Shown here: positions 1-64,000 of the stretch, one piece after another
How positions within the stretch are numbered: position 1 is the stretch's first letter
How the letters are laid out: every line of letters starts with the position of its first letter
Assembly (NCBI RefSeq): GCF_009914755.1
Contig: NC_060931.1
Origin: the human T2T-CHM13v2.0 reference genome, Homo sapiens
Length of the DNA: 64,000 bases
Direction: 5' to 3' (one strand)
Notes under the pieces: generated by a model
Database searches by the model: none
What the model saw: only the letters and a program-made list of their open reading frames with translations
What the model was told of the DNA's origin: nothing
Made by a program: the position numbers and the translations under genes

Positions 1-113
1 CAGGGTGTTTGGAAGTCCTGACACCCTCCTGATCTTCTCTGTAACATGCACACTTTGGCCTGTGTCAGTTTGCTGGAACCACATCAAGCCGGCCCTCTTC
101 CTGGGACAAAATT

Positions 114-138
114 CTTTCTTTTTCTCTTTTTCTCTTTT

Positions 139-186
<48 letters not shown>

Positions 187-432
187 TTTTCTTTCTTTCT
201 TTTTCTCTCTCTTTCTCTTTCTCTCTTTTTTCTTTTTCTCTCTCTCTCTTTCTTTCTCTTTCTCTCTTTCTTTCATTTTTCTTTCTTCCCCTTCCTTCCT
301 TTCCTTCTTTCCTTCCCTTCCTTCCTTCCTTCCCTTCCATCCTTCCTTCTTTCTTTCTTTCCTTCCTTCCTTCCTTCCTTCCTTCCTTCCTTCCTTCCTT
401 CCTTCCTTCCTTCCTTCCTTCCTTCCTTCCTC
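114..432. repeat. (CTTT)n/(CCTT)n pyrimidine microsatellite, expanded tail of the adjacent antisense Alu
   Basis: Runs of ttctttct and ccttcctt directly abut an antisense Alu starting at ~445. Confidence 0.95.
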
Positions 433-1074
433 TCACTCCAGTGTCCAGGCTGAAGTGCAGTGCACTGAACATGGCTCACTGCAGCCTTCACCTCTTCAGC
501 TCAAGTGATCCTCCAAACTCAGCCTCCCAGTAGCTGGGACTACAGATGCATGCCACCATGCCCAGCTAATTTGTGTATTTTTTGTAGTAACAGGATTTCA
601 CCACATTGCCTAGTCCGGTCTCAAACTCCTGGCCTAAAGTGAGCCTTACACCTTGGCCTCCCAAAGTGCTGGGATTACAGGCATGAGCCACCGCACCTGC
701 CCAGGAACAGAATATTGACCGCCATTTTAAAAGAATTCAAGAAGTTTGCTTGAATTCATGATCAAGCAGCTCACCAGCTGGGAATAATATAATGCCAATT
801 CTTAGAGTAATGGCTAAATAAATCAGGATATAGCCATAGAACAGAATATGATGTAGAAAGCGAGGATGAAGTATTTCTTTATTTCTTCTTAAGAAAATAA
901 CTCTAAGCATAACATTGAGAAAGAATGAGGTATTCCTTTATTTCCTATTAAAGAAAGAACTCTAATCATAACTTTGAGTGATAAAAGCAGGTCGTATGCT
1001 ATAATAACATTTAAATAATGCACACAAAATATAGCATATTTTAATTATATAGGAATGTTTATATGCATTCCATA

Positions 1075-1430
1075 TTGCGACAGTTAATTTTAAATACCGC
1101 ATGGCTAGGCATGGCCGAAGAGTATCTTAGATGTTTTTGTAAAGGTATTATTTAGGTAAGATTAACATTTAGATCAGTGTACTTTGAATAAAACAGATTA
1201 CTCTCCATAGCGGGATGGGCCTCACTTAATCAGTTGAAGGCCTTAAAAGAAATAAGGCTGACCTCCCCCAAGGAAGAAGGAATTACGCCTCCAGGCTTTC
1301 TTTGGACTCAGGGTGCAACATCACTTCTTCCCTGGGTCTCCACACTGATGGCTGGAGTTACCCTGTCTGCATATTTTGGACTTGCCAGCTTCCACAATTG
1401 TGTGACCCAATTCCTTATAATAAATCTCTC
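1075..1430 (+). mobile_element. MLT2-family (ERVL) LTR fragment
   Basis: gattaacatttagatcagt...gggcctcacttaatcagttgaaggcct...ttttggacttgccagcttccacaattgtgtgacccaattccttataataaatctctc resembles the MLT2 consensus, followed by the typical CT/TA tract. Confidence 0.75.
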
Positions 1431-1445
1431 TTCTCTCTCTTTCTG

Positions 1446-1483
<38 letters not shown>

Positions 1484-2048
1484 CACACACACATAAATAT
1501 ATATAGATATATACACTTATGTATATATACATAAACCTATGTATACATACCTATTCCTTACCAATTCCTTACAATAAATCTCTATTCTCTCTCTTTCATT
1601 TTCTCTCTCTCTCTCTATATATATATGCATACACGTGTATAGATATATACGTGTATGTATATATACATAAATATATGTATACATAGATATGTGTACATAG
1701 ATATGTATGTGTACATAGATATGTGTATATAGATATATATTTGCACATATGTATATGCACACGTATCTATGCATACCTACATATATTTATGTACACATAT
1801 GCATGTGTATGTACACATATATGTATATATGCATATATACACAGATGCATGTACACATATATGTATATATGCATATATACACAGATGCATGTATACATGT
1901 GTACATATACATGCATATACACATGTATACATGTGTACATCATATATACACACATATACATATATGTGTATATATATGCACACACATATATATACACACA
2001 CACACACATGCAAATGCTCACCCATGCACCTGCTCATACACACACACT
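1427..2048. repeat. Compound (CT)n/(TA)n/(TATG/CATA)n/(CA)n low-complexity tract
   Basis: Directly visible. Gives rise to the Y/I/H/C-rich spurious ORFs. Confidence 0.95.
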
Positions 2049-2704
2049 TCTGGAATTGGAAGGAAGGACAGTAGGGACAGGGACATTTTAGACTTATCTG
2101 AATTGTTTTCATTTTTTAACAAAGAAAACTTATGCAAGCATTAATTTTGCAATTAAAAGGCATTCAAACATTTTGCTGCAGGCACTGACCAATATCCCCT
2201 GTGAAATATCACTAATGTCATGTTACTTACCCCTGTTAATGTTACAAAATTACACTATTTCTGTTTTCTGCTTTCCTAGTTTCCTGTTGCACCGTTTTTG
2301 ATCTCTGCATGGTTTCACTGTCATCTAGCTTTTTGAAAAACTCATTTTGTTTGCTCTCCTTCCAGGTCCTGGCTTCCTGTCCTGGCCATCCAATCATATC
2401 CACCGCAAACAGGCCTTGTTTCTCTTTGTCACTGCAGGCCAGCTCTGAACCGTCTATTTTCTTCCACTGACATAGAAAGATGAGATGCGTCAGCGCCCTT
2501 GCAAACATGAAAGCCTAGCCAGTGAAGTGCTGAGTGCTGGAAGCTTTGCCTGGGCATGAACAGGTAGAGAAACTGGAGATTCTGTATCAGATGAAGTGAC
2601 TCAAAGGGACAGAATGGCCATCTTTGGACAGTTTAAGAACTTTCATAAGGAAGAGGAATCAGAACTCACTTCATGTGGCGCATGGTGCCGAATCAACAAG
2701 ATAA

Positions 2705-2962
<258 letters not shown>

Positions 2963-3943
2963 TGACCTATATGCATATTTTATGTCCAAAGAAAAAAGGA
3001 CTATAAATAAATATGAGAGTCTTGTTATGTGTGCTGAAGTGTTTAGGGGTGAAATGTACTAATGCCGCAATTCATTTTGAAATGCCTCCAAATAGGATGG
3101 TTTGAGGGATGGATAGTTGAATAGATTTTATGATAAACTGAGCATAATGAAATGATAATTGTAGACTTCAGAGGTGGGTATGGTTGTTCACTGAAAAATT
3201 CTTTCAACTTTTCATTAAGTTTGAACATTTCTTATAAGTGTTAATTCATTTATTTTTTAGAGACAGGGTCTTGCTTTGTTTCCCGGGCTGGAGTGCAGTG
3301 ATGTGATCCTAGCTCACTGCAGCCTCCAACTCCTGGGCTCAAGGGACGCTCCCTTCTCAGCCTCCCAAGAAGCTGAAACTACAAGTGCACTTCACTGCAT
3401 TTGGCTAATTACCCAGGCTGGTCTCAAACTCTTGTCCTCAAGTGATCCTCCCACCTCGGCCTCCCAAAGTGTTAGGATTACAGGTGTAAGCCCCACACCC
3501 CAAACGTTTTTATAATGAAACACTGAAGAGAAATTCTGATGCTGAGACCCTGGACTTACATCTGTTAATGAGATCTTTCCTCAATTAAATATGCTGCCAT
3601 TGGAAACTGGTACATTTCTTCGTCAAGGGCAACAGTTTGTCAAGGGCAACATACACATATTCCTGGGAGAAGTGACACTGTGGGAGATTGTTGAGCTTTT
3701 TTACCCCTGAAAATGAACTTATCGGGGAATACGTTCATGATCTCTCCACAGGTTCTAATAATGAGGGGAGACCTGGGTTCTGCACCTGGCCTTGTTGTCG
3801 TGGTTACTGTTGCTTTCAGGCGATGGCACCTGTTCTCCAGGTGTGTCTGGACTTGTACTTGCTTTAGCCATATATGGCCACCAGTGGGCGCAGTTACCCC
3901 ACAGTTGCCTGGAGCATCCACACTCTTCAAACTCACAGCTTGA

Positions 3944-4609
<666 letters not shown>

Positions 4610-4980
4610 TGACCTTCAAAGGACAGAGACTCTGTTCAGGACCCCAATTCCGCTGGCACCGTCTGGTGCAGGGAGTCTTTTTTTTCTCCTATACCCCACA
4701 TACTGCAGAATCTAAAGTAGGGTCTGTATCCTCCATGCTTCCTGTGGTTGCGTCCAAGACATTTCTCTTCCAAAGGCAGCAGAGTCACCTGCTGTCCCTC
4801 TCGGTGACTGCTGTCTGCTGGTCTTCCGCTTACACCTCCTCATCCACTGAGGACTTGGGCTGTCAGTTGACAGTGTTCTCCATCATTCTTGTCATCTCGT
4901 TAGAGGGGTTGCTGCCTGGCAACCCGTCTACATTCCCCAGGAGGTTTGCAACAGTGATTTCATACAAGACGTTGGCATTG

Positions 4981-5094
4981 TCACCCACGTGGACATGCCA
5001 GGCTACTCCCTGAGGGCGTCATCACCCACGTGGACAGGCCAGGCTACTCCCTGAGGGTGACGTCACCCACGTGGACAGGCCAGGCTACTCCCTG
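4981..5094. repeat. 41-bp tandem repeat, ~2.8 copies
   Basis: tcacccacgtggaca(t/g)gccaggctactccctg starts at 4981, 5022 and 5063. Confidence 0.92.
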
Positions 5095-5423
5095 TCTCTC
5101 TGGGCACCAGGACTGCTGCAGCTCCAGTGACCTTTTCGAGTGTGCCTCTCAGCCACTTCTCCCTGCCTGTGGTCACACCTGGGACCCTCCATCACCCAGA
5201 AAGGAGACTTCAGACAGTTCCCCACTGACCTCTCCTCTCTCGTTCCAGAACTCTCCATTTGGCCTCATCACCTCACTGTCACTCTCTATGTGTCCACTGC
5301 CTTCCTTAATCATCGTTCATAATTAAAATCAACTCCTGCAGGGCGAGGTGGTTCACGCCTGTAATCCCAGCACTTTGGGAGGCCGAAGTGGACGGATCAC
5401 TTGAGGTCAGGAGTTTGAGATCA

Positions 5424-5696
<273 letters not shown>

Positions 5697-5759
5697 CTAG
5701 ATGTCTTGCGTCTGCACCTGGACAGCCAAGCATCACTGGGAAAGCACACACTCAGCTGA

Positions 5760-5960
<201 letters not shown>

Positions 5961-5963
5961 TAA

Positions 5964-6292
<329 letters not shown>

Positions 6293-6774
6293 TGATCCAC
6301 CTACCTCGGCCTCTCAAAGTGCTGGGATTACAGGAGTAAGCCACTGAGCTCGGCCTGGCCAGACTTTCACTTTAAATTCACAGATTTCAAGTGGGCTGCC
6401 TGGCAACCCCTTTACATTCCCCCAGGAGGTTTGCAACAGTGATTTCATACTTCCTCTCTCTCTCCTCAAACCTCCTGTGCTTCCTTCCCTCCCTCTCTTC
6501 TGCTCAGCTGATGCTCACTTCTCTAACGTTATTAGAAGCCATCAGAATGAATACTCTTTTTTTTTTCTCTTTTTTGAGACAAAGTCTTGCTCTGTCACCC
6601 AGGCTGGAGTGCAGTGGTGCAATCTCCCTCCAAGCTCCGCCTCCTGGGTTCACGCCATTCTCCTGCCTCAGCCTCCCTAGTAGCTGGAACTACAGGCGCC
6701 CGCCACCATGCCCGGCTAATTTTTTGTATTTTTAGTAGAGACGGGGTTTCACTGTGTTAGCCAGGATGGTCTCA

Positions 6775-6963
<189 letters not shown>

Positions 6964-7193
6964 CTAGCACTTTGGGCGGCTGAGGTGAGAGGACTGCTTG
7001 AGGCCAAGGGCTTGAGACCAGCCTGGGCAACATAGTGAGACTCTATCTCTACAAAAAGTTTAAAAATTAGCAAGGGTCTGGGTGCGGTGGCTCCCGCCTG
7101 TAATCCTAGCACTTTGAGAGGCTGATGCAGGCGGATCACCTGAGGTCAGGAGTTCAAGACCAGCCTGGCCAACATGGTGAATCCCTGTCTCTA

Positions 7194-7424
<231 letters not shown>

Positions 7425-7885
7425 TCAGGAGGAGCTGGGAGGATCGCTTGAGCCCAGGAGTTCAAGGCTGCAGTGAGCTGTGATTGGGTCACTGCACACC
7501 AGCCTGGGCGATGGAGTGAGACCTTATCTCTTAAAAAAAAAAAAAAAAAAAAGAATTATCCTTTTGATTGATGAAGCCGCGGACCACCCTGAGCTGTGCT
7601 TCCTATTCCTTCTGGCTTTCCCAAGCTTTTCTTGTCCACCGGAAGCTTTCACTAGAAGGTAGAGGACTGGCTCTGTAGTTGGGAACTACAGTTGGGAACA
7701 TTCAAGAATATTCTATTAACATATTTACATTTTTTAAATATTTGGTTTTAAGAATATCAGCCCCCTTGGCCAGGCACAGTGGCTCACGCCTGTAATCCTA
7801 GCACTTTGGGAGACTGCGGTGGGCGGATCACCTGAGGTCAGGAGTTCAACGCCAGCCTGACGAACATGGTGAAACCCTGAATCTA

Positions 7886-8138
<253 letters not shown>

Positions 8139-8241
8139 CTATGGACCAGAGAGGGGACAGGAGGCTTCCCCAAGGGCAGCTATAGTTCAGTAATCCGTTA
8201 ACAAAATTCTCCCTTCTAAAGTCTCCACCATTTTTTTTTAA

Positions 8242-8598
<357 letters not shown>

Positions 8599-9134
8599 TA
8601 GTCAGGCTGATCTTGAACTCCTGACCTCAAGATCCACTCATCTCGGCCTCCCAAAGTGCTGGGATTGCAAGCATGAGCCACCACGCCAGGCCTTATATGT
8701 GTTTTTCTAAATGCACTTAGAAATCAATGGGTAGGGCTTGGCTGCTTTAGGAAACCGTTCCAGAACTCTACTCTGCCCATAGACCCAGAAAAACACAAAT
8801 GAGGACAAACAAGGAAAGCTTAGGTTTTCCCTGGAGAAACAGGAAAGGTAGAAACAGACAGGACCAGACAACCGGCCAGACAAGACCACGTGTAAGTGCC
8901 AAAAGAACCACACAGGCCACGCCTTTAATTCCAGCACTTTGGGAGGCCAAGGTAGAAAATCACTTGAGGCCAGGAGCTTGAGGACAGTTTGAGAACAGCT
9001 TGGGCAATATAGCAAGACCCCATCTCTACAAAAAATTTTTTAAAGTCTGGGTATAGTGGCTCGTACCTATAATGCCAACACTTTGGGAGGCTGAGGTGGA
9101 AAATTGATCACTTGAGCCCACAAGTTCAAGATCA

Positions 9135-9323
<189 letters not shown>

Positions 9324-10007
9324 TCAAGACAAAAATGTTTTTTTAATTAGCTGGGCATGGTGGCATGCCAAGAGCAGAAATTTGTCAGGGTATTAAGTTG
9401 AAACAATAACAGTCCTTTAAAGCTTTTATATGCTTAAAAAAAATGACCTTATGCCCCCACCCACTCCATTCTCTCCTGGTTTAACTGCTGCTTATGTTTT
9501 ATTTTTATTTTTTTGTTGAGACAGGGTCTCGCTCTGTCGCCCAGGCAGGAGTGCAGTGGCACGATGATAGCTCAATGCAGCCTGGAACTCCTGGGCTCAA
9601 GCAGACCATCTGTTTCTGGTCAAAAAAGGAAAAAAAAAAATCGTTTGTTTCTGGTCAGAAGTCAGGTAGCTCAGTCCTTCATGAAGAGGAATGCCTTGCA
9701 TGAGCTAGATTACTCAAAGGGTCCCAGTATAAAAGATACCCCCTCCCACCTCTTAGAAACCTTCAAATGCTAGAAAGAATGTTCCAAAAGGCCGGCTGTG
9801 ACTAGGAGCTGAATAGAGGCTGCTCCCTCTGAAAAATAACATCATGTCAAGCTGGGCAAATCTGAGAGCTATGAACCTTCCTAAATGTCAAAATTGCTAA
9901 GGTATTTTTAAAACTCAGAGACTTATATTAACAACTGAGAAGAGAAAGCGGTGGAAAACATGAAGAAATCACACTTTTGTTAGGTGTTGAATTACTGGAG
10001 ACGTATG

Positions 10008-10176
10008 TGTGTCATGAATTGCGTCTCCCAAATTTGTATGTTAAAGTCCTAACCTCCAGGACCTTAGAATGTGACTATATTTAGAGATAGGGTCTTTAAA
10101 GAAGTTAAGTTAGAATGAGGTCATTGGGGTGGGCCCCAACCCAATCTGACTGGTGTCCTTATAAGAAGGGGAGATG
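10008..10176 (+). mobile_element. MLT1 (MaLR) LTR 5' fragment, truncated by an Alu
   Basis: tgaattgcgtctccccaaatttgtatgttaaagtcctaacc...gagatagggtctttaaaga...ccaatctgactggtgtccttataagaagggga matches the MLT1A/B pattern. Confidence 0.8.
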
Positions 10177-10959
10177 GGGCCATGCATGGTGGCTCATGCC
10201 TGTAATCCCAGCAATTTGAGAGGCCAAGGCAGGCAGATCACCTGAGGTCGGGAGTTCGAGACCAGCCTAACATGGAGAAACCCCGTCTCTACTAAAAATA
10301 CAAAATTAGCCGGGTGTCCTGGCGCATGCCTGTAATCCCAGCTACTTGGGAGGCTGAGGCAGGAGAATCGCTTGAACCCGGGAGGTGGAGATCATGCCAT
10401 TGCACTCCAGCCTGGGCAACAAGAGTGAAACTCCATCTCAAAAAAAAAGTCAGCTAGCTCATGTCTTTTTATTTTTATTTTTGAGACAGGGTCTTGTTCT
10501 GTTGATCAGTTTGGAGGGCAGTGGTACAATCATAGTTTACTGCAGCCTTGACCTCCTGGGTTCAAGGGATCCTCCCATCTCAGCCTCCAGAGTAGCTGGG
10601 TCCACAGGCATGCACCACCATGCCTGGCTAATTTTTATATTTTTTGTAGAGATGGGGTCTCTTCATGTTTCCTAGGCTGGTCTCCAGCTCCTGGCCTCAA
10701 ACAATCCTCCTGCCTCAGCCTCCCAAATTGCTGGGATTACAGGCATGAGCCACCACGCCCAGCCTCTTTTTATAATGTACTGAAACACTCTTTCAAAGTA
10801 CTGGTGAGTGCACAATACAATTTTCCTTTAGGTTCAGTTTTTCTATCCCAGAACTTGCTGAATCTGAATCCCAGCCTTGTGCATTCCTGTACTCTGTTTC
10901 TGCCATTCACTCTGAGTGTGGGATGCAGAAACAGCTTTTTAGATACTGGTGCTTAATTA

Positions 10960-11268
<309 letters not shown>

Positions 11269-12302
11269 TCAAAAAAAAAAAAAAGAAAGAAAAAAGAAAA
11301 AGGTATTTGCACATTTCTGATCACAGAGGCCCTGAAGATGGGTCTGCTGGCCTTTTACTCTTCTCAGAAACCTGCTTGGTGTTTGGGAGGAGGGTTGAGA
11401 AGGGGGCAAGAGCTGACTTTCCTCGCCCTGCAACTGCACGCGGGGGTGGCTGTTCTGTGTTCAGTGACGCGCTAAACTCCAGACCTGTGAGCCCTCACAT
11501 GTTTTCCTCCCTTTCTCTGGCCGGGCGCCGGTTGGCCCACATGCCCTTAGCTTTCAGAACATCCAGCTCTGCCAACCTTGCAGGAAGGTCTGGGGGTAGG
11601 GGGTTCGGGGAAGAATCTTTATTGGGGCCATACACACTGCAGCCTCATAGGATGGGTGGGGCAGGAGCCAGGGCCCAGTTGACCCTGATGAAAAGCTTAA
11701 TAGAGATACGTAGCCCAGCTCTGGCCGGGCACAGTGGCTCTCATGCCTGTAATCCCAGCACTTTGGGAGGCTGAGGCGGGTGGATCACTTGAGCCCAGAA
11801 ATACTAGACTAGCCTAGGCAACATGACAAGACACCCCTCTTTATTTTATTATTTTTTATTTATTTACTTTTTTGAGACAAAGTTTCGCTCGTTTCGCAGA
11901 CTGGAGTGCAACCGCACGATCTCGGCTCACTGCAACCGCCTCCTGAATTCAAGCGATTCTCCTGCCGCAGCCTCCTGAGTAGCTGGGATTATAGGCATGT
12001 GGCACCATGCCCAGCTAATTTTTGTATTTTTAGTAGAAATGGGGTTTCACCATGTTGTCCAGGCTGGTCTGGAACTCCTGACCTTAGGTGATTCACCCGC
12101 CTCGGCCCCCCAAAGTGCTGAGATTACCGGCGTAAGCCAGGGTGCCTGGCCAATGCCCCTCTTTATAAAAAAATATATAAAATTTGCAGGGTGTGGTGGC
12201 TCTTGCCTGTAATCCCAGCACTTTGGAGGCTGAGGTGGGCGGATCACAAGATCAGGAGACCGAGAGCATCCTGGCTAACATGGTGAAACCCCATCTCTAC
12301 TA

Positions 12303-12815
<513 letters not shown>

Positions 12816-13384
12816 TTATTCAGTTAGCCTCTCACCGGAGCTTAGCGGAGGGGTCTTCAACTCTAGACTACAAGTTAAGGCAAAGTTTTCAGAATTGAGT
12901 TTTTTTCTGTTTTTGTTTTTTTGTTTGTTTTTGAGACAGGATCTTGCTGTGTTCCCGAGGCTGGAGTGCAGTGTTGCAATCATAGATCACTGCAGCCTGG
13001 AACTCCTGGGCTCATGTGATCCTCCCATCTCAGCCTCCCAAGTACCTGGGATTACAGTAGAGATGCACCACCATGCCCAGCTAATTTTTAAATTTTTTTG
13101 TAGAGACAGGGTCTTGCTATTTGCCCAGGCTGGTCTCAAACTCTTGGGCTCAAGCAATCCTTTCTCCTTGGCCTCCCACAATGTTGAGATTACAGGTGCG
13201 AGCCACCATGCCCACCCAGAGTGATCTTTTTCTTTTTGAGATGGAGTTTCACTCTTGTCATCCAGGTTGGAGTGCAGTGGTGCAGTGGTGCAGTGGCATG
13301 ATCTCAGCTCACTGCAACCTCCACCTCCTGGGTTCAAGTGATTCTCGGGATTACAGGTGTGAGCCACCGTGCCTAGAGTCCATA

Positions 13385-13457
13385 TTTTGGAATATTTTCG
13401 ATCTGTGGTTGGCTGAATCCATGGATGGGGAACCTGCAGTTATAAGGGTCAACTGTA
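13385..13457 (+). mobile_element. MER2/Tigger-type DNA transposon terminal fragment
   Basis: tattttcgatctgtggttggctgaatccatggatggggaacctgcag...caactgta resembles the MER2 terminus, ending ctg+TA. Confidence 0.6.
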
Positions 13458-13893
13458 CTGGCCTCGTCAGTCTGGAAGTGCCCCTTCTTCTGTTTTCTGG
13501 AGATTATGTGTAATTGGTGTTGCTATTTCTTTAGCTATGAGCAGACTTCTCCAGTGAAACTATCTGGGTCTGGAGATACCTTTTTCAAGAGTGGGAGGAA
13601 AGAGTTAACACAACAGGTCTGATTCACTCATTTCTCACTTATTTCTGTAGCCAAAGCGTGGCCATTGGTCAAACTCTGAAAACCAAACTCCTGGAATATT
13701 CACATAGCTACCAGGTCAGATGTTATTCTCCACGTCCAAAACAGTGAGCCCAGATGAACCAGGCTGTCAGCAGGTTTAAAGTAAACATACAGATTCATGA
13801 TGCTTGGCCAGGCACAGTGGCTCACGCCTGTAATCCCAGAATTTGGCGAGGCCAAGGCAGGCGGAATCGCTTGAGGTCAGGAGTTCAAGATCA

Positions 13894-14115
<222 letters not shown>

Positions 14116-14199
14116 CTATGATCATGCCACTGCACTCCAGCCTAGGCAACATAGTAAGACCCCATTTTTGAAAAAAAAAAAAGAATAAAAGATTCATGA

Positions 14200-14391
<192 letters not shown>

Positions 14392-14526
14392 TAGTAGAGA
14401 TGGGGTTTTACCATGTTGGCCAGGCTGCTCTTGACCTCCTGACCGCAGGTGATCCGCCCCCGTCAGCCTCCCAAAGTGCTAGGATTACAGCCATGAGCCA
14501 GATGGAGTCTTGCTCTTGTCTCCTAG

Positions 14527-14691
<165 letters not shown>

Positions 14692-14929
14692 TAGGCTGGT
14701 CTTGAACTCCTGACCTCAGGTGATCCGCCCGCCTTGGTCTCCCAAAGTGCTGGGATGACAGGCATGAGCCACCACGCCCAGCCTTTTTTTTTTTTTTTAA
14801 ATAAAGACGAGATCTCACCGTGCTGCCCAGGCTGGTCTCAAACTCCTGGACTCAAGCAATTCTCCCATCTCGGCCTCCCAAAGTGCTGGGATTACAGGGG
14901 TGAGCCACTGTGCCTGGCCTAACCACACA

Positions 14930-15185
14930 AATTTTGACTCCAGAACTCAAGTGGGATTTCCTGGGCAAGGACATCTCACACAAGTCCTTGCAGTTTGCTC
15001 CTGGAAAAGATAAGTCTGTGCTGTCCCTGCAGAGGATAAGTATGCATTTGACCTTCCAGCCTTCATCTATTAATATCCTTTTTCCTGCTGTCTTTGTATT
15101 GTATCCTCCACTGTAATAAACCTTCACCTAGAGTATAACTTGATCTAGAGTCACATGGGTCCTTCCAGGGAATCACCAAACTAGT
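14930..15185 (+). mobile_element. Old ERV LTR-like fragment
   Basis: LTR-type 3' portion with aataaacctt...gagtataact...gggtccttccagggaatcaccaaac. Subfamily uncertain. Confidence 0.45.
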
Positions 15186-15235
15186 TGTATGCCACCACGA
15201 AGACAAGAAATTATTTTATTAAAACTATGAATTCA

Positions 15236-15555
<320 letters not shown>

Positions 15556-15995
15556 CTAGTGGCTCATGCCTGTAATCTTAACACTTTGGGAGGCTGAGGC
15601 AGGTGGATTGCTTGAGCCCCAGTAGTTGAAGACCAGCCTGGGCAACTTGGCAAAACCCCGTCTCTACAAAAAATAAAAAACTAGCTGTGTGTGGTGGCGG
15701 GCGCCCATAGTCCTAACTACTCAGGAGGCTGAGGTGGGAGGATCACCTGAGCCCAGGAAGTCAAGGCTGCGGTGAGCCGTGATTGTGCCACTGCACTCCA
15801 GTATGGGTGACAGAGTGAGATGCAGTGTCACAATAAAATAAAATAAAAATAAAAAACCATGAGTTCAATTTTTAAAATTGTTACAAGATTTTAAAAATTA
15901 TGTTTCATATTGAGTGTTTTTTGGTAGTTTGTAGTTTTCAAGGAATTGGTCCATTTCATCCAACTTGTTGGATTTATATGGGTAGAGTTGCTTAG

Positions 15996-16314
<319 letters not shown>

Positions 16315-16661
16315 TGAGTAGCTGGCACTACAGGCACCCACAACCATGCCCAGCAAATTTTTTGTATTTTTAGTAGAGACAAGGTTTCACCGTGTTAGCC
16401 AGGATGGTCTCGATCTCCTGACCTTGTGATCTGCCCACCTCGGCCTCCCAAAGTGCTGGGAATACAGGCATGAGCCACCATGCCTGGCCTAATTTTTGTA
16501 TTTTTAGTAGAGACGGGGGTTTCACCATGTTGCCCAGGCTGGTCTTGAACCCCTTACCTCAGGTGATCCACCTGCCTCCGCCTCCCAAAGTGCCGGGATT
16601 ACAGGCATCAGCCACTACACCCGGCCTTGTTTTGTTGTTTTGTTTTGTTTTGAGGTTTTGA

Positions 16662-16850
<189 letters not shown>

Positions 16851-17313
16851 AATTTTTGTATTTTTTATAGAGATAGGGTCTTGCCATGTCACCCAGGCTG
16901 GTCGCAAACTCCTGAATTGAAGTGATTCGACCACCTCGGGCCTCCCAGAGTGCTGGGATTACAGGTATGAGCCACAACACCTAGCCTCAAATGGAAATTT
17001 TAAAACAAAAATACAATAACAAAAATTTAAAACTCACTAGATGGACTCAATTAACAATATGAAGGTGAGGAAGAGTCAGTAGACAAACATGGATTGATAG
17101 AAAGCACTCAAACTGGCCAGTCAAGGTGGCTCATGCCTGCAATCCCAGCACTTTGGGAGGCTGAGGTGGTGGATCATTTGAGGTCAGAGTTCAAGACCAG
17201 CCTGGCCAACACGGCAAAGCCCCGTCTCTACTAAAAATACAAAATTAGCCAGGCATGGTGGCACACGCCTGTAATCCCAGCTACTCAGGAGGCTGAGGCG
17301 GGAAATTGCTTCA

Positions 17314-17601
<288 letters not shown>

Positions 17602-18546
17602 TCAGGAGGCTGAGGCAGGAGAATCACTTGAACCTGGGAGGCGGAGGTTGCAGTGGAGCCGGGATCGTGTCACTGCACAACAGCTGAAATGACAGAGCAA
17701 GATTGCATCTCAGAAAAAAAAAAAAAGAAAAAAAAAGATCAATGGGATTACTTGGTGTGTTTCTGTTTCTTTCAGGGAAATTTATCAGAAGAAAGAGAAA
17801 GGATATTTCAGTTTTCTCTGAAAAGCTGATTTTGAAAAGAGCCCTATATCTGATACATAATTTCCCCATGATTCTCCAGAATTCTAAAAAGGGAAGCACA
17901 TTGTTAATGTTAAAAGTTTTTTTCCTAGGGCTATTTTTGGACTGGACAGAAAAGCAGAATAGTTTGTGTTTTGTGTGGACTTCAGAGTGCATTGAAGGCT
18001 GTAAAATAACCAATCTTGTTAAACATCTGTATCCAAAGTCACAGCATTCCAAGCATAGTATAACCCTTGTATATTACTAAAGACTACCCCATTGTTATGT
18101 TTTTGCCTTTTTTTTATAAACTGGCTTTACTGAGACATAATTTACGGACAATAAGTTCTACATATTTGAAATATCAAGTAGGTGACTTTTATCAAAGGTA
18201 TAAAACATTTTCACCTCCTTCATTCCCCTTTACAGTCAATCTCCCTTTCACTCCCCACTCCAGGCAACCACTCATCTGATGGCTCTCTCTATAGGTCAAC
18301 TTTGCCTGTTCTAGAATTTCATGTAATTAAAATCACGCAGTATGTGCCCTTTTGTGTTTAACACGTCTCACTGAGCAAAATGTGAGATTCACGCACACTG
18401 CATGCATCAGTAGGTTCCTTTTTATAGTTGAGTAGAGGTTTTGGTCTGAACATACCACAGTTTATTTATTCTCCTCTTGATTGACAAAAGGGTTGTTTAG
18501 GATTTTTTGGCTAAGTAAATCTCTTTTGAATGTTATTGGACTAGAA

Positions 18547-19018
<472 letters not shown>

Positions 19019-20027
19019 TAAAAGAAAATGTGACTTTTTAACAAAGCAGTCCAGGAATACATTGTAGAGAAAAAAGATGACTGCTTAAAATATGGCTATG
19101 GTTAAAATGTTGTCTATATTAAGGAACCTTCGTGAGATCCCCGACATCATTGTGAACACAATCTTTTGTGATTATGTTACATGATTTTCATCTTTTTTTC
19201 AATTTATCTAAGTGCTTGGCCATAAAGACACAACTGACCACACTTAACCCCTCTTGAAGACATTTTTAAATCTCTAAATGAACACTAACTCCAACATATC
19301 TATCTTGTTTTTACCACAAGCATTTTGAAAAAGCAGAGTAGGCCAGGTGCAGTGGCTCATGCCTGTAATCCCAGCACTTTGGGGGGCCAAGGTGGGTGGA
19401 TCAGCTCAGGTCAGGAGTTCAAGACCAGCCTGGACAACATGGTGAAACCCCGACTCTATTAAAAATACAAAAATTAGCTGGGCATGGTGGCAGGTGCCTA
19501 TAATCCCAGCTACTCAGGAGGCTGAGGCAGGAGAATCACTTGAACAATCTGGGAGGCAGAGTTTGCAGTGAGCCAAGATCTCACCATCGCACTCCAGCCT
19601 GGGTGACAGAGCAAGACTCTGTCTCAAAATAAAAATTAAACAAAAAAAAAGAAAGGAAAAGAAACATCTGATGAATGGGGAAAATCTATATGTATTCTTA
19701 AAAAAAAATGCTTTCCAGGGCTGGGTGCGGTGGCTCACGCCTGTAATCCCAGCACTTTGGGAGGCTGAAGTAGGTGGATAACCTGAGTTTAGGAGTTCAA
19801 GACCAAACTGACCAACATGGAGAAATCCTGTCTCTACTAAAAATACAAAATTAGCCGGGCATGGTGGCACATGCCTGTAATCCCAGCTACTAGGGAAGGC
19901 TGAGGCAAGAGAATCACTTGAACCTGGGAGGTGGATGTTGTGGTGAACCAAGATTGCACCATTGCACTCCAGCCTAGGCAAAAAGAGTGAAACTCCATCT
20001 CAAAAGAAAAAGAAAAAAAGTTTTTCA

Positions 20028-20361
20028 AATTTTTGCATTTCTGACAACTGGATGTCCCCACCTGCCAACCAGTCCTGTGGCCCCCACTCAGGAACTGACT
20101 CAGCCCAAGAGGACAGCTTTAATTCTCTGTGATTTCATCTCCTGCACCCAACCAATCAGCAGGCCCCCTATCCTAGCCCCTTGCCCACAACACTATCTTG
20201 GAAAAATCCCTAATCTCCAAGATGTTAGCAAGATTGATGTGAGTAATAACTCCATCTCCCACGTGGCATAGCTGGCTTCGCATCAATGAAACTCTTTAAT
20301 GCCATGGTCTTCAGTGGATTTTGTTTGTGTGGTAGTCAGGAAGAACCCCTTGGGCCATTAC
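20028..20361 (+). mobile_element. ERV1-class LTR 3' fragment (LTR8/LTR47-like)
   Basis: ccactcaggaactgactcagc...caaccaatcagc...gagtaataactccatctccc...ggaagaaccccttgggccattaca, with a CA end. Confidence 0.65.
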
Positions 20362-20379
20362 AAACATGGGGATATTGTA

Positions 20380-21200
20380 GAGGACCATTTTAGAGACCAC
20401 ATCCTATTGAGTGCCATGAATACAGAAAAAATCGTGATTCTATTTACATGTTTTAGAAGTGAGAGAAACTCCAAATATGATATGGTCAGGTTGTGCAACA
20501 GAATTCAGAATTTATTCAATATTACAGTGTTTATATCACAGAGAACATCTTTGTCATTTATACAGGCAATTTTCCCTGGGGCTCACATGCTATTGAACAC
20601 TGTAACATTTATTTTGGAGAGAATCCGTGGAGATGGGGGAGGCATCGTCAACATTCCAATGCAGCATCAGCTAATTCACATGCAACAAAGAGTCTATCAA
20701 TGCAGAAATGTGCAAGAGCTTTTGGAAAAGTATAGCTCATTCAACATCAGAGAATTCACAATGGAGGAAAATCGTATGTGTGTAATGGACGTAAAAATGC
20801 TTGAGATGGTGCCCAGAGCTAATCAGATATCTGGGATTTTGTAGCAGAGAGGGGCCTTGTGAGTATAATGGATGAGGAAGAACCTTCAATCAGAGTTCCA
20901 TACTTAGACAATATCAGCTAATTCAGGTGGGACTTAAAATGGTCATACGTAATGAAGACGGAAAACTCGGGGAAGCATGGGGAATACGGAATGTGAGATC
21001 ATCCACACTGGAGAGAAGTCTTAGGAGTACAATGAGTGTGGAAAATCACTTGGGGACAAGCTTAGCTTTCTCATCATTGGAGAATTCACACAAAAAAAGG
21101 AATGAGCTTGGACGGATCATGGGAGAACTTCCAGGCACCAATCAGGCTAATTCATCCCGGAGAAAAACCCTGATGATAAAGAAGGGGAAAAAGTCTTCCA
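20380..21200 (+). pseudogene. Highly decayed C2H2 zinc-finger array remnant
   Basis: Repeated linker and finger relics in shifting frames with stops: catcagagaattcacaatggaggaaaatcgtatgtgtgtaat (HQRIHNGGKSYVCN), atccacactggagagaagtcttaggagtacaatgagtgtggaaaa (IHTGEKS*EYNECGK), catcagctaattcac (HQLIH). Confidence 0.8.
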
Positions 21201-21801
21201 GTTTTTTCCTTATTGGATTTCAGAGAATCCTCAGTGACATATAGGGAAACTTGCTGGAGGAATTCAGGGTTTATTAAGATTCACATTAAAGCATTAATCC
21301 CATTAAAGTAGGAGTTTAAACTTTTTTGCTTCTTTCACCCCAATCAGAGTTTTCATTCCTTATGTCTCTGTTGAGGGAATGAAGCAACAGGCAAAAATCA
21401 GTGGTGCACTGGCTTTGCCTTTCAAAACATCACACAATATGTGGGGTGCAGAAGGACAGCATTGAGAGGTGCTGGGTTTGGTACCAGAATCTGGCAGTTG
21501 CAAATTCTAATATCATCACAACACACTCATAGGTGGGCCCCATATATCTGATGAACTTCCAGGGCCACATCTCTACAAATGCTGAAGATTATTTGTAGAT
21601 GGGAAAATGCGGCTGGGGGTGCTTTTTCTCCAGGTCTGAGAAAATGAAATAGTGGGTATTTCTAAGATACATTAGGAGGATGCCAGTTTCTCTTTGTTTC
21701 ATATTTTCAAAAACAGAGATTTAAAGAGGACGGGCTAGAGCTCTTATGTTCAGTTTCTTATCCCATAAGGGAAGAATCAGGCGTATTTCTTGTGTTGAAG
21801 C

Positions 21802-21803
<2 letters not shown>

Positions 21804-21837
<34 letters not shown>
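21804..21837. repeat. (CA)n microsatellite
   Basis: Directly visible. Confidence 0.95.
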
Positions 21838-21840
<3 letters not shown>

Positions 21841-21978
21841 GTTTGGCAAAAGTCAGACCAGAAGAAAGCTTCTCTCCTACCAACCTCATTCCTTGGCCTT
21901 GAACCAGCATTCTAAGTCTTCCAATACATCCTTGTCTCTCCCTACAGTAACTCTCCCATTGAGTTCTGTTTTTGTTAG

Positions 21979-22200
<222 letters not shown>

Positions 22201-22397
22201 TGATCCACCCACCTCGGCCTCCCAAAGTGCTGGTATTACAGGCGTGAGCCATCATGCCCGGCCCATTGAGTTCTTAATAGAAGTGAGTTAGGTTTTGTAG
22301 ATTTTTGGCTCCTAGCTTTGCTTAGAGAAGCCAGAAAGAGGCGCAGTGGCTCACACCTAGAATCCCAGCACTTTGGGAGGCCAAGGCAGGCAGATCA

Positions 22398-22724
<327 letters not shown>

Positions 22725-24052
22725 CTATGCACATAGAGAATGGCAACTGAGGACACCTTATTCCTGAGAACTAAGGTGGCACTAAGGTTGATGGCTAGAG
22801 AGTAACTGAAAGACCTAGTTCCCACTAGGCCAGTTTAGTTCCAGTTGCCATCAACTTTTTCCAGTTAGTTCCCTTGCTCACACTCAAAATCTCAGGCATT
22901 AAAGCCCCACTGAGTTACCACAATTCATCGAGTCCTGTTTTAGAAGATGTCTAAGGCCGGGCAAGGTAGCTGATGCCTGTAATCCTAGCACTTTGGGAGG
23001 CCAAGGTGGGTGGATCATGAGGTCAGGAGATGGAGACCATCCTGGCCAACATGGTGAAACCCTGTCTCTACTAAGAATACAAAAAAAAAAAAAGTTAGCT
23101 GGGCATGGTGGCACTTGCCTGTAATCTCAGCTACTTGGGACCCTGAGGCAAGAGGATTGCTTGAACCAGGGAGTCAGAGGTTGCAATGAGCCGAGATCGC
23201 ACCACTGCACTCCAGTCTGGCAACAGAGCAACTCAGTCTCAAAATAAAAAAAGAAGATGTCTGGAACTTGCATGAATATCTCTTTCTTTCCTTGTCTATG
23301 TCCCCTAGGCCTTGGGGTTAGGACTCTGAGCTGGGATTCCTCTGTAGGCTAAGACCAATCCTGATTCTTATTCCCTCCATATGAGCAATAATTTGATTTC
23401 TAATGTCTAAACTTAGGTTGATTTTCCATTGGGAGTTACAGCAACAGTCACGGGGTTCTGAGAAGGGGCGAGGGATGCTTTAGGCTGCAGGTAGCAGAAA
23501 TCTGCCTAGAAAATAAAGACACATGACTTACAGATCAGTAAGACTGGAAGTGGGGGTTCCAGGATAGATATGGTGGCTCAACACTGTCATGGAGGACATA
23601 GGCTCTGCCATCCTCAGTATGTGGGCTTTTCCCCTTGGTCTTGTTGCCTTGTGGTCTCAAGATGGTCCCAGCCATCTCCCCATATGTTTTTGTTTTGTTG
23701 TTGTTGTTGTTGAGACAGAGTCTCTCCCTATCACCCAGGCTGGAGTGCAGTAGCATGATCTCGGCTCACTGTAACCTCCGCTTACAGGTTCAAGCGATTC
23801 TCCTGCCTCATCCTCCGAAGTAGCTGGGATTACAGGCATGTGCCACGACATCCAGCTAATTTTGCATATTTAATAGAGACCAGGTTTCACTGTGTTAGCC
23901 AGGCTGGTCTCAAACTCCCAACCTCAGGTGATCCACCCACCTCGGCCTCCCAAAGTGCTGGGATTACAGGCATGAGCCACCGTGCCTGGCTCTCTCATTC
24001 TCTTTAGAATGGCCTTTGCTACCCCCATGGGGATGCCTAGCTTCTCCAATAG

Positions 24053-24286
<234 letters not shown>

Positions 24287-24289
24287 TAA

Positions 24290-24945
<656 letters not shown>

Positions 24946-25150
24946 TAAGCAGACGGAGAGGCAGCTGGCCAGGGAACTCCCTTTCCTTCTCTCCTGAATG
25001 CTCAATGACCTGCTGACAAGTTCGGCAAGTCAAAGTTCAGCAGTGTGGAAGACTTGGCTTTCTAGGAAATGCAGTTCTCACAGGCAGCACCAACACTAAG
25101 AACTAGTTCTTACTATCTGTATCAAGATACCAACAATTTTAACTTACTAG

Positions 25151-25360
<210 letters not shown>

Positions 25361-25654
25361 TAGTGTCCAACTCCTGACCTCAGGTGATCTGCCTGCCTCG
25401 GCCTCCCAAAGTGCTGGGATTACAGGTGTGAGCCACCGTGCCTGGCTAGTAACTTTTAAAGTTAGAAGAGAGCTCCAAGGCTATATAAAACTCTGGATTT
25501 GGCTGGGCGCAGTGGGTCACGCCTGTAATCCCAGCACTTTGGGAGGCCGAGGCAGGTGGATCATGAGGTAAGGAGTTTGAGACCAGCCTGGTCAACCTGG
25601 TGAAACCCTGTCTCCACTAAAAATACAAAAATTAGCCGGGCATGGTGGCACTCA

Positions 25655-26047
<393 letters not shown>

Positions 26048-27252
26048 TCATTCAACAGATACTGAGTGCATACCTACTACAAGCCAGATGCTAAGCTGGG
26101 CACTGTGGACACAGAGACAGGCCTAAGGCATAGCCTTGCTTTCAGAGAGCCCCAAGTTCACATCGACGGTGGTCCCTGAGCTGGTCATACTTAACTAGGA
26201 CTGTGAATGCACAGCTCTGCAGCAATGGTGACTTCTATTTTTTTTTTTTTTGAGAGCATTCTTTCTCTGTTACCCAGGCTGGAGTGCAGTAGAATGCTCT
26301 CAGCTCACTGCAATCTCCACCTCCCGGGTTCAAGCGATTCTAGTGCCTCAGTCTCCTGAGTAGCTGGGATTACAGGTGTGCACCACCATGCCTGGCTATT
26401 TTTTTGTATTTTTAATGGAGATGGGGTTTCACCATGTTGGCCAGGCTGGTCTTGAACTCCTGACCTCAGGTGATCTGCCCAACTTGGCCTCCCAAAGTGC
26501 TGGGATTGCAGGTGTAAGCTACCACTGCACCTGGCCAACAACACTGACTTCTTGCTTGTTCCTTGCCTTTCCATCCCCAAAATCGTTCCCAGGGCCTAGT
26601 GTAATGCAGGGCAACTAGCAACACCTCTCAGGCAGAGCTGAAGCTGTGGAGACCAAGCATCAACCACCTTGGCTAATGCGGCTGGCCTGCCTGGGGCTGG
26701 AGGTTGGGAGGGGAGGAAGAGGTGGCAGTAAGTATAAGATCACCTTCCTCCCTGTGTGACCTTCAAGGGGCAACCACCCTGAAGAAGGCGGGCTACATCT
26801 TCAGTGGAAGGTAAATGACCTGAACCACAAACCCATCTGCCTAGATGACATCATCACAGTTATAAGCAGTCTGCCTGTCCACACAGTCCGCCAAGCCACC
26901 CTGAGTGTCTCAGGGTTCAAAGGATTATTGGACCATCCAGAGGACAAGGAGTGGCCCCTCTTCAAAGATCTCTCAGTCTGCTTGGGAAGAAAAAGTCATC
27001 AAAAGATAATGAAGGGCTAAGTGTGGCATGAGTGTTAAACGGGTTTCACAGGCAGTGCATTCTCATGAAGGGAAGTAGGGGAGCAGGGCTCCAGGCTCAC
27101 AGCATCCCAGGAAGGCTTCAGGGAACAGGTGGGCTTTGGGCCAGGCTTAAAGGATGGGCAGAATGCGGAGTGGCAGGGGTGGGCACCCCACTGCATTCCA
27201 GGGGGTGCTGACCATCAGCAATGACATGGCACTCAGAATAGAGTTTGGGCTA

Positions 27253-27531
<279 letters not shown>

Positions 27532-27599
27532 TCAAAAAAAAAAAAAAAAGGTACCACTTTGGGGAAATTGCAGACTCTAAGCCTAAACTCTACTGGCCT

Positions 27600-27900
27600 G
27601 ATACACATGGCAAAACACTTGGTCAGGATTTGCAGTAGAATATCAAAGAACTCACAGGGCAGAGGAAAGCTTCAAATATTATGAATGAGGGAAAATTTCC
27701 ATTCATCTCATAATTCATACTAGAGAGACTCCCAGTGAATGGCACCAGTGGAGGAAAATCCTCAGACGGAGGCGAGCTGTTATTGGAGATGCGAAAATCA
27801 CAGGGGAGGACAAAGCACAGAAGCGTGTGGAACCTTGTCACAGCCTGCACCTGAAAGCGTCACATGGGAGAGAACTTGCATCCTCAATGAATGGCGTTCC
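27600..27900 (+). pseudogene. Second, even more decayed zinc-finger-like remnant
   Basis: caaagaactcacagggcagaggaaagcttcaaatattatgaatgagggaaa (QRTHRAEESFKYYE*GK) and ataattcatactagagagactccc (IIHTRETP) resemble HTGEKP linkers. Confidence 0.45.
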
Positions 27901-28678
27901 AAAAAAGTGCAACTGCATCAAGCATCAGACAAGCCATTCTGAGCTCAGTCTTTGCAATGTAATGAATTGGGGGTGGTAATCATTTTAGAAGAAATCAGCC
28001 CTTACTCATCAGCCAATGGTTCCAACTGGAGAGAAGGCAGGTGCTCGTCATGGATGATGAAGCTCTCGGGATGCTCCAATCACATATAACAAAGGAGGCT
28101 GCAGAAGGGGCCTGAGGAGGGCTGTCGGGGGGGCCTAAGGGTACACGTGACATAAAACGTTCACAGGAGGAAAACATTTCAGATGAAAGGGGAAAACTTA
28201 GAAAGTGATTTCGGGCCGGGCACAGTGGCTTGCACCTGTAATCCCAGCACTATGGGAGGCTGAGGTGGGGCAGGGGGAGGGGAATCACTTGAGGCCAGGA
28301 GTTCAAGACAAACCTTAGCAACATAGCAAGACTCCATCTCTACCAAAAATAAAAAATAATAAAAAATTTTTAAAAGCTTTTTTTGGAACTTGTCCTCTTA
28401 GAACCAGGAATGGCTGTGGGGAACGCAGATACCCTTCACAGGAGTTTGCTCAGAGGACACAATTGTGCACGTGTGATCCTTGGGGTGACTTGCAGGGATG
28501 CCCTTATGCCATGCACAAGAATCCAGCCCAGCAGTTCTCAAAGTTTCCTTTTCCCACAGAGCTATACATTTTCTTTATCTTCCCTCCTCCTTCCTCTTTG
28601 TCCTTTGGTAAAGTCCAATGTCAATTTTTCTGTTCCTTGTCGTTGCCTTGGGAGGGTGTCCTGGCACCTGTGTGTTCA

Positions 28679-29163
<485 letters not shown>

Positions 29164-29467
29164 TCACAAAAAAAAAAAAAAAAAAAAAAAAAGGAGGCTG
29201 GTGGCCACTGGGGAACATGCCCCCAGGGGATACTGTGATGGCTGCTTCATTCCTTCCTTCATTCTTTTCATATCTTTGGAGCATCTATTCCGTGCCTGGC
29301 ACTACTCTTTGTCAGGGGATAGAGGAAAGGGCAACCTTGGGGAGGACAGAGGTGGGTCAGGAAGTAGCGGCTGCTACTTGAGATTACAGGAGTGTGTGTG
29401 TGTCCCAAGGCTCCAGAGGTGAGGGAGCTTAGGCAGGGGCACTGGGAAAGAGGGAGGAAGACCCTGA

Positions 29468-29979
<512 letters not shown>

Positions 29980-30338
29980 TAAGCAAAGCTAGAGGTTTCA
30001 CCATGTTAGCCAGGCTGATCTCAAACTCTCAACCTCAGGTGATCTGCCCACTTCGGCCTCCCAAAGTGTTGGGATTACAGGCGTGAGCCACCCCACTCGG
30101 CAAATGGGATGGTGTGCTGCATGGGGTGGGAATCCCCATACGTTTTACCAGCACAGCTAAGTCACCCGCCCGCTATGCCCGGCTAATTTTTGTATTTTTA
30201 GTAGAGATGGGGTTTCACCATGTTAGCCAGGCTGGTCTCAAACCCCTGACCTGAGGTGATCCACCCGCCTTGGCCTCCCAAAGTGCTGGAATTACAGATG
30301 TGAGCCACCATGCCTGGCCTCTTTTTTTTATTTTTTAG

Positions 30339-30497
<159 letters not shown>

Positions 30498-31380
30498 TAG
30501 AGATGGGGGTCTTACTATGTTGCCCAGGCTGGCCTCAAACAATCCTCTTGCCTTGGCCTCCCAAAGTGCTGGGATTACAGGTGTGAGCCACTGCGCCCAG
30601 CCCAAATCCCATTTCTTTCCACCATCACAAGGAACAGAACTAGTCCTTCAGCAGCACTGTTCCTTGGGATGTGTCTGCAGAGGCTTGGGAGACAATGAGA
30701 GGCACCTGGTGAACAGGTAGGGAAGGGGATGGAAGGAAGTGCACTGGCTTTTGCAGACCCCTCTCAGGGAACAGGGAAGAACACACTCATTCATTCCTTC
30801 ATTCACACATTTAGTCAATTTTTTTTAGAGACAGGATCTCATTCTGCCAGCCTGGCTGGAGTGCAGTGGCACAATCATTGCTCACTGCACCCTTGAGCTC
30901 CTGGGTTCAAGCGACTATCCCACCTTGGCCTCCTGAGTAGCTGGGACTACAGGTGCACGCCACCACACTTGGCCAAGCTTTTAATATTTTGAAGAGATGG
31001 GGTCTCAGTATGCTGCCCAGGCTGGTCTCAAACTTTTGGTTTCAAGTGATCCTCCCACCTTGGCCTCCCAAATTGCTGAGATTACAGGTAAGAGCCACTG
31101 TACCTGGCCATATTTAGTAAAATCCTTACTGAGCCCTGTGGTGTGCAAAGCACGGTATCGAGGTGCTGGGCATATGTGTGCATGAGGCTGACACGTGCTC
31201 ACCCTCATGGAGCTCCCATCTGAGAAGGCAGGCAGACACTCCAGTGTGCTAAGTCGTGTGACGGGCTCATTGGGCCCAATGAGAAGCTCAGAGAATTACA
31301 CAGACTCACAGGGTGGAGGAAGACTTCTGGGAAGAGGTAACTGTTTATGAAATACTGGGAAGGCTGGGCGCAGTGGCTCA

Positions 31381-32806
<1,426 letters not shown>

Positions 32807-33018
32807 TCATTCTGAAAACCACAAGATATGGTCCAGGGGCCGAATCTACCTTGGGGACCCCAGATTTCCCACTTGGTTTTTAGAAAAATCTGATTAAGGC
32901 TGGGTGCAGTGGCTCACGTCTGTAATCCCAGCACTTTGGGAGGCCGAGGTGGGAGGATAATCTAAGGTCGGGAGGTCAAGACCAGCCTGACCAATATGGA
33001 GAAATTCCATCTCTACTA

Positions 33019-33177
<159 letters not shown>

Positions 33178-33251
33178 TCAAAAAACAAACAAACAAACAA
33201 ACAAAAACAAAGAGAAGGCAATGTGGGGACAGAGCAGAGACTGGATAAAGA

Positions 33252-33778
33252 GAGTACATGTGCAGGTTTGTTACATGAGTGTATCATGTGATGCTGAGGT
33301 TGGGGGTATGAATGATCCCATCACCCAGATAGTGAGCATAGTACCCAATAGGTGGCTTTTCTGCCCTTGCCTTCCCCCTCTGTTCCCTCTGCCCCCTCCA
33401 GTAGTACCTTGTGTCTGCTGTCCCCGTCTTTATGTCCATATGTACCCAATGTATGTCCATATGTCCCACTTGTAAGTAAGAACATGCAGCATTTGGTTTT
33501 CTGTTTCTATGTTAATTCTCTTAGGATCATGGCCTCTAGCTGCGTCCATGTTGCTGCAAAAGTCACATTCTTTTTTATGGCTGTGTAGTATTTTACAGTG
33601 TATATGTACCACATTTTCTTTATCCAGTCCACCATTGATGGGCATCTAAGTTGACTCCATGTCTTTACTATTGTGAACAGTGCTGTGATAAACATACAAG
33701 TGCATGTGCATTTTTGGTAAAATGATTTATTTTCTTTTGGGTCTATATCAAGTAATGAGATTGCTGGGTAAATGGTAA
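33252..33778 (-). mobile_element. L1 (L1PB/L1MA-like) ORF2 C-terminus and 3'UTR fragment
   Basis: Minus-strand translation CTCMFITALFTIVKTWSQLRCPSMVDWIKKMWYIYT is the L1 ORF2p C-terminal motif. Confidence 0.92.
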
Positions 33779-34034
33779 TCCTGGGCAGATTCCTTGAGGC
33801 CAGGAGTTTGTGACCAGCCTGGGCAACATGACAAAACCCCATCTCTACTAAAAATACAAAGAAATTAGCTGGGCATGGTGGCACATGCCTGTAGCCCCAG
33901 CTACTTGGGAGGCTTAGATGGGAGAATCACTTGAACCCAGGAGACAGAGGTTTCAGTGAGCTGAGATCACACCACTGCACTCCAGCCTGGGTGACAGGGC
34001 AGGACTTTGTCTCAAAAAACAAACAAACAAAAAG

Positions 34035-34800
34035 ACAATGTGAGAATGTTGAAAACTCAGAGAGAAGAGCAACTCTCACAGATAGGGATCCAGATAACAT
34101 TAGCAGCTGATTTCTTGGCAGAAACCTTGAAGGCCAGTAGGCAGTGGATTATATATTTAAAATAATGAAGAAACCTGTCAATTGAGAAATCTACAGCTGG
34201 AAAACTTATCCTTCAAAAATGAGGGAGAAATTAAGACATTTCCAGATTTTTTTTTTAAAACTGAAAAAAATCCATTTATCCCTGAATTTGCCATTCAAGA
34301 AATGTTAAGTCCTTCAAGTTGAAATAAATGAACTCTAGGCAATAACTATATAAGTAACTAAGCAAGCTGTATGAATATACAAAGCTCTCTGGTAAAGGTA
34401 AATACATAAACAAACATAAAAACAGTCCTATTGTAATTTTGGTTTGTAACTCTGCTTTTTTATTTTCTACATAATTTAAAAGGCAAATGCATAAAATGTA
34501 ATTGTAAATCTGTTAGCTGGTATACAATGAATAAAGATATAATTTGTTACATCAATAACATAAAAAGAGTAGAGCTATATATATAGCAGTATAATTTTGG
34601 TATGTGATTGAACTTAAGTTGAAATAAATTCAAATTAAAATGTTATAACTCTAGGATGTTATATATAATTCTCATAGTAACCAAAAATGAAATATACATA
34701 GAATATAAACAAAAGGAAATGAGACTAGAAACAAAATGTGTCACTACAAAAAAATCAACTAAAGATAAAAAAGAAATAAATAATTGAGAAAATGATTGGC
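34035..34800 (+). mobile_element. Old L1M fragment (ORF1/inter-ORF region)
   Basis: A-rich, with gctgatttcttggcagaaaccttgaaggccag and aaaacttatccttcaaaaatgagggagaaattaagacattt, typical of L1 ORF1. Confidence 0.7.
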
Positions 34801-35513
34801 AAAAATCAGTAACTCTGACGTATTAAAACTTTCCATGCTACATAAATCTGAAAACTCTATTTCACATAAAACTGGAGCTGAAAGAGACAAATATTTACCT
34901 ATAAAGTTAAAAGTTATATAGGGAACAAACACTAATATTTTTTTAGAAAAAATTATAAAAAGAGTAAAAATATGCCTTATACTATCATAATTTCATGTTT
35001 TACAGCTCTGGGAAAATAGAAAATAAAATGTTCTGTTAGCATGACTCCTTCTGTGCCCCCAAAAAACCCTATGGATTGCATCATTATTACCTAAAAAGTC
35101 TATTCTCAAATTCAGCAGAGTGATATTTTTTACAAGGTAGATATTAATTTTAGATATGGAATAATATTGGTGATTTCAATTTTATAACATTGGGTTAAGA
35201 TGAAAGAATGAGAAGATAAAGGTCCCTCAGCAATATAACTCACAAACATGTTCAGAAGCAGTAAGAAGTTACATTAATTATCTTTTGAAAGTCAATAATC
35301 TACATCTTTAATGTATGCATATAGCATAGCTAATGTTCTATCACTGGGTCCATTTATTCAATGAATAATTGCTGCTATGTGTCAGACATTTTTCTAGGCC
35401 TAGGAATGGATACATAAGTGAACAAAGCAAAGATTCTGGTTCTTGTAGAGTTTCCATTAAAACACCATTTAGTAAAACTTTTCTTCCCCCAAATTATAAA
35501 ATCTGTAAGATGA

Positions 35514-35897
<384 letters not shown>

Positions 35898-36422
35898 TAA
35901 GACATAATATTATAATTCAAATGCAACTCATGGCTTCTCACTGTACTCGTTCTCTAGCTTTTGAATTATTTATTCTAATATCAGTTTTAATTCTGACACA
36001 AAAGCATGGGAGTTCTAATCAAAATCCAACATTTTATCATAAAATTTATGAAGAAATTATGAGTAGAATTTAAAAAGGAAAATAGGCCTATTAATTAGAT
36101 TTGTCTTTGTGGCATTTAACTCTATAATAAATAACATAATATTTTATGCCTATGAGTCCCCAACAAAGCCTCCAGCTTCTATTTAGATATAAAATGTAAA
36201 AGTCATTACTGGATCCACAAGCAAGACTATGGTAAAGAAATTTCTCCACCTAACCAGCTCCTTTTACATGATGTTACATGTTTCTTTTGTTTTTTCATTT
36301 TGGCAAATATTGATTGTCATCTTCGTGTTTGTCTATGTCCTAAGTGCTGGGATACAGAATCTGAAAAGATGGACACAGGACCTGCCTTCAAGGAGTTCAC
36401 CCTTTTTTTTTTTTCTTTTTGA

Positions 36423-36737
<315 letters not shown>

Positions 36738-36849
36738 TAAGCAAGCCAATTTTTAAAATGACAACTGCAATTAGAGTTAAATGCTACAAAGACAATCTCA
36801 CAGGAAGATGGGATGTAGAATGATAAGGCTTTCAGAATAGTAAGAGAAA

Positions 36850-37032
36850 CTATTGCTTCTTACGATGTCTGTCTTTCTTTGTATCAGTGCTCAGCTGAGT
36901 CTGCAGTGCTTCAGAGGCAGATTTCATTTTATAAAAATCTATGATTTCTCCTTCCAGTTGTTTTTTCTCTTCCTCGAGCTCCCTTATCTCCTCCTGTTGA
37001 ATCATTTTAAGATGCTCGAACTTGTCCTGCAG
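36850..37032 (-). pseudogene. SEPTIN14P: SEPT14 (septin 14) unprocessed pseudogene fragment: coding part of the last exon, with 3'UTR extending to lower coordinates
   Basis: Translation [60 protein letters not shown] matches the SEPT14 coiled-coil C-terminus. Preceded by an acceptor ttggtttcacAG|CTGCAG at 37033/37032. No upstream septin exons seen. Confidence 0.9.
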
Positions 37033-38159
37033 CTGTGAAACCAATGTGCAGTTGTGACACCAAAGCACAGTGTGGTTGAACACCCAAAAGAATATGCTTT
37101 TTTTCTGATTATCAAACAAACCCAAATCATCACAGTAGAGCATGATCTTAATAACAATCTCAAAAACTCAGGAGTAAACACTCAGATATGGAACTTTTCT
37201 TTTCTTTTTTTCCTTTTATAAGATGGAGTCTCACTCTGTTGCCCAGGCTGGAGTGCACTGGTGTGATCTCGGCTCACTGCAACCTCCATCTCCCAGTTCA
37301 AGTGATTCTCCTGCCTCAGCCTCTTGAGTAGCTGGGACTACAGGCATGCACCACCACTACAGGCATGTGCCACCACACCTGGCTAATTTTTGTATTTTTA
37401 GTAGAGATGGGGTTTTGCCATGTTGGCCAGGCTGCTCTCAAAATCCTGACCTCAGGTGATCCTCCCGCTTTGGCCTCCCAAAGACTTTTTTTTTTTTTTT
37501 TAATATAGAGACAAGGTCTCAGTATGTTGCCCAGGCTGGTCTCAAACTCCTGAGCTCAAGTGATCCTCCCACCTCAGCTTCCCAAAGTGCTGGGACTGAC
37601 TGGATGCAGTGGCTCATGCTTGTAAACTCAGCACTTTGGGAGGCCAAGGTGGGAGGATCGCTTGAGCCCAGGAGTTCAAGACCAGACTGGGTGATATAAC
37701 ACAACAGTAAACTTCAACAGGAGAGAGAATCTGTAAGCTTGAATATAGATCTTCTGAAATTATCTAGTCAGAGGACAAAAAAAAAAAAAAAGAATAAAAA
37801 AGAGAAAAGAAGGCTGGGCGTGGTGGCTCAAGCCTGTAATCTCAACACTTTGGGAGGCCAAGGCAGGCAGATTAAGAGGTCAGGAGTTCAAGACCAGCCT
37901 GGTCAACACGACAAAACCCCATCTCTACAAAAAATACAAAAATTAGCCGGGTGTGGTGGCACACACCTTTAGTCCCAGCTACCTGGGAGGCTGAGGCAGG
38001 AGAATCACTTGAACCCAGGAGGCGGAGGTTGGAGTGCAATGTGAGCCGAGACCACACATTGCACTACAGCCTGGGTGACAGAGCACGACTCTGTCTCAAA
38101 AAAAAAAAAAAAAAAAAAAAAAGAAAGAAAGAAAAAAAAAAGAGAAAGAGAAAAGAAAG

Positions 38160-38723
<564 letters not shown>

Positions 38724-38834
38724 TTAGCCAGTTATGAAGGCCACTGAGATCATGCCACTGCACTCCAGCCTGGGTGACAAAAGTCCAACTACATTTCAAA
38801 AACAAAAAACAAAACAACAAAAAAAAAACAAAAC

Positions 38835-42696
<3,862 letters not shown>

Positions 42697-42829
42697 TCGA
42701 ACTTGGTGCAGAAACTCACTCCAAATAAATTACCTTCGAAAATATTTACATAATGGTAGAAATATTCCAAAATTCCATATTTTGGGATTTATACACAAAA
42801 GATAAACAAATTAGAGGCCAAGAGGCTGC

Positions 42830-44042
42830 CAGAAGGGAAAAACGGGGCCTGGAAAGGCCATTGTGAGGAATGAGCTGGGCCTAAAGAGGCCACTGGCAGG
42901 CAGGAGCTGGGACTGCCAAAGCCACCGAAAGGCAGGAGCTTTGGACTGGGGAGGCTACAGTGAGGCGAGAGCTAGCTGGGCGTGGAGAGTCCACTGTGAA
43001 GCCGAGGCCGGGCACGTGCAGGCCTTCGAGAGGCAGGAAGCCGGGCCTGCAAAGGCCGACTGGAGGTCAAGTTCTGGGCCTGAAGAGGCCACCAAAAGTC
43101 AAAAGCGGGGCCTGGGAAGGCCGCTGAGAGCCATGAGCTGGGCTGGGCCGAAAGAGGCCACTGGGAGGCAGGAGAGGCTGGGCCTGGAGAGGCTGACTCG
43201 AGGAAGTTTTGCACCTGGAGAGGCCGCCGAGAGGACGGAGCTGGGCCCGGGGAGGCCAACTTGCAGCTCTTCCAGGCCCACTTCCAGGATGACTTGAGTA
43301 CGACTTAGGCATGCAGAGGCCGCCGGGAGGCTGGAGCTGGGCCTGGAGAGGCCGACTTCAGGACGATTTGGGCCTGCAGAGGCCGCCGGGAGGCGCAAGA
43401 TGGGCCTAGAGGAACCCACCGACCGGAGGCCGTTGGGGGCCTGGAGACGCCGTCGGAGGGCAGGAGCTGAGCCTGGAGAGGCCACCGTGAGGCCTGACCT
43501 GGGCCTGGGGAGCTTGGCTTCAGGAAGTTGTGGGCCTACCAGGGCCACTGGGAGCTGGGCGGGAGCTGAGTCCAAAGACGTTGTTGGGAGGCCGGAGTCG
43601 GGCGTGGAGACGCAGCTGGGAGGAAGAGCTGGGCCCGGAGAGGATGCCGGGAGGCTGCAAGTGGGTCTGGAGAGGCCGACTTGAGGAGGCCCGGCCTCTG
43701 CCTCCCGCATGGCGGCCTCTGCAGGCCCAGCTGTTCCTCCTGGCTGCATCTCTCGGCCCACATCCTGCCTCTCAGCAAGCAAGCTCTTTTGGCTCAGCTC
43801 CCACCGGCGTTTGTAGACCCCGAAGTTTCTGCAGCCAAGCTCTTCAGGCCCACATCCTGCCTCCCGGTGGCCTGTACAGTCCCAGCTCTGGCAGCAGAAG
43901 AGCGTCTGCAGGCCCCGCTGTGGCCTCCCAGGGGCATATCCAGGCCCAGCTCTCCCCCCACTGCGGCCTCCCGGGGCCAAGTCCCTGCCTGCTCCCGGCA
44001 GCCTGCGTGCGGCCCTGCTCCTCCCTCACGGGGGCCTGTTGA
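42830..44042. repeat. Degenerate GC-rich ~32-bp tandem repeat with a strand switch near 43690; most diverged copy of the array unit
   Basis: Monomer about gagctgggcctggagaggccgccgggaggcag, forward to ~43690 and reverse-complement thereafter, ending tcctccctcacgggggcctgttga. Confidence 0.85.
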
Positions 44043-45915
44043 GGCAGGGGCTCACGCGGACCTCTCTCGGCGTGGGAGGGGCCGGTGTGAGGCAAGGGGC
44101 TCACGCTGACCTCTCTCGGCGTGGGAGGGGCCGGTGTGAGGCAAGGGGCTCACACCGACCTCTCAGCATGGGAGGGGCCGGTGTGAGGCAAGGGGTCACG
44201 CTGACCTCTCTCTGCATGGGAGGCGCCGGTGTGAGCCAAGGGGTCAGCGTGGGAGGGGCCAGTGTGAGGCAAGGGGCTCACACCGACCTCTCTCAGGGTG
44301 GGAGGGGCCAGTGTGAGGCAAGGGGCTGACGCCGACCTCTCTCAGCGTGGGAGGGGCCAGTGTGAGGCAAGGGGCTCATGCCGACCTTTCTCAGCGTGGG
44401 AGGGGCCAGTGTGAGGCAAGGGGCTCACGCTGACCTCTCGGCGTGGGAGGGGCCGGTGTGAGGCAAGGGGCTCACGCTGACCTCTCTCTGCGTGGGAGGG
44501 GCCGGTGTGAGGCAAGGGGTCAGCGTGGGAGGGGCCAGTGTGAGGCAAGGGGCTCACGCCGACCTCTCAGCGTGGGAGCGGCAGGTGTGAGGCAAGGGGA
44601 CACGCTGACCTCTCTGCGTGGGAGGGGCCGGTGTGAGCCAAGGGGTCAGCGTGGGAGGGACCAGTGTGAGGCAAGGGGCTCACACCCACCTCTGTCAGGG
44701 AGGGAGGGGCCAGTGTGAGGCAAGGGGCTCATGCCGACCTCTCTCAGCATGGGAGGGGCCAGTGTGAGGCAAGGGGCTCAGGCTGACCTCTCTGCGTGGG
44801 AGGGGCCGGTGTGAGGCAAGGGCTCACGCTGACCTCTCTCGGCCTGGGAGGGGCCAGTGTGAGGCAAGGGGCTCACGCCCACCTCTCAGCCTGGGAAGGG
44901 CCGGTGTGAGGCAAGGGGTCAGCATGGGAGGGGCCGGTGTGAGGCAAGGGGCTCACACCAACCTCTGTCAGCGTGGGAGTGGCCAGTGTGAGGCAAAGGG
45001 CTCATGCGGACCTCTCTCAGTGTGGGAGGGTCCGGTGTGAGGCAAGGGGTCAGCATGGGAGGGGCTGGTGTGAGGCAAGGGGCTCACACCAACCTCTGTC
45101 AGGGTGGGAGGGGCCAGTGTGAGGCAAGGGGCTCATGCGGGCCTCTCTCAGCGTGAGAGGGGCCGGTGTGAGGCAAGGGGCTCACGCCGACGTCTCTCAG
45201 CGTGGCAGGGGCCAGTGTGAGGCAAGGGCTCACGCTGACCTCTCTCAGCGTGGGAGGGGCCGGTGTGAGGCAAGGGGCTCATGCGGCCCTCTCTCAGCGT
45301 GGGAGGGGCCGGTGTGAGGCAAGGGGCTCACGCCAACCTCTCAGCATGGGAGGGGCCGGTGTGAGGCACGGGGTCACGCTGACCTCTCTCTGCGTGGGAT
45401 GAGCCGGCGTGAGCCAAGGGGTCAGCGTGGGAGGGGACAGTGTGAGGGAAGGGGCTCACACCTTCCTCTCTCAGGGTGGGAGGGGCCAGTGTGAGGCAAG
45501 GGGCTCACGCCGACCTCTCTCAGCATGGGAGGGGCCAGTGTGAGGCAAGGGGCTCATGGCGACCTCTCTCAGCGTGGGAGGGGCCTGTGTGAGGCAAGGG
45601 GCTCACGCTGACCTCTCGGCGTGGGAGGGGCCGGTGTGAGGCAAGGGGCTCATGCCAACGTCTCTCAGCGTGGCAGGGGCCAGTGTGAGGCAAGGGCTCA
45701 CGCTGACCTCTCTCAGCGTGGGAGGGGCCACTGGGAGGCAAGGGCTCATGCTGACCTCTCTCGGCGTGGGAGGGGCCGGTGTGAGGCAAGGGATCAGCGT
45801 GGGAGGGGCCAGTGTGAGGCAAGGGGCTCACGCCGACCTCTCTCAGTGTGGGAGGGGCCGGTGTGAGGCAAGGGCTCATGCCGACCTCGCTCAGTGTGGG
45901 AGGAGCCAGTGTGAG
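44043..45915 (+). repeat. 49-bp G-rich minisatellite (VNTR) with 47-, 48- and 33-bp variants, ~1.9 kb
   Basis: Unit tgtgaggcaaggggctcacgctgacctctctcggcgtgggaggggccgg (tcac at 44101 and 44150). Short variant tgtgagccaaggggtcagcgtgggaggggccag. Confidence 0.96.
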
Positions 45916-45963
45916 GTAGCGACTCGCGCCTCTGGGCAGGGTGCCAGAGGCATGAGTTGGGCA

Positions 45964-47217
45964 TCAACAGGCCACCGTGAGGGAGGAAGTGGCCCGCACG
46001 CGGGCTGCCGGGAGGCAGGCAGGGATTTGGCCCCAGGAGGCCGCCGTGGGGGTGAGAGATGGGCCTGGAGAGGCCCCTGGGAGGCAAGAGCGGGTCCTGC
46101 AGAGGCTGTTCTACAGCCAGAGCTGGGCCTGTACAGGCCACCGAGAGGCAGTAGGTGGGCCCGAAGAGCTTGGCTTGAGAAAGTTCGGGGCCTACAAAGG
46201 CGGCTGGGAGCTGGGCAGGAGTTGAGCCAAAAGAGCTTGCTTACTTGCTGGGAGGCAGGGCCGGGAGACGCTGACTTCAGGACGACTTGGGCCTGCAGAG
46301 GTCGCCAGGAGGCCCAAGCTGGGCGTGGAGGAGCCCACCGACCAGAGACCATTTGGGGCCTGGAGACGCCATCGGAGGGCAGGAGCTGATCCTGGAGAGG
46401 CCACCGTGAGGCCTGACCTGGGCCTGGGGAGCTTGGCTTGAGGAAGCTGTGGGCGGACCAAGGCCGCCAGGAGATGGGCAGGCGCTGAGTCCAAAGAGGT
46501 TGTTGGGAGGCAGCAGTCGGGCCTGGAGACGCAGCCGGGAGGAAGAGCTGGGCCCGGCGAGGACACCGGGAGGCTGCAAGTGGTTCTGGAGAGGCCGACT
46601 TGAGGAGGCCCGGCCTCTGCCTCAAGCATGGCGGCCTCTGCAGGCCCAGCTGTTCCTCCTGCCTCCCAGCAAGCAAGCTCTTTTGGCTCAGCTCCCGCCG
46701 GCGTTTGTAGACCGCGAAGTTTCTGCAGCAAAGCTCTTCAGGCCCACATCCTGCCTCCCAGTGGCCTGCACCCAGAGTCCCAGCTCTGGCAGCAGAAGAG
46801 CGTCAGCAGGCCCCGCTGTTGCCTCCCAGGGGCGTCTCCAGGCCCAGCTCTCGCCCCACCACGGCCTCCCGCGGCCAAGTCCCTGCCTGCTCCCGGCAGC
46901 CTGCGTACGGCCCTGCTCCTCCCTCACGGTGGCCTGTTGAGGCAGGGGCTCACGCTGACCTCTCTCGGCGTGGGAGGGGCCGGTGTGAGGCAAGGGGCTC
47001 ACGCTGACCTCTCTCGGCGTGAGAGGGGCCGGTGTGAGGCAAGGGGCTCACGCTGACCTCTCTCTGCGTGGGAGGGGCCGGTGTGAGCCAAGGGGTCAGT
47101 GTGGGAGGGGCCGGTGTGAGGCAAGGGGCTCACGCCGACCTCTCTCAGCGTGGGAGGAGCCAGTGTGAGGCAGGGACTCACGCCTCTGCGCAGGGTGCCA
47201 GCGGCATGAGTTGGGCA
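45964..47217. repeat. Diverged edge copy of the 1,298-bp unit
   Basis: Same tcaacaggccaccgtgagggagga...tcctccctcacggtggcctgttga frame, but with indels, many substitutions and one fewer minisatellite unit. Confidence 0.9.
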
Positions 47218-50200
47218 TCAACAGGCCACCGTGAGGGAGGAACTGGGCCGCACGCGGGCTGCCGGGAGGCCGCCGTGGGGGCGAGAGCTGGGCCTGGAGA
47301 GGCCCCTGGGAGGCAAGAGCGGGACCTGCAGAGGCTGTTCTACCGCCAGAGCTGGGCCTGTACAGGCCACCGAGAGGCAGTAGGCGGGCGCGAAGAGCTT
47401 GGCTCGAGAAAGTTCGGGGCCTACAAAGGCGGTTTTGAGCTGGGCAGGAGTTGAGCCCAAAGAGCTTGCTTACTTGCTGGGAGGCAGGGCCGGGAGACGC
47501 TGACTTCAGGACGACTTGGGCCTGCAGAGGTCGCCAGGAGGCCCAAGCTGGGCGCGGAGGAGCCCACCGACCGGAGACCGTTTGGGGCCTGGAGACGCCA
47601 TCGGAGGGCAGGAGCTGATCCTGGAGAGGCCACCGTGAGGCCTGACCTGGGCCTGGGGAGCTTGGCTTGAGGAAGCTGTGGGCCGACCAAGGCCGCCAGG
47701 AGATGGGCAGGCGCTGAGTCCAAAGAGGTTGTTGGGAGGCAGCAGTCGGGCCTGGAGACGCAGCCGGGAGGAAGAGCTGGGCCCGGAGAGGACGCCGGGA
47801 GGCCGCATGTGGGTCTGGAGAGGCCGACTTGAGGAGGCCCGGCCTCTGCCTCCCTCAGGGCGGCCTCTGCAGGCCCAGCTGTTCCTCCTGGCTGCATCTC
47901 TCGGCCCAGCTCCTGCCTCCCAGCAGGCAAGCTCTTTTGGCTCAGCTCCCTCCAGCGTTTGTAGACCCCGAAGTTTCTGCAGCCAAGCTCTTCAGGCCCA
48001 CATCCTGCCTCCCGGTGGCCTGTACAGTCCCAGCTCTGGCAGCAGAAGAGCGTCAGCAGGCCCCGCTGTTGCCTCCCAGGGGCGTCTCCAGGCCCAGCTC
48101 TCGCCCCACCACGGCCTCCCGCGGCCAAGTCCCTGCCTGCTCCCGGCAGCCTGCGTACGGCCCTGCTCCTCCCTCACGGTGGCCTGTTGAGGCAGGGGCT
48201 CACGCTGACCTCTCTCGGCGTGGGAGGGGCCGGTGTGAGGCAAGGGCTCACGCTGACCTCTCTCGGCGTGGGAGGGGCCGGTGTGAGGCAAGGGGCTCAC
48301 GCCGACCTCTCTCGGCGTGAGAGGGGCCGGTGTGAGGCAAGGGGCTCACGCTGACCTCTCTCTGCGTGGGAGGGGCCGGTGTGAGCCAAGGGGTCAGTGT
48401 GGGAGGGGCCGGTGTGAGGCAAGGGGCTCACGCCGACCTCTCTCAGCGTGGGAGGAGCCAGTGTGAGGCAGGGACTCACGCCTCTGCGCAGGGTGCCAGC
48501 GGCATGAGTTGGGCATCAACAGGCCACCGTGAGGGAGGAACTGGGCCGCACGCGGGCTGCCGGGAGGCCGCCGTGGGGGCGAGAGCTGGGCCTGGAGAGG
48601 CCCCTGGGAGGCAAGAGCGGGACCTGCAGAGGCTGTTCTACCGCCAGAGCTGGGCCTGTACAGGCCACCGAGAGGCAGTAGGCGGGCGCGAAGAGCTTGG
48701 CTCGAGAAAGTTCGGGGCCTACAAAGGCGGTTTTGAGCTGGGCAGGAGTTGAGCCCAAAGAGCTTGCTTACTTGCTGGGAGGCAGGGCCGGGAGACGCTG
48801 ACTTCAGGACGACTTGGGCCTGCAGAGGTCGCCAGGAGGCCCAAGCTGGGCGCGGAGGAGCCCACCGACCGGAGACCGTTTGGGGCCTGGAGACGCCATC
48901 GGAGGGCAGGAGCTGATCCTGGAGAGGCCACCGTGAGGCCTGACCTGGGCCTGGGGAGCTTGGCTTGAGGAAGCTGTGGGCCGACCAAGGCCGCCAGGAG
49001 ATGGGCAGGCGCTGAGTCCAAAGAGGTTGTTGGGAGGCAGCAGTCGGGCCTGGAGACGCAGCCGGGAGGAAGAGCTGGGCCCGGAGAGGACGCCGGGAGG
49101 CCGCATGTGGGTCTGGAGAGGCCGACTTGAGGAGGCCCGGCCTCTGCCTCCCTCAGGGCGGCCTCTGCAGGCCCAGCTGTTCCTCCTGGCTGCATCTCTC
49201 GGCCCAGCTCCTGCCTCCCAGCAGGCAAGCTCTTTTGGCTCAGCTCCCTCCAGCGTTTGTAGACCCCGAAGTTTCTGCAGCCAAGCTCTTCAGGCCCACA
49301 TCCTGCCTCCCGGTGGCCTGTACAGTCCCAGCTCTGGCAGCAGAAGAGCGTCAGCAGGCCCCGCTGTTGCCTCCCAGGGGCGTCTCCAGGCCCAGCTCTC
49401 GCCCCACCACGGCCTCCCGCGGCCAAGTCCCTGCCTGCTCCCGGCAGCCTGCGTACGGCCCTGCTCCTCCCTCACGGTGGCCTGTTGAGGCAGGGGCTCA
49501 CGCTGACCTCTCTCGGCGTGGGAGGGGCCGGTGTGAGGCAAGGGCTCACGCTGACCTCTCTCGGCGTGGGAGGGGCCGGTGTGAGGCAAGGGGCTCACGC
49601 CGACCTCTCTCGGCGTGAGAGGGGCCGGTGTGAGGCAAGGGGCTCACGCTGACCTCTCTCTGCGTGGGAGGGGCCGGTGTGAGCCAAGGGGTCAGTGTGG
49701 GAGGGGCCGGTGTGAGGCAAGGGGCTCACGCCGACCTCTCTCAGCGTGGGAGGAGCCAGTGTGAGGCAGGGACTCACGCCTCTGCGCAGGGTGCCAGCGG
49801 CATGAGTTGGGCATCAACAGGCCACCGTGAGGGAGGAACTGGGCCGCACGCGGGCTGCCGGGAGGCCGCCGTGGGGGCGAGAGCTGGGCCTGGAGAGGCC
49901 CCTGGGAGGCAAGAGCGGGACCTGCAGAGGCTGTTCTACCGCCAGAGCTGGGCCTGTACAGGCCACCGAGAGGCAGTAGGCGGGCGCGAAGAGCTTGGCT
50001 CGAGAAAGTTCGGGGCCTACAAAGGCGGTTTTGAGCTGGGCAGGAGTTGAGCCCAAAGAGCTTGCTTACTTGCTGGGAGGCAGGGCCGGGAGACGCTGAC
50101 TTCAGGACGACTTGGGCCTGCAGAGGTCGCCAGGAGGCCCAAGCTGGGCGCGGAGGAGCCCACCGACCGGAGACCGTTTGGGGCCTGGAGACGCCATCGG

Positions 50201-53200
50201 AGGGCAGGAGCTGATCCTGGAGAGGCCACCGTGAGGCCTGACCTGGGCCTGGGGAGCTTGGCTTGAGGAAGCTGTGGGCCGACCAAGGCCGCCAGGAGAT
50301 GGGCAGGCGCTGAGTCCAAAGAGGTTGTTGGGAGGCAGCAGTCGGGCCTGGAGACGCAGCCGGGAGGAAGAGCTGGGCCCGGAGAGGACGCCGGGAGGCC
50401 GCATGTGGGTCTGGAGAGGCCGACTTGAGGAGGCCCGGCCTCTGCCTCCCTCAGGGCGGCCTCTGCAGGCCCAGCTGTTCCTCCTGGCTGCATCTCTCGG
50501 CCCAGCTCCTGCCTCCCAGCAGGCAAGCTCTTTTGGCTCAGCTCCCTCCAGCGTTTGTAGACCCCGAAGTTTCTGCAGCCAAGCTCTTCAGGCCCACATC
50601 CTGCCTCCCGGTGGCCTGTACAGTCCCAGCTCTGGCAGCAGAAGAGCGTCAGCAGGCCCCGCTGTTGCCTCCCAGGGGCGTCTCCAGGCCCAGCTCTCGC
50701 CCCACCACGGCCTCCCGCGGCCAAGTCCCTGCCTGCTCCCGGCAGCCTGCGTACGGCCCTGCTCCTCCCTCACGGTGGCCTGTTGAGGCAGGGGCTCACG
50801 CTGACCTCTCTCGGCGTGGGAGGGGCCGGTGTGAGGCAAGGGCTCACGCTGACCTCTCTCGGCGTGGGAGGGGCCGGTGTGAGGCAAGGGGCTCACGCCG
50901 ACCTCTCTCGGCGTGAGAGGGGCCGGTGTGAGGCAAGGGGCTCACGCTGACCTCTCTCTGCGTGGGAGGGGCCGGTGTGAGCCAAGGGGTCAGTGTGGGA
51001 GGGGCCGGTGTGAGGCAAGGGGCTCACGCCGACCTCTCTCAGCGTGGGAGGAGCCAGTGTGAGGCAGGGACTCACGCCTCTGCGCAGGGTGCCAGCGGCA
51101 TGAGTTGGGCATCAACAGGCCACCGTGAGGGAGGAACTGGGCCGCACGCGGGCTGCCGGGAGGCCGCCGTGGGGGCGAGAGCTGGGCCTGGAGAGGCCCC
51201 TGGGAGGCAAGAGCGGGACCTGCAGAGGCTGTTCTACCGCCAGAGCTGGGCCTGTACAGGCCACCGAGAGGCAGTAGGCGGGCGCGAAGAGCTTGGCTCG
51301 AGAAAGTTCGGGGCCTACAAAGGCGGTTTTGAGCTGGGCAGGAGTTGAGCCCAAAGAGCTTGCTTACTTGCTGGGAGGCAGGGCCGGGAGACGCTGACTT
51401 CAGGACGACTTGGGCCTGCAGAGGTCGCCAGGAGGCCCAAGCTGGGCGCGGAGGAGCCCACCGACCGGAGACCGTTTGGGGCCTGGAGACGCCATCGGAG
51501 GGCAGGAGCTGATCCTGGAGAGGCCACCGTGAGGCCTGACCTGGGCCTGGGGAGCTTGGCTTGAGGAAGCTGTGGGCCGACCAAGGCCGCCAGGAGATGG
51601 GCAGGCGCTGAGTCCAAAGAGGTTGTTGGGAGGCAGCAGTCGGGCCTGGAGACGCAGCCGGGAGGAAGAGCTGGGCCCGGAGAGGACGCCGGGAGGCCGC
51701 ATGTGGGTCTGGAGAGGCCGACTTGAGGAGGCCCGGCCTCTGCCTCCCTCAGGGCGGCCTCTGCAGGCCCAGCTGTTCCTCCTGGCTGCATCTCTCGGCC
51801 CAGCTCCTGCCTCCCAGCAGGCAAGCTCTTTTGGCTCAGCTCCCTCCAGCGTTTGTAGACCCCGAAGTTTCTGCAGCCAAGCTCTTCAGGCCCACATCCT
51901 GCCTCCCGGTGGCCTGTACAGTCCCAGCTCTGGCAGCAGAAGAGCGTCAGCAGGCCCCGCTGTTGCCTCCCAGGGGCGTCTCCAGGCCCAGCTCTCGCCC
52001 CACCACGGCCTCCCGCGGCCAAGTCCCTGCCTGCTCCCGGCAGCCTGCGTACGGCCCTGCTCCTCCCTCACGGTGGCCTGTTGAGGCAGGGGCTCACGCT
52101 GACCTCTCTCGGCGTGGGAGGGGCCGGTGTGAGGCAAGGGCTCACGCTGACCTCTCTCGGCGTGGGAGGGGCCGGTGTGAGGCAAGGGGGCTCACGCTGA
52201 CCTCTCTCGGCGTGAGAGGGGCCGGTGTGAGGCAAGGGGCTCACGCTGACCTCTCTCTGCGTGGGAGGGGCCGGTGTGAGCCAAGGGGTCAGTGTGGGAG
52301 GGGCCGGTGTGAGGCAAGGGGCTCACGCCGACCTCTCTCAGCGTGGGAGGAGCCAGTGTGAGGCAGGGACTCACGCCTCTGCGCAGGGTGCCAGCGGCAT
52401 GAGTTGGGCATCAACAGGCCACCGTGAGGGAGGAACTGGGCCGCACGCGGGCTGCCGGGAGGCCGCCGTGGGGGCGAGAGCTGGGCCTGGAGAGGCCCCT
52501 GGGAGGCAAGAGCGGGACCTGCAGAGGCTGTTCTACCGCCAGAGCTGGGCCTGTACAGGCCACCGAGAGGCAGTAGGCGGGCGCGAAGAGCTTGGCTCGA
52601 GAAAGTTCGGGGCCTACAAAGGCGGTTTTGAGCTGGGCAGGAGTTGAGCCCAAAGAGCTTGCTTACTTGCTGGGAGGCAGGGCCGGGAGACGCTGACTTC
52701 AGGACGACTTGGGCCTGCAGAGGTCGCCAGGAGGCCCAAGCTGGGCGCGGAGGAGCCCACCGACCGGAGACCGTTTGGGGCCTGGAGACGCCATCGGAGG
52801 GCAGGAGCTGATCCTGGAGAGGCCACCGTGAGGCCTGACCTGGGCCTGGGGAGCTTGGCTTGAGGAAGCTGTGGGCCGACCAAGGCCGCCAGGAGATGGG
52901 CAGGCGCTGAGTCCAAAGAGGTTGTTGGGAGGCAGCAGTCGGGCCTGGAGACGCAGCCGGGAGGAAGAGCTGGGCCCGGAGAGGACGCCGGGAGGCCGCA
53001 TGTGGGTCTGGAGAGGCCGACTTGAGGAGGCCCGGCCTCTGCCTCCCTCAGGGCGGCCTCTGCAGGCCCAGCTGTTCCTCCTGGCTGCATCTCTCGGCCC
53101 AGCTCCTGCCTCCCAGCAGGCAAGCTCTTTTGGCTCAGCTCCCTCCAGCGTTTGTAGACCCCGAAGTTTCTGCAGCCAAGCTCTTCAGGCCCACATCCTG

Positions 53201-56200
53201 CCTCCCGGTGGCCTGTACAGTCCCAGCTCTGGCAGCAGAAGAGCGTCAGCAGGCCCCGCTGTTGCCTCCCAGGGGCGTCTCCAGGCCCAGCTCTCGCCCC
53301 ACCACGGCCTCCCGCGGCCAAGTCCCTGCCTGCTCCCGGCAGCCTGCGTACGGCCCTGCTCCTCCCTCACGGTGGCCTGTTGAGGCAGGGGCTCACGCTG
53401 ACCTCTCTCGGCGTGGGAGGGGCCGGTGTGAGGCAAGGGCTCACGCTGACCTCTCTCGGCGTGGGAGGGGCCGGTGTGAGGCAAGGGGGCTCACGCCGAC
53501 CTCTCTCGGCGTGAGAGGGGCCGGTGTGAGGCAAGGGGCTCACGCTGACCTCTCTCTGCGTGGGAGGGGCCGGTGTGAGCCAAGGGGTCAGTGTGGGAGG
53601 GGCCGGTGTGAGGCAAGGGGCTCACGCCGACCTCTCTCAGCGTGGGAGGAGCCAGTGTGAGGCAGGGACTCACGCCTCTGCGCAGGGTGCCAGCGGCATG
53701 AGTTGGGCATCAACAGGCCACCGTGAGGGAGGAACTGGGCCGCACGCGGGCTGCCGGGAGGCCGCCGTGGGGGCGAGAGCTGGGCCTGGAGAGGCCCCTG
53801 GGAGGCAAGAGCGGGACCTGCAGAGGCTGTTCTACCGCCAGAGCTGGGCCTGTACAGGCCACCGAGAGGCAGTAGGCGGGCGCGAAGAGCTTGGCTCGAG
53901 AAAGTTCGGGGCCTACAAAGGCGGTTTTGAGCTGGGCAGGAGTTGAGCCCAAAGAGCTTGCTTACTTGCTGGGAGGCAGGGCCGGGAGACGCTGACTTCA
54001 GGACGACTTGGGCCTGCAGAGGTCGCCAGGAGGCCCAAGCTGGGCGCGGAGGAGCCCACCGACCGGAGACCGTTTGGGGCCTGGAGACGCCATCGGAGGG
54101 CAGGAGCTGATCCTGGAGAGGCCACCGTGAGGCCTGACCTGGGCCTGGGGAGCTTGGCTTGAGGAAGCTGTGGGCCGACCAAGGCCGCCAGGAGATGGGC
54201 AGGCGCTGAGTCCAAAGAGGTTGTTGGGAGGCAGCAGTCGGGCCTGGAGACGCAGCCGGGAGGAAGAGCTGGGCCCGGAGAGGACGCCGGGAGGCCGCAT
54301 GTGGGTCTGGAGAGGCCGACTTGAGGAGGCCCGGCCTCTGCCTCCCTCAGGGCGGCCTCTGCAGGCCCAGCTGTTCCTCCTGGCTGCATCTCTCGGCCCA
54401 GCTCCTGCCTCCCAGCAGGCAAGCTCTTTTGGCTCAGCTCCCTCCAGCGTTTGTAGACCCCGAAGTTTCTGCAGCCAAGCTCTTCAGGCCCACATCCTGC
54501 CTCCCGGTGGCCTGTACAGTCCCAGCTCTGGCAGCAGAAGAGCGTCAGCAGGCCCCGCTGTTGCCTCCCAGGGGCGTCTCCAGGCCCAGCTCTCGCCCCA
54601 CCACGGCCTCCCGCGGCCAAGTCCCTGCCTGCTCCCGGCAGCCTGCGTACGGCCCTGCTCCTCCCTCACGGTGGCCTGTTGAGGCAGGGGCTCACGCTGA
54701 CCTCTCTCGGCGTGGGAGGGGCCGGTGTGAGGCAAGGGCTCACGCTGACCTCTCTCGGCGTGGGAGGGGCCGGTGTGAGGCAAGGGGCTCACGCCGACCT
54801 CTCTCGGCGTGAGAGGGGCCGGTGTGAGGCAAGGGGCTCACGCTGACCTCTCTCTGCGTGGGAGGGGCCGGTGTGAGCCAAGGGGTCAGTGTGGGAGGGG
54901 CCGGTGTGAGGCAAGGGGCTCACGCCGACCTCTCTCAGCGTGGGAGGAGCCAGTGTGAGGCAGGGACTCACGCCTCTGCGCAGGGTGCCAGCGGCATGAG
55001 TTGGGCATCAACAGGCCACCGTGAGGGAGGAACTGGGCCGCACGCGGGCTGCCGGGAGGCCGCCGTGGGGGCGAGAGCTGGGCCTGGAGAGGCCCCTGGG
55101 AGGCAAGAGCGGGACCTGCAGAGGCTGTTCTACCGCCAGAGCTGGGCCTGTACAGGCCACCGAGAGGCAGTAGGCGGGCGCGAAGAGCTTGGCTCGAGAA
55201 AGTTCGGGGCCTACAAAGGCGGTTTTGAGCTGGGCAGGAGTTGAGCCCAAAGAGCTTGCTTACTTGCTGGGAGGCAGGGCCGGGAGACGCTGACTTCAGG
55301 ACGACTTGGGCCTGCAGAGGTCGCCAGGAGGCCCAAGCTGGGCGCGGAGGAGCCCACTGACCGGAGACCGTTTGGGGCCTGGAGACGCCATCGGAGGGCA
55401 GGAGCTGATCCTGGAGAGGCCACCGTGAGGCCTGACCTGGGCCTGGGGAGCTTGGCTTGAGGAAGCTGTGGGCCGACCAAGGCCGCCAGGAGATGGGCAG
55501 GCGCTGAGTCCAAAGAGGTTGTTGGGAGGCAGCAGTCGGGCCTGGAGACGCAGCCGGGAGGAAGAGCTGGGCCCGGAGAGGACGCCGGGAGGCCGCATGT
55601 GGGTCTGGAGAGGCCGACTTGAGGAGGCCCGGCCTCTGCCTCCCTCAGGGCGGCCTCTGCAGGCCCAGCTGTTCCTCCTGGCTGCATCTCTCGGCCCAGC
55701 TCCTGCCTCCCAGCAGGCAAGCTCTTTTGGCTCAGCTCCCTCCAGCGTTTGTAGACCCCGAAGTTTCTGCAGCCAAGCTCTTCAGGCCCACATCCTGCCT
55801 CCCGGTGGCCTGTACAGTCCCAGCTCTGGCAGCAGAAGAGCGTCAGCAGGCCCCGCTGTTGCCTCCCAGGGGCGTCTCCAGGCCCAGCTCTCGCCCCACC
55901 ACGGCCTCCCGCGGCCAAGTCCCTGCCTGCTCCCGGCAGCCTGCGTACGGCCCTGCTCCTCCCTCACGGTGGCCTGTTGAGGCAGGGGCTCACGCTGACC
56001 TCTCTCGGCGTGGGAGGGGCCGGTGTGAGGCAAGGGCTCACGCTGACCTCTCTCGGCGTGGGAGGGGCCGGTGTGAGGCAAGGGGCTCACGCCGACCTCT
56101 CTCGGCGTGAGAGGGGCCGGTGTGAGGCAAGGGGCTCACGCTGACCTCTCTCTGCGTGGGAGGGGCCGGTGTGAGCCAAGGGGTCAGTGTGGGAGGGGCC

Positions 56201-59200
56201 GGTGTGAGGCAAGGGGCTCACGCCGACCTCTCTCAGCGTGGGAGGAGCCAGTGTGAGGCAGGGACTCACGCCTCTGCGCAGGGTGCCAGCGGCATGAGTT
56301 GGGCATCAACAGGCCACCGTGAGGGAGGAACTGGGCCGCACGCGGGCTGCCGGGAGGCCGCCGTGGGGGCGAGAGCTGGGCCTGGAGAGGCCCCTGGGAG
56401 GCAAGAGCGGGACCTGCAGAGGCTGTTCTACCGCCAGAGCTGGGCCTGTACAGGCCACCGAGAGGCAGTAGGCGGGCGCGAAGAGCTTGGCTCGAGAAAG
56501 TTCGGGGCCTACAAAGGCGGTTTTGAGCTGGGCAGGAGTTGAGCCCAAAGAGCTTGCTTACTTGCTGGGAGGCAGGGCCGGGAGACGCTGACTTCAGGAC
56601 GACTTGGGCCTGCAGAGGTCGCCAGGAGGCCCAAGCTGGGCGCGGAGGAGCCCACCGACCGGAGACCGTTTGGGGCCTGGAGACGCCATCGGAGGGCAGG
56701 AGCTGATCCTGGAGAGGCCACCGTGAGGCCTGACCTGGGCCTGGGGAGCTTGGCTTGAGGAAGCTGTGGGCCGACCAAGGCCGCCAGGAGATGGGCAGGC
56801 GCTGAGTCCAAAGAGGTTGTTGGGAGGCAGCAGTCGGGCCTGGAGACGCAGCCGGGAGGAAGAGCTGGGCCCGGAGAGGACGCCGGGAGGCCGCATGTGG
56901 GTCTGGAGAGGCCGACTTGAGGAGGCCCGGCCTCTGCCTCCCTCAGGGCGGCCTCTGCAGGCCCAGCTGTTCCTCCTGGCTGCATCTCTCGGCCCAGCTC
57001 CTGCCTCCCAGCAGGCAAGCTCTTTTGGCTCAGCTCCCTCCAGCGTTTGTAGACTCCGAAGTTTCTGCAGCCAAGCTCTTCAGGCCCACATCCTGCCTCC
57101 CGGTGGCCTGTACAGTCCCAGCTCTGGCAGCAGAAGAGCGTCAGCAGGCCCCGCTGTTGCCTCCCAGGGGCGTCTCCAGGCCCAGCTCTCGCCCCACCAC
57201 GGCCTCCCGCGGCCAAGTCCCTGCCTGCTCCCGGCAGCCTGCGTACGGCCCTGCTCCTCCCTCACGGTGGCCTGTTGAGGCAGGGGCTCACGCTGACCTC
57301 TCTCGGCGTGGGAGGGGCCGGTGTGAGGCAAGGGCTCACGCTGACCTCTCTCGGCGTGGGAGGGGCCGGTGTGAGGCAAGGGGCTCACGCCGACCTCTCT
57401 CGGCGTGAGAGGGGCCGGTGTGAGGCAAGGGGCTCACGCTGACCTCTCTCTGCGTGGGAGGGGCCGGTGTGAGCCAAGGGGTCAGTGTGGGAGGGGCCGG
57501 TGTGAGGCAAGGGGCTCACGCCGACCTCTCTCAGCGTGGGAGGAGCCAGTGTGAGGCAGGGACTCACGCCTCTGCGCAGGGTGCCAGCGGCATGAGTTGG
57601 GCATCAACAGGCCACCGTGAGGGAGGAACTGGGCCGCACGCGGGCTGCCGGGAGGCCGCCGTGGGGGCGAGAGCTGGGCCTGGAGAGGCCCCTGGGAGGC
57701 AAGAGCGGGACCTGCAGAGGCTGTTCTACCGCCAGAGCTGGGCCTGTACAGGCCACCGAGAGGCAGTAGGCGGGCGCGAAGAGCTTGGCTCGAGAAAGTT
57801 CGGGGCCTACAAAGGCGGTTTTGAGCTGGGCAGGAGTTGAGCCCAAAGAGCTTGCTTACTTGCTGGGAGGCAGGGCCGGGAGACGCTGACTTCAGGACGA
57901 CTTGGGCCTGCAGAGGTCGCCAGGAGGCCCAAGCTGGGCGCGGAGGAGCCCACCGACCGGAGACCGTTTGGGGCCTGGAGACGCCATCGGAGGGCAGGAG
58001 CTGATCCTGGAGAGGCCACCGTGAGGCCTGACCTGGGCCTGGGGAGCTTGGCTTGAGGAAGCTGTGGGCCGACCAAGGCCGCCAGGAGATGGGCAGGCGC
58101 TGAGTCCAAAGAGGTTGTTGGGAGGCAGCAGTCGGGCCTGGAGACGCAGCCGGGAGGAAGAGCTGGGCCCGGAGAGGACGCCGGGAGGCCGCATGTGGGT
58201 CTGGAGAGGCCGACTTGAGGAGGCCCGGCCTCTGCCTCCCTCAGGGCGGCCTCTGCAGGCCCAGCTGTTCCTCCTGGCTGCATCTCTCGGCCCAGCTCCT
58301 GCCTCCCAGCAGGCAAGCTCTTTTGGCTCAGCTCCCTCCAGCGTTTGTAGACCCCGAAGTTTCTGCAGCCAAGCTCTTCAGGCCCACATCCTGCCTCCCG
58401 GTGGCCTGTACAGTCCCAGCTCTGGCAGCAGAAGAGCGTCAGCAGGCCCCGCTGTTGCCTCCCAGGGGCGTCTCCAGGCCCAGCTCTCGCCCCACCACGG
58501 CCTCCCGCGGCCAAGTCCCTGCCTGCTCCCGGCAGCCTGCGTACGGCCCTGCTCCTCCCTCACGGTGGCCTGTTGAGGCAGGGGCTCACGCTGACCTCTC
58601 TCGGCGTGGGAGGGGCCGGTGTGAGGCAAGGGCTCACGCTGACCTCTCTCGGCGTGGGAGGGGCCGGTGTGAGGCAAGGGGCTCACGCCGACCTCTCTCG
58701 GCGTGAGAGGGGCCGGTGTGAGGCAAGGGGCTCACGCTGACCTCTCTCTGCGTGGGAGGGGCCGGTGTGAGCCAAGGGGTCAGTGTGGGAGGGGCCGGTG
58801 TGAGGCAAGGGGCTCACGCCGACCTCTCTCAGCGTGGGAGGAGCCAGTGTGAGGCAGGGACTCACGCCTCTGCGCAGGGTGCCAGCGGCATGAGTTGGGC
58901 ATCAACAGGCCACCGTGAGGGAGGAACTGGGCCGCACGCGGGCTGCCGGGAGGCCGCCGTGGGGGCGAGAGCTGGGCCTGGAGAGGCCCCTGGGAGGCAA
59001 GAGCGGGACCTGCAGAGGCTGTTCTACCGCCAGAGCTGGGCCTGTACAGGCCACCGAGAGGCAGTAGGCGGGCGCGAAGAGCTTGGCTCGAGAAAGTTCG
59101 GGGCCTACAAAGGCGGTTTTGAGCTGGGCAGGAGTTGAGCCCAAAGAGCTTGCTTACTTGCTGGGAGGCAGGGCCGGGAGACGCTGACTTCAGGACGACT

Positions 59201-62200
59201 TGGGCCTGCAGAGGTCGCCAGGAGGCCCAAGCTGGGCGCGGAGGAGCCCACCGACCGGAGACCGTTTGGGGCCTGGAGACGCCATCGGAGGGCAGGAGCT
59301 GATCCTGGAGAGGCCACCGTGAGGCCTGACCTGGGCCTGGGGAGCTTGGCTTGAGGAAGCTGTGGGCCGACCAAGGCCGCCAGGAGATGGGCAGGCGCTG
59401 AGTCCAAAGAGGTTGTTGGGAGGCAGCAGTCGGGCCTGGAGACGCAGCCGGGAGGAAGAGCTGGGCCCGGAGAGGACGCCGGGAGGCCGCATGTGGGTCT
59501 GGAGAGGCCGACTTGAGGAGGCCCGGCCTCTGCCTCCCTCAGGGCGGCCTCTGCAGGCCCAGCTGTTCCTCCTGGCTGCATCTCTCGGCCCAGCTCCTGC
59601 CTCCCAGCAGGCAAGCTCTTTTGGCTCAGCTCCCTCCAGCGTTTGTAGACCCCGAAGTTTCTGCAGCCAAGCTCTTCAGGCCCACATCCTGCCTCCCGGT
59701 GGCCTGTACAGTCCCAGCTCTGGCAGCAGAAGAGCGTCAGCAGGCCCCGCTGTTGCCTCCCAGGGGCGTCTCCAGGCCCAGCTCTCGCCCCACCACGGCC
59801 TCCCGCGGCCAAGTCCCTGCCTGCTCCCGGCAGCCTGCGTACGGCCCTGCTCCTCCCTCACGGTGGCCTGTTGAGGCAGGGGCTCACGCTGACCTCTCTC
59901 GGCGTGGGAGGGGCCGGTGTGAGGCAAGGGCTCACGCTGACCTCTCTCGGCGTGGGAGGGGCCGGTGTGAGGCAAGGGGCTCACGCCGACCTCTCTCGGC
60001 GTGAGAGGGGCCGGTGTGAGGCAAGGGGCTCACGCTGACCTCTCTCTGCGTGGGAGGGGCCGGTGTGAGCCAAGGGGTCAGTGTGGGAGGGGCCGGTGTG
60101 AGGCAAGGGGCTCACGCCGACCTCTCTCAGCGTGGGAGGAGCCAGTGTGAGGCAGGGACTCACGCCTCTGCGCAGGGTGCCAGCGGCATGAGTTGGGCAT
60201 CAACAGGCCACCGTGAGGGAGGAACTGGGCCGCACGCGGGCTGCCGGGAGGCCGCCGTGGGGGCGAGAGCTGGGCCTGGAGAGGCCCCTGGGAGGCAAGA
60301 GCGGGACCTGCAGAGGCTGTTCTACCGCCAGAGCTGGGCCTGTACAGGCCACCGAGAGGCAGTAGGCGGGCGCGAAGAGCTTGGCTCGAGAAAGTTCGGG
60401 GCCTACAAAGGCGGTTTTGAGCTGGGCAGGAGTTGAGCCCAAAGAGCTTGCTTACTTGCTGGGAGGCAGGGCCGGGAGACGCTGACTTCAGGACGACTTG
60501 GGCCTGCAGAGGTCGCCAGGAGGCCCAAGCTGGGCGCGGAGGAGCCCACCGACCGGAGACCGTTTGGGGCCTGGAGACGCCATCGGAGGGCAGGAGCTGA
60601 TCCTGGAGAGGCCACCGTGAGGCCTGACCTGGGCCTGGGGAGCTTGGCTTGAGGAAGCTGTGGGCCGACCAAGGCCGCCAGGAGATGGGCAGGCGCTGAG
60701 TCCAAAGAGGTTGTTGGGAGGCAGCAGTCGGGCCTGGAGACGCAGCCGGGAGGAAGAGCTGGGCCCGGAGAGGACGCCGGGAGGCCGCATGTGGGTCTGG
60801 AGAGGCCGACTTGAGGAGGCCCGGCCTCTGCCTCCCTCAGGGCGGCCTCTGCAGGCCCAGCTGTTCCTCCTGGCTGCATCTCTCGGCCCAGCTCCTGCCT
60901 CCCAGCAGGCAAGCTCTTTTGGCTCAGCTCCCTCCAGCGTTTGTAGACCCCAAAGTTTCTGCAGCCAAGCTCTTCAGGCCCACATCCTGCCTCCCGGTGG
61001 CCTGTACAGTCCCAGCTCTGGCAGCAGAAGAGCGTCAGCAGGCCCCGCTGTTGCCTCCCAGGGGCGTCTCCAGGCCCAGCTCTCGCCCCACCACGGCCTC
61101 CCGCGGCCAAGTCCCTGCCTGCTCCCGGCAGCCTGCGTACGGCCCTGCTCCTCCCTCACGGTGGCCTGTTGAGGCAGGGGCTCACGCTGACCTCTCTCGG
61201 CGTGGGAGGGGCCGGTGTGAGGCAAGGGCTCACGCTGACCTCTCTCGGCGTGGGAGGGGCCGGTGTGAGGCAAGGGGCTCACGCCGACCTCTCTCGGCGT
61301 GAGAGGGGCCGGTGTGAGGCAAGGGTCTCACGCTGACCTCTCTCTGCGTGGGAGGGGCCGGTGTGAGCCAAGGGGTCAGTGTGGGAGGGGCCGGTGTGAG
61401 GCAAGGGGCTCACGCCGACCTCTCTCAGCGTGGGAGGAGCCAGTGTGAGGCAGGGACTCACGCCTCTGCGCAGGGTGCCAGCGGCATGAGTTGGGCATCA
61501 ACAGGCCACCGTGAGGGAGGAACTGGGCCGCACGCGGGCTGCCGGGAGGCCGCCGTGGGGGCGAGAGCTGGGCCTGGAGAGGCCCCTGGGAGGCAAGAGC
61601 GGGACCTGCAGAGGCTGTTCTACCGCCAGAGCTGGGCCTGTACAGGCCACCGAGAGGCAGTAGGCGGGCGCGAAGAGCTTGGCTCGAGAAAGTTCGGGGC
61701 CTACAAAGGCGGTTTTGAGCTGGGCAGGAGTTGAGCCCAAAGAGCTTGCTTACTTGCTGGGAGGCAGGGCCGGGAGACGCTGACTTCAGGACGACTTGGG
61801 CCTGCAGAGGTCGCCAGGAGGCCCAAGCTGGGCGCGGAGGAGCCCACCGACCGGAGACCGTTTGGGGCCTGGAGACGCCATCGGAGGGCAGGAGCTGATC
61901 CTGGAGAGGCCACCGTGAGGCCTGACCTGGGCCTGGGGAGCTTGGCTTGAGGAAGCTGTGGGCCGACCAAGGCCGCCAGGAGATGGGCAGGCGCTGAGTC
62001 CAAAGAGGTTGTTGGGAGGCAGCAGTCGGGCCTGGAGACGCAGCCGGGAGGAAGAGCTGGGCCCGGAGAGGACGCCGGGAGGCCGCATGTGGGTCTGGAG
62101 AGGCCGACTTGAGGAGGCCCGGCCTCTGCCTCCCTCAGGGCGGCCTCTGCAGGCCCAGCTGTTCCTCCTGGCTGCATCTCTCGGCCCAGCTCCTGCCTCC

Positions 62201-64000
62201 CAGCAGGCAAGCTCTTTTGGCTCAGCTCCCTCCAGCGTTTGTAGACCCCGAAGTTTCTGCAGCCAAGCTCTTCAGGCCCACATCCTGCCTCCCGGTGGCC
62301 TGTACAGTCCCAGCTCTGGCAGCAGAAGAGCGTCAGCAGGCCCCGCTGTTGCCTCCCAGGGGCGTCTCCAGGCCCAGCTCTCGCCCCACCACGGCCTCCC
62401 GCGGCCAAGTCCCTGCCTGCTCCCGGCAGCCTGCGTACGGCCCTGCTCCTCCCTCACGGTGGCCTGTTGAGGCAGGGGCTCACGCTGACCTCTCTCGGCG
62501 TGGGAGGGGCCGGTGTGAGGCAAGGGCTCACGCTGACCTCTCTCGGCGTGGGAGGGGCCGGTGTGAGGCAAGGGGCTCACGCCGACCTCTCTCGGCGTGA
62601 GAGGGGCCGGTGTGAGGCAAGGGGCTCACGCTGACCTCTCTCTGCGTGGGAGGGGCCGGTGTGAGCCAAGGGGTCAGTGTGGGAGGGGCCGGTGTGAGGC
62701 AAGGGGCTCACGCCGACCTCTCTCAGCGTGGGAGGAGCCGGTGTGAGGCAGGGACTCACGCCTCTGCGCAGGGTGCCAGCGGCATGAGTTGGGCATCAAC
62801 AGGCCACCGTGAGGGAGGAACTGGGCCGCACGCGGGCTGCCGGGAGGCCGCCGTGGGGGCGAGAGCTGGGCCTGGAGAGGCCCCTGGGAGGCAAGAGCGG
62901 GACCTGCAGAGGCTGTTCTACCGCCAGAGCTGGGCCTGTACAGGCCACCGAGAGGCAGTAGGCGGGCGCGAAGAGCTTGGCTCGAGAAAGTTCGGGGCCT
63001 ACAAAGGCGGTTTTGAGCTGGGCAGGAGTTGAGCCCAAAGAGCTTGCTTACTTGCTGGGAGGCAGGGCCGGGAGACGCTGACTTCAGGACGACTTGGGCC
63101 TGCAGAGGTCGCCAGGAGGCCCAAGCTGGGCGCGGAGGAGCCCACCGACCGGAGACCGTTTGGGGCCTGGAGACGCCATCGGAGGGCAGGAGCTGATCCT
63201 GGAGAGGCCACCGTGAGGCCTGACCTGGGCCTGGGGAGCTTGGCTTGAGGAAGCTGTGGGCCGACCAAGGCCGCCAGGAGATGGGCAGGCGCTGAGTCCA
63301 AAGAGGTTGTTGGGAGGCAGCAGTCGGGCCTGGAGACGCAGCCGGGAGGAAGAGCTGGGCCCGGAGAGGACGCCGGGAGGCCGCATGTGGGTCTGGAGAG
63401 GCCGACTTGAGGAGGCCCGGCCTCTGCCTCCCTCAGGGCGGCCTCTGCAGGCCCAGCTGTTCCTCCTGGCTGCATCTCTCGGCCCAGCTCCTGCCTCCCA
63501 GCAGGCAAGCTCTTTTGGCTCAGCTCCCTCCAGCGTTTGTAGACCCCGAAGTTTCTGCAGCCAAGCTCTTCAGGCCCACATCCTGCCTCCCGGTGGCCTG
63601 TACAGTCCCAGCTCTGGCAGCAGAAGAGCGTCAGCAGGCCCCGCTGTTGCCTCCCAGGGGCGTCTCCAGGCCCAGCTCTCGCCCCACCACGGCCTCCCGC
63701 GGCCAAGTCCCTGCCTGCTCCCGGCAGCCTGCGTACGGCCCTGCTCCTCCCTCACGGTGGCCTGTTGAGGCAGGGGCTCACGCTGACCTCTCTCGGCGTG
63801 GGAGGGGCCGGTGTGAGGCAAGGGCTCACGCTGACCTCTCTCGGCGTGGGAGGGGCCGGTGTGAGGCAAGGGGCTCACGCCGACCTCTCTCGGCGTGAGA
63901 GGGGCCGGTGTGAGGCAAGGGTCTCACGCTGACCTCTCTCTGCGTGGGAGGGGCCGGTGTGAGCCAAGGGGTCAGTGTGGGAGGGGCCGGTGTGAGGCAA
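47068..64000. repeat. Highly homogeneous 1,298-bp tandem array (macrosatellite), 13 full periods, continuing past the window end
   Basis: Near-identical ORFs recur at 47068, 48366, 49664, 50962, 52261, 53560, 54858, 56156, 57454, 58752, 60050, 61348 and 62646 (spacing 1298, twice 1299). Confidence 0.99.

What the first reader, a model, noticed from the sequence alone, without database searches (positions are those of the whole stretch)
47068..64000. Very recent macrosatellite expansion inside the SEPT14P-CICP duplicon, probably copy-number variable or lineage-specific
Seen: at least 13 units differ at only a handful of positions that I could find over ~17 kb, and the array is still open at the window edge. 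Inference: such homogeneity implies recent amplification or active gene conversion. Arrays like this collapse in short-read assemblies, so it may be unannotated. I do not recognise it as a named satellite (not SST1/NBL2, D4Z4, RS447 or TAR1).
Basis: partly seen in the sequence, partly recalled or inferred. Interest (0 to 1): 0.7.

Follow-up and report, generated by a model that had tools for sequence, protein, structure and literature searches.

The report
Known chromosome 7 teucer-ajax macrosatellite
This is a real array of 60 nearly identical 1.3-kb repeats on human chromosome 7 that the complete-genome papers already describe (teucer-ajax super-repeat, censat_7_2); it likely grew by unequal recombination within roughly the last million years, and whether its length differs among people is untested here.

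Summary
A 1,298-bp unit is repeated head to tail from window 47181. Beyond the window edge the array has 60 complete units plus a partial one and ends at chr7:56,607,510 (78 kb); 26 of 60 units are identical to the majority unit. It is not unannotated. Hoyt et al. describe the chr7:56525533 ajax-teucer 'super-repeat' of TELO_Comp under concerted evolution, and Lee 2026 cites the T2T CenSat label censat_7_2 NovelTandem, chr7:56524206-56610877. Added here: the unit is a chimera of the two teucer direct repeats that flank ajax in single-unit paralogues. It is right-copy type at 16 of 16 diagnostic sites and then carries the left-copy tail, which places a crossover at unit bases 562-657; chr1:227.16 Mb shows a separate crossover. 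Shared variants cluster in neighbouring units, as unequal exchange predicts. Units differ by 0.09-0.13%, against 2-4% for the duplicon flanks, so expansion or homogenisation is recent. The DUF4705 reading frame shows no coding selection. Copy-number variation and human specificity were not testable here.

The parts
42206..64000 (.). CenSat interval censat_7_2 (NovelTandem), chr7:56524206-56610877; continues to window-equivalent 128877
   Evidence: Lee 2026, PMC13015009 section 8; conversion; its right end coincides with the end of the G-rich 32-bp-period tract near 129000
36657..40739 (.). SEPTIN14P24 and CICP8 pseudogenes of the host duplicon (left flank)
   Evidence: RefSeq table supplied with the finding; flank 94.8-96.6% identical to chr7:45.98, chr7:55.90 and chr1:0.15 Mb copies
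43338..44050 (+). Left (5'-edge) teucer copy: unit bases about 304-1013, left type at 16 of 16 diagnostic sites
   Evidence: Hoyt locus coordinate 56525533 falls here (window about 43533; CHM13 v1.0 coordinate taken as nearly equal to v2.0)
44031..45916 (+). Long 49-bp (ajax-type) satellite array, about 40 monomers of 46-49 bp and 33 bp
   Evidence: TRF period 49; 39 monomer markers, two spacings of double length
45927..47180 (+). Older, diverged internal unit (teucer 94.7-97.4% identical to the array unit, plus a short ajax run 46931-47180)
47181..64000 (+). Homogeneous 1298-bp teucer+ajax array, units 1-13 of 60; continues to chr7:56,607,510
47181..47837 (+). Unit 1, G-rich part (bases 1-657), decayed 32-bp periodicity, right-copy type
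   Evidence: autocorrelation peak at lag 32; right type at 16 of 16 sites from base 312 to 561
47742..47837 (+). Inferred crossover interval (unit bases 562-657) joining right-type to left-type teucer
   Evidence: last diagnostic site at 561; right copies stop aligning at 657
47838..48185 (+). Unit 1, C-rich tail (bases 658-1005), an inverted relative of the G-rich part, found only in left and internal copies
   Evidence: bases 673-1013 match 361-35 in reverse at 75.6%
48186..48478 (+). Unit 1, ajax run with monomer spacings 48, 48, 49, 49, 33, 49 bp
   Evidence: spacings identical in 49 of 60 units
47421..47897 (-). 158-codon open frame repeated in each unit, matches Pfam DUF4705; likely non-coding
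   Evidence: match scored on the identical unit-2 frame 48719-49195; no synonymous excess after context control

Best explanation
This is the already described chromosome 7 teucer-ajax macrosatellite (TELO_Comp super-repeat, censat_7_2): 60 tandem copies of a chimeric 1,298-bp unit that likely arose by one unequal crossover between the two teucer direct repeats flanking an ajax array and was likely amplified and homogenised by repeated unequal exchange within roughly the last million years. Steps. (1) Shown: single-unit paralogues read left teucer (unit bases 304-1013), ajax, right teucer (1-657), so bases 304-657 form a direct repeat about 86-92% identical. (2) Shown: the array unit is right type up to base 561 and then carries the tail found only behind left copies. 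(3) Inferred: a crossover or template switch at bases 562-657 made the first internal unit before the chr7 45.97, 55.90 and 56.53 Mb loci separated, since all three carry internal units with this junction. (4) Inferred: at 56.53 Mb one unit variant expanded to 60 copies by unequal crossing over and conversion. (5) Inferred: it is selectively neutral, probably methylated, and probably variable in length among people; no function is needed to explain it.
For: Identity: Hoyt preprint section 6 names chr7:56525533 and three chr7 loci with tandem teucer-ajax subunits, evolving concertedly as a single unit; internal units were found at chr7:45.97, 55.90 and 56.53 Mb. Lee 2026 gives censat_7_2 with bounds that enclose the array. 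The T2T repeat library lists teucerv1_5edge, teucerv2_3edge, teucer3_internal and GAP_chr7_49bp. Chimera: 16 sites separate 9 left from 8 right paralogous copies; the array unit and the three other chr7 internal units are right type at 16 of 16; the chr1:227.16 internal unit is right type at 6 of the first 7 and left type at the last 9 of 9, a second, independent crossover. Turnover: 8 variants shared by two or more units give 26 adjacent carrier pairs against 7.0 expected, 0 of 10,000 permutations reaching it (unit 16 left out). Recency: mean pairwise difference 0.092% over the 1005-bp teucer part and 0.13% over whole units without unit 16; flanks 96.3-98.1% identical to sister loci. With a recalled rate of 0.5-1.0e-9 per base per year this is 0.5-1.3 Myr. 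6 of 16 variable teucer sites are CpG transitions while CpG bases are 120 of 1005, which fits germline methylation; Hoyt reports ajax arrays hypermethylated.
Against: Sequence alone cannot tell crossover from replication template switching, nor a recent expansion from continual turnover of an older array. Trees of the copies leave the chr7 sister loci unresolved, so a single origin of their internal units is not proven. The exact count of 60 depends on the assembly; a perfectly periodic stretch of 14.2 kb (units 45-54 region) is where a miscount could hide. The genome search scored only 17 of 48 candidate regions, so the list of paralogues is a lower bound.
Confidence: 0.85

Rival explanations
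1. The array is old (shared with other African apes) and only looks young because gene conversion keeps homogenising it.
For: Hoyt reports concerted evolution of pericentromeric ajax/teucer arrays. Teucer 5' and 3' edge models occur on gorilla, bonobo and chimpanzee X chromosomes. Some variants are shared by distant units (for example units 4, 31, 56, 57, 60), which looks like conversion.
Against: Sister chr7 loci hold one internal unit each. The terminal piece shares 7 of the 15 array-specific sites, all within bases 1-278, and then reverts to the ancestral type, as expected at the edge of a recent expansion. Lee 2026 reports the window maps in fragments, not as one block, in chimpanzee and gorilla, though chain projection is a weak test.
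Confidence: 0.25
2. The array is a selected regulatory element: a cluster of CTCF sites or enhancers acting as a methylation-sensitive boundary in 7p11.2.
For: A 2026 preprint finds teucer flanks rich in predicted CTCF motifs (5,023 per Mb), 99 ajax arrays on chr7 and a modest DiMeLo-seq signal. RefSeq lists enhancer tiles over the first units (table given with the finding). The unit is CpG-island-like.
Against: The preprint calls its results sequence-level hypotheses. My recalled loose CTCF patterns and the PRDM9 13-mer found no match in the unit (regular expressions, not weight matrices). Neighbours within 100 kb are pseudogenes and predicted lncRNAs. One to three copies suffice at the other loci examined.
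Confidence: 0.1
3. It is an amplified protein-coding gene family (FLJ44672-like, DUF4705), one 158-aa frame per unit.
For: Pfam DUF4705 match above the curated cut-off in 2 of 4 frames tested. The frame is open over unit bases 717-310 in 9 of 15 left and internal copies, and a crude count gave pN/pS 0.63, p=0.026.
Against: With mutation type and CpG context kept, the synonymous share is 48 of 134 against 0.32 expected (P=0.16), no better than other frames, with 5 stop-creating changes against 2.7 expected. 6 of 15 copies are broken. The peptide is a translation of a decayed GC-rich 32-bp repeat, a period not divisible by three. RefSeq calls the overlapping models pseudogenes.
Confidence: 0.04
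4. The expansion is an assembly or cell-line artefact of CHM13.
For: RefSeq's curated models cover only units 1, 2 and the first 656 bases of unit 3, the length of the terminal piece (655 bp), which suggests that the older assembly behind them holds about two units (inference from the gene table).
Against: 24 distinct unit sequences among 60, with position-dependent shared variants and whole-monomer length changes, which duplicating one read set would not give. Lee 2026 attributes the GRCh38 absence to a gap.
Confidence: 0.04

Closest known systems
TELO_Comp teucer-ajax super-repeat at chr7:56525533 (Hoyt et al., bioRxiv 10.1101/2021.07.12.451456)
   Same: Same place, 49-bp satellite bounded by a duplicated sequence, tandem teucer+ajax subunit, concerted evolution, one of three such chr7 loci.
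   Different: No difference found. The text I read gives no unit count, crossover point or age; Fig. 2F, Note S3 and Figs S14-15 were not visible and may hold them.
censat_7_2 (NovelTandem), T2T-CHM13 CenSat track, as cited by Lee 2026 (PMC13015009)
   Same: Interval chr7:56524206-56610877 next to SEPTIN14P24 and CICP8 encloses the whole array.
   Different: The interval also includes the left teucer, the long ajax run and the 3.4-kb downstream 32-bp tract; the paper does not dissect the unit.
Single-unit TELO_Comp copies (chr1:0.15, chr5:181.89, chr11:0.15, chr7:39.95, chr7:51.55 Mb and others)
   Same: Left teucer, ajax, right teucer and shared flanks; 84-93% identical to the unit.
   Different: No internal chimeric unit and no expansion.
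GC-rich macrosatellites D4Z4, DXZ4, SST1/NBL2, RS447 (properties recalled, not aligned here)
   Same: Kilobase, CpG-rich, near-identical tandem units that likely change number by unequal exchange.
   Different: No captured gene with coding signal, no known disease or X-inactivation role; unit is built from a 32-bp tract and a 49-bp satellite.

Membership tests
TELO_Comp teucer-ajax array (Hoyt et al.) | Variable array of a 49-bp satellite (ajax) | tested here: met
   Period 49 at 44031-45916 and in every unit
TELO_Comp teucer-ajax array (Hoyt et al.) | [quoted passage not shown] | tested here: met
   Unit bases 304-657 occur on both sides of ajax here and at 8 paralogous loci examined, 85.8-91.6% identical
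TELO_Comp teucer-ajax array (Hoyt et al.) | [quoted passage not shown] | tested here: inconclusive
TELO_Comp teucer-ajax array (Hoyt et al.) | Located at chr7:56525533, one of three chr7 loci with extra teucer-ajax subunits | tested here: met
   Coordinate falls at window about 43533; internal units at chr7:45.97, 55.90 and 56.53 Mb
TELO_Comp teucer-ajax array (Hoyt et al.) | Sequence match to the Dfam ajax and teucer models | not testable with these tools
   Only model names were seen, in Makova 2024 Table S44
TELO_Comp teucer-ajax array (Hoyt et al.) | Hypermethylated ajax | not testable with these tools
   Reported by Hoyt; only indirect CpG-transition excess here
censat_7_2 NovelTandem | Inside chr7:56524206-56610877 | tested here: met
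   Array spans 56,529,181-56,607,510
Copy-number-variable macrosatellite (D4Z4/DXZ4 kind) | Unit number differs among haplotypes | not testable with these tools
   One haploid assembly only
Protein-coding composite array (DUF4705 family) | Reading frame under purifying selection | tested here: not met
   No synonymous excess after context control, 6 of 15 copies broken

The most novel reading that the evidence does not exclude
The 60-copy expansion is human-specific and polymorphic over a wide range (from about two units, as the older RefSeq models hint, to sixty or more), and each added unit adds CTCF sites and a CpG-island-like enhancer, making it a dosage-variable, methylation-switched boundary in 7p11.2 comparable to DXZ4.
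Probability: 0.1. Interest if true: 0.55.

Novelty: already known. Interest (0 to 1): 0.15.

Why it matters
As an object it is already catalogued, so it is no discovery. It is a clean, readable example of how a macrosatellite is born: the founding crossover is still legible in the unit, a parallel event happened on chr1, and sister loci show the unexpanded state. If unit number proves to vary widely among people and to be human-specific, it would be a 78-kb structural polymorphism missed by GRCh38-based studies; I found no paper measuring that.

Tried and rejected
Coding role: rejected after the context-preserving control removed the crude pN/pS signal. A clean six-unit higher-order block suggested by the two 1265-bp units (37 and 43): variants form a patchwork, not a block copy. 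PRDM9 13-mer and loose CTCF patterns (recalled): 0 matches in the unit; 2 loose G-quadruplex patterns. Ajax hairpin: z -2.15 for one monomer, -5.9 for the 293-bp run, inflated by repetition, so only a weak hint of fold-back instability. Trees of teucer copies did not resolve the chr7 sister loci. The published Science versions of Hoyt and Altemose and the Y-chromosome paper were not held; the ape autosome supplements could not be read. Passage searches of Gershman, Altemose preprint, HG002, HPRC2 and the macaque paper showed nothing on this array in the passages returned.

Full report
Observation. The window carries a head-to-tail repeat of 1,298 bp. XhoI sites recur at 1298 or 1299 bp from 47403 to 62981 and the window matches itself at 99.9% over 15.8 kb. 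The 12 complete XhoI-to-XhoI units differ at 7 columns. Reading on in the same assembly, the array has 60 complete units from chr7:56,529,181 and a 655-bp terminal piece ending at 56,607,510, 78.3 kb in all. 26 of 60 units equal the majority unit and there are 24 distinct sequences. Length variants are gains or losses of whole 33- or 49-bp satellite monomers or one G.

Anatomy. Each unit has a G-rich 657-bp part with decayed 32-bp periodicity, a C-rich part of about 350 bp that is an inverted relative of it (75.6% over 356 bp), and a run of 49-bp monomers with spacings 48, 48, 49, 49, 33, 49. Left of the array lie a partial copy (43338-44050), a long 49-bp array of about 40 monomers (44031-45916) and one older unit (45927-47180). 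Right of it the G-rich tract runs on for about 3.4 kb. A genome search returned 261 matches from 17 of 48 candidate regions scored, with relatives at 84-93% on chr1, 3, 5, 7, 9, 10, 11, 19 and contig C24.

It is already described. [quoted passage not shown] That coordinate is window position about 43533. Table S44 of Makova 2024 (PMC11168930; supplement rows only) lists library models teucerv1_5edge, teucerv2_3edge, teucer3_internal and GAP_chr7_49bp; the edge models occur on gorilla, bonobo and chimpanzee X and not on orangutan or siamang X. That GAP_chr7_49bp is ajax is my inference from the name. A 2026 preprint (10.64898/2026.07.18.739380; section 7 and passages) counts 99 ajax arrays on chr7 and finds predicted CTCF motifs enriched in teucer with a modest DiMeLo-seq signal.

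How it arose. Single-unit paralogues read left teucer (unit bases 304-1013), ajax, right teucer (1-657), so bases 304-657 are a direct repeat, 85.8-91.6% identical at the 9 loci compared. Sixteen sites separate 9 left from 8 right paralogous copies. The array unit is right type at 16 of 16 (bases 312-561) and then continues into the C-rich tail, which follows only left copies. It is therefore a right-to-left chimera with its junction at bases 562-657, where left and right are most alike (73 of 79 identical at this locus over 562-640). The older unit at 45927 and the single internal units at chr7:45.97 and 55.90 Mb show the same pattern. The internal unit at chr1:227.16 Mb switches between bases 439 and 496, a second, independent event. 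The chimera is shown. That it came from unequal crossing over, not template switching, and that the three chr7 loci inherited one founding unit, are inferences; trees did not resolve the sister loci.

How it grew. Eight variants shared by two or more units give 26 adjacent carrier pairs against 7.0 expected, and 0 of 10,000 permutations reach it (unit 16, with a 146-bp loss, left out). Variation is concentrated in units 35-44, while units 45-54 are identical. The terminal piece shares 7 of 15 array-specific sites, all in its first 278 bases, then reverts to the ancestral type. Both fit local unequal exchange and conversion. Units differ by 0.092% over the teucer part and 0.13% overall, while the duplicon flanks are 96.3-98.1% identical to the sister loci. 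At a recalled human rate of 0.5-1.0e-9 per base per year this is 0.5-1.3 million years, after the human-chimpanzee split; it dates the last homogenisation, not necessarily the birth of the array. Six of 16 variable teucer sites are CpG transitions though CpG bases are 120 of 1005, which fits germline methylation.

Function. Each unit has a 158-codon minus-strand frame that matches Pfam DUF4705. A crude count gave pN/pS 0.63, p=0.026, in favour of coding, but with mutation type and CpG context preserved the synonymous share was 48 of 134 against 0.32 expected (P=0.16), with 5 stop-creating changes against 2.7, and 6 of 15 left or internal copies are broken. I read it as a translated GC-rich repeat. 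A regulatory role has thin support: predicted CTCF motifs in print, RefSeq enhancer tiles on the first units, a CpG-island-like composition; my recalled patterns found no CTCF or PRDM9 motif, which is a weak test.

What stays open. Copy-number variation and human specificity could not be tested with one assembly. RefSeq's curated models cover units 1, 2 and the first 656 bases of unit 3, the length of the terminal piece, hinting that the older assembly holds about two units, by collapse or as a short allele (inference). Searches for teucer, ajax, TELO_Comp, NovelTandem, the local gene names and 7p11.2 with HPRC returned no study of its population variation; passages of HG002 and HPRC2 papers did not mention it. 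The Hoyt supplement and the ape autosome supplement, which I could not see, may hold unit counts and ape comparisons.

Verdict. Real, recent, already named and annotated twice. The mapped crossover is a small addition. Interest 0.15.

Noticed in passing
L006 (chr1:227,159,381-227,163,516), internal unit 2636-1611: A second, independent right-to-left teucer chimera with its crossover between unit bases 439 and 496; the Hoyt text I read mentions extra teucer-ajax subunits only on chr7.
   Followed up: partly
window 47421-47897 (-) and 43099-43749 (-): Pfam DUF4705 (PF15788) matches translations of the teucer repeat and shows no coding selection, so the family may be built on spurious open frames; the predicted coding gene LOC124906629 just beyond the window lies on the same repeat.
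   Followed up: partly
window 47181-50432: Curated RefSeq pseudogenes and enhancer tiles cover only the first 2.5 units, and the third model's 656-bp length equals the array's terminal piece, suggesting lift-over from an assembly with about two units.
   Followed up: no
L026 2710-3063 (chr7:51.55 Mb): An extra copy of teucer bases 304-657 lies about 530 bp after the right teucer at this locus, unlike the other paralogues examined.
   Followed up: no
L040 1665-2026 (chr7:55.90 Mb): The second ajax run at this sister locus is made mostly of the short 33-bp monomer (9 of 11 spacings), a local expansion of a variant monomer.
   Followed up: no
window 47584-48064 (unit bases 404-884): The unit is an old imperfect fold-back (68% self-inverted) centred near base 645-657, the same place where the founding crossover maps; a hairpin-prone junction may have favoured the event.
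   Followed up: no

What the first reader, a model, noticed from the sequence alone, without database searches (positions are those of the whole stretch)
47218..64000. Tandem array of ~1-kb imperfect hairpins: every 1,298-bp unit is a long inverted repeat (candidate dsRNA/hairpin-RNA or cruciform locus)
Seen: each unit contains a 973-bp segment (e.g. 47218-48190) whose ends are a perfect 24-bp inverted repeat (tcaacaggccaccgtgagggagga, 47218-47241; tcctccctcacggtggcctgttga, 48167-48190). Complementarity continues inward for ~270 bp, including ggggcgagagctgggcctggaga vs tctccaggcccagctctcgcccc and a 27/28 match gccagagctgggcctgtacaggccaccg vs cggtggcctgtacagtcccagctctggc. After a ~260-nt one-sided bulge (~47490-47750), pairing resumes up to an apex at gaggcc-c-ggcctc (~47840). 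Arms alternate in polarity, so the right arm of unit n can also pair with the left arm of unit n+1 across the 325-bp spacer. From memory, this GC-rich block next to CICP/SEPT14P is covered by lncRNA annotations at paralogous human loci (LOC729737/LINC01000-type), and I recall it there without this large homogeneous amplification. Inference: a transcript from either strand would give serial long GC-rich stems, possible substrates for Dicer/Drosha, ADAR or PKR/MDA5. Small RNAs from it could act in trans on dispersed paralogues of the duplicon.
Basis: partly seen in the sequence, partly recalled or inferred. Interest (0 to 1): 0.85.

Follow-up and report, generated by a model that had tools for sequence, protein, structure and literature searches.

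The report
Known chr7 repeat array of hairpins
This is a real run of about 61 near-identical 1.3-kb repeats, roughly 80 kb long, on human chromosome 7; each repeat can fold into a long imperfect hairpin, but the array is already catalogued and the hairpin shape looks like an inherited by-product, not a selected RNA-making device.

Summary
The 24-bp terminal inverted repeat recurs every 1,298 bp. Units are 99.8-100% identical. The array runs 61.5 kb past the window: 61 units plus a partial one, chr7:56,527,964-56,607,510. Each 973-nt core folds into a long imperfect hairpin on either strand (-721 and -713 kcal/mol, z about -25.7).

The array is already in print. It is the teucer-ajax "super-repeat" of the TELO_Comp composite at chr7:56525533 (Hoyt et al. 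preprint) and cenSat censat_7_2 "NovelTandem" (Lee 2026). None of the three main texts I read mentions the inverted arms.

The arms are old. All 14 paralogous loci that carry both arms have them flanking the 49-bp ajax minisatellite. Arm identity is 79-85%. It is no higher within a locus than between loci, and one-sided changes far outnumber double changes (113 versus 4 columns). The amplified unit carries a derived 25-bp deletion in one arm and is not the most stable hairpin.

The best reading is a macrosatellite made by unequal crossing-over between direct teucer segments, with passive hairpin geometry. dsRNA output remains untested.

The parts
43336..43689 (+). L1: the upstream direct-repeat segment of teucer (older copy, 90% identical to the array's L)
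   Evidence: carries the L1 state at 16 of 16 diagnostic columns
43694..44042 (+). Older copy of the right arm (R), abutting the long ajax array
   Evidence: 94.8% identical to the array's R over unit 625-973
44031..45916 (+). Long ajax minisatellite (49-bp unit, about 38 copies)
   Evidence: TRF rows with period 49 (and 82, 130, 372) across 44031-45916
45964..47217 (+). Unit 0: a diverged first unit (A-L-R-ajax-J) that lacks the array-specific 25-bp deletion
   Evidence: 1191 matches, 34 mismatches, 102 gap columns against unit 1
47218..64000 (+). Units 1-13 of the homogeneous 1,298-bp array (unit 13 is cut by the window end). The array continues to chr7:56,607,510, which is 125,510 in extended window coordinates.
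47218..47557 (+). Left arm A of unit 1 (unit 1-340); G-rich (GC skew +0.23); begins with the 24-mer
47484..47837 (+). L segment of unit 1 (unit 267-620). It is the direct repeat shared by both teucer copies. Its unit 341-624 portion is the unmatched middle, or loop, of the hairpin.
47842..48190 (+). Right arm R of unit 1 (unit 625-973); C-rich (GC skew -0.25); ends with the reverse complement of the 24-mer
48181..48480 (+). Short ajax block of unit 1 (about 6 copies of the 49-bp unit, each a small quasi-palindrome)
   Evidence: 48181-48393 period 49; 48317-48467 period 82
48481..48515 (+). J: a 35-bp unique junction between ajax and the next left arm. BLAST at E<=1e-10 detected it at 13 of the 16 paralogous loci (94% identity); it was not detected at chr9q-tel, chr7:45.97M or chr7:129.96M, and neither chrY locus has it.
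47421..47897 (-). The only ATG-initiated ORF of 150 aa or more per unit (158 aa, low complexity); it matches Pfam DUF4705

Best explanation
The feature is the teucer-ajax super-repeat of the TELO_Comp composite, also annotated as cenSat censat_7_2. It is a macrosatellite of about 80 kb in the pericentromeric part of chr7p.

**Ancestral layout (shown).** The ancestral duplicon has the order L - R - ajax - J - A - L. L is a direct repeat of about 354 bp. R and A are old inverted copies of one segment of about 340 bp. The arms therefore originally flanked the 49-bp ajax minisatellite.

**Origin of the array (inferred, with support).** Unequal crossing-over between the two direct L segments duplicates the block R-ajax-J-A-L. 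Repeated unequal exchange then expanded one variant, marked by a 25-bp deletion in A, to about 60 copies. Concerted evolution keeps those copies nearly identical.

**Why every unit is a hairpin (shown).** Head-to-tail repetition of a block that holds both arms makes every unit (A-L-R) and every junction (R-ajax-A) an imperfect hairpin of about 1 kb. The geometry is a passive consequence of this history.

**What a transcript would do (inferred).** The arms show no sign of selection for pairing. A transcript of either strand would form a very stable but much interrupted GC-rich duplex of about 230-285 bp, with perfect runs of at most 26 bp. That resembles an inverted Alu pair more than a Dicer-optimised hairpin RNA. 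Whether such transcripts exist is not shown.
For: **Identity with the published element.**
- The Hoyt et al. preprint (section 6 read) describes ajax (49 bp) bounded by duplicated teucer. It reports tandem teucer-ajax arrays at three chr7 loci. It calls the arrangement at 'Chromosome 7:56525533' a 'super-repeat' under concerted evolution. That position is window 43,533, inside L1.
- Lee 2026 (section 8 read) gives censat_7_2 NovelTandem as chr7:56524206-56610877.

**Architecture.** BLAST maps of 16 paralogous loci show L-R-ajax-J-A-L at 11 single-unit loci. Three loci have two units (chr7:45.97M, chr7:55.90M, chr1:227.16M). Only this locus has about 61.

**Unequal crossing-over.**
- The middle L at chr1:227.16M is a clean chimera. 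The first 7 of 16 diagnostic columns carry the L2 state (one of them is ambiguous) and the last 9 carry the L1 state.
- The chr7 copies are L2-type through the last diagnostic column (268 of 367). Their exchange point would therefore lie 3' of that column, so the duplication arose at least twice.
- The array ends with a partial A-L, as this model predicts.

**Concerted evolution.** Twenty-six of 61 units are identical. Units 1-60 differ from unit 1 by 0-6 mismatches. Unit 0 is clearly diverged, and the final partial unit is 96.9% identical.

**The arms are old and unconstrained.**
- Arm-to-arm identity is 0.79-0.85, against 0.885-0.97 for A-to-A or R-to-R between loci. The inversion therefore predates the dispersal of all sampled loci.
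- Partner arms are no more complementary than non-partner arms of the same clade: 0.8254 (n=12) against 0.8269 (n=56); 0.7979 (n=8) against 0.7979 (n=56); 0.7963 (n=4) against 0.7975 (n=4).
- Of 292 ancestrally paired columns, 113 show one-sided pair-breaking changes and 4 show double changes.
- The array's A lacks 25 columns that are present in all 18 other A copies. Its hairpin (-721 kcal/mol) is weaker than those at chr7:55.90M (-800.6) and chr7:45.97M (-750.7).

**Consistent with germline silencing.** CpG observed/expected is 0.53 at 68.6% GC. Ajax arrays are reported as hypermethylated.
Against: - The RefSeq table supplied with the finding lists predicted lncRNA models on both strands inside the array. 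The model in the window has canonical GT...AG boundaries at unit 797 -> 167. Some transcription is therefore plausible, and the spliced model would keep parts of both arms.
- The fold is extraordinarily stable on both strands (z about -25.7).
- In the crude all-loci comparison, partner arms show somewhat more double changes than random non-partners (14 cells against 7.0 +/- 2.7). They also show fewer one-sided breaks (423 against 466 +/- 16). I attribute this to clade structure, because it vanishes within clades. That control rests on identity only, not on double-change counts.
- Consensus arm identity falls from 95% in the 80 columns next to ajax to 65-73% distally. This could reflect past gene conversion or constraint near ajax, not purely neutral decay.
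- The chr7 crossover point is inferred, not seen. No diagnostic column lies in the last 99 alignment columns of L.
- Pericentromeric TELO_Comp units are reported to have lower overall methylation than the others.
Confidence: 0.8

Rival explanations
1. It is a functional hairpin-RNA or dsRNA locus. The array is transcribed, each unit folds, and the stems are processed into small RNAs, or are sensed or edited by ADAR, PKR or MDA5. The products could act in trans on the roughly two dozen dispersed paralogues.
For: - Very stable folds on both strands.
- Sixty-one tandem copies.
- Predicted lncRNA models on both strands in the supplied RefSeq table, with canonical splice sites for the one in the window.
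- Paralogues 84-97% identical could serve as targets.
Against: - There is no co-evolution of partner arms within clades. One-sided breaks outnumber double changes, 113 to 4 columns.
- The amplified variant has a 25-bp deletion that lowers pairing, and it is weaker than two of its four single-copy counterparts.
- No uninterrupted helix reaches 30 bp.
- No Rfam family reaches its gathering score in 42000-50500.
- Ajax is reported hypermethylated, and CpG observed/expected is 0.53.
- The only 2 relevant papers found with the word 'teucer' have 0 hits for hairpin or palindrom in their main text.
Confidence: 0.08
2. It is a chromatin-architectural macrosatellite. The teucer units provide a dense array of CTCF sites that alternate in orientation because of the inverted arms. 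The array would act as a boundary or looping element near the centromere, in the manner of DXZ4 or D4Z4.
For: A 2026 preprint (passages read) reports 5,023 predicted CTCF sites per Mb in teucer flanks and 0 in ajax. It finds most ajax arrays on chr7 (n=99) and a 'modest' DiMeLo-seq CTCF signal. The unit is GC-rich and kb-scale, like known CTCF-binding macrosatellites.
Against: - My scan with the core consensus CCASYAGRKGGCRS (recalled motif) finds 0 sites in the array at 1 mismatch or fewer. The whole window has 4, all elsewhere, against 2.8 expected.
- Only 4 sites per unit appear at 2 mismatches.
- CpG methylation would oppose binding.
- The reported binding signal is modest.
Confidence: 0.1
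3. It is a tandem array of protein-coding or pseudogene units of the FLJ44672/DUF4705 type, amplified as a gene family.
For: - The 158-aa ORF on the - strand matches Pfam DUF4705 at E 4.3e-13 (50.3 bits, cut-off 27).
- A + strand frame in the right arm matches equally well.
- RefSeq lists pseudogene models, and one protein-coding model just past the window (supplied table).
Against: - The longest ATG ORF is 158 aa and of low complexity.
- The 1,298-bp period is not a multiple of 3.
- The same 'domain' is read from opposite strands of the two arms. That is what translating an inverted GC-rich repeat gives.
- No paper holds the term DUF4705 or any of the five LOC names I searched.
Confidence: 0.03
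4. It is an assembly artefact. The copy number or the homogeneity was inflated by the assembler.
For: Units are 99.5-100% identical over 78 kb, a hard case for assembly.
Against: - Twenty-six distinct unit sequences and six length variants (1152, 1249, 1265 twice, 1299, 1348) are scattered along the array as anchors.
- Two independent annotations treat the array as real.
- The flanks grade into diverged units, as natural arrays do.
Confidence: 0.02

Closest known systems
TELO_Comp teucer-ajax super-repeat (Hoyt et al. preprint 10.1101/2021.07.12.451456); cenSat censat_7_2 'NovelTandem' (cited in Lee 2026, PMC13015009)
   Same: It is the same locus and the same unit content. The 49-bp ajax is bounded by duplicated teucer. 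The array is tandem at chr7:56.525 Mb and evolves in concert.
   Different: The main texts describe teucer as a 'duplication' only. They do not say that the two copies share one direct segment (L) and one inverted segment (R against A), so that each array unit is a hairpin. The Hoyt preprint has 0 hits for 'hairpin', 'inverted repeat' and 'palindrom'. Lee 2026 has 0 hits for 'inverted' and for 'hairpin', 'palindrom' and 'dsRNA'. The CTCF preprint has 0 hits for 'hairpin' and 'palindrom', and its one 'inverted' concerns another locus. I could not see the supplements.
Human macrosatellites such as D4Z4 and DXZ4 (recalled knowledge)
   Same: GC-rich units of kb scale in long head-to-tail arrays. 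High identity between units. CpG methylation. Predicted CTCF motifs. Origin by unequal crossing-over.
   Different: The unit is smaller (1.3 kb). It has no credible gene such as DUX4. It carries a large internal inverted repeat. Copy-number polymorphism was not tested here.
Inverted Alu pairs as endogenous dsRNA (ADAR1 substrates and MDA5 ligands; recalled knowledge)
   Same: An imperfect intramolecular duplex of about 300 bp with arm identity in the 80s of percent, broken by mismatches and bulges.
   Different: It is not a SINE. GC is 68.6%, so the stems are far more stable. It is present 61 times in tandem. No transcript, editing or sensing has been shown.
Drosophila hpRNA loci and mouse oocyte hairpin endo-siRNA loci (recalled knowledge)
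   Same: Long inverted repeats, sometimes tandemly repeated, that could fold within one transcript.
   Different: Those loci have near-perfect stems, abundant 21-22-nt products and arms that stay complementary. Here the arms are about 81% identical and show no co-evolution. No small-RNA data are available.

Membership tests
TELO_Comp teucer-ajax super-repeat / censat_7_2 | An array of the 49-bp ajax satellite | tested here: met
   TRF finds period 49 in every unit and in the long block 44031-45916.
TELO_Comp teucer-ajax super-repeat / censat_7_2 | Ajax bounded on both sides by a duplicated flanking sequence (teucer) | tested here: met
   L-R upstream and A-L downstream of ajax at this locus and at 14 of 16 paralogous loci.
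TELO_Comp teucer-ajax super-repeat / censat_7_2 | The published coordinates (chr7:56525533; chr7:56524206-56610877) | tested here: met
   The window is chr7:56482001-56546000. The array spans 56,527,964-56,607,510, inside the published interval.
TELO_Comp teucer-ajax super-repeat / censat_7_2 | Teucer and ajax evolve together as one unit (concerted evolution) | tested here: met
   Twenty-six of 61 whole units are identical, and units 1-60 show 0-6 mismatches.
TELO_Comp teucer-ajax super-repeat / censat_7_2 | A TELO-A subunit downstream of ajax | not tested
   I did not compare the sequence downstream of the array, beyond noting a diverged arm-like copy about 2.2 kb past the last L.
Macrosatellite | A unit of about 1 kb or more in a long head-to-tail array with high identity | tested here: met
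   A 1,298-bp unit, 61 copies, about 79.5 kb.
Macrosatellite | Copy number varies among people | not testable with these tools
   Only one human assembly is held.
Hairpin-RNA / endo-siRNA locus | A long inverted repeat able to fold within one strand | tested here: met
   z -25.7 and -25.6.
Hairpin-RNA / endo-siRNA locus | One transcript spans both arms | not testable with these tools
   The only evidence is a predicted RefSeq lncRNA model whose exons cover unit 167-797.
Hairpin-RNA / endo-siRNA locus | Small RNAs of 21-23 nt from both arms that depend on Dicer | not testable with these tools
   No expression data are held.
Hairpin-RNA / endo-siRNA locus | Pairing kept by selection (compensatory change, partner arms co-evolve) | tested here: not met
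   Partner and same-clade non-partner identities are equal. One-sided changes occupy 113 columns and double changes 4.
Cruciform-prone palindrome (PATRR-like) | Near-perfect arms | tested here: not met
   263 matches, 60 mismatches and 43 gap columns in the array unit.
Cruciform-prone palindrome (PATRR-like) | Little or no spacer between the arms | tested here: not met
   The spacer is 284 nt (L) or 325 nt (ajax plus J).
Known RNA family (Rfam 15, including miRNA precursors) | A score at or above the family's gathering threshold | tested here: not met
   The best scores in the array are mir-1233 at 28.9 against 87 and FTX_5 at 31.8 against 45.
CTCF-site array | Matches to the CTCF core motif in each unit | tested here: inconclusive
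   There are 0 sites at 1 mismatch or fewer and 4 per unit at 2 mismatches. A preprint using its own motif models reports strong enrichment.
DUF4705 (Pfam PF15788) protein | A Pfam match above the gathering score | tested here: met
   50.3 bits against a cut-off of 27. A frame on the opposite strand in the right arm matches too.
DUF4705 (Pfam PF15788) protein | A credible long open reading frame | tested here: not met
   The longest ATG ORF is 158 aa, and the period is not a multiple of 3.

The most novel reading that the evidence does not exclude
The 61 tandem hairpins are a conditional source of endogenous dsRNA. When the array loses methylation (early embryo, germline, tumours or DNMT inhibition), read-through transcripts of either strand would fold into serial GC-rich stems of about 250 bp. 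These would be edited by ADAR1, would trigger MDA5 or PKR, or would be diced into small RNAs that match about two dozen TELO_Comp paralogues. Copy number at chr7p11 would then set the dose. That would make this a human counterpart of tandem hpRNA clusters.
Probability: 0.1. Interest if true: 0.7.

Novelty: already known. Interest (0 to 1): 0.3.

Why it matters
The array is catalogued, so the finding is not a discovery of a new element.

- **Internal anatomy of teucer.** Its two copies share a direct segment and an old inverted segment centred on ajax.
- **Why every unit is a hairpin.** That anatomy explains the hairpin shape of each amplified unit and supports unequal crossing-over as the origin of the array.
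- **A negative test for selection on pairing.**
- **An array-specific 40-mer.** It allows RNA, small-RNA, methylation or CTCF reads to be assigned unambiguously to this locus.

If the array proved to be a dsRNA source it would matter for innate immune sensing and for 'viral mimicry' therapy. As it stands it is a well-behaved macrosatellite with a striking but probably passive secondary-structure potential.

Tried and rejected
- **Literature on gene names.** LINC01000, LINC01001, LINC01002, LINC00999, LOC729737 and FLJ44672 with at least two terms gave 3 irrelevant papers. DUF4705 and five LOC names gave 0 papers. 'macrosatellite / T2T-CHM13 / 7p11.2' gave nothing on this locus among the 15 of 56 papers listed.
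- **Published version of Hoyt et al.** It is not held under its DOI or under a PMC id I recalled. I used the preprint main text. bioRxiv supplements (Figs S12-S15, Tables S9-S12) are closed and may describe teucer's internal structure.
- **Rfam.** No family reaches threshold.
- **Motif scans of one unit** (motifs recalled from memory). No PRDM9 13-mer, no canonical G-quadruplex motif, and only weak CTCF-core matches.
- **Coding reading.** Rejected on ORF length, on the period and on the domain being read from opposite strands.
- **Cruciform reading.** Rejected on arm identity and spacer length.
- **The apparent excess of double changes in partner arms**. I judged this a clade artefact after the within-clade control.

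Full report
**1. The observation**

The 24-mer at 47218-47241 occurs 14 times on the + strand of the window. Its exact reverse complement also occurs 14 times. After a first step of 1254 (forward copies) or 1250 (reverse-complement copies), all steps are 1298 or 1299 bp.

Units 1-12 differ from unit 1 by 0-2 mismatches and 0-1 gap column. The unit at 45964 is clearly older, with 1191 matches, 34 mismatches and 102 gap columns.

The window is T2T-CHM13 chr7:56482001-56546000. I fetched the next 70 kb and joined it to the window. The 24-mer occurs 62 times. That makes 61 full units plus a terminal partial unit of 620 nt, spanning chr7:56,527,964-56,607,510, about 79.5 kb.
- Twenty-six of the 61 units are identical, and there are 26 distinct unit sequences.
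- Units 1-60 differ from unit 1 by 0-6 mismatches.
- Length variants are 1152, 1249, 1265 (twice), 1299 (six times) and 1348 bp. They differ by 33, 49, 50 or 146 bp, which points to changes in the ajax part.

**2. The inverted repeat**

A global alignment of the left part against the reverse complement of the right part gives 278 matches and 36 mismatches plus indels. It contains both quoted matches.

By homology the arms are unit 1-340 (A) and unit 625-973 (R). A 284-nt middle is unmatched.

Folding results:

| Molecule and stretch | MFE (kcal/mol) | Control |
|---|---|---|
| RNA, 973 nt, + strand | -721.0 | shuffles -504.5 +/- 8.4; z -25.7; 0 of 20 as good |
| RNA, 973 nt, - strand | -712.6 | z -25.6 |
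| ssDNA, 973 nt, + strand | -392.8 | z -24.3 |
| RNA, R-ajax-A, 1014 nt | -771.6 | none (over 1000 nt) |

The duplex is much interrupted. The longest perfect helix is 24 bp on the + strand and 26 bp on the - strand. Four and six helices respectively reach 15 bp. None reaches 30 bp.

The alternative register, the right arm of one unit with the left arm of the next across ajax, is equally stable per nucleotide.

**3. What it is**

A search of the whole genome with one unit found relatives at the following places (lower bounds):
- seven subtelomeres: 1p, 19p, 7p, 11p, 9q, 3q and 5q;
- chr7 at 39.95, 45.97, 51.55, 55.90 and 129.96 Mb;
- chr1 at 227.16 Mb, chr10 at 38.49 Mb and two places on chrY.

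I fetched 16 of these loci and mapped four sub-segments of the unit onto them.
- The common order is L - R - ajax - J - A - L. The arms R and A flank the 49-bp minisatellite, and two direct copies of a 354-bp segment L flank the whole.
- Eleven loci have this single arrangement.
- Three loci have two units and therefore one A-L-R hairpin (chr7:45.97M, chr7:55.90M, chr1:227.16M).
- The two chrY loci show only L-R in the 9 kb fetched.
- Only the window's locus has about 61 units.

**4. It is already in print**

[quoted passage not shown] It counts 24 loci on 10 chromosomes. Three chr7 loci have extra tandem teucer-ajax arrays. [quoted passage not shown] Pericentromeric arrays evolve in concert. 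Ajax is hypermethylated everywhere, and pericentromeric units have lower overall methylation.
- Lee 2026 (PMC13015009; section 8 and passages read) names the interval chr7:56524206-56610877 as cenSat censat_7_2, 'NovelTandem', 86,672 bp, next to SEPTIN14P24 and CICP8.
- A 2026 preprint on CTCF sites (10.64898/2026.07.18.739380; passages read) reports teucer flanks enriched in predicted CTCF sites.

A search for 'teucer', 'ajax', 'TELO_Comp' and 'TELO-composite' requiring at least two terms found three papers. Two are relevant, the Hoyt and CTCF preprints. The third is an unrelated note from 1907.

Word searches of the three main texts gave these results:
- Hoyt: 0 hits for 'hairpin', 'inverted repeat' and 'palindrom'.
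- Lee: 0 hits for 'inverted' and for 'hairpin', 'palindrom' and 'dsRNA'.
- CTCF preprint: 0 hits for 'hairpin' and 'palindrom', and one 'inverted' that concerns another locus.

So the inverted arms inside teucer are, as far as I could see, not described. I could not read the supplements.

**5. How the array arose**

L1 (upstream) and L2 (downstream) copies differ at 16 diagnostic columns.
- The middle L of the two-unit locus at chr1:227.16M is a chimera. Its 5' half is L2-type and its 3' half is L1-type, with the switch between columns 136 and 193. This is the product expected from unequal exchange between L2 and L1.
- The middle L copies of the chr7 loci and of the array are L2-type through the last diagnostic column (268 of 367). 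Their exchange would lie further 3'. That part is inferred.
- The duplication therefore happened at least twice.

The array ends in a partial A-L, and its edge units are the most diverged. Both features are typical of arrays homogenised by unequal exchange.

All array units, including the terminal partial one, share a 25-column deletion in A. It is absent from unit 0 and from all 18 other A copies. A 40-mer across this deletion occurs 60 times in the genome, all within the array. One variant was therefore amplified.

**6. Is the pairing selected?**

I aligned 19 A copies with the reverse complements of 22 R copies in 371 columns.
- Arm-to-arm identity is 0.79-0.85. For the array unit it is 263 matches, 60 mismatches and 43 gap columns.
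- The same arm compared between loci is 0.885-0.97 identical to the array's copy. The inversion is therefore older than the dispersal of all sampled loci.
- Partner arms are no more alike than arms from different loci of the same clade:

| Clade | Partners (n) | Same-clade non-partners (n) |
|---|---|---|
| 1 (chr7 pericentromeric group) | 0.8254 (12) | 0.8269 (56) |
| 2 (subtelomeres, chr7:129.96M) | 0.7979 (8) | 0.7979 (56) |
| 3 (chr1:227.16M, chr10:38.49M) | 0.7963 (4) | 0.7975 (4) |

- Of 292 ancestrally paired columns, 113 show one-sided changes (423 cells) and 4 show double changes (14 cells).
- Random non-partner sets give 7.0 +/- 2.7 double-change cells and 466 +/- 16 one-sided cells. 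The small partner excess disappears within clades.
- Of the five natural A-L-R hairpins, the array's (-721.0) is weaker than those at chr7:55.90M (-800.6) and chr7:45.97M (-750.7).
- One result does not fit simple neutral decay. Consensus arm identity falls from 95% in the 80 columns next to ajax to 65-73% distally. This suggests that the original palindrome was centred on ajax, and perhaps that old gene conversion acted near its centre.

**7. Other readings**

- **Rfam.** No family reaches threshold in 42000-50500.
- **Coding.** The only ATG ORF of 150 aa or more per unit is 158 aa. It matches Pfam DUF4705, but so does a frame on the opposite strand in the other arm. That is what translating an inverted repeat gives.
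- **CTCF.** The core motif has 0 matches in the array at 1 mismatch or fewer and 4 per unit at 2 mismatches.
- **Composition.** GC is 68.6% and CpG observed/expected is 0.53.
- **Transcription.** The predicted RefSeq lncRNA in the window has GT and AG boundaries at unit 797 and 167. Some transcription may therefore occur. I could not test it.

**8. Verdict**

- The array is already known.
- The hairpin geometry is a real and apparently undescribed detail. It is best explained as a passive inheritance from an old palindrome around ajax.
- The dsRNA or hairpin-RNA function is untested, and the only test available here went against selection for pairing.

Noticed in passing
window 48215-48312 (any ajax block): The 49-bp ajax unit is itself a quasi-palindrome. 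Two adjacent units each fold into a stem of about 16 bp (ssDNA -29.5 kcal/mol, z -4.8, 0 of 200 shuffles as good). The locus therefore has dyad symmetry at two scales.
   Followed up: partly
arms, unit 1-340 and 625-973 (e.g. window 47218-47557 and 47842-48190): Identity between the consensus arms falls with distance from ajax. It is 95% in the first 80 columns, 85-92% up to column 280, and 65-73% beyond. The 24-mer is intact in 16 of 19 A copies and 19 of 22 R copies.
   Followed up: partly
L028 (chr1:227.16M) 5335-5688: The middle L copy is a clean L2/L1 chimera, with the switch between diagnostic columns 136 and 193. This shows an independent unequal exchange at another locus.
   Followed up: yes
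window 47253-47292 and every later unit: A 25-bp deletion in the left arm marks the amplified variant. A 40-mer across it has 60 exact matches in the whole genome, all in this array, with 0 on the reverse strand and 0 elsewhere. It is usable as a read-assignment marker.
   Followed up: yes
window 47487-47624 (-) and 48030-48182 (+): Pfam DUF4705 is matched above its cut-off by frames on opposite strands of the unit. This suggests that the Pfam family is built on translations of this GC-rich repeat.
   Followed up: partly
window 62294/62295, 62961/62962, 63592/63593: The predicted lncRNA LOC124906679 uses the same donor (unit 797, GTGGCC) in successive units and an acceptor at unit 167. Its exons would keep parts of both arms.
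   Followed up: partly
window 42000-42073 (-): Sub-threshold Rfam hits to mir-1268 (41.6 against 87 bits) and Metazoa_SRP overlap here. This looks like an Alu-derived stretch just upstream of the teucer-like region.
   Followed up: no
L030, L031 (chrY 26.2 and 24.58 Mb): The two chrY copies show only L-R (87-89% identity), with no A arm or J within the 9 kb fetched.
   Followed up: no
extended coordinates 66690, 93803, 101558, 117101, 123545 (beyond the window): Unit length variants of 1152, 1265, 1265, 1249 and 1348 bp differ from 1298 by 146, 33, 33, 49 and 50 bp. This points to changes in the ajax part. The 1152-bp unit coincides with the RefSeq 'protein_coding' model LOC124906629 in the supplied table.
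   Followed up: no
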